Source: an uncultured Gammaproteobacteria bacterium (lineage in GTDB: Bacteria; Patescibacteriota; Patescibacteriia; Patescibacteriales; UBA12465). From it: DNA of 64,000 nucleotides. A program made the translations under genes and the position numbers. How positions within the stretch are numbered: the first letter of the stretch is position 1; every line of letters starts with the position of its first letter. Where the stretch lies: NCBI GenBank assembly GCA_964435515.1, contig CAYSZD010000002.1:25042-89041 (forward strand), read 5' to 3'. The notes under the pieces are model-generated. The model ran no database searches. It was not told the DNA's origin and was given only the letters and a program-made list of their open reading frames with translations. This document shows positions 1 to 64,000 of the stretch, one piece after another.

Positions 1-2297
1 TGTTGTAGATTGTTGAAATCAACGCCAGCAACCTCATGTCCCTTTTTGCCTTTAGCCATAGAGTCAACATGCAAGGCACCAGAACCTGCTCCAGACTCAC
101 TGTTAACATGGCGATATGGAATAGTGGCATCTCTAAAAGTATCCACCGTTCCTCCAATAGCAGTGCTAGCATCAGTTGAATTAACAGCATTAATAATTTT
201 AGCTAAACTAGAAGTATCAACGTCACCTTTTTTCTGAGTAGCAGCAATACCCTTAGCTATCGCTCTTACAACGCCATCTTCTTTAGCTGTGTTTGTGCCA
301 GCTCTAGCTTTTGCAGAATAATTATTTAACCAAGCTTCCATGTTGGATCTAGCAGCGACTGCGTCTGGATCACTAGCACTCAAATGCCTTATCATTGCTT
401 CTTGATCTTCTGTTTGACCAGTACTGCTGTAGAAAGCACTGGCACTAGCATCATCCATATAAGTTGCATCTTTCGCCATTGAAGAGACTCTAGTATGAGC
501 ATTATTCTCTACTTCTGCTAATTTTTTAGCCCCAGCAGCGGTAAATTTAGTAGAAGCTTCATTCAAACTTCTAGTCTGATTCAAAAGCAAATTCCACATA
601 CTCTTAAGAGAGAGCTTCTCGCCTTCTTCAGTGTCTAAATTATCTTTAGCCATATCAACATTATTTTTAGCAATTACTACAGACGGATGAGTTTCTGATC
701 CATGAATAGCTAAGGCGGTATTATAATCATCTCTAGCTCCTTGAAGAGCATCTTTAGAATTTTTAATTTTTTCATCTCTTTTCTCTGCAACCTTACTAAC
801 TCCAATAGAAGCTAAACGTCCTCCAAGAGCTCCTAAAATTGCTGCTACAGGACCTAAAGGGGCTAACATAGCCGCACCAACTACCATCATACTCTTACTA
901 TTTACTTTTTCTTGCTCCTTTCTATCCTTACCATAGGTAGTATTAATCTTATCAGCTGTTTTAGGTCCAACGCCTATCTTATCTAAAAACTTCTTACGCT
1001 TATCAATCTTATTCTTCTTATTACTATCCATTAAATCTCTCCGCCAAGACAAGCCGATATCTCCAGCTTTTTGCATACCTGTGCCAAGTTTTCCTCCAGT
1101 AGCACTGCTAATTCCCGCACCAATATTTTTAGTTGCCCATGAAGCACCGCCCAAGGCAGTTCTCCCTGCAAATTTAGCCCTACTTAAAGCAAAGCCTCCA
1201 GCTGCACCAGCTGCAAAGGTACCAATCTTATTCAATCTAGACATGCCCTTACCAGCAATAGAGCCAGCTGCACCGCCTACTTCTTGAGCAATCTTCATGC
1301 CTCCAATTAACATACCGATGCCGATGATAAACTTAATTAAAACACTAGGAGTAGAGGCTTTAGTTATCATTGTATCATCATCCAAATCACTAACTGAATC
1401 ACTATTAGCATTGGTAACAAAACCGCTCTCACCAGTGTCAGCGTCATTAAATTTATTTACGTCACTTGATGTTTGTAGGGCCGCAAAAGAAAGCCAAATA
1501 AAAAAAGCTAAAACTGGTCCAACAATTAAATTACTGGTAAAGTCAGTCCACCATTTAGAAGCATATTTTGCTCCACCAGGAAAAGCTGAAAGTAGATAAG
1601 CGAGAGGCGAAAGAACAACGTAAATCCAAATCATTACCAAACGCATCACTAAAATCATGAGCATGGTAGTTAGAACAACCAGGGCAATAATCATGTACAT
1701 AAGTCCCAATATATAAGCTCCCACAATAGTCCAAAAACCAACATCATCACCAGCACCATCTGATTTAGCAAAAGTAACAACATCTGTAATACCAAGCATG
1801 TCAACAAAATTTCCTCCTGCTACTGAACGGAAAGAGTTAACAAAAGTGAGCATGACTACCTGCACTACATCAATTAAAAGACCACAAATTGTTTTAGAAA
1901 AGTTAATTAAAACAGCCATCAAAATTAATTTTGGTAGCCATTTCTTATAGTTATACTCTTCAATGTGTAAAATTGTAGCAAAGGCAATCACTAACAAAAT
2001 AACTACAAAAAACATGTTAGCAATATCGCGAACAATGACCCAGCCCTGAACAACCGCTTGAGCGTCAATAAAGTGTTGATAGGAAACAACAACTAACAAT
2101 ACTTTCATGACCAATAGCACAATTAATCCTAATGCCCAGATAAAGACGTATATAATACCGCCTACCACTTCTCCGGCCCAGTCACTAAAACCCGCGGAAG
2201 CTATAGGGGCTACCAAAAGACTGAGTGCTAATACAGCTAACACTAAAGCAATTGGCTTTTTGTGCTTACTAATTTTTTTAAGTGCGCTAAAACGCAT
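1..2297 (-). CDS. Polytopic membrane protein, TrbL/VirB6-like (tentative); start is in the window, 3' end runs off the left edge
   Basis: Hand translation of the minus strand from ATG at 2297-2295 (AAGGAG upstream at ~2322-2327) is open for all 765 codons to position 1. It begins MRFSALKKISKHKKPIALVLAVLALSLLVAPIASA (signal-like). About 6 hydrophobic helices follow (e.g. NMFFVVILLVIAFATIL, LPKLILMAVLINFSKTICGLLIDVVQVVMLTF), then a long Gly/Ala/Lys-rich soluble tail. It is absent from the ORF track because no stop lies in the window. The five plus-strand ORFs listed at 10-2492 are its antisense shadows. Confidence 0.6.
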   Translation of the reverse strand, partial: MRFSALKKISKHKKPIALVLAVLALSLLVAPIASAGFSDWAGEVVGGIIYVFIWALGLIVLLVMKVLLVVVSYQHFIDAQAVVQGWVIVRDIANMFFVVILLVIAFATILHIEEYNYKKWLPKLILMAVLINFSKTICGLLIDVVQVVMLTFVNSFRSVAGGNFVDMLGITDVVTFAKSDGAGDDVGFWTIVGAYILGLMYMIIALVVLTTMLMILVMRLVMIWIYVVLSPLAYLLSAFPGGAKYASKWWTDFTSNLIVGPVLAFFIWLSFAALQTSSDVNKFNDADTGESGFVTNANSDSVSDLDDDTMITKASTPSVLIKFIIGIGMLIGGMKIAQEVGGAAGSIAGKGMSRLNKIGTFAAGAAGGFALSRAKFAGRTALGGASWATKNIGAGISSATGGKLGTGMQKAGDIGLSWRRDLMDSNKKNKIDKRKKFLDKIGVGPKTADKINTTYGKDRKEQEKVNSKSMMVVGAAMLAPLGPVAAILGALGGRLASIGVSKVAEKRDEKIKNSKDALQGARDDYNTALAIHGSETHPSVVIAKNNVDMAKDNLDTEEGEKLSLKSMWNLLLNQTRSLNEASTKFTAAGAKKLAEVENNAHTRVSSMAKDATYMDDASASAFYSSTGQTEDQEAMIRHLSASDPDAVAARSNMEAWLNNYSAKARAGTNTAKEDGVVRAIAKGIAATQKKGDVDTSSLAKIINAVNSTDASTAIGGTVDTFRDATIPYRHVNSESGAGSGALHVDSMAKGKKGHEVAGVDFNNLQ

Positions 2298-2314
2298 AGA
2301 TTGTATAAAATTAT

Positions 2315-2947
2315 TTATTCTCCTTTAACAAAGCTCCAAAAACCATCTAACGCAACTCTTAAAAAAGTACGTAAAGGATTGGTTACCGCCTCTGTGATTA
2401 AGGCTATCACTGAAAAAAAAGATATAACAGCAAAGAATAGGATTAGACTCACAAGAAGTACTAACATCATTTCTGGTAAATGTAATTTCTGACCCAATCT
2501 ATCTCTGGCTGCCATCGGATTACCCGGCTTATCAAACCACTCCGAACCTAGAGGGGCAAACATTTTCTTGCCAAATACATTAGCTAAAAATAAATGAACA
2601 TAAACATATAAGAAACTAGCGCCCCAAGTAGCAATAATATTGCGCCAAGCTGCTTGTAACAACTTACTACTGCCGGCACTGAAACTCTTTTCTAAAGCTA
2701 ATGACTGGATCTTACTTGCTTCCTGTTTCTGTTGTTCTTGTTGCTGCTGTATTTTAGCTTGCTGACGATTAGCGTTAAAATCTTGCTCCGCCATTTCTCT
2801 ATTTCTCTCTGAATCTTCATCACCTGCCTTTTGTCCTTGAGCTTCACGAAAATCACCGACTCTTTGGGCAGCTAATTCCTGAGCCTCTTGTCTCTGGCTA
2901 TTTGCTTGTGATTGAGGCCTCAAGAGTGTAGCGTCAATAGATGGCAT
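2315..2947 (-). CDS. Membrane protein of unknown function, Gln/Glu-rich N-terminal half and two C-terminal hydrophobic helices
   Basis: 210-aa ORF. It ends 17 nt upstream of the TrbL-like start, so it is probably co-transcribed. N-terminus is a QQQQEQQKQE-type low-complexity stretch. C-terminus has WGASFLYVYVHLFLANVF and MMLVLLVSLILFFAVISFFSVIALI. Confidence 0.6.
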   Translation of the reverse strand: MPSIDATLLRPQSQANSQRQEAQELAAQRVGDFREAQGQKAGDEDSERNREMAEQDFNANRQQAKIQQQQEQQKQEASKIQSLALEKSFSAGSSKLLQAAWRNIIATWGASFLYVYVHLFLANVFGKKMFAPLGSEWFDKPGNPMAARDRLGQKLHLPEMMLVLLVSLILFFAVISFFSVIALITEAVTNPLRTFLRVALDGFWSFVKGE

Positions 2948-3119
2948 AGAAAAATATTAACTATTATTATTATAGCCTATACTAGCTATTTTTAAAACTG
3001 CAATTATAATATTATTTTACACTATTTTATTAAATATGAAAAGAAAAAGAATAATAAAATCAAGATAAGAGATAAAAAATTTAAACTTCCCAGCTTTACA
3101 TTTAGCCTTTAATTAGCTA

Positions 3120-4808
3120 ATGTTTATATATAAGAAAATATATATGAGTACTAATTTAGAAAATATTGCTAATAAAATATTTGCCCCTACTTTAGCAGAA
3201 ATAGAAGCGATAGATAAACGCTATCCTAAACGTCAACTAGAACCAGGGGCAATAGTAAGCAGAATTGCTCCTAGTCCAACTGGCTTTGTTCATTTAGGCA
3301 CGCTCTATACCGCCCTAATATCGGAACATTTTGCTCATCAAACTAATGGAGTATTTATTCTCCGCATTGAAGATACTGACAAAAAAAGAGAGGTAGCGGG
3401 CACAGCTCAACTTTTCGCATCCACTCTAGATAATTATGAGCTTCATATTGATGAAGGATTAATGCCAGATAGTACAGAAAAGGGTGGTTATGGACCATAT
3501 CATCAAAGTGCCAGAGCAGACATATATCAAGCTTATGCTAAAAAACTTTTTCTTGAAGGAAAGGCCTATGCTTGCTTTGCTAGCTCTGAAGAATTAGAAA
3601 ACATGCGTGAAAAACAAGCTCAAATGGGCCACAGAAGCGGCTACTGGGGCGATTTTGCTATTTGGCGACATAAATCATTAGAAGAAGTAGAAGAGGCCTT
3701 AGATAAAGGCTTAAAGCCAGTGATAAGGTTTAAATCAGCTGGTAATTTTAATAATAAAATAGCAATTAAGGATATATTGTTGGGTTCTAGAGAATTACCA
3801 GAAAATGATCAAGATATTGTTATAATTAAAACAGATGGACTACCAACCTATCATTTTGCCCATGCTATTGATGATCACTTAATGGGCACTACCCATGTTA
3901 TTCGTGGCAATGAGTGGTTTCCTTCCCTGCCTTTACACCTACAACTATTTGAAGCTTTAGCTTGGCCAGCTCCACAATATGCTCATCTTTCACCGATTCA
4001 AAAAATGGATGAAGGTAAAAAAAGAAAGTTAAGTAAAAGACATGACCCGGAATCTAATTTAGAATATTTTGCTGAAGCCGGTTATCCTCAAGAAGCTTTA
4101 ATTGAATATCTATTAAACTTAGCCAATTCTAATTTTGAAGATTGGCGTAAAGCTAATCCAAATTTAAGTTATAAGGAATTTGAATTAAGTTGGAAGAAAT
4201 TAGCTAAATCTAATGGACCTTTATTTGATACCAAAAAATTAGAAGATATCAGTAAAGAAATTATTTCTAAATTCACAGCTGATACTATCTACCAAAGAGC
4301 TCTAAGCTGGTCCAAGCAATATAGCTTGTCTCTTAAAAAAATACTTGAAGATAATAAAGACTATGCGATAAAAATTATAAATATTGAAAGAGAAGGAGCA
4401 ATAAAGCCTAGAAAAGATTTAAGTAAGTGGTCTGAATTAGAATCAGAAATTAGCTATTTCTATGATGAACTTTTTAGTATAGATAAACAATCATTAGAAG
4501 AAGTGATAAAACAATTAAATGGTACTGATATTAAAAGTATTATTAATGATTTTATAGCAAATTACAACGAGCAAGATAATCAGGAAATCTGGTTTGAAAA
4601 ATTAAAAACAATTGGACAAAAATATGGCTTTGCCCCTAGCATGAAAGACTATAAAAATGATGAGAATAAATATAAAGGACAGCTAGGCACAATTGCTCAA
4701 TTATTACGCCTATTACTAACTGGGCGCAAACAAAGCCCTAATCTAGCTGAAGTCATGAGAGTATTGGGGGATAAGAGGATGAGGGAAAGGTTAAGTAATT
4801 GTCTATAA
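3120..4808 (+). CDS. gltX: Glutamate--tRNA ligase (class I aaRS)
   Basis: HIGH-type motif APSPTGFVHLGTLYTAL and KMSKS-type motif KLSKR; length fits GltX. An alternative start is the ATG at 3144 (MSTNLENI). Confidence 0.9.
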   Translation: MFIYKKIYMSTNLENIANKIFAPTLAEIEAIDKRYPKRQLEPGAIVSRIAPSPTGFVHLGTLYTALISEHFAHQTNGVFILRIEDTDKKREVAGTAQLFASTLDNYELHIDEGLMPDSTEKGGYGPYHQSARADIYQAYAKKLFLEGKAYACFASSEELENMREKQAQMGHRSGYWGDFAIWRHKSLEEVEEALDKGLKPVIRFKSAGNFNNKIAIKDILLGSRELPENDQDIVIIKTDGLPTYHFAHAIDDHLMGTTHVIRGNEWFPSLPLHLQLFEALAWPAPQYAHLSPIQKMDEGKKRKLSKRHDPESNLEYFAEAGYPQEALIEYLLNLANSNFEDWRKANPNLSYKEFELSWKKLAKSNGPLFDTKKLEDISKEIISKFTADTIYQRALSWSKQYSLSLKKILEDNKDYAIKIINIEREGAIKPRKDLSKWSELESEISYFYDELFSIDKQSLEEVIKQLNGTDIKSIINDFIANYNEQDNQEIWFEKLKTIGQKYGFAPSMKDYKNDENKYKGQLGTIAQLLRLLLTGRKQSPNLAEVMRVLGDKRMRERLSNCL

Positions 4809-4834
4809 AATTATACCTATATATAAGATATGCC

Positions 4835-4868
4835 AAAAGACCACCGCTTATTCCGCTGGTGGTCTTTT
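4835..4868 (+). terminator. Rho-independent terminator after gltX
   Basis: AGACCACC (4838-4845) pairs with GGTGGTCT (4857-4864), followed by a TTTT run. Confidence 0.6.
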
Positions 4869-4910
4869 ATAAAATAGCTTTTTTAGTTATATAAGATATT
4901 TAAATAACTT

Positions 4911-5042
4911 CTACACTCTATCAAACACGGCCAGAAGTTCGGGCTTAACATACTCTTTCAAAAACTTCCGGCGATATTTCGTTCCCCAGACTATATGATA
5001 CTGATGTTGATAGCTTGAATGATTTAAGGCTCGGATTCTCAT
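4911..5042 (-). pseudogene. tnpA: IS200/IS605-family TnpA (Y1 transposase) N-terminal stub, 43 codons then stop
   Basis: Minus-strand translation gives MRIRALNHSSYQHQYHIVWGTKYRRKFLKEYVKPELLAVFDRV*. The H-x-YHIVW-x-x-KYRR-x-x-L block is the conserved N-terminus of Y1 transposases. A full TnpA is about 130-150 aa, so the gene is truncated. Confidence 0.7.
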
Positions 5043-5050
5043 GATTAAAG

Positions 5051-5078
5051 CTTAACACGTCGCAAATGACGTGTTAAG
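5051..5078 (-). repeat. Perfect inverted repeat (11-bp stem, 6-nt loop) in the tnpA 5' leader
   Basis: CTTAACACGTC gcaaat GACGTGTTAAG. IS200-type elements carry subterminal and leader hairpins, which are recognised by TnpA or used for translational control. Confidence 0.6.
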
Positions 5079-5175
5079 AGTGGAGTTATTCATCCCCGCA
5101 CTCCGGCCAAAGTCCCAAGTTTATCACTGTTAGTCATCGTACTACTTTGACCTCCATACGGGGTTTCCTGACCTT

Positions 5176-5205
5176 ATAAAAATCCCTCATTAAGATGAGG
5201 GATTT
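5176..5205 (-). terminator. Rho-independent terminator overlapping the MFS stop codon
   Basis: AAATCCCTCAT (5180-5190) pairs with ATGAGGGATTT (5195-5205). On the minus strand a T-run follows the hairpin. Confidence 0.5.
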
Positions 5206-6404
5206 GATGCTTTATTGTTTCCTTTATAAAAGAAAACAATGCTAAACAAGATAACTAAGGCACTAAAAGCCCAAGTAAACAAGATGCCATAATTATTAGC
5301 TAAAAGACCGCTAATCACCAAACCTAGAGCCGATGCTCCTGTTATAATCATGGACTCGAAAGAAACAATCGTCGCTCGATAACGACTGTCAATGTTCGCG
5401 TGGACATAATCACGGTAAAGCGGTTTTAACACGCCTCGTCCCACTTCATGTAGGAGAAAAAAAATAAGGAAGGACGACAGTTGCACAAACAACAAGCAGC
5501 TAATTAATCCAACAAAGGTAATAATCTGAGAAAAGAAAATAGCATTTTTCTTGCATTTAATCTTACTGCTCCAAAACTTAGCAAGCTGAGCGCCGCCATA
5601 TACTGACAAAGCTATACCCGCAAACACTAAACCCATAAACCGAGTAGGCAGAGCAAAATTATTTTTTAATACCAACGGCCAATACATATTAATTGGCATT
5701 ATGGCAAAAGAAAAAATAGCAAAAAAACAAATCATGTGCATTAGTCGACTGTTTTTCCATCCGTAAATAACGCTCTCTACTGCTATATTCTTTAAAGCAT
5801 GAAGACCAGATTTTAGATTAAAACCCTTCCCTGTTGTCTCAGTGCTTTTTTCTTCAGGTGGTAAGAGTAAAGGCGCAGTAAGCGCTAATAAGCTAAAAGT
5901 AATAGCGCTTAAAAGCCAGGGCCAAGCTAAATTAAAGCCAGCCGCATAGGATCCAATCAAAACGCCGATAATCGTTCCCATTGTTCTTACTTCTGCTTTC
6001 GCAAACAGTTCTTGACTATACCCTGGCCTATCTTCAGATTTAACACTATCAAAAACCAGTGCCTCTGCTGCTCCAGAAATACAAGTGGCTGCTAAAGCGC
6101 CAATAATTTCTGCTGCTAAAAATTGCCAAAAACTTTCAGCAAAAAAATACAGGAGAAAAGAAAAGACAAATAACCATAAACCAATAATCGCTGAACGTCT
6201 TCTTCCGAAAAAATCAGCAATAGCACCGGTGGGAATTTCAAAGCAGAAATTAGCTAGCATGTAGCACGCGTTAAGAAGATTAATTTCTAATAAAATTAAG
6301 CCTTTTTCAACTAAAAATAGTTGATAAGTGGCAAAGAAGAAGCTTATCGCTAAGCCTTCCAAGGCGACAAATGTCGCGTACTTTCTGATAATCTTTTTTT
6401 TCAT
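5190..6404 (-). CDS. MFS-type transporter (about 12 TM helices)
   Basis: Highly hydrophobic ORF with an MFS-like GAIADFFGRRRS loop motif between TM2 and TM3. I prefer the start at MKKKIIRKY (6404). The longer track ORF (to 6467) would read through a strong hairpin at 6431-6459. Confidence 0.8.
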   Translation of the reverse strand: MKKKIIRKYATFVALEGLAISFFFATYQLFLVEKGLILLEINLLNACYMLANFCFEIPTGAIADFFGRRRSAIIGLWLFVFSFLLYFFAESFWQFLAAEIIGALAATCISGAAEALVFDSVKSEDRPGYSQELFAKAEVRTMGTIIGVLIGSYAAGFNLAWPWLLSAITFSLLALTAPLLLPPEEKSTETTGKGFNLKSGLHALKNIAVESVIYGWKNSRLMHMICFFAIFSFAIMPINMYWPLVLKNNFALPTRFMGLVFAGIALSVYGGAQLAKFWSSKIKCKKNAIFFSQIITFVGLISCLLFVQLSSFLIFFLLHEVGRGVLKPLYRDYVHANIDSRYRATIVSFESMIITGASALGLVISGLLANNYGILFTWAFSALVILFSIVFFYKGNNKASNPSS

Positions 6405-6430
6405 GGCTCTTATTTTTTTGTTAAAGTTCA

Positions 6431-6459
6431 AAAAACCATTTCCTGCGGAAATGGTTTTT
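6431..6459 (-). terminator. Hairpin terminator (works on either strand) upstream of the MFS gene
   Basis: AAAAACCATTTCC tgc GGAAATGGTTTTT, a 13-bp stem flanked by A and T runs. Confidence 0.5.
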
Positions 6460-6683
6460 ATAAACATAGAGCTCTTATGAAATAGGATTATACAGATAAT
6501 TTGGTATTCTTATGATATTTATAAAAATCATTGCCGCAATAGTCGTTCCAATACATAGGATCGACAATAAACGCAAAAGTGTTTGCGCTTGATAAACGGT
6601 TTTGATTTTTACAAATATTTCTTCTCATATTATTAATCTACATTATAGTATACGTAAAAGATTGATTTTTGTTACAGTAAATA

Positions 6684-7121
6684 CTATTTGCTCATTAATT
6701 TAATCTCCTGGTCTACCAAGACATCTAAATCAAAATTTTCTCTTTCTATCCGACAATCTAGACTTTCTACTGCTGGATAATAATCACAATTTAGATAACG
6801 AGCAACAAAATTAATTAAATAAACCTTGTCCTTTACAACTGTGGCATAGGCATACTGGCTATAGATAAAGCCAGTCGCGCCTTCACTAGAAACAGCTATG
6901 TAATATCGCCTACCACTCATTTCCCTCTTACCTACACGAAAAGATAAACTTGATTCAGGAGCAGTCTCATTACACTCTATCTCACCATCTTCAAACCAAG
7001 ACTCTAGTTTGGGACACTCTTCTGCTTTAAAGATATATGCACCATAATTAGTAATTATTAGTAATACGTAATGCCAATAAGTGTTAAAAGAGGTGTCTTT
7101 GATACTAATACATGCATTTGA
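6684..7121 (-). pseudogene. Start-less orphan C-terminal cassette related to the giant exoprotein gene at its 5' edge
   Basis: The frame is open for 146 codons from 7121, with a TAA at 7122-7124 just upstream. There is no ATG, GTG or TTG before the ATG at 6920. The first ~19 codons (ISIKDTSFNTYWHYVLLII) parallel giant-protein residues ASTNDSSFNTYWHYVLPII. The track lists only the 78-aa distal part (6684-6920). Confidence 0.5.
7061..7092 (-). repeat. 32-nt direct repeat, copy 2 (identical to 8131-8162)
   Basis: gtaatacgtaatgccaataagtgttaaaagag read directly at both sites, offset 1070 nt. Weaker similarity continues over 7093-7107 versus 8163-8177. Confidence 0.9.
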
Positions 7122-7220
7122 TTAGACACAAAACACTTACATTTAAACCTAAATTACCAAATAAAAAAGCCTGAAGTGTGTAAAACAACAACAGGCTTAT
7201 TAAATTGTCCCCATAAGCAG

Positions 7221-7670
7221 TCAGGGGTCGATTTCTTGTTGTGGTGTCGTAAGATCAGGACTAACCACAATCACCAGCTTATTAATCCCTGGTAAAACAA
7301 CTAAGGGGTCAATTGCTTTTTGCATAGTCAGACCTGAAAAAACAGGATAATAGCCGCGAGTTATGCCTATATAAATATAGGCTTTTTTGCCAGCTAATTC
7401 AAGTGCCATGTCACCAGTCAGACGAACAGTGCTAATAGGTTCCTTGAACTCTATTGCCTGAAGAGCAGTAGTTCTATCGGCACTTACTACCACAAATTGA
7501 TTGCAACCCAAAGCCATATTATCGGGTTTTTGAAATTCCACTTGAATCTCAATCACCGGATTAGCGTGTGGGTCCGGATCTGGATCCGGAGGCGCAACAG
7601 GATCTTTTTCGCAGGAGCTCAAAAGAGCTACAACCACGAAAGTGAAAAATAAATACAGAAACTTTTTCAT
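7221..7670 (-). CDS. Lipoprotein of unknown function
   Basis: Signal peptide with lipobox (VVALLSS-C), then a PDPDPDP linker. GGGAG Shine-Dalgarno ~7 nt before the ATG. Visibly higher G+C than neighbouring genes. Confidence 0.75.
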   Translation of the reverse strand: MKKFLYLFFTFVVVALLSSCEKDPVAPPDPDPDPHANPVIEIQVEFQKPDNMALGCNQFVVVSADRTTALQAIEFKEPISTVRLTGDMALELAGKKAYIYIGITRGYYPVFSGLTMQKAIDPLVVLPGINKLVIVVSPDLTTPQQEIDP

Positions 7671-7723
7671 GCGTATCTCCCTTCTTTTTTAAATGAACAA
7701 TGAAAATTGACAAATCTATTTAA

Positions 7724-7752
7724 ATACTAGTACTTTTTATGCTAAATGTCAA
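7724..7752 (-). promoter_or_regulatory. Candidate sigma70-type promoter for the lipoprotein gene
   Basis: On the minus strand: TTGACA (7752-7747), 17-nt spacer, TAGTAT (7729-7724). Chance matches are common in AT-rich DNA. Confidence 0.3.
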
Positions 7753-7834
7753 CAAGGGCAAAAAACGACAATAAACTATATCTATTTCATCATAACAACC
7801 TCAAGTTCTCTTTTAGAATTATTTTTCACCGTCC

Positions 7835-10800
7835 TTATGGCCAAACTCGATACAAACTCCAATTATCAGTCACTCTAATACTAAAATTCTTAATACCTAC
7901 CGTAGCATAATAGTGATAGACAACGTGAGGGTCGGTAATGTTAGGACGACTATCTTGATTAACTAGGTTTTGAATATTGCCATCACCCCAGTTAACAATT
8001 AAGTCTCTTAGAGGTTGTTGTTCTTTATCAATTGTAGTGTTAAAGCTTAGTTTATATATACCTGGACTTTGTACATTAATACTATTACCACTTACTGGAA
8101 CACTATTTATTTTAACCTGACTTATTATTGGTAATACGTAATGCCAATAAGTGTTAAAAGAGCTGTCGTTGGTGCTAGCGTGGCAAGTTAAATTAAGACA
8201 AGCACCGTTTTGTGTTATGGAATCAATGTAGTTAACGGGGATATTGTTGTTTATGTCAATGTATCCATAAGCGCTCTCATAAGTTCCTTTACCTTTACTA
8301 AAGGTATAACCATCATAAGAAGTAAGGAAGGTATTCTTTAGAATATTGTCTGAAAGAAAAGGTGTTAATGAATTTTGATCAGCAACCTTCCCCCCATTCC
8401 ACATCGGCACGCAAGTACCATTGGCAGCGCCACAAGAACGTTGATTGACTAAAGACTTATTAGCGCTATCTGTATAATCTAAAATACAGTAGACGTTAGG
8501 GTCTAAACTACAATAGCCTAAATTACTACAACCAGGACCACTACAACCATAGGGTCTACCAGCAAAAGCTTCTTGATCTATTTTGCTTGAATATTGATTC
8601 CTAAACTTCACTGCTTCACTGGCAAAAATATTAAAGTTATCTGGAAAAGTAGCGGCGCCAAAAGGTACTAGCTCACGATTACGACCATATTTGGTAAAGT
8701 CATAGTTATTGACAGAAATTGTATGTATAGCTCCAGGAGTAGAACAATCAACTGGAGTTTGCACAGCTTCCCAGGCCAGACAATCACCTATAAAACCACA
8801 AGGAGGCTGACAATGAGCGGGTTCAGTAAAACAATTACAACCATTGTCGCAAGCACATTCATCGGTGCAATTATATTCTGTGATATGACAAGTATCAGGT
8901 ATAGAACCATAGAAAGTATTAACATCTCTAAAGAAGGCGGGGGTATCAAATAAATAGGCACTGTTTTTACTTACCCTATCTGCCCAGGCCTTATTATTAC
9001 CATCATTATCTACTACTTGAACAAACTTATTACAAGTTGGATAATATACTTTTTCTGAGTCAGGAGAAGAAATGAGCTTAAGATCGTCCTCATCAATTGT
9101 TTGATTATTATTATAAACAGTTCTATCAAAAATTCTAACCGAAGGATTGGCATTTTTAGCTTCATTTAAAGTACTATCTGTTCTAGACGAAAAACCATCA
9201 TAAATATACCAGCCATTATAATCACTGACATCAAAACTAAAGTCAAAAGACTGAGTACCAGAGTCTTTATGACTAGTGGTAATTGAAAGAGGATCTATTG
9301 TTGTAGCTAACCTATCATTATTTAATGGAATACAGAAAGTATCTTTTCTATCCCAGCCTCGAAACTGAAGAATAAAATAATCAAAATTAGAACTTCTATC
9401 TGGTTGGCATTTATTATGTAATTCAGGTTCATTATTAGTGTCATCATTTGTTCCGTTATTGACTGTACAAAAATTTGAAGTAGACCCATCTTCGTAAAAA
9501 CAAGACAATGAATCGTTCCCTGCTGAATTTTCTTTTTCACTATCTACCAACTTAGCCACCCGCTTCTCTACTAAAGTAAAGTTACCATTAGCTTCAGTAC
9601 AATAGTTAAGGGGAAAGGCGCCTTGATAACCGAGAGTGGAGCGAGCTGATTTAAAGTTAGCGCTAATTTCATCAACTGGATACCAAAGTAAGCAAACATT
9701 CTTATTAGCTGAATCATGTTGCAGACAATAACCAACTAAACCATCCTTCACTACTTTACTATTCACACTACTACAAGATAATGCATCTTGAGATGGATAT
9801 AGTCTACATTCCTTCGCCACATACTCATTGTTTCCTACCTCTAATACTGGTTCAATATTAATATCATCGAAATAGACATAACGCTCTTCTGTTCTACTAC
9901 CATTCTCTACTGACAACATAAGTACCACCTTATCATTATCAGCTGCAACATTAAAAGACATCACCTTTCTTTCCCAGCCTTGATTAGCGCTAAAGATTTG
10001 AGTTTTAAGTGGCGTCTGATTATAGTAATCTGATTGAGCACTATATTCATAGACAGACACTCTTGCCTGAACACCTGTATCCTTAGTATTTAATAGAAAG
10101 TTGATATAATGTGTCGTTCTGTTAGTTAGGCTGTTATTAGGTAGAACAATAGGAGAATTAACTGAATGAGGGGAAATCATCTGTCCAGACATTACTCTTA
10201 AATAGGCTCCGCCTTCAGCCGGATAATCAGCTGGAGCATTGCTTGGTGAATTTATAATACTTTCTGCCTGAATACTACTAGTAAATACACAAGGAGAACT
10301 AGTGCCTATCTTCTGACAATATAGAGTAGGACTAGCAGCTTCAAAATTAAAATGAGCAGTAGTATTTGAGCCCACCTCTTTCATGCGAGCAAGACTATAT
10401 TTATCTAAAACTGAATAACCAGATAATTTAGTTAAATCAGAGCTAGCCGCATTAACAATACTGTTATCAGGAGCAACAAAATTCATACATTCGCCTTGAT
10501 CGTTTAAAGCATTACATTCTCCTAAGGCATAGCAAGTTCTTTCACCAGTATCAGCATCAACCACATAAGTCATACAATCTAACCAAGAAGCACAGGTCCT
10601 ATCAGGTCTCACTTTAATTAAAGTATTGGAGTCACAATTACCAGTTGTACATACTTGAGGAGCTTGACCATCCTGACTAGCAGCCGCATTCCAGCCACCA
10701 CTAAGAGATAGTAGTCCCTGTCCTCCATTCATTGAACGTTCATTAAAGAGAATGCAACCATCAGCTTCATTTACTAGTCCATTACAAGTTGTTTTATCAA

Positions 10801-13800
10801 CATTACTCTCTAATTGATAGTCGATAATAGCTTTCTTTAACACTATTTCATGATTAGCATTGGGACCAAAAACTCGGACCCATTTATTATTTCTGGAATG
10901 AAAAATATAGCGTTGAGAAGGATTATCTCTTGGAATAACAAATGAATTAATTAACTCACTACTCAAACTATTATCTTCTTGTAATTGTGACAATCCAATA
11001 GGCGACTCCACTCTCACATCATACACCAGGGCTGGATTAGCAGTATTAACGGATATGATATATAAAGAATTTGGCTCTACATCTACTCTCTGACTAGCAT
11101 TGGCGCCAGTCCCATCCCAAGCGTTATTATTCTGATCAGCACTAGGATCTTTAACTAAATTAACCGAGAAAGAACTTACCGGATCGATATATTCAGTACA
11201 ACTAGATTGACTCGCCTCACATATAGCCGCTGATTCTGATGGAATAGGTATTTGTTGACCTCCGCCTCCATAGCCAAAGGTTTTAAAGTATGAAACCGGA
11301 CATTCATAATCATTATTATCAATTACACAGGGACGATTAGCCGCACAATCAGTAGCACTAGCACAAATCTTTGTTCCCTTCTCAATACCATCAATATTAC
11401 CATTATTATTTAAATCGCAGCGCATAACAGGCGACTTATACCAAGCCTTACCAACTTTTTCTGGATCAGTACTATTTCTATAAACACAAGTATTGTTAGC
11501 TGGGTTCTTGAAATAGGCAGTACCTGTTCCATCAAGATATTGCCAAGCCTCGCAACCAGAATCTAAAGCGCTACAAATAATAGAATCATATTTATTTGGA
11601 TTATTACGCTTAAAGACATCTGACCAGGCTAAATTTTCAGCTGAAGAAATAGCTTCACCAAAACGAGAACAACCTAAATCGGCTACATTACATTGCTTAG
11701 TTTTATCATAGATAGCATAGGTAAATTTATCTCCTGCTACTTTAATACACTCTGGCTCATTGGAATCACACAAGCCATTATCATTAGTATCTTTCCAAAT
11801 ATTTCCCTTAAAATTATCAAAGTTAGCAGTACTAATCATCATTTCACAACCAACAGCTGAATCTTGACATAATTTATTAAATTGACGTAAATAATGAACA
11901 GTGTTTGCTCTATCGGTATAAGCAGAACAACCAAGATTATAGTCAGGTCCCTGATAATTATCCAACATATCGTAGTAGCAGATATCAGGAATTTGACTGG
12001 TATTTTTAATTAAATAATAGCGATTACTAATTTCCGTTAAGACTAAATTATCAAGATAAAAATCAGCACTAGCAACTATAACTAAAGACTCATTAGCATC
12101 CACTTGATGATCTAGAACTGGTAAATTAATTTCATAAGTCTGCCACTCATTATTACCATTTATTACAAAACTACCATTTGAATTACTTTCACTAGCATTG
12201 AAATAGACCATCTCATCTTTAGAGTTTAAGAAGCCTACATAAACATTAGTATTATTAGCAGCGCTAGCAGTAAATTTAAGACTATAGGCCTTACTTTCAG
12301 AAACACTATTACCTAATATTTTTCTGATGAAAGAACTTGGAGCAGCGTTAGCGCTACCCATAATACGATCTAACCAACCAGTCTGATTGGATTGATCACA
12401 ATTTGTTTGTTGTTGAACACCACCAGCATTAGCCCCTCTATCATACATTAATGATTGACCATTGTTTGAATTAGCAACTGGTGAATGAACAGCTGCATCG
12501 CCACACTGTCCCTCCCAGCCCTCTAAACCAAAGGCAAAGCTGTTAGAACTAATGAGTCTAGTATTATTGCCTAAATTACCATTATATTCTCGACAACCAT
12601 TCTCCTGAGCTGAACACTTTGTGCCTTCTTGTGGAATTGCTTGATACAGACAAGCTTGTTGTTCATTATTCCAAAGGCCACCATTTTTACAAACATAACA
12701 ACTAGAAATAGTGCTATTCCAAGATCTGTCCGTACCCACACATTCAGCTTGAGAGACAGTTGTATCAATATTATTTTCCGTTAATCTATAACTATGACAA
12801 TTTTCTGAACAAGTAATTGTACTACTATTTAAGCGATATGATATTTGACCAGCCTTATTATAATACTGACGACAATCAGGGTTAAAGAAAGGATCGCTTG
12901 GAGGAAGATTAAATATACTTTCATTGCAATAGGCACTACCATCACTAGTTGCGGCTGGATTGCCACTTTCATCTTTCTTTAATACAAAAGATTTAAGTTG
13001 ATAGCCGCTTTCTTCTGTGCCTACCCAAGTATAGAAATCAGCACAATCAGCCCCAGGCTTAATACATTGTTTTAACTGAACATAATATTCCCTATTTTCT
13101 CCGCCCATAGCCGCATCGTCTAGATTGGTAAATTCACTACAACCAACTGCTTGAGCGCTACAAGTCTGACTATTTTGAGGAATAATTTTTTCTGCTTGAG
13201 GGGAATAGAAATAGTTAGCCCGACTAACATATAAGTCGTAGCCATTACAACTAGAATCACAGTAATCAGTGGTAACTGCTTGAGCTGCCACTGAGAAACC
13301 ACTACTTAATTCAGAAAAACGTTCGCAACCAGCTTCGTCCATGTTACATTGACGAGCAAAATTACTACATACTGCCGGAGCATCAATCTTTAAACGATAA
13401 TCAGGAGAACTGGAATTAGCATCTTGATAACAAGTATCTTTTAGATAATTAGGAATTAATTTTTCGTAAATCTTTTGAGAGCCATATGCAGAAAAACCAG
13501 AATCAAAAGAACTCATTTCTAATTTAACATTTCTCACCGCAAATTCAGTAGGACCATTATCGCTATAGGCAGTTATTCCAAAAGATAACTCTGATAATGG
13601 TTTTTCTCGTAAGTCTCTGGTGACACTCAAGTGTCGCCACACCTGCTGGTCAGTTGTTTGCACTGCAGCAGTATAGTCATCCCCTAAGATTACGTGCACC
13701 CTATCACCTGTAATTAAATAAACATCCGCACTAAGGGTATAGGTTTCATCGGAGATAACATTAAAATCAGCTGGCAACAAAGACACTGCGTTATTTGAAT

Positions 13801-16165
13801 AAAGACTAATAACTTCACTAGTAGAACTAGCTCTAATAGCTTTGCCAAGAGAAATACCATCTAAAGAAGAAGTATCTATAATTTCCGCTGAACGTGTGCC
13901 ATTGGACCAAAAACTCCAATAATTATTAATCCTTGATTCAACCGCCACATCACCAATGTTATCATTAGAAAAATCAGCCCCCATGACTAAATTAGAACCC
14001 CAAGCAGACTTAACTCTCATCATCTCCTGACAAGACTCAGAATCAGATGAACAACTTTCTAATTTATCGTTAAAATAAGCATTAGCAAAAGGATTAGCCG
14101 ACCAAGTCACTTGACCACTATCAACATCATAACTGCCATTAGTAGAATAACGCTGACAACCTACTGAGTCGGCAGTACAATCACCATAATCTAAAGTATT
14201 CTCTAAATAAGATACCTTTGCACCACTGCTAGCTGAAACAAAAGAACTACAAGTATTGTTAATAGGATCGCAAGAAGGAGAATTAAAATTCCAAGTTCTT
14301 CTCTCAGATAAACAATGACCATAAGTTTCACAACTGCCATCAGGATTTTCATCAATACAACTTTGATCATCGCCACAATAATTATCAGCTCTTACCACTG
14401 TCACTGTATCGCTAATAGCAGCATTATCACTCACACTAGGAATTACGCTTACATTTAAAATTTGAGAGCTATATCCTTGAGCAGAACAATAGTTAAGAGG
14501 AGCCTTAAGCACCCAATTAGGGTCAACTAAACCTCGACACCAAGATTGATTTAAAATATTAAAATTAGAGCTATAGGAAGTATATTTATCACTAGCGCTA
14601 AAACAAGACATTAAGTCTAATAAAGTAGCATTTTGATTATACTGAGCAGCTATTTCCCAACTAGTAGGGACAATTCTGTATTTACGTAAAATTTGAATAT
14701 TACGTAAATTATAAGTGCCATCTCTATATTCACTAGTAAATTGCCAATCCGAACGTAAATAGCCCTCCTTAACTGCCTCTGCTACCGTTTTCTTCTCAGT
14801 AACTCCTTGCATAAATCTTTCATCAATTACGCAATCAGTTGGACCAGGATTATTACGATCCCTACAAGTACTAAGTGCCACTAAAATATTGTAATCACCT
14901 CTAGTACCGAAATTTGGTTCAATAATCTCAGCCATGCTTTCACGCACTTTCCCTTCTCCATAACGAATATTAGGGTCACTATAAATATTATTGTCATCAC
15001 CACTAGTAGCAATCTTACCTAAATTACTCATCTTCTTATTAAAAAAGCTAACAGCTAATTGATTTAAAAATACATTAGCCGCATCGATTAAAGCATCTCC
15101 GGTAAATTCACCAATATTATTAATATAACCCTGTTCTGACATCTCTATTTTTCTCTCAGCGTCACCAGGAGTGCCAACAATATTACCAGCAATATTGCGC
15201 ACATCCAACCAGCCTTTATTGGATTCTAAAGTTGTCTTCGCCTTATCTTCTTCACTATTAATTATGCTTTGACTATTAGCCCGAAGGGTATAATAGATAC
15301 CTAAATCATTAGAGGCTGGATTAAAAAGATCTCTCATGTTAGTAAAGAAATGAGGATCAGTGTATATTTCTGTTTGACGATAATATTCATCATCCCAGCG
15401 CTCTACCATCTGTGAAGCTGAACAATTTGGCGCCTTTGGTCTTTGATAGTCAACCAAAGCTAAGGATATTTTTAATCTAGCATCCAAAGAAGAAGGACGA
15501 CAAACCAAAGTTGCTAACGAAGAAGCTGGTAATCTACTTGAGGTAACTCCATCACTGCCAGTATCAACTCCACTGCATTGAAATAATTGTGCCTCACATT
15601 GAGCCATGGTTTTTTTTGGAAAAGAGACTCTACAAGTGTCTGTGCAAGAAGCTGGATTATTAATACCGCAGCTTCTAACGCATTTTGAATAATCCCTATC
15701 GCCTATACAATCATCATAAGCTAACTTACACTGCTCATTTTTTTCTGTACCTTTTGCGTCACTTGTCCAACTGGCATTCTGCCAATTAGCTACAGCCGTT
15801 TCTAAAAACTGCCCAGCCGCTTCATCACCAATTTGACTCAAATAATCACCCCAACCTTGAGTCACAAAAAGTGGTTTTTGTCCTTCTCGCCCAGAACCAA
15901 TCCAATTGGCAGTATCATAGGCAATTTTATTTAAAGCGGTGCGAGTCGCTTGTTGCAGAGCAGCTGCTCCTCCCTTTTCGTAGGCCTTTTTGATAAAATC
16001 CCAAAGAGGATTTAACACCGTATTAGAAATACCCTGATTAATATCCGCAGTTTGGGCTTTAGTTGCTTTAGGAGAAATAACAAAAAAAGAAAATACCAGA
16101 ATCAACAAAAGCAAAAAAGATCGCCATCTAAAACGATTATTATAAAACTTGGAACTATTAGACAT
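7835..16165 (-). CDS. Giant secreted Cys-rich surface protein (2776 aa) with CBM/jelly-roll-like modules and a C-terminal PKD/Ig-like domain
   Basis: Uninterrupted 8.3-kb ORF with N-terminal signal/anchor RSFLLLLILVFSFFVISPKATKA. At least 9 copies of C-x5-[GS]-C-x-x-[FYWM] (CTADSVGCQRY, CSSDSESCQEM, CNMDEAGCERF, CSAQAVGCSEF, CSAQENGCREY, CQDSAVGCEMM, CNVADLGCSRF, CSALDSGCEAW, CEASQSSCTEY). Three beta-sandwich-like blocks end in FAVRNVKLE (~13510-13960), DFYLDNLVLTE (~12030-12330) and VYFDDINIEP (~9850-10230). The C-terminus VNWGDGN...HVVYHYYATVGIKNFSIRVTDNW resembles a PKD domain. Confidence 0.9.
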   Translation of the reverse strand: MSNSSKFYNNRFRWRSFLLLLILVFSFFVISPKATKAQTADINQGISNTVLNPLWDFIKKAYEKGGAAALQQATRTALNKIAYDTANWIGSGREGQKPLFVTQGWGDYLSQIGDEAAGQFLETAVANWQNASWTSDAKGTEKNEQCKLAYDDCIGDRDYSKCVRSCGINNPASCTDTCRVSFPKKTMAQCEAQLFQCSGVDTGSDGVTSSRLPASSLATLVCRPSSLDARLKISLALVDYQRPKAPNCSASQMVERWDDEYYRQTEIYTDPHFFTNMRDLFNPASNDLGIYYTLRANSQSIINSEEDKAKTTLESNKGWLDVRNIAGNIVGTPGDAERKIEMSEQGYINNIGEFTGDALIDAANVFLNQLAVSFFNKKMSNLGKIATSGDDNNIYSDPNIRYGEGKVRESMAEIIEPNFGTRGDYNILVALSTCRDRNNPGPTDCVIDERFMQGVTEKKTVAEAVKEGYLRSDWQFTSEYRDGTYNLRNIQILRKYRIVPTSWEIAAQYNQNATLLDLMSCFSASDKYTSYSSNFNILNQSWCRGLVDPNWVLKAPLNYCSAQGYSSQILNVSVIPSVSDNAAISDTVTVVRADNYCGDDQSCIDENPDGSCETYGHCLSERRTWNFNSPSCDPINNTCSSFVSASSGAKVSYLENTLDYGDCTADSVGCQRYSTNGSYDVDSGQVTWSANPFANAYFNDKLESCSSDSESCQEMMRVKSAWGSNLVMGADFSNDNIGDVAVESRINNYWSFWSNGTRSAEIIDTSSLDGISLGKAIRASSTSEVISLYSNNAVSLLPADFNVISDETYTLSADVYLITGDRVHVILGDDYTAAVQTTDQQVWRHLSVTRDLREKPLSELSFGITAYSDNGPTEFAVRNVKLEMSSFDSGFSAYGSQKIYEKLIPNYLKDTCYQDANSSSPDYRLKIDAPAVCSNFARQCNMDEAGCERFSELSSGFSVAAQAVTTDYCDSSCNGYDLYVSRANYFYSPQAEKIIPQNSQTCSAQAVGCSEFTNLDDAAMGGENREYYVQLKQCIKPGADCADFYTWVGTEESGYQLKSFVLKKDESGNPAATSDGSAYCNESIFNLPPSDPFFNPDCRQYYNKAGQISYRLNSSTITCSENCHSYRLTENNIDTTVSQAECVGTDRSWNSTISSCYVCKNGGLWNNEQQACLYQAIPQEGTKCSAQENGCREYNGNLGNNTRLISSNSFAFGLEGWEGQCGDAAVHSPVANSNNGQSLMYDRGANAGGVQQQTNCDQSNQTGWLDRIMGSANAAPSSFIRKILGNSVSESKAYSLKFTASAANNTNVYVGFLNSKDEMVYFNASESNSNGSFVINGNNEWQTYEINLPVLDHQVDANESLVIVASADFYLDNLVLTEISNRYYLIKNTSQIPDICYYDMLDNYQGPDYNLGCSAYTDRANTVHYLRQFNKLCQDSAVGCEMMISTANFDNFKGNIWKDTNDNGLCDSNEPECIKVAGDKFTYAIYDKTKQCNVADLGCSRFGEAISSAENLAWSDVFKRNNPNKYDSIICSALDSGCEAWQYLDGTGTAYFKNPANNTCVYRNSTDPEKVGKAWYKSPVMRCDLNNNGNIDGIEKGTKICASATDCAANRPCVIDNNDYECPVSYFKTFGYGGGGQQIPIPSESAAICEASQSSCTEYIDPVSSFSVNLVKDPSADQNNNAWDGTGANASQRVDVEPNSLYIISVNTANPALVYDVRVESPIGLSQLQEDNSLSSELINSFVIPRDNPSQRYIFHSRNNKWVRVFGPNANHEIVLKKAIIDYQLESNVDKTTCNGLVNEADGCILFNERSMNGGQGLLSLSGGWNAAASQDGQAPQVCTTGNCDSNTLIKVRPDRTCASWLDCMTYVVDADTGERTCYALGECNALNDQGECMNFVAPDNSIVNAASSDLTKLSGYSVLDKYSLARMKEVGSNTTAHFNFEAASPTLYCQKIGTSSPCVFTSSIQAESIINSPSNAPADYPAEGGAYLRVMSGQMISPHSVNSPIVLPNNSLTNRTTHYINFLLNTKDTGVQARVSVYEYSAQSDYYNQTPLKTQIFSANQGWERKVMSFNVAADNDKVVLMLSVENGSRTEERYVYFDDINIEPVLEVGNNEYVAKECRLYPSQDALSCSSVNSKVVKDGLVGYCLQHDSANKNVCLLWYPVDEISANFKSARSTLGYQGAFPLNYCTEANGNFTLVEKRVAKLVDSEKENSAGNDSLSCFYEDGSTSNFCTVNNGTNDDTNNEPELHNKCQPDRSSNFDYFILQFRGWDRKDTFCIPLNNDRLATTIDPLSITTSHKDSGTQSFDFSFDVSDYNGWYIYDGFSSRTDSTLNEAKNANPSVRIFDRTVYNNNQTIDEDDLKLISSPDSEKVYYPTCNKFVQVVDNDGNNKAWADRVSKNSAYLFDTPAFFRDVNTFYGSIPDTCHITEYNCTDECACDNGCNCFTEPAHCQPPCGFIGDCLAWEAVQTPVDCSTPGAIHTISVNNYDFTKYGRNRELVPFGAATFPDNFNIFASEAVKFRNQYSSKIDQEAFAGRPYGCSGPGCSNLGYCSLDPNVYCILDYTDSANKSLVNQRSCGAANGTCVPMWNGGKVADQNSLTPFLSDNILKNTFLTSYDGYTFSKGKGTYESAYGYIDINNNIPVNYIDSITQNGACLNLTCHASTNDSSFNTYWHYVLPIISQVKINSVPVSGNSINVQSPGIYKLSFNTTIDKEQQPLRDLIVNWGDGNIQNLVNQDSRPNITDPHVVYHYYATVGIKNFSIRVTDNWSLYRVWP
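8131..8162 (-). repeat. 32-nt direct repeat, copy 1 (inside the giant gene, 98 codons before its stop)
   Basis: Identical to 7061-7092. It encodes SFNTYWHYVL in the giant ORF frame. Confidence 0.9.
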
Positions 16166-16199
16166 AGTTTTTTCTAAATTATAAAAATAAAAGCAAGAA

Positions 16200-16838
16200 C
16201 TATTCTGCTTGAAGTTCTTGCTGACCCAACATATCTTGATAACTTGACATTAATTCTTCGTCGCTTAATTCCTGCAACATTTTTTCATCAACCCCACTGG
16301 CTAATAATAATACTCTGAGCTCCTCTGCACTAGCCTGGCCTAAGAGCATAGAGTTCATTATGCCATCTATTTCTCCCGAGTTAGACAAAGAAAGATTATT
16401 TGAAGCTTCTGGAATAATGGCAATATTTTCCTGTTGATTTACCACTTTAATTTCATTATTACACTCTGCACCGCTAGCACATAAGGGATCAGTGCCTTGA
16501 TTAACTTCATCACGATCACTAATATTATCGCCATCTGTATCAGTTAAATAAGCTGAAGTATTATATAAAGATTGCTCTTCATAATCAGACAAACCATCAC
16601 CATCAGTATCGGCATTTAAAGCTAACTGATTAAAATTTTCCGTTTCTTCATTCAAACTCACATTTTTAGCTCCATTTGAAACACTAAATGGGTCAGTAAG
16701 GCGCAGGTTTATTTGCCAAACCCAAAGAATTAATACACCTAAACTAAGCACTGAAAGAAATATAAAAGAATTCTTTTGTTTTTTAGGAAGATTGCTAAAA
16801 AAAGAATTTTTAGATTCTGTGATAGATTTTTTTGACAT
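16200..16838 (-). CDS. Membrane-anchored protein with thrombospondin-type-3/dockerin-like Ca-binding repeats
   Basis: N-terminal TM helix (FIFLSVLSLGVLILWVW). Two D-x-D-x-D-G-x-x-D-x-x-E loops (DTDGDGLSDYEE, DTDGDNISDRDE). The stop lies 34 nt upstream of the giant gene start. Confidence 0.8.
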   Translation of the reverse strand: MSKKSITESKNSFFSNLPKKQKNSFIFLSVLSLGVLILWVWQINLRLTDPFSVSNGAKNVSLNEETENFNQLALNADTDGDGLSDYEEQSLYNTSAYLTDTDGDNISDRDEVNQGTDPLCASGAECNNEIKVVNQQENIAIIPEASNNLSLSNSGEIDGIMNSMLLGQASAEELRVLLLASGVDEKMLQELSDEELMSSYQDMLGQQELQAE

Positions 16839-16888
16839 AAGTAATCAAGCTGATTTTAAAAAAAATTCATCTCTTATGATTACTCAAA

Positions 16889-17743
16889 TTATAACACAGA
16901 ATGACTTATAGCCGCAACTAAGTTTTGCCAATTTAATAAACTTAATTGTTCCGCTCTCACCTTACTATCTAACTGAGCTGTTTTAAAAGCATCATCAATA
17001 ATATTAGGGGCACATTTTAGTCCAGCCACTAAATTATTTTTCAACATTTTTCTTTTAGCACTGAATCCAATACGAGCCAAACGAAAAAATCTTTTTGCCT
17101 CTTCTATTGATTGACTATTAGGTCTCTCTTTTTGATAAACAAAACGCAAAATAGCACTATCTACTTTCGGCGCTGGCCAAAAATCTGAAGCAGGCACAAT
17201 ACGTATAATTTCTGCCTGGCCATAATAGGCCAAGGAAAGAGACAGAAGCGACATGTCTGGTTCTTGCCTTACAATTCTTTCTGCCACTTCCTTTTGTAGC
17301 ATTAAAACTAAAGATGAAGGAGGATTAATTGAAGACAGAAAAGTACGTAAGAAAACAGAACTAATATTATATGGTAAATTAGCAACAACGCTATATTTTT
17401 CGGCTTCTAAAAAATAATCACTTGGATTAAAACGTAAAATATCTTGATTAACAATTTCAACATTATCTACTCCTTGAGAATTAATAGCCAATTCTAATAT
17501 TTCCGCTAAATGATCATCTAATTCAACCGCCACTACTCTTTTTACTACTTCCGCTAACTTAGCAGTTAAAAAACCTAAACCAGGGCCAACTTCTAAAACT
17601 GAATCATCAGAACTCAGATTAGCCGCCTTAATAATCGCTTGATAAATTCCTTCATTAATTAAAAAATTTTGCCCCTTACTTCGAGTAGGGGAAATGTCAT
17701 ATAAACGGCACAATTCTTTAGTCTGCTTAGTAATATCTGTCAT
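16889..17743 (-). CDS. rsmA: 16S rRNA (adenine1518/1519-N6)-dimethyltransferase
   Basis: KGQNFLINEG, the SAM-binding motif VLEVGPGLGFLT, and VANLPYNISS are KsgA/RsmA hallmarks. Confidence 0.9.
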   Translation of the reverse strand: MTDITKQTKELCRLYDISPTRSKGQNFLINEGIYQAIIKAANLSSDDSVLEVGPGLGFLTAKLAEVVKRVVAVELDDHLAEILELAINSQGVDNVEIVNQDILRFNPSDYFLEAEKYSVVANLPYNISSVFLRTFLSSINPPSSLVLMLQKEVAERIVRQEPDMSLLSLSLAYYGQAEIIRIVPASDFWPAPKVDSAILRFVYQKERPNSQSIEEAKRFFRLARIGFSAKRKMLKNNLVAGLKCAPNIIDDAFKTAQLDSKVRAEQLSLLNWQNLVAAISHSVL

Positions 17744-17757
17744 AATATAATATAAAT

Positions 17758-20181
17758 TTAAACTACAAAATTAATTAATTTTCCAGGAACAAAAATACTT
17801 TTTTTGATTTCTTGTCCTTCTAACCATTTACTAACTTCTGCTTTAGCAGCTTCCACCACTTCTGCCTCTAGCGCATCACGAGCGTAACTCAAATTAGCAC
17901 GCAATTTACCATTAACTTGAATAACATAAGTGACAAGTTCATCTTGTAACAGAGAATCACTGTAGATAGGCCAAGTAGATTTAAAAATGCTACTTTTTTC
18001 ACCTAATTTTTCCCATAATTCCTCACTTAAATGAGGAGCGAAAGGAGATAGAATTTGTAAGAACTTTTTTAATTCTGATAGAGACAGAGCTAAACTATTA
18101 TGCTCTTTCATATAATCAACTAAATGATTAACTAAAATCATCATCGCTGAAACAGCGGTGTTAAAATGAAAGTCTTCAATATCTTCCGTTACTTTTTTAA
18201 TTGTTTTATGAAGCAGGCTTAAACTCTGTTTATCTTCTTTAATTGTTATATTTAAATCATTAAATAATCCATAGGTCTTATCTAAAAATTTACGTGCCCC
18301 TACTAGACCGTTAGTATTCCAAGCAGCCGCCTGATCAAATGGACCCATAAACATTTCGTAGACCCTTAAAGCATCGGCTCCATAACGATGTACCATATCA
18401 TCCGGATTAATAACATTGTCCCATCTCTTACTCATTTTTCTGCCATCTTCTCCCATAATTAAACCAACATGTCGTAATTTCTGAAAAGGTTCTATCTGAC
18501 TAACAACTCCCAGGTCATATAAAAATTTATGCCAGAAACGAGCATATATTAAATGTCTAGTAGCATGCTCGGCTCCACCAACATACAAATCAACTGGTGA
18601 CCAATATTCCTCTTTATTTTTACTTACTAATTCTTGATCATTTTCCGGATCCATATAACGCAAATAATACCAACAGGATCCTCCCCATTGAGGCATAGTA
18701 TTTGTTTCTCTTTTAGCTGGACCCTTACATTTTGGACAAGTAGTATTAACCCATTGAGTTATAGCGGCTAAAGGAGATTCACCAGTACCGGTCGGCTCAT
18801 AGCTTTGAACATCTGGAAGAATAAGGGGTAGATTTTCTTCTGGCACAGCCACTACTCCGCATTTATCACAATGAATTAAAGGAATTGGCTCCCCCCAATA
18901 ACGCTGGCGAGAATAGACCCAATCTTTTAGCTTATAATTTACCTTTTCTCTACCTTGATTATTTTGCTTTAAATATTCGAGCATCTTTATTCTAGCTTCC
19001 TCGCTCTTGAGTCCAGAAAATTTACCAGAGTTAAATAATTCCCCTTCTTCAGTATAAACTTCATCGATGTTATTATTTTTTTCTGACAAATCTTTAATAA
19101 CCCTTTTAATTTCTAAAGAATATTTTTGCGCAAAATCCCAATCTCTTTCATCATGAGCCGGCACTGCCATAACCGCACCTGTGCCATAGGCATTTAGAAC
19201 ATAATCAGCTATATAAATAGCTAATTTTTCTTTATTAAACGGATTGATAGCAAAAACGCCATCGAGTAAAACACCATTTTTTTCTTTATTAAGATCACCC
19301 CTTTGCATATCCGTCTTATTCTTTGTTTCTTCAATATAGGCAGCAACTTTTTCCCAATTATTAATTTTATCAGCTAGTTTTGCTACTAAATCATTTTCTG
19401 GAGCTAAGACTAAATAAGTACAACCAAAAATGGTATCTAAACGAGTGGTAAAAACAGTTATTTTTTCCTGTGTTTCTAAAATAGGAAAATCTATTTCAAT
19501 TCCCTCACTACGACCAATCCAATGTCTTTGCATGTCTTTGATAGATTCCTCCCAATCAGTTAAAGACTCTAAATCATTTAACAATCTATCAGCATAATCA
19601 GTTATTTTTAACACCCATTGTCTTAATGGTTTTTGTTCCACTAAACTTCCACAACGCTCACACTTACCATCTTCTAAATCTTCATTAGCTAAACCAGTGC
19701 GACAAGAAGGACACCAATTAATAGGAGCATGTGATTCATAGGCCAACCCTTTCTTCCACATTTGTAGAAAAATCCACTGTGTCCATTTATAATAACTTGG
19801 ATCAGTGGTATTTACCTGTCTATCCCAGTCATAGGAAAAACCAAGTATATCTAATTGCTCACGATAACGCACAATATTTTTTTCCATTGCCAATCGTGGA
19901 TGTATCTTATTTTTAATAGCATAATTTTCGGCTGGTAAACCAAAAGCGTCCCAACCCATAGGATGAAGAACATTATAGCCCTGCATAATACGCATACGAC
20001 TAATAATATCAGTAGCAATATAGCCCTTTGGATGACCAACGTGCAATCCTTGACCAGAAGGATAGGGAAACATATCTAAAATATATTCCTTCTTCTTATT
20101 ACTATCTTCTCCAGTCTTATATAAGGCTGTTTCTTGCCAATGCTTTTGCCATTTTTTTTCTACAAAAGTGTGATTATACAT
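17758..20181 (-). CDS. leuS: Leucine--tRNA ligase
   Basis: 807 aa; PYPSGQGLHVGHPKGY (HIGH region), KMSKR (KMSKS), and the Cys-rich Zn and editing-domain layout typical of LeuS. Confidence 0.95.
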   Translation of the reverse strand: MYNHTFVEKKWQKHWQETALYKTGEDSNKKKEYILDMFPYPSGQGLHVGHPKGYIATDIISRMRIMQGYNVLHPMGWDAFGLPAENYAIKNKIHPRLAMEKNIVRYREQLDILGFSYDWDRQVNTTDPSYYKWTQWIFLQMWKKGLAYESHAPINWCPSCRTGLANEDLEDGKCERCGSLVEQKPLRQWVLKITDYADRLLNDLESLTDWEESIKDMQRHWIGRSEGIEIDFPILETQEKITVFTTRLDTIFGCTYLVLAPENDLVAKLADKINNWEKVAAYIEETKNKTDMQRGDLNKEKNGVLLDGVFAINPFNKEKLAIYIADYVLNAYGTGAVMAVPAHDERDWDFAQKYSLEIKRVIKDLSEKNNNIDEVYTEEGELFNSGKFSGLKSEEARIKMLEYLKQNNQGREKVNYKLKDWVYSRQRYWGEPIPLIHCDKCGVVAVPEENLPLILPDVQSYEPTGTGESPLAAITQWVNTTCPKCKGPAKRETNTMPQWGGSCWYYLRYMDPENDQELVSKNKEEYWSPVDLYVGGAEHATRHLIYARFWHKFLYDLGVVSQIEPFQKLRHVGLIMGEDGRKMSKRWDNVINPDDMVHRYGADALRVYEMFMGPFDQAAAWNTNGLVGARKFLDKTYGLFNDLNITIKEDKQSLSLLHKTIKKVTEDIEDFHFNTAVSAMMILVNHLVDYMKEHNSLALSLSELKKFLQILSPFAPHLSEELWEKLGEKSSIFKSTWPIYSDSLLQDELVTYVIQVNGKLRANLSYARDALEAEVVEAAKAEVSKWLEGQEIKKSIFVPGKLINFVV

Positions 20182-20199
20182 AAATAATAAAATAATAAA

Positions 20200-20961
20200 T
20201 TATAGCTCTATTACAACAGGTGCATGATCTGAACCAAATATTTGATCTAAAATATAAGCTTTCTTTAGGCAACTCTTTAGCTTAGAGGAAATCACAAAAT
20301 AGTCAATGCGCCAACCCACATTTCTTGCTCTAGCCCCTGCCCTAAAACTCCACCATGAATACTGCACTTTTTCTTGATTTAATAGACGAAAACTATCAAT
20401 ATAACCAGCTTGAAGGAGTTGATGAAACCAAGCCCTCTCTTCTTTAGTAAAGCCAGCCGCACCCTCATTTGCCTTAGGACGAGCTAAATCAATCTCTTGA
20501 TGTGCGACATTAAAATCTCCAGTAATTATAACTGGCTTCTTTTTTTCTAATTTTAAAATATGCTTTAATAGAGCCTCATTAAAACCCTGCTTATAACTCA
20601 ATCTAGATAATTCTTGATTAGCATTAGGAAAATATACATTTAGTAAATAATAGTCTTGCATTTCTAATACCTGGACTCTGCCCTCAGCGTCATACTCATC
20701 ATGAGAAAATCCATTACTAACATCCACATATTCCACTCCTTCTTTTATCAGTATAGCTGTACCACTATAGCCAGGTCTCTTAGCGCCATGCCAATAATTA
20801 TAATAATCAGCAATTGATAAATCCAACTTCTCTCTAGTCTCGTCAGCAATTTTTATTTCCTGTAAACATAAAATATCTGGTTTTTCACTAGCTAAAAAGT
20901 CCAAGAAATTCTTCCCCAAAGCCGCTCTTATTCCATTGATGTTCCAAGAAATTATTTTCAT
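20200..20961 (-). CDS. xth: Exodeoxyribonuclease III (AP endonuclease)
   Basis: MKIISWNINGIRA start, LCLQE, GDFNVAH, and the C-terminal SDHAPV motif. The track ORF adds 10 upstream codons that are probably not translated. Confidence 0.9.
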   Translation of the reverse strand: MKIISWNINGIRAALGKNFLDFLASEKPDILCLQEIKIADETREKLDLSIADYYNYWHGAKRPGYSGTAILIKEGVEYVDVSNGFSHDEYDAEGRVQVLEMQDYYLLNVYFPNANQELSRLSYKQGFNEALLKHILKLEKKKPVIITGDFNVAHQEIDLARPKANEGAAGFTKEERAWFHQLLQAGYIDSFRLLNQEKVQYSWWSFRAGARARNVGWRIDYFVISSKLKSCLKKAYILDQIFGSDHAPVVIEL

Positions 20962-21081
20962 AAACAATCTATTCATTAACAGCTCATTCAAATAGCCACA
21001 AAAAAGCTAATATGTTATAATATGTTTAAATGAATAATAAACTAAGTATAAGATAAATATTATCTTTTTTCAACTAATAAT

Positions 21082-21837
21082 ATGAGCTTAGATGAACGTG
21101 TAAACTATTTAAAAATGAAGGAAAAATACAAAAATAAACTCAAACCATGGTATAAAAAATGGTGGGGAATAATTTTTATTATTATAATTACCCTTATTAT
21201 TGCCGCTATCATCACTTCTGCTATTTACGTTATAAAACAAGTCAAAGAAATACGAAGCGGTCAATCTGAACTTGCCAATACAGAAGAATTAGCAAAAATT
21301 ACTGCTGCTATTGATGGTAATGGCGAACACTATAGTCTTGGCTCTATTAACGCCCCTGTGCAAATAATGGTTTTCTCTGATTACGCCTGCCCTTACTGCA
21401 AAGAATCAATGCCAATTATATATAGTCTTGCTAAAAAATATCCTAGTGAAATTAGAATAACCATGAGGGATTATCCTGCTCTTGGTTCAAATTCTATTAA
21501 TCTGGCTCTAGCTGCTCATTGCGCCGGAGAACAAAATAATTTTTGGCAAATGCATGATAAATTATTTGAAAATCAAGACGCCCTACTTATAATTGATGAA
21601 TCTTCAATTGACAGTGAATTAAAGAAAATTGCTAGCAACATTAATCTTAATCAAGAAACATTTGCTAGTTGTCTAGATGAAAAAAAATATTTATATAGAC
21701 TTAACGACGATTTTGCCGATGCTGAATTTTTAGGAGTATCCGGCACACCAACCTGGTTTATTAACCGCTACAAAATTACTGGTTTATATGCTGAAGAAAA
21801 TTTTAGCAGCCTAATTGAAGGCCTCTTGGTTCAATAA
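21082..21837 (+). CDS. Membrane-anchored DsbA-family thiol:disulfide oxidoreductase
   Basis: N-terminal TM helix (WWGIIFIIIITLIIAAIITSAIYVI) and thioredoxin-fold active site ACPYC. The stop abuts the porG start (21839). Confidence 0.8.
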   Translation: MSLDERVNYLKMKEKYKNKLKPWYKKWWGIIFIIIITLIIAAIITSAIYVIKQVKEIRSGQSELANTEELAKITAAIDGNGEHYSLGSINAPVQIMVFSDYACPYCKESMPIIYSLAKKYPSEIRITMRDYPALGSNSINLALAAHCAGEQNNFWQMHDKLFENQDALLIIDESSIDSELKKIASNINLNQETFASCLDEKKYLYRLNDDFADAEFLGVSGTPTWFINRYKITGLYAEENFSSLIEGLLVQ

Positions 21838-21838
21838 T

Positions 21839-22399
21839 ATGATTAGTATTAGAATTCATGGAAGAGGAGGACAAGGCACTATCGCAGCCGCAGAATTAAT
21901 TGCTTTAACTGCTTTTTATCAAAACTTATACGCTCAATCCCTACCCTTTTTTGGCGTCGAAAGAAGTGGCGCGCCTATACAGGCTTTTGTTCGTATTAAT
22001 AATCTACCTATCATTACTCATTCTCAAGCCAATGAACCAGATTATTTAATTATTCAAGACGACAGTTTGCTCAGTGATAAAGCTATTTGGAAGGGTCTAG
22101 ATAAAAACACTAAAATCCTTATCAACACTACTAAGGCTGATAAAGAAATAAAGAAAGAAATTCCGACTCTATTTAAAAAAAATGAAATAACTGTCATTAA
22201 TGCCACCCAAATAGCCCTTGATCATTTACGCAAAAATATTATTAACACTGCTCTTTTAGGTGCTTTTAGTGCTAAATATAGTTTAATTAATAAAGATAAG
22301 GCGCTGATGTCTATCCATAATAAATTTAGTGATAAAGGCAGGGGCACAATTAAGCTAAACCAAAAAATATTTATCACCGCTTATGAACAAACAAAGTAA
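21839..22399 (+). CDS. porG: Pyruvate/2-oxoacid:ferredoxin oxidoreductase, gamma subunit
   Basis: IRIHGRGGQGTIAAAELIA N-terminal motif; the size fits the gamma subunit. Start is taken at MISIRIHG; the track ORF starts at 21815. Confidence 0.85.
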   Translation: MISIRIHGRGGQGTIAAAELIALTAFYQNLYAQSLPFFGVERSGAPIQAFVRINNLPIITHSQANEPDYLIIQDDSLLSDKAIWKGLDKNTKILINTTKADKEIKKEIPTLFKKNEITVINATQIALDHLRKNIINTALLGAFSAKYSLINKDKALMSIHNKFSDKGRGTIKLNQKIFITAYEQTK

Positions 22400-22667
22400 A
22401 AAAAATATTAGTCGTCGTCCTATCACAAGCCCTGGATCAGCAATGGAAAACAAGACTGGTCACTGGCGCAATGAACATCCAGAAATTGATAAGCATAAAT
22501 GTATTGCTTGTTCTTTGTGTGCTAAATTATGTCCTGATAATTGTATCTATATGAAAGAAGCTAAAAATGGACGACTTATTGCTGAGCCAGATTTAGACTA
22601 TTGCAAAGGTTGTGGCATCTGTGCCTCTGAGTGCCCAGTTAAGGCTATTAGAATGCTAAGAGATTAA
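22383..22667 (+). CDS. porD: Pyruvate/2-oxoacid:ferredoxin oxidoreductase, delta subunit (2x[4Fe-4S])
   Basis: Two ferredoxin Cys clusters, CIACSLCAKLCP and CKGCGICASECP. Overlaps the porG end. Confidence 0.85.
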   Translation: MNKQSKKNISRRPITSPGSAMENKTGHWRNEHPEIDKHKCIACSLCAKLCPDNCIYMKEAKNGRLIAEPDLDYCKGCGICASECPVKAIRMLRD

Positions 22668-22674
22668 AATAAAT

Positions 22675-23829
22675 ATGATAAATAAGAATAAGAATCAATT
22701 TTTAGAAGGCTCTCGAGCTATTGCCATGACAATTGCTAATATTCAGCCAGACCTTGTTTCTGCCTATCCAATTACCCCTCAAACTCATATTGTCGAAGAA
22801 TTGGCTCGCCTAAAAGAAATAGGTCAAGCTAAATATGAATACATTAGAGCTGAAAGTGAATTTGCGGCTGCTTCTATATTAGTAGGAGCTAGTGCTGCTG
22901 GTGGTCGTACCTATAGCGCTACCAGCTCCCAAGGAGTGCTACTGATGATGGAAGTACTATACAATGCCTCTGGATTACGATTACCCATTGTTATGACCAT
23001 AGCCAATCGAGCTATCAGTGCTCCTATAAATATATTTAATGACCATAGCGATGCTATGGCCATGAAAGACTCTGGCTGGCTCATGCTATTTGCAGAAAAT
23101 CACCAAGAAGCTGTTGATTTACATATCATTGCCTATAAACTAGCCGAGCAATTAGAACTGCCAGTCGCAGTCAATGTAGATGGCTTCATCATTACTCATT
23201 CCTATGAAAATGTTTTGCTAGCAGATAAGAAAACCATTCAATCCTATCTACCTAAATATAAGCCCGTCCCTAATAGTTTTTTAGATGCAAAACATCCAAT
23301 CACTCTGGGCGGATATTTTTCTCCTGAACACTATCATCAGTCCAGACAAGACTTAAATAAAGATATACAAAATTCTCAAAAAAATATTAGTCAAGAATTT
23401 AAAGCTTGGCAAAAAATTTTTCCATCACCTAAAACTATTAAAGCTAAATTTGATAATGGGCTAATAGAATATTGTGGTCCCCAAAAAGCCAAAACTATTA
23501 TTATTGCCATGGGGTCTGTATGTGGAACTATTAAAGAAGCTATTAAAGATAATAAGGATTGTGGATTAATAAAAATAAGAAGCTTTAGACCATTTCCACA
23601 AACAAGTTTAAATAAAATTATTCCACATAATTGCCAACTAGCAATTTTAGAAAAAAATAGTCCAGTTAGTAATTATGGTCCACTCTATCAAGAAACAATC
23701 TCATCTTTAAAAGATTTTAAAGGCATTGCTAGTAATCATATTATTGGTTTAGGTGGTAAAGACGTGAATGAAAAAGATATTAAACATATTATTAAAGCCA
23801 GTAATAAAAGCGGGCTTAGATTTTGGTAA
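22675..23829 (+). CDS. porA: Pyruvate/2-oxoacid:ferredoxin oxidoreductase, alpha subunit
   Basis: 384 aa; N-terminus FLEGSRAIAMT...AYPITPQT is typical of PorA/KorA. Confidence 0.9.
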   Translation: MINKNKNQFLEGSRAIAMTIANIQPDLVSAYPITPQTHIVEELARLKEIGQAKYEYIRAESEFAAASILVGASAAGGRTYSATSSQGVLLMMEVLYNASGLRLPIVMTIANRAISAPINIFNDHSDAMAMKDSGWLMLFAENHQEAVDLHIIAYKLAEQLELPVAVNVDGFIITHSYENVLLADKKTIQSYLPKYKPVPNSFLDAKHPITLGGYFSPEHYHQSRQDLNKDIQNSQKNISQEFKAWQKIFPSPKTIKAKFDNGLIEYCGPQKAKTIIIAMGSVCGTIKEAIKDNKDCGLIKIRSFRPFPQTSLNKIIPHNCQLAILEKNSPVSNYGPLYQETISSLKDFKGIASNHIIGLGGKDVNEKDIKHIIKASNKSGLRFW

Positions 23830-23835
23830 AAATAT

Positions 23836-24672
23836 ATGAAAATAAATCACTTACTAAAAAAAATTATCTTTCTCAGTTTTTTTCTTTCTCTCTTTTTTAT
23901 TTGTGCCTTAGAAAATGCTAATGCTGTCGGTGTTAATGAGCCTTTAAAATTTCAACCACAAACCACTATTCCTAATCTATGGACCAAGGGCACTGAGGTG
24001 ACTTTAGAAAAAAGTGATACCAGTGTAATTGCTAGCATGATTAAAGGTTTCTATAACTATGGTATTGGCATCGCTGGCATCTTAGCCGCTATTATGCTAA
24101 TGGCGGGAGGTATTATCTGGCTCACCTCAGCTGGTAGTAGCGAAAAAGTATCTCAAGCTAAAAATTTATTAGGAGGAAGCGTTATTGGCTTAGTAATACT
24201 CTTTGGCTCCTGGATAATGCTTAGAACTATTAACCCTGCTTTAGTTGATTTTAGGATTCAAGATGTAAAACCAATAGATAATATAAAAATTGGCTCTTGC
24301 TGTGAATATAATTTTACAAAACCAGCTAAAGAGAATGTATCCCAAAAAGACTGTTTAAATGATGGCGGAACATTCTTTGCAAAAGCTAAAGTTCTAGAAA
24401 ATACTAATTCCAACCTCAATATTTGTGTCGATAGCGGTTGTTGCAAGTGTAAAATAGGCGGCTCATTTAACACTTTATGGGCTTCTGATTCTAACTGCAT
24501 AGACGAAAATACAGAAGGTAATAAAGTTTTACCAGATACTTGTGCGTACGCTTGTGAAGTGGCTGGCAAGGCGCACAATTTACCATATGAAAGCCTTTTT
24601 AGTTGGGGAAAGGTTTGCAGCGATTCTGGAGAATGCACCTTTAGTAACGGGGGGGCTAGTAGTGAATGGTAA
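23836..24672 (+). CDS. Secreted protein: signal peptide, TrbC/VirB2-like two-helix pilin hairpin, C-terminal Cys-rich domain
   Basis: Signal peptide IIFLSFFLSLFFICALENANA. Hairpin GIAGILAAIMLMAGGIIWLTSAGSSEKVSQAKNLLGGSVIGLVILFGSWIMLRTINP (nt ~24058-24256). The tail has CC and CCKC clusters. Lies 6 nt after porA and overlaps the first possible porB ATG. Confidence 0.8.
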   Translation: MKINHLLKKIIFLSFFLSLFFICALENANAVGVNEPLKFQPQTTIPNLWTKGTEVTLEKSDTSVIASMIKGFYNYGIGIAGILAAIMLMAGGIIWLTSAGSSEKVSQAKNLLGGSVIGLVILFGSWIMLRTINPALVDFRIQDVKPIDNIKIGSCCEYNFTKPAKENVSQKDCLNDGGTFFAKAKVLENTNSNLNICVDSGCCKCKIGGSFNTLWASDSNCIDENTEGNKVLPDTCAYACEVAGKAHNLPYESLFSWGKVCSDSGECTFSNGGASSEW

Positions 24673-25538
24673 ATATATTTAACAATATGCAAAATCAAAT
24701 AAATCAATTTTTTACCTCTGGTCACAACGCCTGTAGTGGCTGCGGACAATTAAGCGCAGTTCAAGCAGTTATGCGAGGACTAACAAAAGATACCATTCTG
24801 GTTAGCTCAACTGGTTGTTTAGAAGTAACCACAACCGCTCACCCTCAAAGTGCTTGGAATTTGGCCTGGTTTCATTCTTTATTTGAAAATGCGGCTCCAA
24901 TAGCTAGTGGCATTAAAGCGGTATTAAATAAAAAGAAGAAAAAAACTAAAGTTGTTGTTCAAGCTGGAGATGGCGCCACTTTTGATATCGGGCTAGGACT
25001 ACTAAGCGGTCTCTGGGAAAGAAATGACGATGTATTATATATCTGCTATGATACTGAAGCCTATTCCAACACTGGCATTCAAGCTTCTGGAGCTACTCCT
25101 TATGGAGCTATGACAAGTACTAGTCCAAGTGGTATAAAACAAAGCAAAAAAGACATGTTAGCCATTGCTCTGTCTCATAAACTAAAATATGTAGCACAAA
25201 GTAGCGCCGGCTTTCCTGATGATATTACCAGAAAGGTAAAGAAAGCCTTAAGTATAACTGGTTCAAGTTATATTCAAATTTTAGCCCCCTGTATTCCCGG
25301 CTGGAAGATAAAAACTAATGAAAGTATTCAAACTGGTAAATTAGCAGTATTGAGCGGACTATATCCTCTGTTTGAATATGAAAATGAAAAACTAGTTAGT
25401 TCTAGTGCTAAGTCTAGTGATAGCGAATTAGTCTTACAATATTTACGCATCCAAGGAAGATTTAAACACCTTCAAGAAAATGATGTAAAAGAAATAATAA
25501 AATTAGCTGAGTTAAATAAGAAAAAATATAAAATATGA
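24666..25538 (+). CDS. porB: Pyruvate/2-oxoacid:ferredoxin oxidoreductase, beta subunit (TPP-binding)
   Basis: SGHNACSGCG Fe-S/TPP region and GDGATFDIGL TPP-binding motif. An alternative start is at 24687. Confidence 0.9.
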   Translation: MVNIFNNMQNQINQFFTSGHNACSGCGQLSAVQAVMRGLTKDTILVSSTGCLEVTTTAHPQSAWNLAWFHSLFENAAPIASGIKAVLNKKKKKTKVVVQAGDGATFDIGLGLLSGLWERNDDVLYICYDTEAYSNTGIQASGATPYGAMTSTSPSGIKQSKKDMLAIALSHKLKYVAQSSAGFPDDITRKVKKALSITGSSYIQILAPCIPGWKIKTNESIQTGKLAVLSGLYPLFEYENEKLVSSSAKSSDSELVLQYLRIQGRFKHLQENDVKEIIKLAELNKKKYKI

Positions 25539-26866
25539 ACAAAGAATTAAACAATATTTTTAAAATACTATTTCTTGCTTCATTTGTATTTCTAATTTTT
25601 ACACCCAAATTAGTGAATGCCAAAGAAACTAAGCTAACAAATTGTAACATAGTATATCTACAAGCTAATACTTCTGGCTCGTTAACATGTTCAAGCAGAG
25701 GCCAAGTTGAATCATACTATCTTAACTGCACTAATGATTCATCGCAGCAACTCACCCTTAATGAAGTTTGTTGTTGTACGCAAAACATAACATATTCGTG
25801 TAATTGGGCGCCTATTAAAAAATCAGGAACCGCTACCAATGAAAACATTGCACCTGAATGTGCTCAAAATGAAAAAGTAGGCAGTGACTGTGATCCCAAT
25901 ACAAAGCCAGAAGCTAAAATGGTGGCCGGAACACTTACTCAACCTTTATGTTGTTGTCCTAGCTCCGGCGGAGGAGCTGACGCTAACTATAGAGCAGATA
26001 TAATCCTTCCCCAACTATCAATAGCTATTGATACTGTTAAGTTGAGCCAGGAGGTATATTGTACTGGAGAAGATAATAGCGGTGATTGCTATTATCCCTG
26101 GATAGCAGAATATATCAATGGTATTTATAAATATGGCTTTGGTGTAGCAGGAATATTAGCAGCTATCATGCTCATGGCCGGTGGTATCATTTGGCTTATA
26201 TCTGCTGGTGATGCCTCTAAAATAACTCAAGCAAAAAATCTTATCACTGGTAGCATTGTTGGCCTAATTATTCTAAGTACTAGTTATATTATTCTGACTA
26301 TGATTAATCCTGATTTAGTAAGCCTAAAAGCTTTAAAGATAGGAGAGATAGAGAGAATAGTTGTTGAAGGTGATTCCTCAGAGCCAATGAACGTTAGTTC
26401 TAATGAAATAGCTAATATACTAGGAATAAAATGTGGTCAAGACAGTGTTGCTCAAATAGTAAATAAATCAAAAGGTAAAATTACTTACAGCAACGAAAAA
26501 AGAGGTCAAAGTGCTGGCAATGGATTAGTCTACTTAGATTGTTCTAGTTTTACTTCATTTGTCCAAGAATGTGCCGGACTACCTTCAGGAGGGACTTATA
26601 CCGGGACTATATTTAAAGACTCAATAATCTTTAACGATCCTGATACTTCTAATCTAAAACCTGGAGATTTAATAGGTTGGGGGCCACAACATAGTGGCGA
26701 CAAAGAAGGTCATGTATTAATTTATTTAGGCAATAAATTATTTGGCGATGTTCATGGCGGTGACTCTGGTCGTGAACCAGGAAATGCTGTTGGCTTATAT
26801 TCTCTAGCGTCCATTAAAGAATCAGCTGCAAGACACAATGTTGATAATTTATATATTAAAAAATAA
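25535..26866 (+). CDS. Secreted protein: N-terminal Cys-rich domain, TrbC/VirB2-like pilin hairpin, C-terminal NlpC/P60-type cell-wall hydrolase
   Basis: Signal peptide ILFLASFVFLIFTPKLVNA. CCC clusters. Hairpin GVAGILAAIMLMAGGIIWLISAGDASKITQAKNLITGSIVGLIILSTSYIILTMINP (nt ~26129-26321), paralogous to the one in 23836-24672. C-terminus has LDCSSFTSF (catalytic-Cys context) and GHVLIYLG (His), as in NlpC/P60. ATGA overlap with the porB stop. Confidence 0.8.
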   Translation: MNKELNNIFKILFLASFVFLIFTPKLVNAKETKLTNCNIVYLQANTSGSLTCSSRGQVESYYLNCTNDSSQQLTLNEVCCCTQNITYSCNWAPIKKSGTATNENIAPECAQNEKVGSDCDPNTKPEAKMVAGTLTQPLCCCPSSGGGADANYRADIILPQLSIAIDTVKLSQEVYCTGEDNSGDCYYPWIAEYINGIYKYGFGVAGILAAIMLMAGGIIWLISAGDASKITQAKNLITGSIVGLIILSTSYIILTMINPDLVSLKALKIGEIERIVVEGDSSEPMNVSSNEIANILGIKCGQDSVAQIVNKSKGKITYSNEKRGQSAGNGLVYLDCSSFTSFVQECAGLPSGGTYTGTIFKDSIIFNDPDTSNLKPGDLIGWGPQHSGDKEGHVLIYLGNKLFGDVHGGDSGREPGNAVGLYSLASIKESAARHNVDNLYIKK

Positions 26867-26881
26867 AAAAATAACATATCT

Positions 26882-26915
26882 AAAAACACCATCTCTTTAA
26901 AAGGTGGTGTTTTTA
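26882..26915. terminator. Bidirectional hairpin terminator between the convergent por string and rnhA
   Basis: AAAAACACCA (26882-26891) pairs with TGGTGTTTTT (26905-26914), with A and T runs on both sides. Confidence 0.5.
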
Positions 26916-26942
26916 TATATACTAAATAAATACTAATCTATT

Positions 26943-27347
26943 TTATAATACAGCCCTATCCATCGCTTCATTAGCTAATCTATCAGCTTCCTTATTCTTC
27001 TCTCTGACAACATGCTCACAACGATATGTTTTAAATTTAGTTAAAAGATTATGTACTTGTAAAAATAAAGGAGCCAATTCTTTATTCTTCACTTTATACT
27101 CCCTACTAATTTGCTTCACTATTAGCTCACTATCTAAAAAACAATGAACTGAATCTGCACCTAGAGCTAATGCTTTTTCTAGTCCTGCTATTAAAGCTTT
27201 ATACTCGGCCTGATTATTAGTGCTTATACCAATATACTCAGAAACTTCAGCTAATACATCTCCTTGCTCAGATTGCAAGAAAGCACCAATACCAGCTGGT
27301 CCTGGATTACCACGAGCCCCACCGTCTGAATGTAAAATAATAGTCAT
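26943..27347 (-). CDS. rnhA: Ribonuclease HI-like protein
   Basis: DGGARGNPGPAGIG, NNQAEYKALI, DSELIVKQ and NKEADRLAN give the DEDD RNase H motif order. Confidence 0.85.
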   Translation of the reverse strand: MTIILHSDGGARGNPGPAGIGAFLQSEQGDVLAEVSEYIGISTNNQAEYKALIAGLEKALALGADSVHCFLDSELIVKQISREYKVKNKELAPLFLQVHNLLTKFKTYRCEHVVREKNKEADRLANEAMDRAVL

Positions 27348-27358
27348 ATATTTATATA

Positions 27359-29188
27359 TTATTTATCATCTGAATAAAAACGCCAATCAACTATTTTTAA
27401 CTGTACTGTAGAACGTCCATTAAATTCATTAATATCTAAATAATATACTAAATCAATAATATCACCAGTATGTAATTCTTTATATTTTTCTACACAATTA
27501 AAATCAATAGCCCAAAAAGAATTAGACTGAGGATTATTAGCATCACTTAACCTCAGCTTAAGATGTTGTTTTTCTGCTCCCATAAACACAATATCTTCAA
27601 CCATAAGTGATAAGCTGGCAAAACGAGGCTGAGGATTATTTTGCCCATAAGGAGCTAGGCTGTTTATTTCTTTAACTAAGCTCAAACTTAAATCAGCTAA
27701 ATTCATTTCAGCATCAATCTTTATTTTAGGAGTTAAGATTTCTTCTGTGATGGACTTATTAGCGATTCCTAATAATTTTTCTTTAAATAGTTTTAGTTGT
27801 TCTTCGCTAATTACCGAAAAACCACAAGCCATTGGATGTCCACCATATTTATCTAAGTGTTCTGCACACTCTGTAATGGCGGCAATAAGATTAAAGCCCT
27901 CTAACGACCTACCAGAGCCTTTAAAAGATAATTTATTAGCAGTCATTTCTCCTTTTGCTATATCAGCTCCTGCCTCTTCAATAATACGAGTAACAACTAA
28001 AGTAGGCCGGCTATATTTTTCACAAATTCTACCAGCCACTAATCCAATTACTCCTTCATTCCAAAATTGATCTTCTTTAGCTACGCCAATAATAATAGCC
28101 GGAAGATTATTAGCATCAATTTGCGATTCAACTTGTTTAATAATATCTTCAGTAATCTGTTGACGACTTAAATTACGACGATTAAGCTCTAAGGCTAATT
28201 CTTGTGCTTCTTCTTCATCCTTCGTATTAATTAAGGCAAAAGCGCTATTAGCGTGACCCACTCGACTAGCCGCATTTAATCGCGGTCCTAATTGCCAACC
28301 AACATTCCAAGCTTCCAGTGGCTTGTCTAGTGCAATTCTAGCTATTTTAAATAAAGCCTTAAGTCCTGGTCGTTTATTTTCATTTAAAACAATCAGTCCT
28401 CTTTTCACTAATAATCTATTTTCACCTAAAAGATTAACTAAATCAGCAATAGTACCAACGGCTACTAAATCTAAAGCTCGTTTAGCGATAAGTTCTTTTT
28501 GCTTCACTTCTAGTTTTGACTTTTCTAGTAGAGCGCAAAGTAGTTTATAGGCCACTCCTACCCCAGCTAAATATGGCCAAGGGTAATTATCATTTTTATC
28601 AGCCGGATCTATTGTAGGACAATCAGGCAAGTCTTCAGCTAATTCTGGCAAGACATGATGGTCGGTAATAATAATATCTAAACCAATACTCTTAGCGTAG
28701 TCAACCTCATCTTTATTACGAATACCATTGTCAACGGTGATGATTAATTTAGCTCCTTGTTCGTATAATTCTTTCAAGGCTGGCTTATTTAATCCATAGC
28801 CTTCACTCACTCTGTCAGGCAAATATACTTCTACTTGAGCCTGCAGAGTGCTTAGACCCTCAACTAATACTGAGGCGGAGCTTACGCCATCAGCATCATA
28901 ATCACCATAAATAATAATCTTATTACCCGCTTTTATGTGTCCCACAATTTTTTCCACTGCCGCTTCCATGTTTTTAAATAAAAAAGGACTATAGAAACGT
29001 AAAGACGAATCTGTACTTAAATCTTGCACCAAGGATTCATCTATTTCTTCCTTTAAAAAAGCTTCAATCGCTATTTCAGTTTGAAAACCTCTATTCCAAA
29101 GTAAAGAAATCAATAAAGGAGAAATGGATGTTATTTTTTCTCTAAAATCAATTGGTGGCTGCGGAGCTATTTGCCAAATTTTTTTCAT
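27359..29188 (-). CDS. recJ: Single-stranded-DNA-specific exonuclease RecJ
   Basis: DHH family motifs GDYDADGVSS and IITDHHV, followed by a DHHA1-like region. Confidence 0.9.
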   Translation of the reverse strand: MKKIWQIAPQPPIDFREKITSISPLLISLLWNRGFQTEIAIEAFLKEEIDESLVQDLSTDSSLRFYSPFLFKNMEAAVEKIVGHIKAGNKIIIYGDYDADGVSSASVLVEGLSTLQAQVEVYLPDRVSEGYGLNKPALKELYEQGAKLIITVDNGIRNKDEVDYAKSIGLDIIITDHHVLPELAEDLPDCPTIDPADKNDNYPWPYLAGVGVAYKLLCALLEKSKLEVKQKELIAKRALDLVAVGTIADLVNLLGENRLLVKRGLIVLNENKRPGLKALFKIARIALDKPLEAWNVGWQLGPRLNAASRVGHANSAFALINTKDEEEAQELALELNRRNLSRQQITEDIIKQVESQIDANNLPAIIIGVAKEDQFWNEGVIGLVAGRICEKYSRPTLVVTRIIEEAGADIAKGEMTANKLSFKGSGRSLEGFNLIAAITECAEHLDKYGGHPMACGFSVISEEQLKLFKEKLLGIANKSITEEILTPKIKIDAEMNLADLSLSLVKEINSLAPYGQNNPQPRFASLSLMVEDIVFMGAEKQHLKLRLSDANNPQSNSFWAIDFNCVEKYKELHTGDIIDLVYYLDINEFNGRSTVQLKIVDWRFYSDDK

Positions 29189-29194
29189 AGAGAA

Positions 29195-29293
29195 TTAGAA
29201 AAAAGTAGCACCAAAGGTGAATATAATCATTGAGAGAATAATAATTATTGACATAATCGTCCAAGCTGTTTTAACAAGTTTCTTTTTTTTCAT
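29195..29293 (-). CDS. Possible 32-aa membrane peptide
   Basis: MKKKKLVKTAWTIMSIIIILSMIIFTFGATFF*, a Lys-rich N-terminus plus one TM helix. It fills the lepA-recJ gap. No clear Shine-Dalgarno, and it is below the ORF-track size cutoff. Confidence 0.3.
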   Translation of the reverse strand: MKKKKLVKTAWTIMSIIIILSMIIFTFGATFF

Positions 29294-29303
29294 AAATTAA
29301 AAA

Positions 29304-31109
29304 TTATCTTTTCAAAATTTTAACAAAAGTATCAGGTGGAATATCAACACTTCCCTTGCCGGCTGCCATCATTTTCTTTTTCCCCTTTTTTTGTTTTTCT
29401 AAAAGTTTACGTTTTCTAGTAACATCTCCTCCGTATAATTTAGCCGTTACATCTTTTCTCATAGCTGATAATCTTTCAGCTGCTACCACCTTAGCACCAA
29501 CCGCTGCTTGAATTTTTAAAGCAAACATTTGACGATCTAAAGTATTTTTCAAAATTTCTACGATTGCTTTCCCTTCTCGATAGGCATCATCACGATAGAC
29601 AATGCTGGCTAAGGACTCTACTATTTCTTCAGCTACTAAAATATCAAGTTTAACTACATCAGCCACACGATAATCTAGATAATCATAGTTAATCGAAGCA
29701 TAACCTGCGGAAACACTTTTTATCTTATCATAAAAATCAGTTAAAATAGCTGACAAAGGCATGTCATAATGCAAAATGGCCCTGGCTTCAGCGCTACCAG
29801 CAGAAATGTATTCAGTATTTTTATATACTCCTCTCTTTTCTTGGGCCAAGCCCATAATATTACCAATGTATTCTTGAGGCGATAATATATCTAAACGTAC
29901 CCATGGTTCTTCAATACGTTCAATTTCATTTAAATCTGGTAAACGTTGAGGGGTTCTCACTATTATTTCTTCACCATTAGCTTTTAATACTTTATAGGCA
30001 ACACTAGGAACAGTAACAATAAGATCTAATCCGTATTCCCTTCTTAATCTTTCTTGAAAAATTTCTAAATGCAATAATCCTAAAAAACCACAACGAAAAC
30101 CAAAGCCCAAGGCATCTGACCTCTCTGGCTCATATGACAAAGACGAATCGTTTAGCTTCAACTTTTCCATGGCTTCTCGTAAATCTTCCAAGTCGTCACC
30201 TTCTCGAGGAAAAACACCAGCAAAAACCATTGGCTTTACCTCTTTATAGCCCTCTAAAGGATTAAGCTCAAACCTATTTGCTCCTGCTGCTACAGTATCG
30301 CCTACGCGACAATCGCCAACTTGTTTAAAGCCAGTTACAATATATCCTATACCTCCAACTGATAGAGAACCAGTAGAATGATAGGCAGGGGTAAAAACAC
30401 CAATATCTAATGTTTCGCTTTTGGCTTTAGTGGCTAATAAATAGATTGAATCACCTTTTTTAATTTCTCCTTCAAAAACACGAATAAAAGCAACCACTCC
30501 TTTATACTCATCATATTTAGAATCAAATATTAGTGCTCTTGTGCCAACCGATTCTTGAGTTTTAGGTGCTAAACCACGACTAATCACTGCCTCTAATATT
30601 TCCGCTACACCCTCCCCTGTTTTACCTGAAGCTGATAAAATTTCATCTTCGGGGCAACCCAGCAAACGACTAATTTCAGCCTTAGTTTTTGGTACATCCG
30701 CAGCTGGCAAATCAATCTTATTAACCACTGGGATAATAGTTAAATCTTGTTCTAGGGCTAAATATAGATTAGCTAGAGTCTGCGCTTGGATTCCTTGAGT
30801 AGAGTCAACTAATAAAATAGCAGTTTCAACAGCCGCTAAAGAACGTGAAACTTCATAAGAAAAATCTACATGACCAGGCGTATCAATTAAATTTAATTGA
30901 TAGCCATTATAAGACATAGTAGCTGGCTGCAATTTAATAGTGATACCCCTTTCTCTTTCAATATCCATGCCGTCTAAAATCTGATCTTTCATGTTTCTTT
31001 TATCAACCGTGTTGGTAATTTCAAGCATACGGTCAGCCAAAGTTGACTTACCGTGATCAATATGCGCTAAAATAGCAAAATTCCTTATTTTACCAATATC
31101 TTGAGACAT
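29304..31109 (-). CDS. lepA: Translation elongation factor 4 (LepA)
   Basis: IRNFAILAHIDHGKSTLADR G1 motif, DTPGHVDF, NKIDL, and a LepA-specific C-terminal domain. Confidence 0.95.
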   Translation of the reverse strand: MSQDIGKIRNFAILAHIDHGKSTLADRMLEITNTVDKRNMKDQILDGMDIERERGITIKLQPATMSYNGYQLNLIDTPGHVDFSYEVSRSLAAVETAILLVDSTQGIQAQTLANLYLALEQDLTIIPVVNKIDLPAADVPKTKAEISRLLGCPEDEILSASGKTGEGVAEILEAVISRGLAPKTQESVGTRALIFDSKYDEYKGVVAFIRVFEGEIKKGDSIYLLATKAKSETLDIGVFTPAYHSTGSLSVGGIGYIVTGFKQVGDCRVGDTVAAGANRFELNPLEGYKEVKPMVFAGVFPREGDDLEDLREAMEKLKLNDSSLSYEPERSDALGFGFRCGFLGLLHLEIFQERLRREYGLDLIVTVPSVAYKVLKANGEEIIVRTPQRLPDLNEIERIEEPWVRLDILSPQEYIGNIMGLAQEKRGVYKNTEYISAGSAEARAILHYDMPLSAILTDFYDKIKSVSAGYASINYDYLDYRVADVVKLDILVAEEIVESLASIVYRDDAYREGKAIVEILKNTLDRQMFALKIQAAVGAKVVAAERLSAMRKDVTAKLYGGDVTRKRKLLEKQKKGKKKMMAAGKGSVDIPPDTFVKILKR

Positions 31110-31207
31110 TTTTTATCAAATAATAAATAAATATAATTAATAGAAGCCTAAACTTCTATTTCGTTAAACTACAATAACATCAATTTAGACTTTGAGCAAG
31201 ATACAAA

Positions 31208-32842
31208 TTATAAAGTTCTAAGCTCATCCTGCCCACTAACTTTAGCTTTTTTCCAAGGTAAACGTCCGCGTAAAACCCGTAAAACAGAAATTAATTCTTC
31301 ACTTTGAAATAAATAACAAAAAACCAGATAAGTAAAAGCTCCACCACTCCCAGCTACAATTAACTGAGTCAAGACCCCTGCAAAAGTGGTCATATCTATA
31401 AAAGGCCAAATAACTACTTTCAAAATTTGCACCATTGCTCCAGCAGCAATAGCAGCAGCTGCGAACTTAAATACGGACATAAATATCTTTGATACATCTA
31501 TAGCTCCTATCTGACGATGTAACGCAATCCACAAAAAAATAAAATTTAAAATTGAACCAATAGAGAAAGCTAAAGCTAAACCAGCTACCCCTAAAGATGG
31601 CCTCAATAAAAAGGCAAAGCTAATATTCACTACAACAGACACTAATCCTAAAATAAAAGGCGTCCAAGAATCTCGACGAGCATAAAAAACTCTCACTAAA
31701 AGTGGCACTGATGCTTGAGCAAAGAGACTCAAAGCAAAAAAACCTAAAGTATCTATTGTCATTACAGTATCTTGCCAATTAAAAGCACCGCTACCTAAAA
31801 CAACCCTAATAAGTTGAGCTCTAAGAGTAATAATTAGAACTGAAGCTGGAATAATGAAAAAAAGAATTTGCCTTAAAGTAGAAGAAAAACGTTTTTTTAA
31901 CACCTCTAAATTATTAGCATTTTCAGATAAGAAAGGAAAAGCGGCCACGGCAAAGGAAATACCAAAAACCCCTAAAGGAAAAGATTGTAAATTATTAGCT
32001 AAATTAAAAACAGTCAGAGAACCAGCTGTTAAAGCAGAAGCTAAAACAGTCATAGCCACTAAATTAATCTGACTAACAGCCAAAGACATCATTCTTGGCC
32101 CCATCATTCTTGCAATTTGACGTAAAGAATTATCTTTCCAATTTAAATAAACTCTATAACGAAAACCTAAATTCCAAATAGCTGGTACTTGAATTAAAAA
32201 ATGCAAGAAAGCGCCTAAGACTACACCCCAAGCTAAACCCATTAAACCAAAATAATCAGTTAGATATAAAGCTCCTATAATTATCCCTAAATTATAAAAA
32301 ATAGGTGCTAGTGAATAAATAAAAAAACGCTTATAACTCTGCAATACTCCTCCTAAAACCCCAGACATACCTAAAAATAAAGGCGATAGGAACATAATTC
32401 TGGTAAGCATGACTGTTTGCGCTTTCGCCTCAAGGCTAAAACCAGGCGCTAACCAATTAGTTAAAGGGACGGCAAAAATAATACCAATCAAAGATAAAAA
32501 TAAAATTAAAAATAATAAAGAATTAAATACATTTAAAACTAAAGTATTTAATTCCACATTATTACTTTCCTTATTGTCTCTATTTTTCTTTATTAAAGCA
32601 GAAAAAACTGGAATAAATCCCGCCGATAACGCCCCCATCACAACTAAACTATATATAAAGTCAGGAATTCTAAAAGCAGCAAAATAAATATCTAGCTCCA
32701 CTCCAGCACCAAAACTCCCAGCTAAAATATGGTCTCTAACTACCCCTAAAACTCTAGACGCAACCGACAAAAGCGCCACCAAAGCAGCGGCGGCAGTAAT
32801 ATTATCTATTGGCTTAGTAATTAACTTTTTCAAAAATACCAT
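31208..32842 (-). CDS. murJ: Lipid II flippase MurJ/MviN family
   Basis: 544 aa with ~14 TM helices. N-terminus SRVLGVVRDHILAGSFGAG...DIYFAAFRIPDF is characteristic of MurJ. Confidence 0.85.
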   Translation of the reverse strand: MVFLKKLITKPIDNITAAAALVALLSVASRVLGVVRDHILAGSFGAGVELDIYFAAFRIPDFIYSLVVMGALSAGFIPVFSALIKKNRDNKESNNVELNTLVLNVFNSLLFLILFLSLIGIIFAVPLTNWLAPGFSLEAKAQTVMLTRIMFLSPLFLGMSGVLGGVLQSYKRFFIYSLAPIFYNLGIIIGALYLTDYFGLMGLAWGVVLGAFLHFLIQVPAIWNLGFRYRVYLNWKDNSLRQIARMMGPRMMSLAVSQINLVAMTVLASALTAGSLTVFNLANNLQSFPLGVFGISFAVAAFPFLSENANNLEVLKKRFSSTLRQILFFIIPASVLIITLRAQLIRVVLGSGAFNWQDTVMTIDTLGFFALSLFAQASVPLLVRVFYARRDSWTPFILGLVSVVVNISFAFLLRPSLGVAGLALAFSIGSILNFIFLWIALHRQIGAIDVSKIFMSVFKFAAAAIAAGAMVQILKVVIWPFIDMTTFAGVLTQLIVAGSGGAFTYLVFCYLFQSEELISVLRVLRGRLPWKKAKVSGQDELRTL

Positions 32843-32867
32843 ATTTAATGATTAAAATTTAATTATA

Positions 32868-34448
32868 TTATTCTTTCTCCTTCTCGTAAAGTTTCTTTAA
32901 ATAAAAAGAAGCCTGCTGGTTATATGGATTAATTGATAATATTTTTTGCCAAAGCACCTTAGCGTTACTATAATCTCCTTCTAAATAATATATTTGTCCT
33001 AAATTTAATAAAGCTAAATCATAATTTGGATTTAATTCTAATTCTCTCTTTAAAAATCTTTCTGCTTCCTGATATTCCTCTCTTTCCATATAAATAACAG
33101 CAATATTATTATTAGCCATGGGCTCATTAGGATTAATTTCTAAAGCTTTTTTAGCATATAACTCGGCCTCAAAAAAACGTTGATCAAGATAATACATTGC
33201 CCCTAAATTACGTTGTACTAAAGCTGAATGTGGGGAGCTAATAGCCGCTTGTTCCCAAAAAGATATTTTATTTTTAAAATGACGACTATAACTAAAGCTC
33301 AAAACAGCTAAAAAAATAATAATTAGACTAGAAATTATATATATAATTTTATTAGACTTAATAAATTTTTTTGATATTTGTATTTGCGCTAAGATAATTA
33401 AAACACCAAACATTCCTACATATATACGATGCTCCATGAAATTTTGAGCTTCTATGCCGTCCGGACGAACAGAAGAAAACATTAAAAACAACCAAAACCA
33501 CAAAAAACCAAACACACTAGGCCAAATAGTACGAGGACGACTGATAATAAGAAGGGATAACAAAATAAACAAAGCTATTATTCCATAAATAAAATTTACA
33601 TCAGCTATAACCGAATATACCGAAAGATTAAATGGATAAAATATTTTAGAGAAAAATACCAAGGGTGAAGTAATATTATCCCACAAAGAACTAAAGGTAC
33701 TACCCAAAGATTGCGGCAAAATAACTAAACTACGAATTAAATACCAAAGTAATCCACTAGTAATGGCAACAGCGGCGGCTATAAATATTTTAGTTTTACC
33801 AAAATATTCCCTCCTAAAAATAAAAGCCCAAAATAAAGCAAATGGAGCCACTAAAACTGCACTTTCTTTAGTTAAGAGAGCTAATAAAAATGTAATTCCT
33901 AAAAAAATTAAATCTCTTATTTTTTCAAATTGCAAAAAACGACTAAAAAAGATTATAGCACTGAAAATAAAAATAGCTGCTAAAGAATCATTACGACCCG
34001 GTACCCAAGCCACTGCCTGACTAACGACTGGATGTAAAGCAAATAATAAAGCAAGAAAAAAAGCTTTTTCCTTATTTATTTTAGATAGCATTAACAGATA
34101 AAATAATAAACAAACCGCAATAAAGTGATATATTAAATTAGAAAAATGAAAAAAATGAATATTAGCACCACCTAAATGCCAATCTAAAACAAAAGACCAA
34201 GTTAAAATTGGCCGATAATAAAAACTATTAGTCGGACTAAAAAAAACATCATTAAAAAATATTTCCTCCGCATTAGCTCTATCTAGAATATCAGCGTGTT
34301 GTAAAATTAGTTGTTGATCATCTAAATAGCTATAGTCATAACTAATAGTACGACCATAAATTGCAAAAATTAATACAAAAAATAATAGATATGGCGCCCA
34401 TGAATAGCTATGAAAAAAATATTTAATTTTTTTAAATGTTTTAAGCAC
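32868..34448 (-). CDS. Polytopic membrane glycosyltransferase-like protein with C-terminal TPR repeats (TMTC/PMT-like)
   Basis: N-terminal multi-TM region with a YLDDQ...YYRPILTWSF...FHFSNLIYH pattern. C-terminus has ~4 TPR units (ALEINPNEPMANNNIAVIY...). Confidence 0.7.
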   Translation of the reverse strand: MLKTFKKIKYFFHSYSWAPYLLFFVLIFAIYGRTISYDYSYLDDQQLILQHADILDRANAEEIFFNDVFFSPTNSFYYRPILTWSFVLDWHLGGANIHFFHFSNLIYHFIAVCLLFYLLMLSKINKEKAFFLALLFALHPVVSQAVAWVPGRNDSLAAIFIFSAIIFFSRFLQFEKIRDLIFLGITFLLALLTKESAVLVAPFALFWAFIFRREYFGKTKIFIAAAVAITSGLLWYLIRSLVILPQSLGSTFSSLWDNITSPLVFFSKIFYPFNLSVYSVIADVNFIYGIIALFILLSLLIISRPRTIWPSVFGFLWFWLFLMFSSVRPDGIEAQNFMEHRIYVGMFGVLIILAQIQISKKFIKSNKIIYIISSLIIIFLAVLSFSYSRHFKNKISFWEQAAISSPHSALVQRNLGAMYYLDQRFFEAELYAKKALEINPNEPMANNNIAVIYMEREEYQEAERFLKRELELNPNYDLALLNLGQIYYLEGDYSNAKVLWQKILSINPYNQQASFYLKKLYEKEKE

Positions 34449-34456
34449 AATAATTA

Positions 34457-35170
34457 TTAATTACGAAAACCAAAGAGATATGCAATAGCTAGGCCAAGGG
34501 TTTGAAAACCATAACGCAAGCTTCTTTTAAAATTAATAGAAGAAGCTTCTTGAAAATATCTCACCGGCACAGGTATTTCTCCTATCCTCCATGAACGAGC
34601 AACTATTTGAAATAGAACCTGAGAATCAAAAACAAAATCATTGCTAGTAGCTTTTAAATTTAAGCTCATCAATACTTCTTTTGAATAAGCACGCATACCA
34701 GTGTGCCATTCAGATAAATTTTGACCCGTACTTAAATTTTCAATAAAACTTAAAAAACGATTAGCATAATATTTATAAGCTGGCATGCCGCCGTTTAAAG
34801 CTTCCCGGCGACTACGAATACGAGAGCCAAGCATAACATCAAAATAATCATCAGCGATAAACTCAGCAAAATAAGTAACTAAACGAGGGTCATATTGATA
34901 ATCAGGATGAACCATAACTACAATATCAGCCCCCCTTTCTAAAGCCAAACGATAGCAAGTCTTTTGATTGGCTCCATAACCCTCATTCTTCTCATGTTGA
35001 AAAACAGTTAAGCCTAATTCCCTAGCCAGAGCCACAGTGTCATCATGACTTGCATCATCGACTAATATTTTTTCATCAACAAAACCTGGCAAATCTAAAA
35101 TTGTTTTTTTTAAAGTAGCTGCAGCATTATAAGCTGGCAATACTACAATAATCTTTTTATTAGCGTACAT
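34457..35170 (-). CDS. Family 2 glycosyltransferase (polyprenol-phosphate sugar transferase-like)
   Basis: IIVVLPAYNAAATL, VDDASHDDT, and the DxD-type region HPDYQYDP. Start is taken at MYANKK. Confidence 0.85.
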   Translation of the reverse strand: MYANKKIIVVLPAYNAAATLKKTILDLPGFVDEKILVDDASHDDTVALARELGLTVFQHEKNEGYGANQKTCYRLALERGADIVVMVHPDYQYDPRLVTYFAEFIADDYFDVMLGSRIRSRREALNGGMPAYKYYANRFLSFIENLSTGQNLSEWHTGMRAYSKEVLMSLNLKATSNDFVFDSQVLFQIVARSWRIGEIPVPVRYFQEASSINFKRSLRYGFQTLGLAIAYLFGFRN

Positions 35171-35342
35171 ATAAAATAAGGCTAAAAGCACTAATTAACC
35201 AAATAAAAAATAAAATACCAACATTAAAATATAATAAAAATAAACCCGGAACTATTAATTCCGTTACACCACCTATCAACAAAAGAGCGGTCATGAAATA
35301 GAAAAAAGCATTTACAAAAGACTTAATAAAACTAGCTGACAT
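35160..35342 (-). CDS. Small two-TM membrane protein
   Basis: MSASFIKSFVNAFFYFMTALLLIGG...; the start just follows the upstream stop. The longer track ORF (to 35420) overlaps the preceding gene. Confidence 0.4.
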   Translation of the reverse strand: MSASFIKSFVNAFFYFMTALLLIGGVTELIVPGLFLLYFNVGILFFIWLISAFSLILYVR

Positions 35343-35349
35343 TATTTTT

Positions 35350-36852
35350 TTATACTTTTTCTTCATTATAATCATATTTAAATAGAATTGATTTAAGTTT
35401 CTGCCATAAACTAGGTCCATAATATTTAATTTTAATATCTTTTATCTCCATTAAGCCGCCCGCTCCTTCGTTTAACTTTAAACCAGGAATTGATAAAATT
35501 AAATTATAATGTCCATTTTCACGATACAAATCGCTAGCCTTAAAACTAACAACACTACGTTGCCAAGCGTCATCCAATAATTCAGCCGATTTATAATTTG
35601 CCAAAATATATTCTATATTTTTATTCTGAAAAGTGAAACGATCAAGTTGAGGATAGTTAGGATTTAACATATTTTCAGCCTCAGCGCTAAAAACACCACT
35701 ATTTTCCAAAATCAAGCCTCCATGTTCTAAGGCTATTTTTTTATCTTGATTATTATTTTGCACTTCATACTGCTTATAGATTTCCGACACAGCAACTTTC
35801 TCTTCACCAAACCCTAAAGTTTGATATGATAATGGACTTAAACTTTTAATCTGCAGATAATTAGCATCTGTAATTAAATTAATTTCAGTCGTGCTAATAG
35901 GCCATATCTTATTAATAAAACTTAAATAATTTGAATTAACTGATAAATTTTGTACCACTATATCATCGCTACTTCTAATTTCTATTTTATATAAAGCTGG
36001 ATTTAAATTAAATTGAATAAAATCAAACTTTTTAGCCAAGCTCTGATTAGCACTTAACTCTTGCTCAGCCCTATCATCAATAATTTTTAAATTAGCAACC
36101 TGCTTTGAACCATCAAACAAGATAATTTCTAAATCATCTAAATCTTTGTTCTCATTTAAATCATAAAATTCTCCACTAAGCTCTAATTTAGAATTATCTA
36201 AATATACATAAAACTGATGAGAGCCTCTTAAACTATAAGGAAAAGTAGTAGTTGTGGTCTGTTTTTTCAACGAGTCTGAATCTAAGCGTGCTTGTAAAAT
36301 ATCACTGTTTACATTATATAGAAGCAAATTATCAGTCGGATTATTACTAGCTTGATCATTTAAAAATTCTGCTATTGATTTAAAATTATTAGATTTTTGA
36401 TATAACTTCAAATCACCATCGCTTATAAGCTCCCAATCTGACACTAATTTCTCTAAATATAAATTGTAAACTGGTTCTAAACGATAGCGCCATAATTTTG
36501 CATCAGCTAAAAAACCAATTTCAAAGATAGGCTTAGACTTTGTTAAATAAGGACGATAGATAATTTCTAATTCAATATTTTGAAAAGGACGGGGGCTAAA
36601 AACAGAAAAATATAAAGGGTCAGCCAACATCAACAAGCTACCTTCTGACGAAAATGCATACCTTTCTGAAGGAGAGGGGCTACCTAAGCAATCTGAAGAA
36701 ACGTATTTTAACAACTTATTATTATCAAAAGACTGATGACAAGACCAAGCACCACTAGGGGCCAACCACTCATTAAACAAAAAAAGAATAATCAACAACA
36801 AAAGAATGAAAAAAAATATGCTAATTTTAGGTATTTTTGATAATAATTTCAT
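35350..36852 (-). CDS. Membrane-anchored protein of unknown function (500 aa)
   Basis: N-terminal TM helix (ISIFFFILLLLIILFLF) and a large extracytoplasmic body. It is the first gene of a four-gene string with GT2 and the TPR-GT-like protein. Confidence 0.7.
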   Translation of the reverse strand: MKLLSKIPKISIFFFILLLLIILFLFNEWLAPSGAWSCHQSFDNNKLLKYVSSDCLGSPSPSERYAFSSEGSLLMLADPLYFSVFSPRPFQNIELEIIYRPYLTKSKPIFEIGFLADAKLWRYRLEPVYNLYLEKLVSDWELISDGDLKLYQKSNNFKSIAEFLNDQASNNPTDNLLLYNVNSDILQARLDSDSLKKQTTTTTFPYSLRGSHQFYVYLDNSKLELSGEFYDLNENKDLDDLEIILFDGSKQVANLKIIDDRAEQELSANQSLAKKFDFIQFNLNPALYKIEIRSSDDIVVQNLSVNSNYLSFINKIWPISTTEINLITDANYLQIKSLSPLSYQTLGFGEEKVAVSEIYKQYEVQNNNQDKKIALEHGGLILENSGVFSAEAENMLNPNYPQLDRFTFQNKNIEYILANYKSAELLDDAWQRSVVSFKASDLYRENGHYNLILSIPGLKLNEGAGGLMEIKDIKIKYYGPSLWQKLKSILFKYDYNEEKV

Positions 36853-36911
36853 AATATTTATTACTATCTCTATTATACTAAGATTACAGATAAATTAACA
36901 GTCTAACAAAC

Positions 36912-36946
36912 AAAAAATCTCTTCCAATTAAGAAGAGATTTTTTTA
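36912..36946 (-). terminator. Rho-independent terminator after rpoC
   Basis: AATCTCTTC (36916-36924) pairs with GAAGAGATT (36932-36940), followed by a T-run on the minus strand. Confidence 0.6.
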
Positions 36947-36957
36947 TAAACATTATT

Positions 36958-39900
36958 TTATTTTTTTGTTATCACTTCAGCCTGAATGCCTTCATATTCA
37001 TCTCTCACCTTTTTACCCTTATACCCAGTACCAGCTGGTATCAAGCAACCGATAATAACATTCTCCTTCAAACCTTCTAGATAATCAATCTTGCCACCAA
37101 CCGCGGCTTCAATAAGTACTCTAGGTGTTTCTTGGAAAGAAGCGGCCGAGAGGAAGCTATCAGTACTAAGAGATGCTTTAGTGATACCCATGAGTAATTT
37201 ATCAGCAATCGCTTTATTCTTAATATTCTTATTAGCTCTAGAGAAAACTTCTGCTTCTACTGTCTCACCAGGCAACATAATAGTATCTCCGTGCTCTTTA
37301 ATTAAATAACGAGAAAACATTTGACGAGCAATAATTTCTACATGTTTATCATTTAATGGCTGGCCTTGAGAAGAATATACATACTGAATTTCCTTAATGA
37401 TATATTTCTGAGTAGCAAGTTCTCCTTTAAGTTGATAGAGTTCACGTAAATCGAGACTGCCTTCAGTTAATTGATCACCACGAACTACATGATCACCGTC
37501 TTTCACCATTAACATAGTTCCTTTTAGAACAGAGAATTCTTTTACTTTATCAACTTCCTTAGAAATAGATACATATTTATTATTTAAAGAAACTATTCCT
37601 GAAGTTTTAGCCTTAACATTTTCGCTATCAATTTTAAATAATTCTTGACCCTTAGTTACTTTATCTCCCTCTTTAACTAGTACTACTGGTTTTAATTTCT
37701 TCTTATCTTGAGCAGTTTTACCTGTTGCTAATTTCATCTCATTAATCTTTTCAGAAAAATAATATTTATCTTGTTCTAATCCACGATAAATAAGTTGAAG
37801 AACTTTAGCTTGAGGATTAGGCACTGTAATATCTTTCCCATTTTGATCTTTAATTATTTTCTGAGCAAACTCAATCTTTACTTTAGCGTCCACATCAGAC
37901 ATTAATGCTTTTTTCTTAGGACTACGAGCTTCAAAAATTTCTTCTACCCTTGGTAGACCTTGGGTAATATCATCAGAACCAGCTACACCACCCGAATGAA
38001 AAGTTCTCATAGTTAACTGCGTTCCTGGCTCACCAATAGACTGGGCAGCAATAATACCAACAGCTGAACCCATTTTAACACACTTATTATAGGCTAAATC
38101 CCAACCATAACAATGAGCACAAACACCTTTTTGTAACTTACAACTTAAAGCAGAACGAAGATATATAGAAGTAACGCCCTGAGCTTTAATTTCTGCAATA
38201 ATATCTTCATCTAATAAAGTGCCCGCTTTAACAATTTTTTTCTTTTTATCATCTAATAAATCTTGAGCCAAATAACGACCAATCATTTTCTTATAAAAAT
38301 CTTCACCAGTAATTTCAGTTTCAGCAATTGTATATAATACTCCTTTATCATCGCCACAATCTTCTTCGGTCACAATAACATCCTGAGCTACGTCAATTAA
38401 ACGTCTAGTTAAATAACCCGCATTAGCAGTTCTAAGAGCGGTATCAGATAAACCCTTACGTACACCATGAGTAGAAATGAAATATTCCAACACACCGAAA
38501 CCTTCTTTAAAATTACCTTTAACTGGCAATTCAATAATAGCTCCGGAAGGAGAGGTTACGAGACCCTTCATGCCTAAAATCTGTACTGGCTGAGCCCAAG
38601 AACCACGAGCACCAGAATCAATCATGGAATAAACAGGCAAAATATTTGACAAACCTTTTTTACAAACATCAGCCACCTTATCTTTAGTATTACTCCATTC
38701 TTCAATTACCTTAGCATAACGTTCACTCTCAGTAAGTAAACCGTCTTCATATTGCTCCTGAATTAAATCGACTTTTTTATTAGCCTCATTAATTAATTGA
38801 TCTTTTTCTGGTAAATGAGGTAAATCGCCAAAACCCCAAGATAATCCTGACTTGGTAATAAATGCAATACTCTTATTCTTAATTTTATCAATTAATTGAA
38901 CTGTTTCTTCTTCAGAATATAAGCGCAAACATTCTCTAATTAAATCCTTTAATTTGCCTTTACCAACCACATCATTAATATATCTTAATTTTTCCGGAAT
39001 TAAAGAGTTAAAGATTACCCTACCAACGGTAGTTTTTATTCTTTCTCCCTTAATTTTAACCATGATTGGATCATTTAAAGAAATACATTTATTATCATAA
39101 GCTAAAACAGCGTCATTCTCATCATAAAAATGATGTAGTTCTTCTATCTTTTTATCTTTCTGAGCTGGGTCTTCTAGGGTAATATAATATGTACCCCAAA
39201 CAATATCCTGACCAGGGGCAACAATAGGATCACCAGTAGCTGGTTTTAATAAATTATGAGAAGAAAGCATTATTTCAGCTGCCTCTCTTTTAGCTTCTTT
39301 AGTGAGTGGTACGTGAACAGCCATTTGGTCACCATCAAAGTCAGCGTTAAAAGCAGTACAAACAAGAGGATGGATCTGAATAGCTTTACCTTCAATTAAC
39401 ACTGGTTTAAACGCTTGAATACCTAAACGATGAAGAGTAGGGGCACGATTTAATAATACATATGCCTCTTTAACTGTTTCTTCTAAAATATCCCACACCT
39501 CATCATGACCAGCTTCAATATAACGAGAAGCACTACGAACATTATGCACTATTTCGCGCTTAATAAGTTGACTAATAATAAAGGGCTTAAATAATTCCAA
39601 AGCCATTATTTTTGGTAAACCACATTGATCTAAATTTAATTTAGGATTTACCACAATAACACTACGACCAGAATAATCAACACGTTTACCTAATAAGTTT
39701 TGACGAAAACGACCCTGCTTTCCCTTAAGTCCATCGGCCAAAGATTTTAACTGACGTTTTTGTCCGGTGGAAGCGGTAACGGTTTTAGTATGACGAGCAC
39801 TATTATCAATTAAAGCATCAACCGCTTCTTGCAACATTCTCTTTTCATTACGACAAATAACCTCTGGAGCATTTAAATCCATTAATTGTTTCAAGCGATT

Positions 39901-40923
39901 ATTACGATTAATAACTCGACGATATAAATCATTCAAATCAGAAGCAGCAAAACGACCACCATCAAGAGCCACCATTGGCCTTAAATCAGGAGGAACAACT
40001 GGCACGGTAGTTAGAATCATCCATTCTGGACGTAAATTATTATTATAGAAATTCTTTAATAATTTTAATCTCTTAATTAATTTTTCTCTTTTAGATTCAA
40101 CCACGTCTTTTAACTTCAACTCTACATTATCAATACTCTTCTTTAAATCAATTCTTTCTAAAAGATGACGAATAGCTTCAGCGCCTATCCCCGCCTCAAA
40201 AAGATGTCCAAACTTTAAACTTAAATTCTGATATTGATGTTCTGAAAGAATTAGTAAAGGCTTCAAATCTTTAAGTTCTTTAGCTACTTGAGTAAAATCT
40301 TCATCTAACTCACTAAGTCTTTCCTCTTTTTCTGCACTTAAAGTTTTTAATTCTCCACTTAAATCATAGCTTTTATCTTTTGCCTTCTCTTCTTGAGCTC
40401 TTTTAACTTTCTGTGTATATTCGCCCTCAATACTCTTCTTTTTAGATTTATGTTCCGCTTTAATTTGCTCTATAGCAGCCTCTTTCATACCCTCGTCAAC
40501 ATCAGTAACAATAAAACTAGCAAAATAAATTACTTTTTCTAAAGACTGAATACCTAAACCTAACAATAGACCAATCTTAGAAGAAATGCCTCTTAAAAAC
40601 CAGATATGAGTACAAGGAATCTGCAAAGAAATATGACCCATTCTTTCACGTCTCACAATACTTCTAGTCACTTCTACGCCGCATTTATCACAAACAATTC
40701 CTTTGTAGCGAATTTTTTTATATTTACCACAAGCACACTCCCAGTCTTTAGTTGGACCGAAAATCTTTTCGCAAAACAAACCATCTTTTTCTGGCTTCTG
40801 AGTACGATAATTTATTGTCTCTGGCCTTATAACTTCACCATGAGTCCAAGAAAGGATTTCATCAGGTGAAGCTAATTTTAGACGGATGGCGCTAAAATCG
40901 CTAGTTTTAATTGGATTTAACAT
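36958..40923 (-). CDS. rpoC: DNA-directed RNA polymerase subunit beta'
   Basis: Zn-finger CACGKYK...CDKCGVEV, catalytic NADFDGDQMAVH, and trigger-loop/bridge-helix regions; 1321 aa. Confidence 0.97.
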   Translation of the reverse strand: MLNPIKTSDFSAIRLKLASPDEILSWTHGEVIRPETINYRTQKPEKDGLFCEKIFGPTKDWECACGKYKKIRYKGIVCDKCGVEVTRSIVRRERMGHISLQIPCTHIWFLRGISSKIGLLLGLGIQSLEKVIYFASFIVTDVDEGMKEAAIEQIKAEHKSKKKSIEGEYTQKVKRAQEEKAKDKSYDLSGELKTLSAEKEERLSELDEDFTQVAKELKDLKPLLILSEHQYQNLSLKFGHLFEAGIGAEAIRHLLERIDLKKSIDNVELKLKDVVESKREKLIKRLKLLKNFYNNNLRPEWMILTTVPVVPPDLRPMVALDGGRFAASDLNDLYRRVINRNNRLKQLMDLNAPEVICRNEKRMLQEAVDALIDNSARHTKTVTASTGQKRQLKSLADGLKGKQGRFRQNLLGKRVDYSGRSVIVVNPKLNLDQCGLPKIMALELFKPFIISQLIKREIVHNVRSASRYIEAGHDEVWDILEETVKEAYVLLNRAPTLHRLGIQAFKPVLIEGKAIQIHPLVCTAFNADFDGDQMAVHVPLTKEAKREAAEIMLSSHNLLKPATGDPIVAPGQDIVWGTYYITLEDPAQKDKKIEELHHFYDENDAVLAYDNKCISLNDPIMVKIKGERIKTTVGRVIFNSLIPEKLRYINDVVGKGKLKDLIRECLRLYSEEETVQLIDKIKNKSIAFITKSGLSWGFGDLPHLPEKDQLINEANKKVDLIQEQYEDGLLTESERYAKVIEEWSNTKDKVADVCKKGLSNILPVYSMIDSGARGSWAQPVQILGMKGLVTSPSGAIIELPVKGNFKEGFGVLEYFISTHGVRKGLSDTALRTANAGYLTRRLIDVAQDVIVTEEDCGDDKGVLYTIAETEITGEDFYKKMIGRYLAQDLLDDKKKKIVKAGTLLDEDIIAEIKAQGVTSIYLRSALSCKLQKGVCAHCYGWDLAYNKCVKMGSAVGIIAAQSIGEPGTQLTMRTFHSGGVAGSDDITQGLPRVEEIFEARSPKKKALMSDVDAKVKIEFAQKIIKDQNGKDITVPNPQAKVLQLIYRGLEQDKYYFSEKINEMKLATGKTAQDKKKLKPVVLVKEGDKVTKGQELFKIDSENVKAKTSGIVSLNNKYVSISKEVDKVKEFSVLKGTMLMVKDGDHVVRGDQLTEGSLDLRELYQLKGELATQKYIIKEIQYVYSSQGQPLNDKHVEIIARQMFSRYLIKEHGDTIMLPGETVEAEVFSRANKNIKNKAIADKLLMGITKASLSTDSFLSAASFQETPRVLIEAAVGGKIDYLEGLKENVIIGCLIPAGTGYKGKKVRDEYEGIQAEVITKK

Positions 40924-40959
40924 ATGTATTGAAATAATTGATAATCAAACAAATATAAA

Positions 40960-43900
40960 TTATTCGGAAGCTTTTTCATCTGCCGGAATAATATTTTCCG
41001 GACTCACTATAATTTCCGGCTTATCATAGTCAAAGCGTTCATCTTTTTTTTCTTCTAAATCAAATTCCGTTACCACCTCAGAAGCTGGTTGATCACCTTC
41101 ACCACCAAGCAATTCTACGCTCAAACCTAAGCCCTTTAATTCTCTAATTAAAACGTTAAAAGATTCAGGAACATTTAATTTTTCTATTTCCTCACCTTTA
41201 ATAATTGCTTCATAGGCCTTACTACGTCCAGGCACGTCATCTGATTTAATGGTAAGCATTTCTTGAAGAGTATGAGCAGCGCCATATCCTTCTAGGGCCC
41301 ACACTTCCATTTCTCCAAAACGCTGACCACCAAACTGAGCCTTACCACCTAAAGGTTGCTGAGTAATAAGAGAGTATGGACCAATAGAACGTTGATGGAT
41401 CTTATCTTCCACCATATGATTTAACTTCAAAACATATTTATAACCAACCGTAATCTTATTATCATATGCTTCTCCGGTTCGACCATCAAACAATCTTATC
41501 TTTCCATCTTCTGGCAAACCAGCTCTCTTTAATTCAGACTTAATAATATCCTCACTAATACCATTTAAAGCTGGAGTAGCTACTTTATAACCAAGCTTTT
41601 GAGCAGCAAAGCCCAAATGAGTTTCAAGTAACTGCCCCAGATTCATACGAGAAATAATACCTAAAGGAGAAAGAATAATATCAATTGGTGTTCCATCCTC
41701 CATATAAGGCATATCTTCCACTGGTACCACTTTTGAAATAACTCCTTTATTACCATGACGGCCAGACATTTTATCACCTACTTGAATTTTTCTTAAATTA
41801 GCAATAGATACTTGAATAGATTTTAAAACTCCAGCAGCCAATCTATCACCTTCTTCACGAGAAAATATTTTAATATCAACTACCTTACCATGTTCTCCGT
41901 GCTCTAAATATAGAGAAGAGTCTCTCACATCTTTAGCCTTCTCACCAAAAATAGCTCTTAATAATTTCTCTTCCGCTGATAAAGTAGTCTCACCTTTTGG
42001 TGTAATTTTACCTACTAAAATATCTCCAGAAGAAACTTCAGCACCAACATGAATAATACCGTCTTCATCTAAATTCTTTAACTTCTCTTCACTAATATTT
42101 GGAATATCATTGGTAATAACTTCTGGGCCAAGTTTGGTATCACGAACATCAATTGTATAATTTTCAATATGAATAGATGAATAAACATCATCTTTTACTA
42201 AACGTTCAGAAATAATAATTGCGTCTTCATAGTTGAAACCGTCCCAGGTCATGAAAGCAACCAATACATTACGTCCTAAAGCTAACTCACCATTATCAAT
42301 AGCTGGTCCATCAGATAAAACCTGACCCGCTTTTACTTTCTCTCCCAATAAAACACAAGGATGTTGATTGATACAAGTAGAAGAATTTGAACGAACAAAT
42401 TTATTCAAATCATATTTAATAACCCCACCCTTTTTATTAGTAACTTCAATAGAAGCTGCTTCTACTTTTGTTACTTCTCCATCTTCTTTGGCAAGTATCA
42501 CATGGCCACTATCAATAGCAGCCCTAGCTTCAACTCCGGTACCAACAATTGGAGCCTCAGTTGTAACCAATGGCACTGCCTGACGTTGCATGTTAGTACC
42601 CATAAGAGATCTCTGTCCATCATTATGTTCCATGAATGGAATAAGAGAAGTGGCAATCGAAATAATCTGATTAGCTGCTACGCCAACGAAATCTATCTTA
42701 TCAACATCTTCTATTCCTGGTTGTCCTTGCTTACGAACTTGATAACGAGCACCGGTAAATATATTTTTATCATTCACTGGAATAGTAGAGTCAGCGGTAA
42801 TATATTTTTCTTCTTCAAAAGCATCAAGAAATACAATTTCATCAGTAATACGACTACCACCTTTTTCATGTTTAACTCGACGATATGGAGCTTCTAAAAA
42901 TCCGTAACTATTTAAACGGGCATAACTAGCCAAATGACCAACTAAACCGATATTTGGACCCTCAGGGGTAGCAATAGGACAAATACGACCATAGTGAGTA
43001 GCGTGCACATCGCGAACATCAAAACCAGCTCTTTCACGAGTAAGACCACCTGGACCCATGGCTGACAAGCGGCGTTTATGCTCCAACTCCGCTAAAGGAT
43101 TAGTTTGATCCATGAATTGAGATAACTGAGAAGACATAAAGAATTCTTTTATTACTCCGATTATAGGACGAGAGTTAACTAATTTATTAGGAGTTAAAGT
43201 CGCAATATCAGAAGTCGACATTCTATCTTTTATAATTCTTTCCATTCTAGCTAAACCGACACGAAAACGATTCTGGACAAGTCCGCCAATAGCACGAATA
43301 CGACGATTGCTTAAATGATCAATATCATCTTCTTCTTCCTTAGTAATATTTAATCTAATAACTTCTTTTACAATAAGCAATAAATCTTCTTTACGTAAGA
43401 CTCTATTTTCTTTCTTATTAGGTAAATCAAGACTAAAACGACGATTTAACTTATATCTACCAACACGTCCAAAATCATAACGATCAAAACGGAAAAACAT
43501 TGAATGAATAAGTTGACGTGCATTTTCTACTGAAGCTAAGTCACCTGGACGAATGCGACGATAAACTTCTTGTAAACCTTCAGCTTCATCTTTAGCGATA
43601 TCTTTTTCAATAGTAGCTTCAATATAAGTAGGCTCGTCTTCACTTTTTACTAAATCAACATCAGCAAATAATTTTTTCAACTCTTCGTCACTTTCATAAC
43701 CAAAAGCACGCAAGAGCGAAGTTACTGCCACCTTACGTTTACGATCAATACGAACCCAAATAACTTTATTAGAATCAGTTTCAATTTCTAACCAAGCGCC
43801 ACGATTAGGGATAATCTTAGCACCATAACATTTCTTACCTTTAATAAACTCAGCAGTAAACATTACCCCAGCTGAACGAATAAGCTGAGACACAACCACA

Positions 43901-44298
43901 CGTTCAATACCATTTACAATAAAAGTCCCCTTATCAGTCATCACTGGAAAATCACCAAGATAAACCTCTTGATTGGAAGTCTGTCCGGTCTTTTTATTAA
44001 CCAATCTAGTCTTTACTCTTAAAGGAGACTCGTAGGTAATATTTTTATTTCTACTTTCAAGTTCTGAAAATTTTGGTTCATCTAAATAATAATCTTCAAA
44101 ATATAATTCTAAATCACGACCGATAAAATCAGCGACGGGATTTATTTCATCAAACAATTCTGCTAGTCCTTCTTCTAAAAACCAGCGATAGGAATCTTTC
44201 TGAATTTCAATTAAATCCGGTAAAGGCATTCCCGCTTGGAAATCAGTAAAAAAACGACGCTCAACAATTTTTTTATCCATGATGCTAGTTTTGGACAT
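40960..44298 (-). CDS. rpoB: DNA-directed RNA polymerase subunit beta
   Basis: 1112 aa; rifampicin-cluster region FFMSSQLSQFMDQTNPL, and the motifs GRHGNKGV and GGQRFGEMEVWAL. Confidence 0.97.
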   Translation of the reverse strand: MSKTSIMDKKIVERRFFTDFQAGMPLPDLIEIQKDSYRWFLEEGLAELFDEINPVADFIGRDLELYFEDYYLDEPKFSELESRNKNITYESPLRVKTRLVNKKTGQTSNQEVYLGDFPVMTDKGTFIVNGIERVVVSQLIRSAGVMFTAEFIKGKKCYGAKIIPNRGAWLEIETDSNKVIWVRIDRKRKVAVTSLLRAFGYESDEELKKLFADVDLVKSEDEPTYIEATIEKDIAKDEAEGLQEVYRRIRPGDLASVENARQLIHSMFFRFDRYDFGRVGRYKLNRRFSLDLPNKKENRVLRKEDLLLIVKEVIRLNITKEEEDDIDHLSNRRIRAIGGLVQNRFRVGLARMERIIKDRMSTSDIATLTPNKLVNSRPIIGVIKEFFMSSQLSQFMDQTNPLAELEHKRRLSAMGPGGLTRERAGFDVRDVHATHYGRICPIATPEGPNIGLVGHLASYARLNSYGFLEAPYRRVKHEKGGSRITDEIVFLDAFEEEKYITADSTIPVNDKNIFTGARYQVRKQGQPGIEDVDKIDFVGVAANQIISIATSLIPFMEHNDGQRSLMGTNMQRQAVPLVTTEAPIVGTGVEARAAIDSGHVILAKEDGEVTKVEAASIEVTNKKGGVIKYDLNKFVRSNSSTCINQHPCVLLGEKVKAGQVLSDGPAIDNGELALGRNVLVAFMTWDGFNYEDAIIISERLVKDDVYSSIHIENYTIDVRDTKLGPEVITNDIPNISEEKLKNLDEDGIIHVGAEVSSGDILVGKITPKGETTLSAEEKLLRAIFGEKAKDVRDSSLYLEHGEHGKVVDIKIFSREEGDRLAAGVLKSIQVSIANLRKIQVGDKMSGRHGNKGVISKVVPVEDMPYMEDGTPIDIILSPLGIISRMNLGQLLETHLGFAAQKLGYKVATPALNGISEDIIKSELKRAGLPEDGKIRLFDGRTGEAYDNKITVGYKYVLKLNHMVEDKIHQRSIGPYSLITQQPLGGKAQFGGQRFGEMEVWALEGYGAAHTLQEMLTIKSDDVPGRSKAYEAIIKGEEIEKLNVPESFNVLIRELKGLGLSVELLGGEGDQPASEVVTEFDLEEKKDERFDYDKPEIIVSPENIIPADEKASE

Positions 44299-44600
44299 AT
44301 AAGATGAAAGGGCACAAAAGAGTCACCGATCAATTAAGAACTATGGCGACTATCTGGCTTAAATTTTATTGCTTTGATGAGATTAGCGCTTCAACAAAAA
44401 AATCCCAAACTTAAAAAAAGCTTGAGTTGCTGATTTTATATTTAATTGCGCGTAAATTTTATAATCACTTTAGAAAAAGCTTATTTATAAAGTGAATTTC
44501 TCTAAAAATACAAAAAAACGGATGGTGGTGCTAAAATAATTTTTTGGCGATTACCTACCGTCTTTATTGGATTTTTATCTGAAAACCGATTGTATTATCT

Positions 44601-44629
44601 ATAATATTACAATAACAAAGTTTTGTCAA
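44601..44629 (-). promoter_or_regulatory. Candidate sigma70-type promoter for rpoBC with a ~300-nt leader
   Basis: On the minus strand: TTGACA (44629-44624), 17-nt spacer, TATTAT (44606-44601). An imperfect hairpin plus T-run lies in the leader (~44519-44562). Confidence 0.3.
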
Positions 44630-44663
44630 TACACAGAATATCCACAGCTTAATATCAATAATA

Positions 44664-46079
44664 TTATAACATTTTTTGTAATTCTTCCTTAGCTACGTCC
44701 CTATCATCCCAAGGCATTTTCTTTTCATTGGCAACGCAAATAAATTGTTCTGCTCCTTTACCAGTAATTATCACTAAATCACCTTCTTTAGCTAAAACAA
44801 AGGCTTTTCGTATGGCTGCACGTCTATCTAAAATTTTCAACAAACTAGAATAAAGTTCTTTACCACTATTTTCTGCTCCTGCCGCCACTTGATCTATAAT
44901 TTCCTGAGGATCGTCATCATATGGATCTTCATTAGTAACTATTACTATGTCAGCCTTCTCACCAGCTAAGCTACCTAAAATAGCTCGTCTTGATACATCT
45001 CTACCGCCACCACAAGAACCTAAAACATGAATAATGCGATTATGAGGCAAGAATTGTAAATTGTCATATAAAGATACCATGGCTTTTGGCTCAAAAGCAT
45101 AATCCACTATCACGGTAAATTTCTGTCCTACTTCAATTTTTTCCATCTTCCCTGGCAATGATTTAATATGAGTTAAAGAGTCAACTAAAGACTTAGCTTC
45201 AATATCTAACTCCCGCGCAATAGTTATAGCGGCCACTGTATTAATTACATTATATGAACCAAGCAAGGCTAAGTGATAACGGTAATTGCCATACATAAAA
45301 TCAGAACCATCTGCCCCACTAAAAAGTTTTTCAAACTGGCTAAAGATTACTTTTGGTTCAATAACTTCTTCTTCATCATTTAGCCATTCCCTTTCTTCGC
45401 TAGCCTTAAGATCACCATAGGCTATTTTTTTCTCTGCCCAAAATGATAGATAGTATGGAGCGTATTCATCGTCTCCATTTACAATAATAGTTTTCTTTAG
45501 TTTTCTTAACTCTGTTTGCTGTAGAGAACTAGCTTTTATAACCACTCTTTTGTCATTATTTATATATTTAGACTTACATCTCTTTAAGTGAGAAAATAAT
45601 TTACCCTTAGCCTCTTTATAATTAAGAAATCCCCCATGTGCTTCTATGTGTTCTGGATAGAGGTTGGTAAAGAGTAAAATATCATAGTCAATAAAACGAT
45701 GACGATATTGCTCTATGCCTTGAGAAGTGGTTTCAACAATGGCTACCTGACAGCCATTTTTAATCATTCTGCTTAAATGACGTTGCAAAAAGAAACGTCC
45801 AGGCATGGTCATTTTTTTATCATTCAACCATTCTCTTCTGCCATCATTAAATTGAGCCGTAGAACTATAACCAGCTAAATAGCCGTTATCTGATAGTAGT
45901 TTGGATAATAAACTAACAGTCGTAGTTTTCCCAGTAGTGCCAGTGATACCGATTACAATCAAACGTCGACTAGGAAAACCGTAATATAAAGCTGCGAGCC
46001 AGGCCATAACAAAATGATATGGCGGCAATATATGACGCATTAATTTCTTCGGGATAAGTTTTTTTATTTTGTTAATCAT
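44664..46079 (-). CDS. murE: Mur ligase family protein, MurE-like (UDP-MurNAc-L-Ala-D-Glu:diamino acid ligase)
   Basis: P-loop GITGTTGKTTT, MTMPG, ETTSQG, and FTNLYPEHIEAHG...YKEAKGKLF match the Mur ligase central domain. Amino-acid specificity cannot be called. Confidence 0.75.
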   Translation of the reverse strand: MINKIKKLIPKKLMRHILPPYHFVMAWLAALYYGFPSRRLIVIGITGTTGKTTTVSLLSKLLSDNGYLAGYSSTAQFNDGRREWLNDKKMTMPGRFFLQRHLSRMIKNGCQVAIVETTSQGIEQYRHRFIDYDILLFTNLYPEHIEAHGGFLNYKEAKGKLFSHLKRCKSKYINNDKRVVIKASSLQQTELRKLKKTIIVNGDDEYAPYYLSFWAEKKIAYGDLKASEEREWLNDEEEVIEPKVIFSQFEKLFSGADGSDFMYGNYRYHLALLGSYNVINTVAAITIARELDIEAKSLVDSLTHIKSLPGKMEKIEVGQKFTVIVDYAFEPKAMVSLYDNLQFLPHNRIIHVLGSCGGGRDVSRRAILGSLAGEKADIVIVTNEDPYDDDPQEIIDQVAAGAENSGKELYSSLLKILDRRAAIRKAFVLAKEGDLVIITGKGAEQFICVANEKKMPWDDRDVAKEELQKML

Positions 46080-46179
46080 AATAACTATTATAGCAGAAAA
46101 AGAGAGATAGAAAAATATACAAAAAAACAGACAAATTTACTATGTCTGTTTAATTGATTTAAATAAATAACAATAATTT

Positions 46180-48699
46180 CTAACGACTAAAGAACATACC
46201 ACCGTCCTCATCATCAAAGGCTCTAGGCTTTGGTTTTTCTGTCTTTTCCTCTTCCTTCTTCTCGCTATTCTCCTCATTATCCTCTTTAATTTCTTCTAAT
46301 ATTTCTGCTTCATCTTTAATATCATCTTCAGGTCCATCATCATCAAGCAAAAAAGCAGGAGTATCTTCATTGTCATCTTCCTCTACATCTACTTTATCAT
46401 CTTCAGTTGCATTGTCAGAATTAAAGACCAAAGAATCATCCACTTCATCTTCTCCCAGATATGAACTTGGAGCCGATGCTTCATTTCTTTTATGAACTGG
46501 CATCGCACTAATTCCTTGATTTTGTAGATTTTCAAATTCTTGCTTACTAATTAATATTTCTCGTGGTTTAGAGCCGTTACTGGGACCAACAATGCCAGCT
46601 TCCTCAAGCATATCTAATATCTTAGCCGCCCTGCCATAACCAATAGACAATCTTCTTTGTAATAGTGAAGTGGAAGCTTTACCAGCTTTTATAATCAATT
46701 CTTGAGCCTCGGACATAAGTTCATCTTCATCTCCATGAACGCCATCAAGACCAACACCCGCCACTCCGCTAACCTTCTGTCTATCAGTCACCCCTTCTAA
46801 GTAATCAGCTTCACCGCTCTTTTCTTTGATGTAATTAATAATATCATTAATTTCTTGATCACTAACATAAGCACCTTGAATGCGTTTTGGTTTAGAAAGT
46901 TCAGCAGTGGTAAGAAGCATATCTCCCTGTCCTAATAATTTTTCAGCTCCGCTCATGTCTAAAATGGTTTTAGAATCAACCAATGAAGTTACTGAAAAAG
47001 CAATACGAGCAGGAATGTTGGCTTTGATAAGACCAGTAATAACATCAACGCTAGGTCTTTGAGTAGCTAAAATTAAATGAATACCAACTGCTCTAGACAT
47101 CTGCGCTAAACGAATAATAGCTGCTTCCATTTCTTTGCCACTAGTCATCATAAAGTCAGCTAACTCATCAATAATGAAAAGAATATAGGGCATTTTTTCC
47201 TCTGGCTTATCACTATTATAACTTTGAATATTCTTCTTACCAGACTTATTTAATACATCATACCTTCTATCCATTTCATTAAGACACCACTTTAAAGCAT
47301 TAATAGTTTTAGAAACTTCAGTTATAACTGGAGTTAGAAGATGGGGGATACCATTATAGGCGGGCAACTCTACTCGTTTTGGGTCCACCATAATAAGTCT
47401 TAAATCTTCAGGATTATTTTGATAAAGAAGAGAAATGATAAGAGTATTTAAACAAACTGACTTACCGGAATTAGTAGCTCCAGCTACTAATAAATGAGGC
47501 ATACGAGTAATATCATAAATCCAAACAGTGCCAGAAACATCTTTACCGAGCGCTATCATCATGTTATGTTTACGAGTCTTAAAGACATCGTCTTCTAATA
47601 TCTCCCTTAATCCCACTATCGCTTTAGTTCTATTAGGCACCTCTACTCCCACTAAAGACTTACCAGGAATAGGAGCCTCGATTCTTATTGGATGAGCGGC
47701 TAAAGCTAAAGACAAATCATTATTTAAAGTAATGATACGAGACACCTTTACTCCTTCCGCTGGTTTAAAAGTATACTGAGTAACCGTTGGGCCAACTTTT
47801 GTGTCTGCCATTTCTACATTAATACCAAAATTTTCTAAAGTATGTTTAATTTTAGCTGCTCCAGTTTGTGTATCTAATGCCACTGCTTGTCCTGACTTAG
47901 GATTGAGAAGCTCAATGGGTAAATCAATCCTAATTCTCTTTTTAGGTAAATTAATTTTTTCTTGTACTGCTTTTTGTCTCTTGGAAATCTGAGCATGTAC
48001 TTCTTCCAAATCCTCTTCTTCAATTTCTTCATCATCAACTGCCTGAATTTCTTTCGCACTAAAAGCCTCTAACACAGCTGGACGACCAGAAAGGTCTTCA
48101 GCTGCAGTCTTAGCTTTAGAAGAAAATAAAGCAGCAAAGGCAGAGCTAATAGCTGTAAAAATATTACCAATTATACTTTCTCTACCAATTATTTTTGAAA
48201 GAGAGGTGTTAAAGACAATAACTAGGGCCACTAAAAATAAAGAAAACAAGACAAGCATGCCACCCCAAAAACCAAAGAGATAGGAAAAGAGTTGGCTAAA
48301 ATAATAACCAACATAACCACCTCCTAAGCCAAGCTGAACATTACTAAGCCAATTAGCTTCATCAAAAAAGAAGTGGAAAAGAGTTTGATAGGAAATAAAT
48401 AAAAGAATAAGACCAAGATAATCAGTAAATCTAATATCAACTGTTTTGTCACGAGCCAATAAAACGCCCCAGAACAAAAAGACTAATGGCACTAAAAAAC
48501 GACCAAAACCAAAGATGAGTGTTAGCCATTTAGATAAAAACATGCCTGCATGCCCAGAGAGATTAAACAATCCCAACAGTGACAAGAAAGCAAATACAAA
48601 AATAATTAAAATACCAATACTACGCTTGGCCCTTTCATCTAAATGAAAGTCTGGTAAATTCTCTAATGGATTATCCTTTTTCTTCTTTTTTCTAGCCAT
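46180..48699 (-). CDS. ftsK: DNA translocase FtsK/SpoIIIE
   Basis: N-terminal 4 TM helices, Walker A LVAGATNSGKSV, a gamma-domain-like winged helix (LLQRRLSIGYGRAAKILD), and an acidic C-terminal tail. Confidence 0.9.
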   Translation of the reverse strand: MARKKKKKDNPLENLPDFHLDERAKRSIGILIIFVFAFLSLLGLFNLSGHAGMFLSKWLTLIFGFGRFLVPLVFLFWGVLLARDKTVDIRFTDYLGLILLFISYQTLFHFFFDEANWLSNVQLGLGGGYVGYYFSQLFSYLFGFWGGMLVLFSLFLVALVIVFNTSLSKIIGRESIIGNIFTAISSAFAALFSSKAKTAAEDLSGRPAVLEAFSAKEIQAVDDEEIEEEDLEEVHAQISKRQKAVQEKINLPKKRIRIDLPIELLNPKSGQAVALDTQTGAAKIKHTLENFGINVEMADTKVGPTVTQYTFKPAEGVKVSRIITLNNDLSLALAAHPIRIEAPIPGKSLVGVEVPNRTKAIVGLREILEDDVFKTRKHNMMIALGKDVSGTVWIYDITRMPHLLVAGATNSGKSVCLNTLIISLLYQNNPEDLRLIMVDPKRVELPAYNGIPHLLTPVITEVSKTINALKWCLNEMDRRYDVLNKSGKKNIQSYNSDKPEEKMPYILFIIDELADFMMTSGKEMEAAIIRLAQMSRAVGIHLILATQRPSVDVITGLIKANIPARIAFSVTSLVDSKTILDMSGAEKLLGQGDMLLTTAELSKPKRIQGAYVSDQEINDIINYIKEKSGEADYLEGVTDRQKVSGVAGVGLDGVHGDEDELMSEAQELIIKAGKASTSLLQRRLSIGYGRAAKILDMLEEAGIVGPSNGSKPREILISKQEFENLQNQGISAMPVHKRNEASAPSSYLGEDEVDDSLVFNSDNATEDDKVDVEEDDNEDTPAFLLDDDGPEDDIKDEAEILEEIKEDNEENSEKKEEEKTEKPKPRAFDDEDGGMFFSR

Positions 48700-48800
48700 A
48701 AAAACAATTGCTCCCAGAATTAATGGCAGCTTTAATAATTATATCTTCATTATACAAAAAACAAGCCAAAAGCTCAAATATAAGCTTATTTTGATAAAAT

Positions 48801-49844
48801 CTAATCTTGAGCCTGATGGGCTATTTTTAGATTCTCAGCAAGTGTAATTAAAGCTTTTTCAGCCTTATCTGGTTCAGCGTCAAATTTAAGCAACCAAAAA
48901 GCAGCCGTTCTAAGAGTAGTCCAATTATAATAAAGATCTATGCGTCTTTGTAAGTCCTCGTCTAAGACAATGCCTGTTTTTTCTAGATAACTATCTAAAA
49001 ACAATCTTTTCATTTTTACAGCAAACTCAGCCCCGAGTTCGTGCCGTTTGATCTTATACTCTAACTGCTGCATAAAAGTACCTAAATCTCTAGCAAAATC
49101 ACCAGGGCAAAAATCAGTAAAATCAATTACACCAATTTTCTTTCTACCAACAGCAATAATATTTTCCGGATGAGCATCTCCGTGAATTAAATATCTTTCT
49201 TCATAATTATTTAAAAACTCTTCTTCTTCGCTAATAAATCGCTGATAGAAAGCCGTTATTTCATTAACATATTTTCCATTAAAACGTGCTTTAATTTCAG
49301 CAATAATCGTATCTCTACCAGGCACTACATTTCTAAGTAAACGATTACTATCATTAAAAATACTTTGATCTTGTGGTAAAGAAAGTTTATGTAAGCGAGC
49401 AAACAACAAAGCAGCTCGCTCTACCATGCTAGTAATCTTTTTTTCCTCCTTGTTTTTAATAAAATGCAAAAGATTATGACCGCTAACCGCCCGATAGAAA
49501 ACACCATTAAATTCATCACTATAGAAAAGTGGGCGCGGGATCACTAAATCACCTTTAAATAAACCTGTTTTCCATAGGTATTTTAAAACTTTAAATACAC
49601 TTTCTCTGCTCTCGCTACTATGAGCAGAACAAACTATTTCTAATTCTTTTTCCTTTCCCGCTTTATTTAAAAAAGTAAGGTGATAGGAAATAACAACATG
49701 ATAAGTTGTCTCCCAAACCATTTTTTTATAAGCGTGGATTTTTAGGTCTACAATTTTTTCAAAAGGTGGATATAAAGGCAATACTTTTTTACTTAAAAAT
49801 TCTAAAGCAAAGCTTTCATCGAACAAAGATAAGATTTTATTCAT
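48801..49844 (-). CDS. APH/choline-kinase-fold phosphotransferase (substrate unknown; possibly a sugar kinase)
   Basis: Catalytic-loop motif HGDAHPENI and VIDFTDF (DFG-equivalent). It lies 3 nt downstream of the GH57 gene. Confidence 0.7.
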   Translation of the reverse strand: MNKILSLFDESFALEFLSKKVLPLYPPFEKIVDLKIHAYKKMVWETTYHVVISYHLTFLNKAGKEKELEIVCSAHSSESRESVFKVLKYLWKTGLFKGDLVIPRPLFYSDEFNGVFYRAVSGHNLLHFIKNKEEKKITSMVERAALLFARLHKLSLPQDQSIFNDSNRLLRNVVPGRDTIIAEIKARFNGKYVNEITAFYQRFISEEEEFLNNYEERYLIHGDAHPENIIAVGRKKIGVIDFTDFCPGDFARDLGTFMQQLEYKIKRHELGAEFAVKMKRLFLDSYLEKTGIVLDEDLQRRIDLYYNWTTLRTAAFWLLKFDAEPDKAEKALITLAENLKIAHQAQD

Positions 49845-49847
49845 AAA

Positions 49848-51011
49848 TTAATTACTTTGACTATTATTATGCCAATATTTACGCCAATGCTCCTGCCATA
49901 AAAGACGTTTGATGCGATTAGCTATTTTTTCTGTTTTTAATTTGTATGCCCGACTCTCAGTGTCATCTAAAGATCTAACTGCTTTTAATAAATCATTTAA
50001 ACCAGCCTCCACCTCATCAGGATTCCAAGCAATTGGTCCAAAATTATGAGAAAAATCAGTACCACTGGCCCACCAAAACATACAACTAGCCAGACCTCTA
50101 TTTAAATGCCACCGATACCAATAATAGTTATTATCTTCTTTAAATTCTTGCCCGGCTTTTATAGCTAAATCGGCTAATCGCCATAAATCTTTTTGAATCC
50201 TATTTTTTGGATTACGCCAAATAATAAATGGATGTCGACCATCTAATTTTTGATTGGTCTCCCAAGAAGCAGCTAATAGCTTAACTTTTTTTAAATCTTT
50301 TTGTTGAGCTAAAAATTCTGAAATTGTATTACTTTCTAGAAAAGATAATTTAATCATTTTTTCTAATTCACCGGTAGGGTCCTCATGACGAAGACCATAT
50401 AATTCCGAATCCGTAGCAGTCACCATTAACTTAGGCAAATTATTATTTAATTCACTGTTAACTAAATCAGGTGCATAGGCATTTGAAAAAGCTCTATTTC
50501 TTATCAATGCTTTAAGGCCACTATTAGCATCAATAACAGCCGCTTCATAATTAGCAGACATTATTGATGCTTCATCAACAATGGTCCAAGTATAACCTAA
50601 ATCCTTTATCATTTTAGCTAATTTAGGAGTATAGGCCATTTCTGGAAAAAAGAATCCTCCACCTCTTAAATCAATACCTAAAATTTCTTGAGTAATTTCT
50701 TCCTGTCTTTTTATTTGATATTTAATTTCTTCATTAGGCAAAAATGGTAGAAATGAATGATAGGCAGCTGAACCAACTAATTCCAATTGACCAGATTTAA
50801 CAAATCTAGAAAAACTCTCTAAAACGTCAGTATATCCCTCTTCTTTTAAACGTTCTAAAAGACAAGCGCTGATATTAGCAGTAAATTTTAACTTTGGATT
50901 TTCTTTTAACAAATTAACTAAGCGCAAATAACTTTTATCAACCGCTTCTTGAATGCGATATGAAGGGCTATTTGCTGGTTGATAGAAATGTAAAAAATTT
51001 AACCACAACAT
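49848..51011 (-). CDS. Glycoside hydrolase family 57 protein (alpha-glucan-active)
   Basis: GH57 conserved regions FYQP (HQP-like), GQLELVGSAAYH and FFFPEMAY (nucleophile Glu context). Start is taken at MLWLNF; the track ORF starts at 51050, inside glgA. Confidence 0.75.
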   Translation of the reverse strand: MLWLNFLHFYQPANSPSYRIQEAVDKSYLRLVNLLKENPKLKFTANISACLLERLKEEGYTDVLESFSRFVKSGQLELVGSAAYHSFLPFLPNEEIKYQIKRQEEITQEILGIDLRGGGFFFPEMAYTPKLAKMIKDLGYTWTIVDEASIMSANYEAAVIDANSGLKALIRNRAFSNAYAPDLVNSELNNNLPKLMVTATDSELYGLRHEDPTGELEKMIKLSFLESNTISEFLAQQKDLKKVKLLAASWETNQKLDGRHPFIIWRNPKNRIQKDLWRLADLAIKAGQEFKEDNNYYWYRWHLNRGLASCMFWWASGTDFSHNFGPIAWNPDEVEAGLNDLLKAVRSLDDTESRAYKLKTEKIANRIKRLLWQEHWRKYWHNNSQSN

Positions 51012-51015
51012 ATAT

Positions 51016-52482
51016 TTAAAGTTTTTTAGCTCGCCTGTAAAGACGAACATATTTTTTAGCAGGAATCTCCCAGCTATTAGACTGTTGCATTGCCTTATTA
51101 ACTAATTTTAACCAATCACCTCGATGTTTATAATTTTCTAAGGCTCTTACTATAACAGCAAATAACTCAAAAGAGTTTTCTCTTCTGAAGGTAAAGCCAT
51201 TACCACGCTTGGTGGCCGGACTATAATCATCAACCGTGTCAAACAAGCCTCCTACTTCACGCACAATAGGGATACAGCCATAACGCATAGCAATTAACTG
51301 ATTAATGCCACATGGCTCATGCATAGAAGGAAGCAAGAGAAAATCAGAACCAGCATAAACCTGAGTTTCATATTGCTGGTTAGCTTGATGAGATGGAATC
51401 AGAACAATCTTTTTGGGATATTTACGAGCAAATTTAGCCAACTGATTAATATAATCTTTATCACCCGCACCAATAATAATTAACTGTAAATCTAAAGCTA
51501 GTATCTCTGGCATTATTTTTAACAACAAAGAAAAACCTTTTTGAAAAGTAATACGAGAAGTCATGCTAACAATGGGTATATTTTTGCTAATAGGTAAACC
51601 AAAAAGCTGTTGCAGTTTCAACTTATTATCTACTTTATTTTCTAAATTATTATGAGAAAAATTTTTTACTAAAGCCTTATCTTTTTCCGGACTATAAGCG
51701 TTATAATCTATACCATTAACAATACCAAATAAACGATCAGATCGATTACGTAAAATACGATGTAAATCTTGACCAAATTTTTTAGTCATTATTTCTGCTC
51801 GATATTGCTCGCTCACAGTATTAATAATATCAGCCGACAAAATAGCTCTTTTAGCAAAATTAATGTACTCAAGATCTGGATCGTTTAAACCTGGCAAAGG
51901 ACGACGTCCATAATCTTTATGAGCAAGAGGTACTTCCCACCAATTATGACCTAACTGAAATACTAAATTATGAATGGTAAAAATAGTTTTAGTATTTTGT
52001 AATGTTTTAGAGTGTTTAAAATTATGTTTTAAATAATATGGTATCAGTCCGGTTTGCCAATCATGACAATGGATAATATCTGCTTTAAACTTAAGTAATG
52101 ATAACAATTTTAAAGCCGCTACATTAAATACTAAAAAACGAGCATTTTCATGACTCGAACCATATAATCTTTTATGTTTAGAAAAATATTTTTTATTTTC
52201 AACAAAATAGACAGGTAAATCCTCCATTAAATATCCCTTCCAATAGTTTACAACTATTCTATCTTTTTCATTAAGCCTTAACTCCACATTCTTAAAAATA
52301 CATTGTAAATTATGTTCTTTTTTATTAATCACCTTAGAATAAAGGGGGGTAATAACACAAACTTCATGCCCAATTCTATTTAATGACTTAGGCAGACTAC
52401 GAGCAACGTCTCCAAGTCCACCTGTTTTAGAAAATGGCGCAACTTCAGAGGCTATATGAGCTATTTTTAATACATTTAACAT
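51016..52482 (-). CDS. glgA: Glycogen/starch synthase (GT5)
   Basis: KIAHIASEVAPFSKTGGLGDV N-terminal motif, and the C-terminal region EPCGINQL. Confidence 0.9.
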   Translation of the reverse strand: MLNVLKIAHIASEVAPFSKTGGLGDVARSLPKSLNRIGHEVCVITPLYSKVINKKEHNLQCIFKNVELRLNEKDRIVVNYWKGYLMEDLPVYFVENKKYFSKHKRLYGSSHENARFLVFNVAALKLLSLLKFKADIIHCHDWQTGLIPYYLKHNFKHSKTLQNTKTIFTIHNLVFQLGHNWWEVPLAHKDYGRRPLPGLNDPDLEYINFAKRAILSADIINTVSEQYRAEIMTKKFGQDLHRILRNRSDRLFGIVNGIDYNAYSPEKDKALVKNFSHNNLENKVDNKLKLQQLFGLPISKNIPIVSMTSRITFQKGFSLLLKIMPEILALDLQLIIIGAGDKDYINQLAKFARKYPKKIVLIPSHQANQQYETQVYAGSDFLLLPSMHEPCGINQLIAMRYGCIPIVREVGGLFDTVDDYSPATKRGNGFTFRRENSFELFAVIVRALENYKHRGDWLKLVNKAMQQSNSWEIPAKKYVRLYRRAKKL

Positions 52483-52488
52483 AAATTA

Positions 52489-52968
52489 TTAATACAAACG
52501 ATTATTGGCAGCACAAATAGCTACTGCTAATGCATCAGCTGCATCATCGGGTTGTGGTAATTCTTTTAAAGCTAGTATTAATTTTACCATTTTTTGAATT
52601 TGTTTTTTAGAGGCTTGTCCATAAGCAGAAACCGCCTGTTTCACTTGAGCTGGCGTATAATCTCTAATCTTTAATCCAGCCGTGCTCAGCGCTAAAAGAG
52701 CAACACCGCGAGCTTGACCAACGATAAGGGCGGTACGAACATTTTTATTAAAAAACAATTGTTCTACAGCTGCTTCGTCTGGTTTATATTTAGCTATAAG
52801 CTGAGAAAGTTCTTGATATAATTTTAAAAGTCTTAGCTCTAAACTTTCCTTAGATGATGTTTTTATAGACCCACAGGCTAAACATTCCAAACGACTACCA
52901 TCAACTTTAACAAAACCATAACCAGTATCAGCGATGCCAGGATCAATTCCTAGTACTATTTTAGCCAT
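52489..52968 (-). CDS. ruvC: Crossover junction endodeoxyribonuclease RuvC
   Basis: ILGIDPGIADTGYG, and the acidic catalytic residues near the C-terminus (DAADALAVA). Confidence 0.9.
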   Translation of the reverse strand: MAKIVLGIDPGIADTGYGFVKVDGSRLECLACGSIKTSSKESLELRLLKLYQELSQLIAKYKPDEAAVEQLFFNKNVRTALIVGQARGVALLALSTAGLKIRDYTPAQVKQAVSAYGQASKKQIQKMVKLILALKELPQPDDAADALAVAICAANNRLY

Positions 52969-53040
52969 AAAATATGAGCTCGGAAATTTACTAATCGTTT
53001 CCGAGCTTTAAAATCACATACAATATATAATACATTTAAT

Positions 53041-53763
53041 CTAATCAGCTAAATTAGTATAAACCGCACTCACATCTTCATTGTCTTCCATTTCTTCTAA
53101 AAACTTATCTACCTTATCTTGATCTTCATCATTTAATACTGCTTTTTCATTAGCAACATATTCCATTTCAGCCGATTCTAATTTTAAGTCTATGCTATTT
53201 AAATAATCTTGCATTTTTTGAAAATCATTTAAAGCAGTATAGATAGTAAATCCTTCTTCCGCCTCTTCAATGTCCATGGCACCATTATCAATAAGAGCTA
53301 GTTCTAAATCACTAAAATTCTTCTTTTTTAACACCAACTCCTCTTTACTAATTAAAACTACTCCTTTTTGTTCAAAATTCCACATCACTGCCGCTAAAGA
53401 TCCTCCGTTTTTACTAAACATATGACGAATAGTAGCAGCACTACGATTACGATTATCACTAATTGAACGTACAATTACCTGAATACCAGCTGGGCCGATA
53501 CCTTCATAATATAATTCCTGCATTTGCTCTCCCCCTAATTCACCCGTACCTTTTTTTATCGCTCTTTCAATATTATCTTTTGGCATGCTTAAACTACGTG
53601 CTCTATCAATGGCTGTTCTTAAAGCTGGATTCATTTCCGGGTCACCGCCCTGTTTGGCGGCAATAGAAATATTATTAGCTAACTTAGTAAATATAGCTCC
53701 TCGCTTAGCGTCTACCACTGCTTTTTGACGATGAGTAGTGGCCCATTTAGAATGTCCTGACAT
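53041..53763 (-). CDS. yebC: YebC/PmpR family DNA-binding transcriptional regulator
   Basis: MSGHSKWATTHRQKAVVDAKRG is the family's signature N-terminus. Confidence 0.9.
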   Translation of the reverse strand: MSGHSKWATTHRQKAVVDAKRGAIFTKLANNISIAAKQGGDPEMNPALRTAIDRARSLSMPKDNIERAIKKGTGELGGEQMQELYYEGIGPAGIQVIVRSISDNRNRSAATIRHMFSKNGGSLAAVMWNFEQKGVVLISKEELVLKKKNFSDLELALIDNGAMDIEEAEEGFTIYTALNDFQKMQDYLNSIDLKLESAEMEYVANEKAVLNDEDQDKVDKFLEEMEDNEDVSAVYTNLAD

Positions 53764-53872
53764 AATTTTATTAACTTTAATTAATATGAGCCCATCTTAA
53801 CCTAAATTGAAATAAAAATCAATATCAGTTATAATAAAAACATCAATAAAATTAGGTAAAATCACTAAAAAT

Positions 53873-54796
53873 ATGAAAAAAATAGAATTAGATTCTTTAA
53901 ATATTACCGTACTCAAAGCTTTAGAGTTTCTAAAACAAAAACCACTAATAAATCTGGATATCAAAAAATATGATTTTCCTATTGTTATAGGTAGTGGTAA
54001 CGCCTATAATACTGGCCAAATTATTTTTTCTCAGCAAAAAGCTATTTTTGCTAATGAAAGTAATGCTAAGGAGATTTTTAAACGCTATCAAAAATTAATA
54101 GCTAATAAAAGCATTAGTCATGTCATTATTATTTCTGCCTCAGGCGAAAAAGATTCAGTTTGGGAGATAAAAGAAACTAAAAAATCAAAACTAAAAACAG
54201 TCCTACTAACTTGCTCCCCAGAATCAAGCGCTGCCAAAATAGCTGATGAAGTTATTATTTTTCCCAAGCTAAGTGAACCTTATACTTATAATTTTTCCAC
54301 CTATTTAAGTATGATTGCGGCTGCTAATAAAGCCAATATTGCTGATATAGAAAAATTCATTTTAAACTTGCAAATACCAAAAAAATTTAAATCATATCGA
54401 GCTTACGCTTTTATTCTCCCAGATGAACAAGCTAGTATAGCACCGATGCTAGAGATAAAAAAAAGCGAACTCTTTGGTCCTAACCTATCTTTACGTGCTT
54501 TTTCCTATGGAGAATCAAGACACGCTAAATTTGTTATTAGAGAAAAAGATGAATTAGTTATTAGCCTAGGGACAAATAAATACTTTGGACACCCTCAAAG
54601 TCGATGGGAAATAGAAATACCAAAGAAAAACAACCCCGCTCTTACAATGGCTTTATCTTATTTCCTTATTGGTTTAATCCAAATGTCAAAACCCGATTAC
54701 TACTTACAACATATTGAAAAATTTTGTAATGATTATGGCTACAAAGCCTACCCTAAGGCTAAGCCCTTTCCAATTCTTGTTCCTGGCTCAAAATAA
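53873..54796 (+). CDS. Hypothetical protein, possibly SIS (sugar isomerase)-like fold
   Basis: 307-aa ORF. IVIGSGNAY and VIIISASGEKDS resemble SIS-domain nucleotide/sugar-phosphate loops. This is a weak call. Confidence 0.55.
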   Translation: MKKIELDSLNITVLKALEFLKQKPLINLDIKKYDFPIVIGSGNAYNTGQIIFSQQKAIFANESNAKEIFKRYQKLIANKSISHVIIISASGEKDSVWEIKETKKSKLKTVLLTCSPESSAAKIADEVIIFPKLSEPYTYNFSTYLSMIAAANKANIADIEKFILNLQIPKKFKSYRAYAFILPDEQASIAPMLEIKKSELFGPNLSLRAFSYGESRHAKFVIREKDELVISLGTNKYFGHPQSRWEIEIPKKNNPALTMALSYFLIGLIQMSKPDYYLQHIEKFCNDYGYKAYPKAKPFPILVPGSK

Positions 54797-54851
54797 TAAT
54801 ATTAAAAAAGTCTTTATTTAATAAAGACTTTTTTTATTTATAGTAATTAAT

Positions 54852-55589
54852 TTATTTTTTCTTTCCCTGAGTTAACACTTTTGAAACTGCCTGACTTAAT
54901 TCTTTCTTGCTAGCTAAATAATATTTTTTTCTAACTTTGAAACTTTTATCTAATTCATATACTAAAGGAATTCCAGTTGGTATATTTAATGAAGCAATAT
55001 CACTATCTGAAATATTTTCAATATGCTTAACCAGCGCTCGTAAACTATTTCCAGAGCCAAGAACTAACAATCTTTTACCCTGTTTCATTTGCTGCTTAGC
55101 TTCTTGCTCCCACCAAAGAATAACTCTAGCAACGACATCTTTTAAACTTTCGGATTTAGGCACTTTAATATTTTTATAACGCTCATCTTTTACTTGATTA
55201 AACTTATTGGACCTAGTTATAGCCGGAGGACGCACGTCATATGAACGACGCCATAGTTGAAATTGTTTTTCACCAAATTTTTTAGCTGTTTGAGCTTTAC
55301 TTAATCCCTGCAGATTACCATAATGCCTTTCATTAAGACGCCAATCTTTTATAAGCGGAAGCCACAGAGCATCTAATTCCTCTAAAGCTAAATTAGTAGT
55401 CCTAATTACCCTTTTTAAAAAAGAGCTATAAACTAAATCAAATTTAAAACCAGCTTTTTTTAACTTTCTGCCTGCTTCAATTGCTTCTTTCTCTCCTTGT
55501 TCACTTAAATCTACATCAGTCCAACCTGTAAATAGACCCTTTTTGTTCCATTCACTTTCACCGTGTCTTAAAATTACTAGTTTAAACAT
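54852..55589 (-). CDS. gpmA: 2,3-bisphosphoglycerate-dependent phosphoglycerate mutase
   Basis: LVILRHGESEWNKKGLFTGWTDVDLS with catalytic His, and the later ERHYG motif. Confidence 0.9.
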   Translation of the reverse strand: MFKLVILRHGESEWNKKGLFTGWTDVDLSEQGEKEAIEAGRKLKKAGFKFDLVYSSFLKRVIRTTNLALEELDALWLPLIKDWRLNERHYGNLQGLSKAQTAKKFGEKQFQLWRRSYDVRPPAITRSNKFNQVKDERYKNIKVPKSESLKDVVARVILWWEQEAKQQMKQGKRLLVLGSGNSLRALVKHIENISDSDIASLNIPTGIPLVYELDKSFKVRKKYYLASKKELSQAVSKVLTQGKKK

Positions 55590-55775
55590 AAAATTATTAC
55601 TAAAATTATTGATTTTTTATCATTATAGCAAATTAATAGACTACTTATCAAATTGACCAGATGAATTACTAATGATAGTATTAAAAAGCTTAATTCCAAA
55701 GATATTTCTCCTAAAAAACATAGACAATTAAAACAAGTACTTATCGAGACCTCGCTACTAGGACTCAGGGTCTTA

Positions 55776-57122
55776 ATGAGTATAAAAACAGCTTTAACCA
55801 AAATCATTCCCCTTTTATTAAAGCCTGTTTTTGTATTATTAAAAATCCTTCTATACCGCCCCTTTGTTGCTTTATATTATTTAATTTTTAGAATTAAAAA
55901 ATATAATTTAGGCAATCAAAGTAAATTTGAATTATTTCGTAAAAAATCATTCCATTTTATCGCTTTCTTTTTTGTTGTTTTAGCACTTCTATTTAACCTA
56001 CAAAGTCGCAAACCAGCCAGCGCTGCACTAGGCAAACAAAAGGTTAGCGTTATGGAGGAAATAGTAAGAGATGAATTTGATGACTCTGGACAAAATTATT
56101 CTGAATTAGTTCAAGAAAATGCTCAAATGGATAGCTGGCAAATGTTAAGCGAAAATAATTATATTGATGAAAATAATTATATTGATGACACCCCTGGTCT
56201 TGATGTCGAGGATGAAATATTTACAGAAAATAATTTAACTTATTACGACAACGACTCTTTAATAAAACCAAAACAAATCATTGCTAGCAATGAAAATCAA
56301 ACAAGCAACAATGATTCAACTAATACAATAACTGAGAGAAAGGAAATTATTAACTATACTATTGAAAGCGGTGATACGATTAGTACTATTGCGCGTAATT
56401 TTGGTCTTAACGTTAATACTATTTTATGGGCCAATAATCTTAATTCTTTTAGTATTATTAGGCCTGGAAATGAATTAATCATCTTGCCAACTAATGGATT
56501 TTTATATAAAGTTAAAAGTGGAGATAATTTAGGTAAATTAGCTCAAAACTACGATACTAGTATTGAAAAAATTATTGCTAGTAATAATTTAAATAGCAAT
56601 GCTTCTATCCAGATTGGACAGGAATTAATTATTCCTGGAACACGTCGTACAGTTACAACACCAAGCACTTCTGTGGCTAGTAGTAAGCCTAACTCTTCGG
56701 TAACCGGAATTAATGTAATAAAGGATATTGTTTCAGCGACAACTCCTATCGTTAGTAGTAATAAAATGTTTTGGCCAACAACTGGTCACCGTATTACTCA
56801 ATATTTTTCTTGGTCTCACAATGGTCTTGATATTGGAGATAAAGTTGGTACTCCTATTTATGCCGCTGACTCTGGTACCGTAGAAATATCACAAGGAGGC
56901 TGGAATGGTGGCTATGGAAACACAATTCTAATTAACCATGGAGGCGGCAAAAAAACTAGATACGGACACATGTCAAAACTCCTAGTTTCTAAAGGAGAAT
57001 CAGTAGAAAAGGGACAACTAATTGGTCTGATGGGATCAACTGGCAGATCAACGGGCTCCCATCTTCATTTTGAAGTAATTATTAATGGTGTTAGATATAA
57101 TCCTTTAAATTATATAAGATAA
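55776..57122 (+). CDS. LysM-domain M23 family metallopeptidase (peptidoglycan hydrolase)
   Basis: N-terminal TM helix. Two LysM repeats (YTIESGDTISTIARNFG, YKVKSGDNLGKLAQNY). M23 motifs HNGLDIG and GSHLHFEV. Confidence 0.85.
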   Translation: MSIKTALTKIIPLLLKPVFVLLKILLYRPFVALYYLIFRIKKYNLGNQSKFELFRKKSFHFIAFFFVVLALLFNLQSRKPASAALGKQKVSVMEEIVRDEFDDSGQNYSELVQENAQMDSWQMLSENNYIDENNYIDDTPGLDVEDEIFTENNLTYYDNDSLIKPKQIIASNENQTSNNDSTNTITERKEIINYTIESGDTISTIARNFGLNVNTILWANNLNSFSIIRPGNELIILPTNGFLYKVKSGDNLGKLAQNYDTSIEKIIASNNLNSNASIQIGQELIIPGTRRTVTTPSTSVASSKPNSSVTGINVIKDIVSATTPIVSSNKMFWPTTGHRITQYFSWSHNGLDIGDKVGTPIYAADSGTVEISQGGWNGGYGNTILINHGGGKKTRYGHMSKLLVSKGESVEKGQLIGLMGSTGRSTGSHLHFEVIINGVRYNPLNYIR

Positions 57123-57138
57123 ATATAATATAAAAAAT

Positions 57139-64000: not shown

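Follow-up and report, generated by a model that had tools for sequence, protein, structure and literature searches.

In the 64,000-nt stretch of DNA analysed here (the window), a giant gene for a secreted or surface protein has 54 nt near its 3' end repeated, at a distance of 1070 nt, as a second, non-coding copy behind the gene, and this locus is probably the scar of a rearrangement. The second copy would be the stump of a duplicated unit, made up of the tail of the giant gene and its lipoprotein gene, which became fused to Xc, the 3' part of a gene from another family. The first-pass annotation of this DNA had described an orphan-cassette architecture; such an architecture does exist in relatives (L025, L135 and L059), but the window keeps only its first 48–54 nt, joined to an unrelated fragment. 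The features of the locus are presented in Table 1.

Table 1. Features of the giant-gene locus and of the interval up to gltX (positions are those of the window).
Feature	Position	Strand	Remarks
Giant secreted or surface protein gene	7835..16165	-	2776 aa; N-terminal signal/TM segment; Cys-rich
Repeat copy 1	8124..8177 (core 8131-8162)	-	Variable linker, ~residues 2663-2681, leading into the C-terminal beta-sandwich
PKD-like C-terminal beta-sandwich (present tail)	7838..8143	-	AF2 model, PDB matches
149-aa lipoprotein gene	7221..7670	-	Lipobox LLSSC, PDPDPDP linker; conserved partner of the giant gene
Hairpin and T-run, terminator-like	7163..7198	-	After the lipoprotein gene; read directly: AAGCCTG...CAGGCTTTTTT
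Spacer after the hairpin	7108-7162		Right end of the 1070-nt unit
Repeat copy 2	7054..7107 (core 7061-7092)	-	Non-coding; interpreted as what is left of a second unit of linker, tail and lipoprotein gene
Xc, 5'-truncated fragment of a gene for an N-terminally anchored exported protein	6684..7053	-	C-terminal ~123 codons of a conserved domain
46-codon ORF	6488..6628	-	No Pfam match
MFS transporter gene	5190..6467	-	Pfam MFS_1, E = 1e-29
Truncated IS200-like (Y1) transposase fragment	4911..5042	-	Pfam PF01797 Y1_Tnp, E = 2e-6
Class I Glu/Gln-type aminoacyl-tRNA synthetase gene ('gltX')	3120..4808	+	Pfam tRNA-synt_1c; convergent with the giant operon

The repeat search of the window returned a single direct-repeat family, the two 54-nt copies of Table 1, which are 91% identical and contain the perfect 32-nt repeat already reported in the first-pass annotation. 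A 31-nt core pattern was found at exactly two sites in the window with up to three mismatches allowed (7061-7091 and 8131-8161) and at none in 100 dinucleotide-preserving shuffles. Local alignment against shuffles gave no significant further similarity on either flank of the 54 nt, and both flanks of copy 2 are junctions between unrelated sequences. The reading frames described earlier were verified: SFNTYWHYVL of copy 1 forms residues 2669-2678 of the giant ORF, whereas the frame that contains copy 2 is open between 7121 and 6684, is preceded by a TAA and has its first start codon in the ATG at 6920. The second copy is therefore start-less and carries junction homology, as had been claimed, and a crossover in the core would indeed join 2678 residues in frame to a 125-residue tail. 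Copy 1 is native, since similar peptides are found in homologues (NFNSYWKYVLP in P0006/L004, NFQTYWHWIKP in P0004); it is ordinary coding sequence of the variable linker of the giant gene and begins 13-15 residues ahead of the invariant Pro which precedes the PKD-like domain. Copy 2 of the window differs from copy 1 at five positions, four of them G:C to A:T, while copy 2 of strain L054 is identical to copy 1 at 47 of 48 nt; the window copy has two more changes than that of L054, and the changes are mostly G:C to A:T. The 1070-nt spacing corresponds to one complete unit, which spans 8177 to 7108; it begins in the linker ahead of the tail and includes the lipoprotein terminator, its right end lying ~55 nt beyond the T-run.

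The junction at copy 2 is present in at least four independent read sets. An assembly artefact, that is, a chimeric join at a shared k-mer, would fit a perfect core of 32 nt, a length near the k-mer sizes in common use, and it is precisely there that Logan contigs built with k=31 are interrupted: contig L053 (SRR11845623) matches window 8160-7061 at 100% and terminates inside both repeat copies, and L134 (SRR11845625) begins at copy 2. However, two contigs from other samples, L054 (SRR34294817, 99.5%) and L055 (SRR8925722, 99.9%), run unbroken from the terminator-side flank through copy 2 into the downstream frame. Also, the flanks just beyond the core differ between the copies, so that ordinary reads resolve them; an artefact is thus extremely improbable. 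The four read sets of the window lineage show one arrangement, with the limit that k=31 contigs break at the repeat and cannot reveal a fusion, and no strain variation at the locus was found in these sets. No protein in which the giant body is fused to Xc is on record.

Concerning the giant gene, its product matched no Pfam family; homologues are found in Falkowbacteria and other Patescibacteria, where the order ksgA, TSP3-repeat protein, giant gene is conserved. We compared 127 related loci (49 from genomes and 78 from metagenomes). In the AF2 model of a 477-aa query, residues 376-477 have a pLDDT of ~80-88, and the best PDB matches of the tail are PKD domains (e.g. 4l9d: probability 1.0, TM 0.63), in agreement with the PKD/Ig-like character assigned to it earlier. 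Every locus compared, 49 of 49 from genomes and 78 of 78 from metagenomes, has a giant ORF that ends in the PKD-like tail, and all 17 protein homologues continue into it after the junction. SFNTYWHYVL itself is poorly conserved in the family, the invariant residue being the Pro just after the motif. The proposal that the active tail is newly acquired at a module boundary is contradicted by these results, and the present tail is, on this distribution, ancestral.

The lipoprotein gene is likewise no newcomer. By tblastn its homologues adjoin the giant gene downstream in L004, L007, L039, L056, L057, L061, L066 and L067, and in ~29 of the 49 genome loci the giant gene is followed by an ORF of 138-166 aa whose product has a signal peptide and a Cys in its N-terminus. 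The suggestion that it was acquired as a module does not hold for a conserved neighbour of the giant gene in most of the genome loci; the gene is, as far as this synteny tells, the ancestral partner of the giant gene. Its G+C content does reach 0.43, as the suggestion had it, but this lies within the range of the giant gene (0.30-0.43); likewise a promoter-like signal (TTGACA-17-TAGTAT at 7752-7724) is present upstream of it, but in this region such matches are no commoner than in shuffles. Since tail and lipoprotein gene are both conserved across the family, there is no sign of a recently acquired foreign module.

Xc had been taken for a displaced tail of the giant protein, but its homologues (P0002, P0003 and P0021-P0028) are stand-alone, independently initiated proteins with an N-terminal membrane anchor, described as 200-340 aa long and over the wider family mostly of 150-350 aa; the window becomes homologous to them from 7049-7052 on, right where the repeat ends. 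Through these homologues, 6684-7053 is assigned to an independently initiated gene unrelated to the giant protein, an outcome that the first-pass annotation had itself named as refuting its proposal. P0001-P0003 are 59-63% identical to Xc over the last ~120 residues, and P0002 and P0003 begin with a TM helix. The profile search for the domain (X) yielded 986 cluster representatives, in which it is mostly C-terminal; among the best 150 of these none is longer than 1137 aa. The domain also ends some multi-domain exported proteins (P0052, of 1137 aa, which has a C25 peptidase domain and matches Ig-like domains weakly). It was found in none of the 17 giant-family proteins and none of the 127 loci. 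The X-domain model (mean pLDDT 64) gave weak PsbP/DcrB/LpqN-like fold matches (E = 0.02-0.06).

Xc has no start codon before 6920 and is missing ~110 N-terminal codons; the N-terminal half of X is absent anywhere in the window. In place of the strand YISF (E119-122 in the P0002 model), Xc has residues encoded by the repeat. Three of the 20 columns conserved at 90% or more are changed in Xc (Cys to Tyr, Ala to Thr and Asn to Tyr), and 139 of 151 family members have at most two changes at these near-invariant positions; a further conserved Tyr is Cys in the window and Tyr in strain L054. These changes give a modest signal of relaxed constraint in a frame that is still open. Based on the lack of a start codon and a signal anchor, the missing first strand of the domain and the loss of the near-invariant Cys, Xc is judged to be a pseudogene remnant of an unrelated, independent gene family; that it continues the frame of the stump is a coincidence with a chance of one in three.

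In the nearest relatives gltX lies directly after the lipoprotein gene, and it starts 644-1406 nt past the end of the tail in 15 related loci, compared with 3030 nt in the window. The adjacency of the two genes is interrupted in the window by ~2.3 kb, the filler before gltX comprising the repeat stump, the X fragment, the 46-codon ORF, the MFS gene and the truncated IS200 tnpA. For the 46-codon ORF, tblastn gave no match in the related loci except in the same strain, and no counterpart is found beside the X homologues L001-L003. An MFS gene at this position is absent from all 127 related loci and is, by this comparison, lineage-specific. The transposase fragment (28.3 bits, cutoff 23) covers only the N-terminal 34 of the 121 profile positions. 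No remnant of a second lipoprotein gene was found near gltX.

Intact start-less second copies of the giant 3' end plus the lipoprotein gene are found in L025, and in L135 and L059 together with the fragment L064; the orphan units sit behind the active pair in L025, L135 and L059, and only two lineages among the ~127 loci contain them. L025 has a tandem unit of 1025 nt whose left end falls at alignment column 125-129, against 122-125 for the window repeat, and whose right end is separated from the lipoprotein terminator by ~33 nt (~55 nt in the window). Its two tails differ at 22 nt, of which 17 are at third codon positions (16 synonymous versus five non-synonymous codons), whereas its two lipoprotein genes are identical. 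Because L025 is a co-assembly, its duplication is less certain than that of L135, L059 and L064, which was seen in three separate assemblies. The units of the latter are ~2.2 kb long and have a different left end, ~467-485 codons before the stop; in L135, gltX follows the second lipoprotein gene. In the L135 orphan the Cys-rich block is an alternative one and the lipoprotein allele differs; it is this allele that L060 expresses. L060 consists of the 5' part of L135 unit 1 and the 3' part of unit 2, each at 100%; on these matches it is demonstrably a recombinant of both L135 units, and orphan and active units have been exchanged between strains. The intact orphans and the recombinant strain show that the general architecture proposed in the first-pass annotation exists in the gene family.

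For the window, the descent of copy 2 from a second unit is inferred by analogy with these relatives, as are the mechanism and succession of the events. Analogy is the basis here because no window-lineage strain with an intact second unit was found, nor one with a full-length X gene, and the R-core pattern has no match in the metagenome contigs. Also against this descent are the rarity of orphan units, seen in only two other lineages, and the lack of a second lipoprotein remnant near gltX. A second, start-less unit (linker, PKD tail, stop, lipoprotein gene, terminator and short spacer) would once have stood in tandem 1070 nt away; the source of such units is either a tandem duplication at short microhomologies or an incoming allelic unit. 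A later illegitimate event would then have removed all of it except the first 48-54 nt and joined this stump to the 3' part of an X gene, the X fragment being part of a lineage-specific block with the 46-codon ORF, the MFS gene and the IS200 transposase fragment.

A one-step rearrangement without any earlier unit is rather unlikely, though it is the alternative that we take most seriously: a template switch during replication or repair would have copied a 48-54-nt patch from ~1 kb upstream as filler. The repeat ends sharply with nothing significant beyond, both its flanks join unrelated sequences and the truncated transposase in the interval testifies to a history of illegitimate events, all of which such a switch would accommodate. 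The occasion could have been the insertion of the X-MFS block or the deletion of the 5' half of X. A patch of this size copied into a deletion junction in one step gives the same sequence as a stump would, which counts against the reading as a scar of a former unit. A template switch, however, leaves unexplained why patch and L025 unit share a start column and why the spacing matches a complete unit of tail, lipoprotein gene and terminator; with uniform breakpoints over ~2700 codons, agreement within ~4 codons would have a chance of ~0.3%, which is an estimate and not a test. We regard as improbable a variant of the duplication history in which another strain was the source of an allelic tail and lipoprotein module that pushed the resident module downstream, the active tail being new but homologous to the old one. 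The L025 tails, which differ mainly at third positions next to identical lipoprotein genes, and the L135 orphan, whose alternative Cys-rich block and lipoprotein allele are expressed in L060, are in line with it. With only 54 nt of the second unit left in the window, however, allelic arrival and duplication followed by divergence have the same signature there, and the window tail and the remaining C-terminal region are equally close to the nearest relative, L004 (61% versus 58% similar).

The history proposed in the first-pass annotation, with Xc as a former or alternative giant tail that was displaced by the PKD tail and lipoprotein module and could be swapped back through the core (in the manner of Rhs/CdiA or as adhesin-tip switching), is very improbable. 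It does account for a stump with junction homology, in frame and lacking a start codon; the X domain is usually C-terminal and closes multi-domain exported proteins such as P0052; and module exchange occurs in a related lineage (L060). A perfect repeat of 32 nt could also support rare RecA-dependent homologous recombination. Against this stand the size of the best 150 X-domain representatives and the absence of the domain from the giant family. Also, the fusion would lack the first conserved X strand and the near-invariant Cys, a tail and a partner gene conserved in the family would be irreversibly lost with it, no partner gene is conserved behind Xc, and all sampled strains share one arrangement. 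A scar left by a duplicated and then largely deleted unit remains our preferred reading.

In the CdiA/Rhs family, sequences diverge abruptly after a conserved motif (VENN, PxxxxDPxGL) into polymorphic C-terminal regions (PMC3150448). Like orphan cdiA-CT/cdiI and Rhs-CT modules, the window has a start-less 3' fragment behind a very large exoprotein gene with homology just upstream of the junction, and the orphans of L025 and L135 come with their own small partner gene, as those of cdiA-CT/cdiI do. The L060 recombinant resembles Y. pestis Microtus 91001, where a deletion puts an orphan part in an expressed position (Poole et al. 2011, PMC3150448). Unlike Rhs/CdiA, the giant family has no conserved demarcating motif followed by abrupt divergence, and the modules of the relatives are homologous PKD-like and lipoprotein alleles rather than unrelated toxin/immunity pairs. 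The post-junction sequence of the window also differs from Rhs/CdiA orphans in coming from an unrelated, independently initiated family, with no homologous giant-family C-terminus, and in having no cognate small immunity gene that travels with Xc (the 46-codon ORF is unmatched). No two-partner-secretion, T6SS or YD-repeat features were seen. No toxin- or immunity-like features were found and neither tail has a Pfam match, which, together with the PKD-like tail and the weak fold matches of X, bears out the earlier caveat that neither tail resembles a known toxin.

The window shares with tandem-duplication and deletion scars a short direct repeat spaced by one gene-sized unit, both copy ends being junctions of unrelated sequences, and, as in ordinary genome decay of this kind, the adjoining fragments that lack a start (X) or a 3' part (IS200 tnpA) and the A+T-biased changes in the extra copy. 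Simple random decay, in contrast, would not place the break within a few codons of the point where the intact duplicated unit of a distant relative (L025) begins. Silent cassettes vary surface proteins by homologous recombination in pilE/pilS and in the Mycoplasma MgPa repeats. The partial copies of the L135 lineage are similar to these: they are promoter-less, open over 467-485 codons, and mosaics of blocks identical to or strongly divergent from the expressed gene, with which they recombine. They differ from pilE/pilS arrays in that there is a single orphan, with a complete partner gene, and in their rarity; no evidence was found for high-frequency switching of giant-gene units, and the window, unlike a silent cassette, keeps a stump only. 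Template/variable repeat pairs of diversity-generating retroelements, which are common in Patescibacteria, resemble the window in being short direct repeats of which one member is located close to the 3' end of a gene for a surface protein. In the window, however, the repeat spans only 54 nt, a gene fragment is fused to its second copy, and only one of the five mismatches has, in coding sense, an A in the non-coding copy; the neighbouring genes scanned, in part of the window, include no reverse transcriptase.

Based on these results, neither 'alternative C-terminus' nor 'toxin/immunity locus' is a suitable annotation for the window locus. Across the 127 loci the PKD-like tail is universal and the small lipoprotein gene is its usual partner, which makes the lipoprotein a candidate physical partner of the giant protein. 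The bacteria that carry these giant, Cys-rich surface proteins are ultra-small and probably host-attached. Suggested by L135 and L060, a tentative and unlikely wider reading is that the C-terminal part of the giant gene and the lipoprotein gene form an exchangeable module in Falkowbacteria-like Patescibacteria, with start-less orphans as a reservoir for varying a surface tip/anchor pair, and that the window repeat is a decayed instance; if so, the 32-nt core could still give an in-frame fusion of the giant protein to the X domain. The comparison of the three states in L135, L059 and L060 shows that, in at least one lineage, a start-less orphan arose by duplication of the unit of C-terminal region and lipoprotein gene, and that strains have exchanged this unit. 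As the C-terminal region varies in populations, it probably faces outside.

A repeat search reported a single direct repeat in the window, 7054-7107 matching 8124-8177 (54 nt, 91% identity, spacing 1070). The window contains exactly two occurrences of the perfect core and 100 shuffles gave none; local alignment against shuffled controls found no similarity past the 54 nt on either flank. The coordinates, frames and arithmetic of the first-pass annotation are all correct: a body of 2678 aa, a present tail of 98 aa and an alternative of 125 aa. Copy 1, which lies within the giant surface-protein gene, encodes a variable linker beginning 13-15 residues ahead of the invariant Pro at the start of the PKD-like tail domain. 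In the family alignment, the peptide SFNTYWHYVL is not conserved among the homologues. The features of the window and of the related loci with second units are presented in the table below.

Features of the window and of related loci at the 3' end of the giant gene
Feature	Position	Strand	Description
Giant gene	7835-16165	minus	2776 aa; N-terminal signal/TM segment, numerous cysteines
Lipoprotein gene	7221-7670		149 aa; MKKFLYLFFTFVVVALLSSC...; downstream of the giant gene in gene sense
Hairpin + T-run	~7163-7198		behind the lipoprotein gene
Start-less frame	open 7121 to 6684		first start codon at 6920
X fragment (Xc)	6684-7053	minus	5'-truncated
46-codon ORF, then MFS transporter gene			downstream of the start-less frame
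43-codon ORF	4911-5042	minus	first 34 of 121 positions of PF01797 Y1_Tnp (IS200-like transposase), E = 2e-6
Unit pair, L025	8550-10627		Patescibacteria MAG
Second lineage, L135	3-6308
Second lineage, L059	5600-8447
Second lineage, L064	1-2418
Second lineage, L060	5950-8413

Short-read contigs from other runs were obtained through exact-protein look-ups. L053 (SRR11845623) equals window 8160-7061 at 100% and ends within both repeat copies, as a k=31 graph is expected to do; L134 (SRR11845625) begins at copy 2. L054 (SRR34294817, 99.5% identical) and L055 (SRR8925722, 99.9% identical) extend unbroken across copy 2, beginning in the flank on the terminator side and reaching the frame downstream. 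An assembly chimera is therefore excluded, since these contigs from other samples cross copy 2, and the arrangement is the same in every strain visible in them. A degenerate FNTYWHYV(L) pattern gave 0 matches to same-species strain variants in the JGI metagenomes, and exact sequence look-up of the giant protein returned no record. L054 and L055, from different samples, start within 10 nt of each other (window 7142-7152), just past the lipoprotein terminator, and L053, from a third sample, passes through this point without a break; the shared start could reflect lower coverage at the hairpin, or a different upstream sequence branching off there in those strains.

In L054, copies 1 and 2 agree at 47 of 48 nt. 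Copy 2 of the window has two changes beyond those of L054; of the five positions at which it differs from copy 1, four are G:C to A:T, a pattern that fits the decay of an unconstrained copy in an A+T-rich genome. Window and L054 differ at 10 positions over 2025 nt; five of these cluster in ~40 nt (window 7093-7140, L054 1-60), at the 5' edge of copy 2 and immediately upstream of it, and at a sixth L054 has the family-conserved Tyr (EEYPK) where the window has Cys. A diversity-generating retroelement was also rejected: the repeat mismatches are unlike adenine mutagenesis, and no reverse transcriptase was found among the neighbours scanned.

Concerning the sequence behind copy 2, the 145-aa frame used as a query found three proteins at 59-63% identity. 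Two of them (P0002 and P0003) are complete genes of 236-245 aa, each starting at its own ATG and encoding an N-terminal TM helix and a Cys-rich N-domain; the N-terminal part of the third, P0001, is unlike theirs. The first-pass annotation had read 6684-7121 as a displaced tail of the giant protein, and these homologues show instead that this frame belongs to a gene with its own start, which has no relation to the giant protein and which we call X. When 1.84 billion cluster representatives were searched with a profile (E <= 0.001), 986 X members were found at 50% identity clustering, nearly all of 150-350 aa with the domain C-terminal, and no Pfam model covers the family. The domain typically ends N-terminally anchored proteins. 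The few larger multi-domain X proteins, which are exported, include P0052 (C25 peptidase domain) and P0038 (chagasin-type inhibitor domain); another larger one, P0055, carries DUF3298, a PdaC-type partner domain, with a PdaC match below threshold. Among the best 150 of the 986 members none exceeds 1137 aa. Pfam gave no matches for the giant protein, the lipoprotein, Xc or the 46-aa ORF. The model of the X domain has a mean pLDDT of 64 and its best PDB matches are weak; the predicted fold is weakly PsbP/DcrB/LpqN-like, and none is assigned. The signature ...EGAAGSxYTQYxY...NCxNYP...C..EREnFdLD... is seen in Xc, P0001-P0003 and P0021-P0170. Ahead of P0001, whose gene call starts at a downstream GTG, its locus has in the same frame an ATG...TAG and then an open TM-like stretch (L002 194-1048; LISLGILLIILVIIFFVISNL...), which indicates an in-frame stop, a sequencing error or a pseudogene.

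The conserved X domain begins at about NLPxSFKANYISFxNY. In tblastn of 19 X members against the window, most matches begin at 7049-7052, abutting the repeat, and no N-terminal half was found elsewhere in the window; Xc therefore lacks ~110 codons, among them the anchor and the strand YISF. It also departs at three of 20 near-invariant positions, one of them a Cys (139 of 151 members have two departures or fewer).

The C-terminal 477 aa of the giant protein were searched against proteins, genome loci and metagenome loci, giving 17 protein homologues, 49 genome loci (Falkowbacteria and other Patescibacteria; best L004, 58%) and 78 metagenome loci. The same terminal domain is present in every one (motifs FNTxIDxEQQPL...WGDG...PHxxYHYY...DNW), and AlphaFold gives a confident beta-sandwich for query residues 376-477, with PKD domains as the best PDB matches. 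Since all homologues end in this domain, the family is not polymorphic past the junction. A lipoprotein-like gene of 138-166 aa follows the giant gene in ~29 of the 49 genome loci; in the nearest relatives its homology to the window gene is recognisable. Gene order was compared between window 3120-20181 and L004-L052: ksgA (rRNA adenine dimethylase), a TSP3-repeat protein and the giant gene stand in conserved order, with ksgA in 34 of 49 loci and the TSP3-repeat protein in 34 of 49, and the nearest relatives have the lipoprotein gene and then convergent gltX behind them. This order points to a stable and probably co-expressed surface-protein operon in Falkowbacteria-like genomes. The present tail and lipoprotein gene are ancestral. 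Recent acquisition of the two as a module had been proposed, in part from a higher G+C content of the lipoprotein gene; family-wide conservation gives no sign of foreign origin, and the G+C of the lipoprotein gene lies within the giant gene's range.

In 15 near relatives, convergent gltX (a class I Glu/Gln-type tRNA synthetase) lies directly behind the lipoprotein gene, 644-1406 nt past the tail end, compared with 3030 nt in the window. The additional stretch is made up of the stump of the repeat, the fragment of X, the MFS gene and the ORFs of 46 and 43 codons. None of the 127 related loci contains X, the 46-codon ORF or the MFS gene. The 43-codon ORF, between the MFS gene and gltX, is a truncated mobile-element remnant; the lineage-specific block is thus flanked by truncated genes on either side. 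No second lipoprotein remnant was found from the MFS gene to gltX, and it was this search that brought the IS200 tnpA fragment to light. A hairpin and T-run at 6431-6459, previously taken for a terminator, lie within codons 1-13 of the longest MFS ORF (ATG 6467), and a second ATG at 6404 (MKKKIIRKY...), just behind the hairpin, could be the true start. The 46-codon ORF is surrounded and overlapped by nested inverted repeats (6444-6467/6515-6538, 24 nt, 88%; 6515-6530/6603-6618, 16 nt, 94%), which suggests that this region is structured RNA or regulatory and not protein-coding.

Related loci were also scanned for repeats of the giant gene's 3' end. In L025 a tandem second copy with a period of ~1025 nt takes in the final ~115 codons of the giant gene, the intergenic region, a lipoprotein gene of 150 aa and the terminator, a duplication that is less certain as the record is a co-assembly and needs read-level confirmation. 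The second tail is an open frame without a start. The unit starts at family alignment column 125-129 (window repeat: column 122-125) and ends ~33 nt past the terminator (window: ~55 nt). Most differences between the two tails are at third codon positions (16 synonymous and five non-synonymous codons), the lipoprotein genes are identical and the intergenic regions differ by ~20%. A second lineage, seen in Ga0116239, Ga0209201, Ga0116177 and Ga0116145, has the order giant gene, lipoprotein 1, start-less 467-codon orphan, lipoprotein 2 and gltX (L135). Its orphan is carried also by L059 and L064 from other samples (467-485 codons in the three assemblies), and in these orphans identical blocks form a mosaic with strongly divergent ones, which includes an alternative Cys-rich insert. 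L060, a single-unit strain, equals L135 unit 1 in its 5' part and unit 2 in its tail end and lipoprotein gene, each at 100%; it is therefore a recombinant of the two L135 units, or else L135 came from the reverse event. In the A1 alignment and in the C-terminal 490 codons of L059, L060, L064 and L135, the differences from strain to strain, and from orphan to active copy, cluster in a few blocks: the GWG(E/K)Y region, the Cys-rich insert, the pre-PKD linker and the last ~25 residues. Non-synonymous changes exceed synonymous ones (e.g. 38 to 10), which fits either hypervariable surface patches or neutral orphan decay.

Based on its position and spacing, the window repeat would be the first 48-54 nt of a second unit of tail and lipoprotein gene, and it probably derives from a unit of the L025/L135 kind whose remainder, we infer, was lost on joining the X-MFS block. 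At the junctions a few bases are shared, TAG in the window and YTAAAT in L025, which would fit illegitimate joins. A templated patch, copied in one step into a deletion or insertion junction, would also leave identical sequence, but the matching boundary and spacing are unexplained by it and we regard it as a doubtful alternative. Replacement of the tail and lipoprotein gene by an allelic unit from another strain, that is, displacement and not duplication, seems quite improbable, although the window itself cannot separate duplication from displacement of the second unit. A functional switch to an X-domain tail is unlikely: the domain would be incomplete and without a near-invariant Cys, no member of the giant family bears X, and the switch would destroy the family-conserved tail and its partner gene.

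Orphan cdiA-CT/Rhs-CT modules are start-less fragments that retain the demarcating motif, are homologous past it to C-terminal regions of other full-length members and are followed by the cognate immunity gene; in some strains a deletion has fused the orphan module to the main gene (Poole et al. 2011, PMC3150448). The window shares with them only the start-less, junction-homology feature and does not show their polymorphism, C-terminal homology, partner gene or toxin. The L135 lineage, in contrast, is mechanically alike, with an orphan, a partner gene and a recombinant strain, but its modules are allelic PKD-like tails with lipoprotein genes. Of the displacement model, then, the relic of a module junction stands, and the alternative tail, recent acquisition and toxin analogy fall. 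The architecture that it described does occur in the giant-gene family, with homologous tail-plus-lipoprotein alleles and not toxins. A search of the literature on giant Falkowbacteria proteins returned nothing relevant. The window feature is an ordinary scar; exchangeable units of C-terminal region and lipoprotein gene at giant Patescibacteria surface-protein loci are modestly new, and it is at this family level that the finding is worth pursuing.

Follow-up and report, generated by a model that had tools for sequence, protein, structure and literature searches.

The second hairpin gene (slot 2) of an ultrasmall, Falkowbacteria-like Patescibacteria genome encodes a protein in which a cell-wall hydrolase of the NlpC/P60 family is fused to a VirB2/T4SS_pilin-like hairpin. 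As other wall-cutting enzymes occupy this slot in relatives, the hairpin appears to act as a carrier of wall-breaching domains that can be exchanged for one another. From the N- to the C-terminus, the 443-aa protein consists of a Sec-type signal peptide, a Cys-rich beta domain, the T4SS_pilin hairpin, a short linker, and the NlpC/P60 domain (Table 1). A preliminary description had proposed this fusion and architecture from the ORF; its parts were confirmed by Pfam, homologues, and an AlphaFold2 model (pLDDT 83), with both end domains predicted to lie outside the membrane. The covalent attachment of the lytic domain to the pilin-like module, as that description had put it, proved correct and generalizes to at least seven kinds of wall hydrolase in relatives. 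The ATG start overlaps the porB stop codon (ATGA, 25535-25538), and the ORF ends with a stop codon at 26864-26866. A total of 145 homologues were found (best E = 1e-297), far beyond chance, and the hairpin plus a tail of 125-370 aa was present in 120 of 120 homologues. Conservation peaks in the hairpin, where the mean pairwise identity among homologues is 59%, followed by the enzyme domain (41%), the N-domain and linker (28%), and the signal peptide (25%).

Table 1. Coordinates of the slot-2 gene, its domains and putative catalytic residues, and neighbouring genes in the window, i.e., the whole 64-kb stretch of DNA analysed
Feature	Position (nt)	Strand	Residues or length	Basis or remark
Hairpin gene 2 (slot 2), pilin-like hairpin plus NlpC/P60 hydrolase	25535..26866	+	443 aa	
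Sec-type signal peptide (MNKELNNIFKILFLASFVFLIFTPKLVNA / KE)	25535..25621	+	aa 1-29	hydropathy, model helix
Cys-rich, beta-rich ectodomain	25622..26089	+	aa 30-185	Cys positions, domain model
VirB2/T4SS_pilin-like hairpin	26090..26320	+	aa 186-262	PF18895, conservation
Flexible linker	26321..26401	+	aa 263-289	low pLDDT, end of similarity among relatives
NlpC/P60 (C40) papain-like domain	26402..26863	+	aa 290-443	Pfam, profile search, fold, triad conservation
LDCSSFTSF motif	26534-26560	+	aa 334-342	
GHVLIYLG motif	26708-26731	+	aa 392-399	
Predicted catalytic Cys	26540-26542	+	Cys336	
Predicted catalytic His	26711-26713	+	His393	
Predicted catalytic Asp	26747-26749	+	Asp405	
Hairpin gene 1 (slot 1)	23836..24672	+	278 aa	signal peptide, hairpin, Cys-rich tail
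DsbA-like thiol-disulfide oxidoreductase, membrane-anchored	21082..21837	+		Pfam; head of gene string
Pyruvate/2-oxoacid:ferredoxin oxidoreductase (POR) genes, four subunits	21815..25538	+		Pfam
porG	21815-22399	+		
porD	22383-22667	+		
porA	22675-23829	+		
porB	24666-25538	+		

For the C-terminal domain, Pfam returned Amidase_5 (PF05382, aa 307-401) at 22.7 bits against a cutoff of 21, and NLPC_P60 (PF00877, aa 330-403) at 20.6 bits, just below the gathering cutoff of 23; PF00877 was matched by 38 homologues at E<=1e-3 (best 6.9e-11). A profile built from 20 homologous C-terminal domains retrieved the solved NlpC/P60 enzymes CwlO (1e-9), Acd24020 (2e-9), and Spr/MepS (1e-5). In addition, the top matches in a PDB fold search with the AlphaFold2 model were all NlpC/P60 proteins (21/21; best 7cfl, TM(target) 0.72), and the domain, with pLDDT mostly 85-98, matched the papain-like alpha+beta fold. 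The LDCSSFTSF and GHVLIYLG motifs lie where the preliminary description had placed them, and its proposed refutation, a failure of the triad residues to align, did not materialize, since they line up with their counterparts in solved NlpC/P60 enzymes and do not vary among the tails: Cys336 and His393 were kept in 39/39 homologous tails, position 405 was Asp or Glu in 39/39, and His407 occurred in 33/39. DCSSF aligns with DCSSF of CwlO, with the model helix beginning at residue 336, and GHV aligns with GHV in both CwlO and Acd24020, with His393 and Asp405 on model strands 393-399 and 402-406. Asp405, which occupies the canonical +12 position, is a likelier third catalytic residue than a His, and His407 (nt 26753-26755) may be a second-shell or alternative third residue. 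Moreover, the conserved Cys300 and Cys346 may form a disulfide. Sequence and model thus point to an active-looking Cys-His-Asp papain-type endopeptidase, its activity being a prediction.

The hairpin comprises helix 188-222, the loop SAGDASKITQAK, and helix 227-257, the other model helix of the protein being 3-22, and it is followed by a conserved INPxLV..K motif; the hydropathy scan placed the hydrophobic helices at aa 200-227 and 235-259. The match to T4SS_pilin (PF18895, aa 189-255, 66/71 model positions) was marginal, at 27.0 bits versus a gathering cutoff of 26.6, and the family was matched by 117/120 homologues at E<=1e-3. Sub-threshold matches to the Mbov_0395 pilin-like conjugal transfer protein family (NCBIfam) were obtained for 18/24 hairpins. 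The loop is short and Lys-containing, with a mean net charge of +0.6 against -0.5 for the N-flank, which is a weak bias. With a signal peptide, two hydrophobic helices, and a short basic loop, the protein shows the layout of VirB2/TrbC-type pilins, but at 443 aa, of which the N-domain accounts for 156 and the enzyme domain for 154, it departs from their small hairpin-only build. Searches of all PDB chains with the hairpin sequence and a 24-sequence hairpin profile yielded no VirB2/TraA pilin match, a negative that is hardly decisive for hairpins so short and hydrophobic, and the VirB2 relationship is drawn from Pfam and NCBIfam only; the label "pilin" is accordingly a putative one, derived from the marginal Pfam match and the family's neighbourhood elsewhere rather than from resemblance to any pilin of solved structure. 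A hydrophobic hairpin of two helices is poor in information, and the hairpin family comprises about 60,000 sequence clusters. Pfam and NCBIfam scans of the protein revealed no type IV pilin domain, and its N-terminus is an ordinary Sec signal ending in VNA/K, without a prepilin-peptidase leader.

The signal peptide was supported by the hydropathy scan and by model helix 3-22, with low pLDDT at 24-31, and cleavage would be expected after aa 29 (...LVNA/KE). The N-terminal ectodomain contains 14 Cys, including two CCC motifs, and was modelled with a pLDDT of 79.5 (mostly >90 over the first ~115 residues, with a dip near residues 71-80); a PDB fold search with this model gave no match (best E 2.2), indicating an orphan fold. 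The domain is optional in relatives, as the N-terminal length among homologues ranged from 63 to 244 aa. In the linker, pLDDT fell below 50 at aa 271-275, and in relatives with other tails the similarity stopped at query residues 273-278; the linker is the junction where C-terminal domains are exchanged between genomes.

This exchange was followed in 78 related public loci, almost all of which share the arrangement exoIII / dsbA-porG-porD-porA-HP1-porB-HP2 / rnhA-recJ. The search for the same fusion in other genomes, which the preliminary description had suggested, thus succeeded and further uncovered the exchange of the enzyme domain in place at one locus, where the slot-2 C-terminal domain is NlpC/P60, VanY/M15, 3D(-like), SLT_3, Amidase_2, or C39_2 depending on the genome. 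Among 120 homologues, the Pfam families beside the hairpin were NLPC_P60 (38), VanY (17), M15 (14), SLT_3 (7), Amidase_2 (4), 3D (4), SLT (3), and C39_2 (1), and a second independent sample of 94 representatives added M23, M15_3, and M15_4; the recognisable Pfam fusion partners of the hairpin in the sampled close relatives were only peptidoglycan hydrolases. On a porB tree of 51 loci, at least 15 switches of enzyme class were needed in slot 2, and different classes occurred in genomes with 82-90% identical PorB.

Regarding the gene neighbourhood, the first paralog implied by the preliminary description was identified as hairpin gene 1, inserted between porA and porB; its T4SS_pilin hairpin (aa 68-131, Pfam) is 59% identical to that of slot 2, its C-terminal tail is Cys-rich without a known domain, and it is a conserved partner gene of slot 2. 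The dsbA gene stays with the hairpin genes where the POR genes are absent (loci L013, L049, L062, L074, L075, and L080) and immediately precedes the fusion in a different lineage (L086/L087); DsbA adjoins hairpin genes in two unrelated contexts. The neighbouring genes are of housekeeping type (LeuRS, ExoIII, POR, RNase H, RecJ, LepA, and MurJ) with tight or overlapping junctions, and the next gene after slot 2 encodes RNase H on the opposite strand. A promoter/terminator scan of 20900-27400 performed no better than shuffled sequence, and we infer co-transcription with the POR genes only from the overlapping and abutting genes. Another hydrolase in the window, a LysM-M23 protein (55776-57122), is conventionally anchored. 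No T4SS core genes (VirB4/VirB6/VirD4; VirB3) were detected in the window by ORF survey and Pfam, or within 10 kb of the fusion in the ~12 related loci examined. Elsewhere, PF18895 genes adjoin VirB4/TrsD/VirB3/VirB6 in many Patescibacteria, as far as entries in Table S3 of PMC12102498 indicate. Entries in Tables S1/S3 of the same paper include, among 69 mentions, at least four Falkowbacteria assemblies that are VirB4-positive and classed as ABY1, and these listings suggest that a T4SS may occur in the same genome as hairpin-hydrolase genes.

Considering these observations, a mechanism is proposed whose chances we judge to be about even, namely that a pilin-like carrier places the wall-cutting enzyme where hairpin proteins assemble, with the VirB1 function built in cis. 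The protein would be exported through Sec and lose its signal peptide, both hairpin helices would remain embedded in the membrane, their short, Lys-containing loop facing the cell interior, and the Cys-rich N-domain and the NlpC/P60 domain would both end up outside, where the neighbouring DsbA-like enzyme could oxidise their many cysteines. By family, the NlpC/P60 domain is predicted to cleave the stem peptides of peptidoglycan (gamma-D-Glu to diamino acid). The hairpin, as a conserved carrier and more than a passive anchor, would pack with its paralog (hairpin gene 1) and probably also with other pilin-like proteins, and the enzyme would thereby be placed exactly where the assembly crosses the wall, supplying in cis the VirB1-type function of making a hole in the wall. 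Such a role of VirB1-type hydrolases in monoderm conjugative T4SS is summarised in PMC12102498. The free exchange of the enzyme domain between genomes would then be explained by any bond-cutting chemistry being sufficient for hole-making. The architecture, triad conservation, fold, synteny, and domain swapping are observed directly, whereas the topology, enzymatic specificity, co-assembly with a T4SS-type structure, and hole-making in the cell's own wall are predicted features of the proposal. The swap junction within the disordered linker counts in favour of the carrier, as does the conservation of the hairpin, which is unusual for a mere anchor. Counting against it, a constitutive cell-wall enzyme would suit both the housekeeping context and the apparent transcription together with metabolic genes, and the Pfam pilin match is marginal, with neither a T4SS core gene nearby nor a solved-pilin match. 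By our estimate, moreover, a homopolymeric VirB2-type filament would be sterically difficult with globular domains of about 150 and 180 aa at the two ends.

In a different reading, possible although doubtful, the protein is a housekeeping autolysin, with the hairpin a mere membrane anchor for a growth or division endopeptidase acting at the own wall of a monoderm cell without an outer membrane, and with "T4SS pilin" a misnomer for the slot-2 subfamily. The housekeeping neighbours and their tight or overlapping junctions, the retention of the gene in nearly every genome of the clade, the lack of T4SS genes nearby, and the CwlO and Acd24020 autolysins as best sequence matches would all suit it. 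However, a housekeeping enzyme for a defined bond should not be replaced at least 15 times at one locus among close relatives by chemistries as different as those of an endopeptidase, M15 peptidase, amidase, and lytic transglycosylase-like enzyme. Moreover, conservation is higher in the anchor than in the enzyme, the window also encodes an M23 hydrolase that is anchored conventionally by LysM, and members of the hairpin family elsewhere are associated with T4SS genes, to judge from the above entries of PMC12102498.

A bolder and unlikely reading is that the VirB2-like hairpins of Patescibacteria carry a wall-degrading arsenal whose enzymes are interchangeable, with hydrolase-bearing subunits built into or onto a T4SS-type pilus and drilling through the host wall where the cells attach. 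If true, the rapid in-place cassette swapping would record adaptation to host wall chemistry, the absence of VirB1 from these T4SS would be explained, and it would be partly clear why T4SS and pilin arrays are essential to the epibiotic lifestyle. In a related reading, slightly less probable still, the slot-2 protein would be an armed pilus subunit, its hairpin being pulled out of the membrane and incorporated into a VirB2-type filament or placed on its tip, with the hydrolase and the Cys-rich domain facing outward and cutting the host wall at the site of contact, and the swapping tracking host wall chemistry. The exchange of enzyme cassettes on a constant carrier is the pattern of phage tail lysins, and the viral fold matches were phage tail proteins with NlpC/P60 domains; polymorphic effectors also show such cassette-like exchange. 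In solved VirB2/TraA pili both termini face outward, and both extra domains of the slot-2 protein sit on termini; the variable N-domain and the slot-1 tails could be adhesins. Furthermore, Patescibacteria are epibionts, and in the one species tested, Ca. Southlakia epibionticum, growth on hosts depends on the T4SS and its VirB2-like pilin arrays as essential components (PMC10633639; PMC12857230). On the other hand, no immunity-like gene lies beside the enzyme (the RNase H gene comes next, on the other strand), such pili are hypothetical in the slot-2 clade, and the steric difficulty created by bulky domains at both ends applies to this reading as well.

Very improbable is a pro-pilin, in which cleavage in the linker after INPxL would set the hydrolase free in soluble form where assembly takes place, the remainder being a mature pilin of small size. 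The domains are swapped exactly at the disordered linker, behind the conserved motif that follows helix 2, and C-terminal processing is established for TrbC of RP4, with the trimming of TrbC/VirB2 pilins as a model; however, no protease, TraF-like, or sortase-like gene was found nearby, and the N-terminal 150-aa domain would stay attached. The remnant of a phage lysis cassette, i.e., a holin-like two-TM segment fused to an endolysin, is scarcely credible and was rejected because the locus is a syntenic housekeeping one across about 60 species, without phage genes: two TM helices are indeed combined with a lysin, and the Pfam match above cutoff, Amidase_5, is to a family of phage peptidoglycan hydrolases, but the cleaved signal peptide, the large N-terminal ectodomain, and the membership of the hairpin in PF18895 speak against it.

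Patescibacteria account for much of the diversity of bacteria and have a lifestyle of attachment to other cells, and the carrier proposal offers a concrete, testable answer on pilin-array function, as wall-cutting would ride on a pilin-like protein itself. The relatives also provide a naturally occurring set of enzyme domains borne by a single carrier, from endopeptidase, M15 peptidase, and amidase to lytic transglycosylase-like, useful for asking whether the own wall or the host wall is the target. A full-text literature search, conducted largely outside subscription journals, revealed no account of a wall hydrolase fused to a VirB2-like pilin; the hairpin-hydrolase fusion and its in-place domain exchange appear new, whereas NlpC/P60 enzymes and PF18895 pilins were already known.

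Among known systems, the VirB1-type hydrolases (PrgK/pCF10, TraG/pIP501, CwlT/ICEBs1, Orf14/Tn916, and relatives) are likewise membrane-tethered and extracytoplasmic, opening the wall locally for the T4SS with SLT, CHAP, or NlpC/P60 domains, and the Tn916-like Orf16 NlpC/P60 hydrolase (9ubf) was among the sequence and fold matches of the slot-2 protein. Each of them, however, is a protein in its own right, anchored once at the N-terminus and encoded within the T4SS cluster, whereas the slot-2 enzyme is fused to a VirB2-like hairpin, encoded outside such a cluster, and exchanged for other enzymes; as its locus is a POR operon, it may work like VirB1 without being filed as one. The VirB2-like pilin arrays of Patescibacteria (PF18895; Ca. 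Southlakia epibionticum) share the hairpin family of slot 2, but the published proteins were treated as pilins with enzyme fusions unmentioned, while slot 2 encodes 443 aa within a POR operon. Modular type IV pilins, such as PilB of Streptococcus sanguinis, follow the same principle of a small carrier joined to a module via a short linker, and are widespread and diverse, with the grafted module probably tip-exposed (PMC8179133). They belong to another filament system, with a prepilin-peptidase leader and an IPR012902 N-terminal module that slot 2 lacks, and graft mostly adhesins, whereas wall hydrolases are the exclusive grafts of the slot-2 hairpins. Virion-associated peptidoglycan hydrolases and "evolved" VgrG/PAAR effectors also combine a structural carrier with an interchangeable wall-degrading domain for a local breach, but slot 2 has no phage or T6SS context and its carrier is a membrane hairpin. 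Finally, D,L-endopeptidases of the CwlO/LytE/MepS type (C40) share the catalytic fold and the Cys/His positions and gave the best sequence matches. Among the differences, the third residue of slot 2 is probably Asp at the canonical +12, and the known enzymes are targeted by a coiled coil, LysM, or lipoprotein anchor, none of them carrying a VirB2-like hairpin.

With a G+C content of about 34%, the window is AT-rich; it is densely packed with genes and of typical housekeeping content. The preliminary description had proposed, from sequence alone, that one ORF fuses a pilin-like hairpin to an NlpC/P60 hydrolase; the ORF, the hairpin and the hydrolase motifs (aa 334-342 and 392-399) were all recovered, with Pfam matches to both parts (see the table). 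The layout was taken from an AlphaFold2 model based on 43 homologues (mean pLDDT 83), with which a hydropathy scan agreed. With a signal peptide that is presumably cleaved, followed by two membrane helices, both large domains are inferred to lie outside the membrane, and the charge bias of the hairpin loop was only weakly positive. An oxidising extracytoplasmic site fits the many cysteines, including the invariant Cys300 and Cys346 of the enzyme domain, and the DsbA-like gene heading the gene string.

Features of the fusion protein and of the surrounding window
Feature	Window position	Strand	Residues	Basis or remark
Fusion ORF (hairpin gene 2)	25535..26866	+	443 aa	
Signal-peptide helix			3-22	VNA|K site; hydropathy, AlphaFold2
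Beta-rich domain			34-142	14 cysteines; hydropathy, AlphaFold2
Helical hairpin (long)			188-222, 227-257	loop SAGDASKITQAK; hydropathy, AlphaFold2
T4SS_pilin (PF18895)			189-255	Pfam, 27.0 bits (cutoff 26.6)
Disordered stretch			271-275	AlphaFold2
Alpha/beta domain			289-442	AlphaFold2, pLDDT 85-98
Amidase_5			307-401	Pfam, 22.7 bits (cutoff 21)
NLPC_P60			330-403	Pfam, 20.6 bits (slightly below cutoff of 23)
DsbA-like gene	21082-21837			membrane-anchored; head of gene string
Giant signal-peptide protein	7835-16165	-	2776 aa	
Bacterial TSP3-repeat protein	16200-16838	-		adjoins giant protein
LysM-M23 wall hydrolase	55776-57122	+		N-terminal membrane segment, 2-3 LysM repeats, Peptidase_M23
Integrated element, small (probable)	57434-63752			
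tRNA-Ala	57434-57507	+		
Large serine recombinase	57445-59106	-		3' end overlaps tRNA-Ala
Rep_ORF2/G2P-like replication protein	59570-60424			
ORF without assignment			224 aa	follows replication protein in the element
ABC/SMC-like ATPase	61416-63752		778 aa	

For the enzyme domain, DCSSF and GHV of the single sequence aligned with the B. subtilis CwlO motifs that hold its catalytic Cys and His, and a profile of 20 homologous tails (the domains C-terminal to the hairpin) matched CwlO (1e-9), C. difficile Acd24020 (2e-9) and Spr/MepS (1e-5), as well as RipA, LytE and a Tn916-like conjugative-element hydrolase. The top 21 Foldseek matches in the PDB were NlpC/P60 structures, with no other significant match. 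Among 39 homologues with an NlpC/P60 tail, Asp335-Cys336-Ser337 and His393 were invariant; the canonical third residue, 12 positions past the His in the Acd24020 alignment, is Asp405, a position occupied by Asp or Glu in all 39, and His407 was kept in 33. The catalytic residues therefore align with those of solved enzymes, as the preliminary description had required, in a Cys336-His393-Asp405 triad. By its defining features of sequence and predicted fold the domain belongs to family C40, and family membership suggests that it would cleave the gamma-D-Glu to diamino-acid bond.

The hairpin is the best-conserved part of the protein: its mean pairwise identity is 59%, whereas the enzyme domain reaches 41% and the signal peptide, N-domain and linker 25-28%. 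Its small residues Ala209, Gly217 and Gly243 are invariant. The paralog noted earlier (hairpin gene 1, 23836..24672, 278 aa) indeed carries the same module (aa 68-131, 59% identical). By score the hairpin is a PF18895 member, a family matched in 117 of 120 homologues; 18 of 24 hairpins also gave sub-threshold matches to the Mycoplasma-ICE "Mbov_0395 pilin-like conjugal transfer protein" family, and neither sequence nor profile searches with the hairpin matched any solved pilin. Searching 1.84 billion representatives with the hairpin profile yielded 60,318 clusters at E<=1e-3 (13,320 at 1e-10), indicating a very large family at the profile level. Its link to T4SS is drawn from the literature: for many genomes, a published listing (PMC12102498, Table S3; Quinonero-Coronel et al. 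2025) shows PF18895 genes adjoining VirB4, TrsD, VirB3 and VirB6. Since the small size and T4SS-cluster location of classical VirB2 pilins are absent, the target is termed pilin-like rather than a pilin, and filament formation would be putative. In public data, some polypeptides (P0121, P0122, P0130, P0133 and P0154) contain 2 to 17 tandem hairpin modules, including P0121 (signal peptide, four hairpins, SLT-like lysozyme tail) and P0133 (1775 aa, 16-17 hairpins), and this covalent concatenation suggests that hairpins pack side by side.

Gene neighbourhoods, together with 78 loci from a scan of GTDB species representatives, identified the related proteins as positional orthologs within Patescibacteria, many of them named Candidatus Falkowbacteria. 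In about 60 loci the order was exoIII(-), then dsbA, porG, porD, porA, hairpin gene 1, porB and hairpin gene 2 (+), then rnhA(-) and recJ(-). Two membrane-hairpin genes are thus interleaved, start and stop codons overlapping, with four genes for pyruvate/2-oxoacid:ferredoxin oxidoreductase (POR) subunits (21082-26866), and this order is retained across about 60 species-level genomes. In the window, the porB stop overlaps the fusion-gene start (ATGA), and hairpin gene 1 and porB have 7 bases in common, suggesting co-transcription of the por and hairpin genes; a promoter and terminator scan of this region was uninformative. The tails of the slot-1 hairpin proteins (hairpin gene 1; 23836-24672 in the window, and L001-L089, the related public loci) are Cys-rich, lack a known domain, Pfam match or enzyme motif, and form two main sequence clusters of 47 and 6 members; these proteins may be adhesin-like, or may partner the slot-2 enzyme as subunits. 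Many public metagenome-assembled genome records with this Patescibacteria-specific syntenic block bear titles such as "uncultured Gammaproteobacteria", "Bacillota", "Bacteroidota", "Lutibacter" or "Thermoplasmatales" (L010, L012, L013, L021, L071, L077, L079 and others), which likely reflects taxonomic mislabels or bin contamination.

The fusion was found clade-wide. All 120 homologues listed had a hairpin followed by a tail of 125-370 aa, and the tail was NlpC/P60 in only 40. Pfam families besides the pilin comprised NLPC_P60 (38), VanY (17), Peptidase_M15 (14), SLT_3 (7), Amidase_2 (4), 3D (4), SLT (3) and C39_2 (1), and several unassigned tails gave weak VanY, 3D, SLT_3 or glucosaminidase matches. 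Another 94 representatives, sampled independently, likewise contained wall-hydrolase families only, adding M23, M15_3 and M15_4. At slot 2, hairpin genes were 3D-like (24), VanY/M15 (10), VanY-like (9), NlpC/P60 (9, window included), SLT_3 (2), C39_2 (1) or, in L088, Amidase_2. On a neighbour-joining PorB tree of 51 loci the enzyme class changed at least 15 times (19-29 with shuffled tips), and classes differed despite 82-90% identical PorB, as between the window (NlpC/P60) and L021 (VanY-like); between such pairs similarity ended at query residues 273-278, within the disordered linker. The earlier reading is supported, and the target exemplifies a cassette-swapping gene found throughout the clade, a "hairpin carrier plus wall hydrolase". 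In addition, L004/L014, L007/L050, L037, L054, L049 and L074 have further hairpin-hydrolase genes (a second or a third) right after slot 2, in small arrays that mix classes (NlpC/P60 then 3D-like in L004; VanY-like then SLT_3 in L054).

The membrane-anchored DsbA-like gene stood first in the string throughout, and it also lies beside hairpin genes in L013, L049, L062, L074, L075, L080, L086 and L087. Six loci lack POR genes and retain dsbA followed by hairpin genes. In a distant lineage (L086 and L087) the order is PD40-repeat protein, DsbA, hairpin-NlpC/P60 fusion, RadA and RecG; Uhrbacteria L036, whose fusion exceeded the T4SS_pilin cutoff on rescan, has the same flanks, but dsbA was not detected. 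RadA and RecG have been reported near class ABY1 T4SS loci (PMC12102498), and no VirB4 occurred within 10 kb of these distant fusions. Because dsbA persists in both contexts, DsbA, rather than POR or T4SS core genes, is the constant companion of the hairpin genes, suggesting that DsbA and a Cys-rich hairpin protein form a module.

Taken together, the wall-hydrolase partners, exclusive and exchanged again and again at one position, the paired hairpin paralog without an enzyme and the adjacent DsbA favour, at about even odds, a reading of the hairpin as a pilin-like carrier that brings wall-cutting activity to the site of hairpin assembly, a VirB1 function in cis. The hairpin, more strongly constrained than the enzyme, would pack with partners and be more than a membrane anchor, and the enzyme would make a hole in the wall there ("make a hole here"). 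This carrier reading fits published reports that VirB1 is absent from most Patescibacteria with VirB2 homologues and that peptidase and lysozyme genes adjoining virB4 are essential in Ca. Southlakia. A plain autolysin merely anchored by the hairpin is appreciably less likely, since an autolysin dedicated to growth or division would not be expected to exchange its bond specificity so freely, a pattern that speaks for hole-making. Display on a pilus for attack on a host wall is rather unlikely. Against the pilus readings in general stand the absence of T4SS core genes from the window, the lack of a match to solved pilins and the bulky domains at both termini. A linker cleavage that frees the enzyme is improbable, and a phage lysis remnant highly so.

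Elsewhere in the window, the LysM-M23 protein indicates that ordinary wall-binding modules also serve other hydrolases of this organism. The giant protein had no Pfam match; its orthologs in relatives, similar in size (2675-2829 aa) and position and likewise adjoining a TSP3-repeat protein, showed faint CBM_4_9 similarity. A role at the cell surface or in adhesion is probable.

Full-text literature searches returned no description of a VirB2-like pilin/wall-hydrolase fusion, enzyme fusions go unmentioned in the papers describing T4SS and VirB2-like arrays of Patescibacteria, and public annotations of members read "C40 family peptidase", "pilin" or "hypothetical". As far as checked, the fusion is therefore undescribed and large in scale, though not categorically new, and it bears directly on the open question of how ultrasmall epibiotic bacteria cross cell walls. 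The proposed hole-making role resembles that of VirB1-type enzymes, phage tail lysins and evolved secretion-system spikes, and the viral fold matches of the target were phage tail proteins with NlpC/P60 domains. By analogy, its mode of action may parallel that of VirB1-type hydrolases in Gram-positive conjugation systems and that of the "modular pilins" of type IV pili (PMC8179133), without being a member of either.
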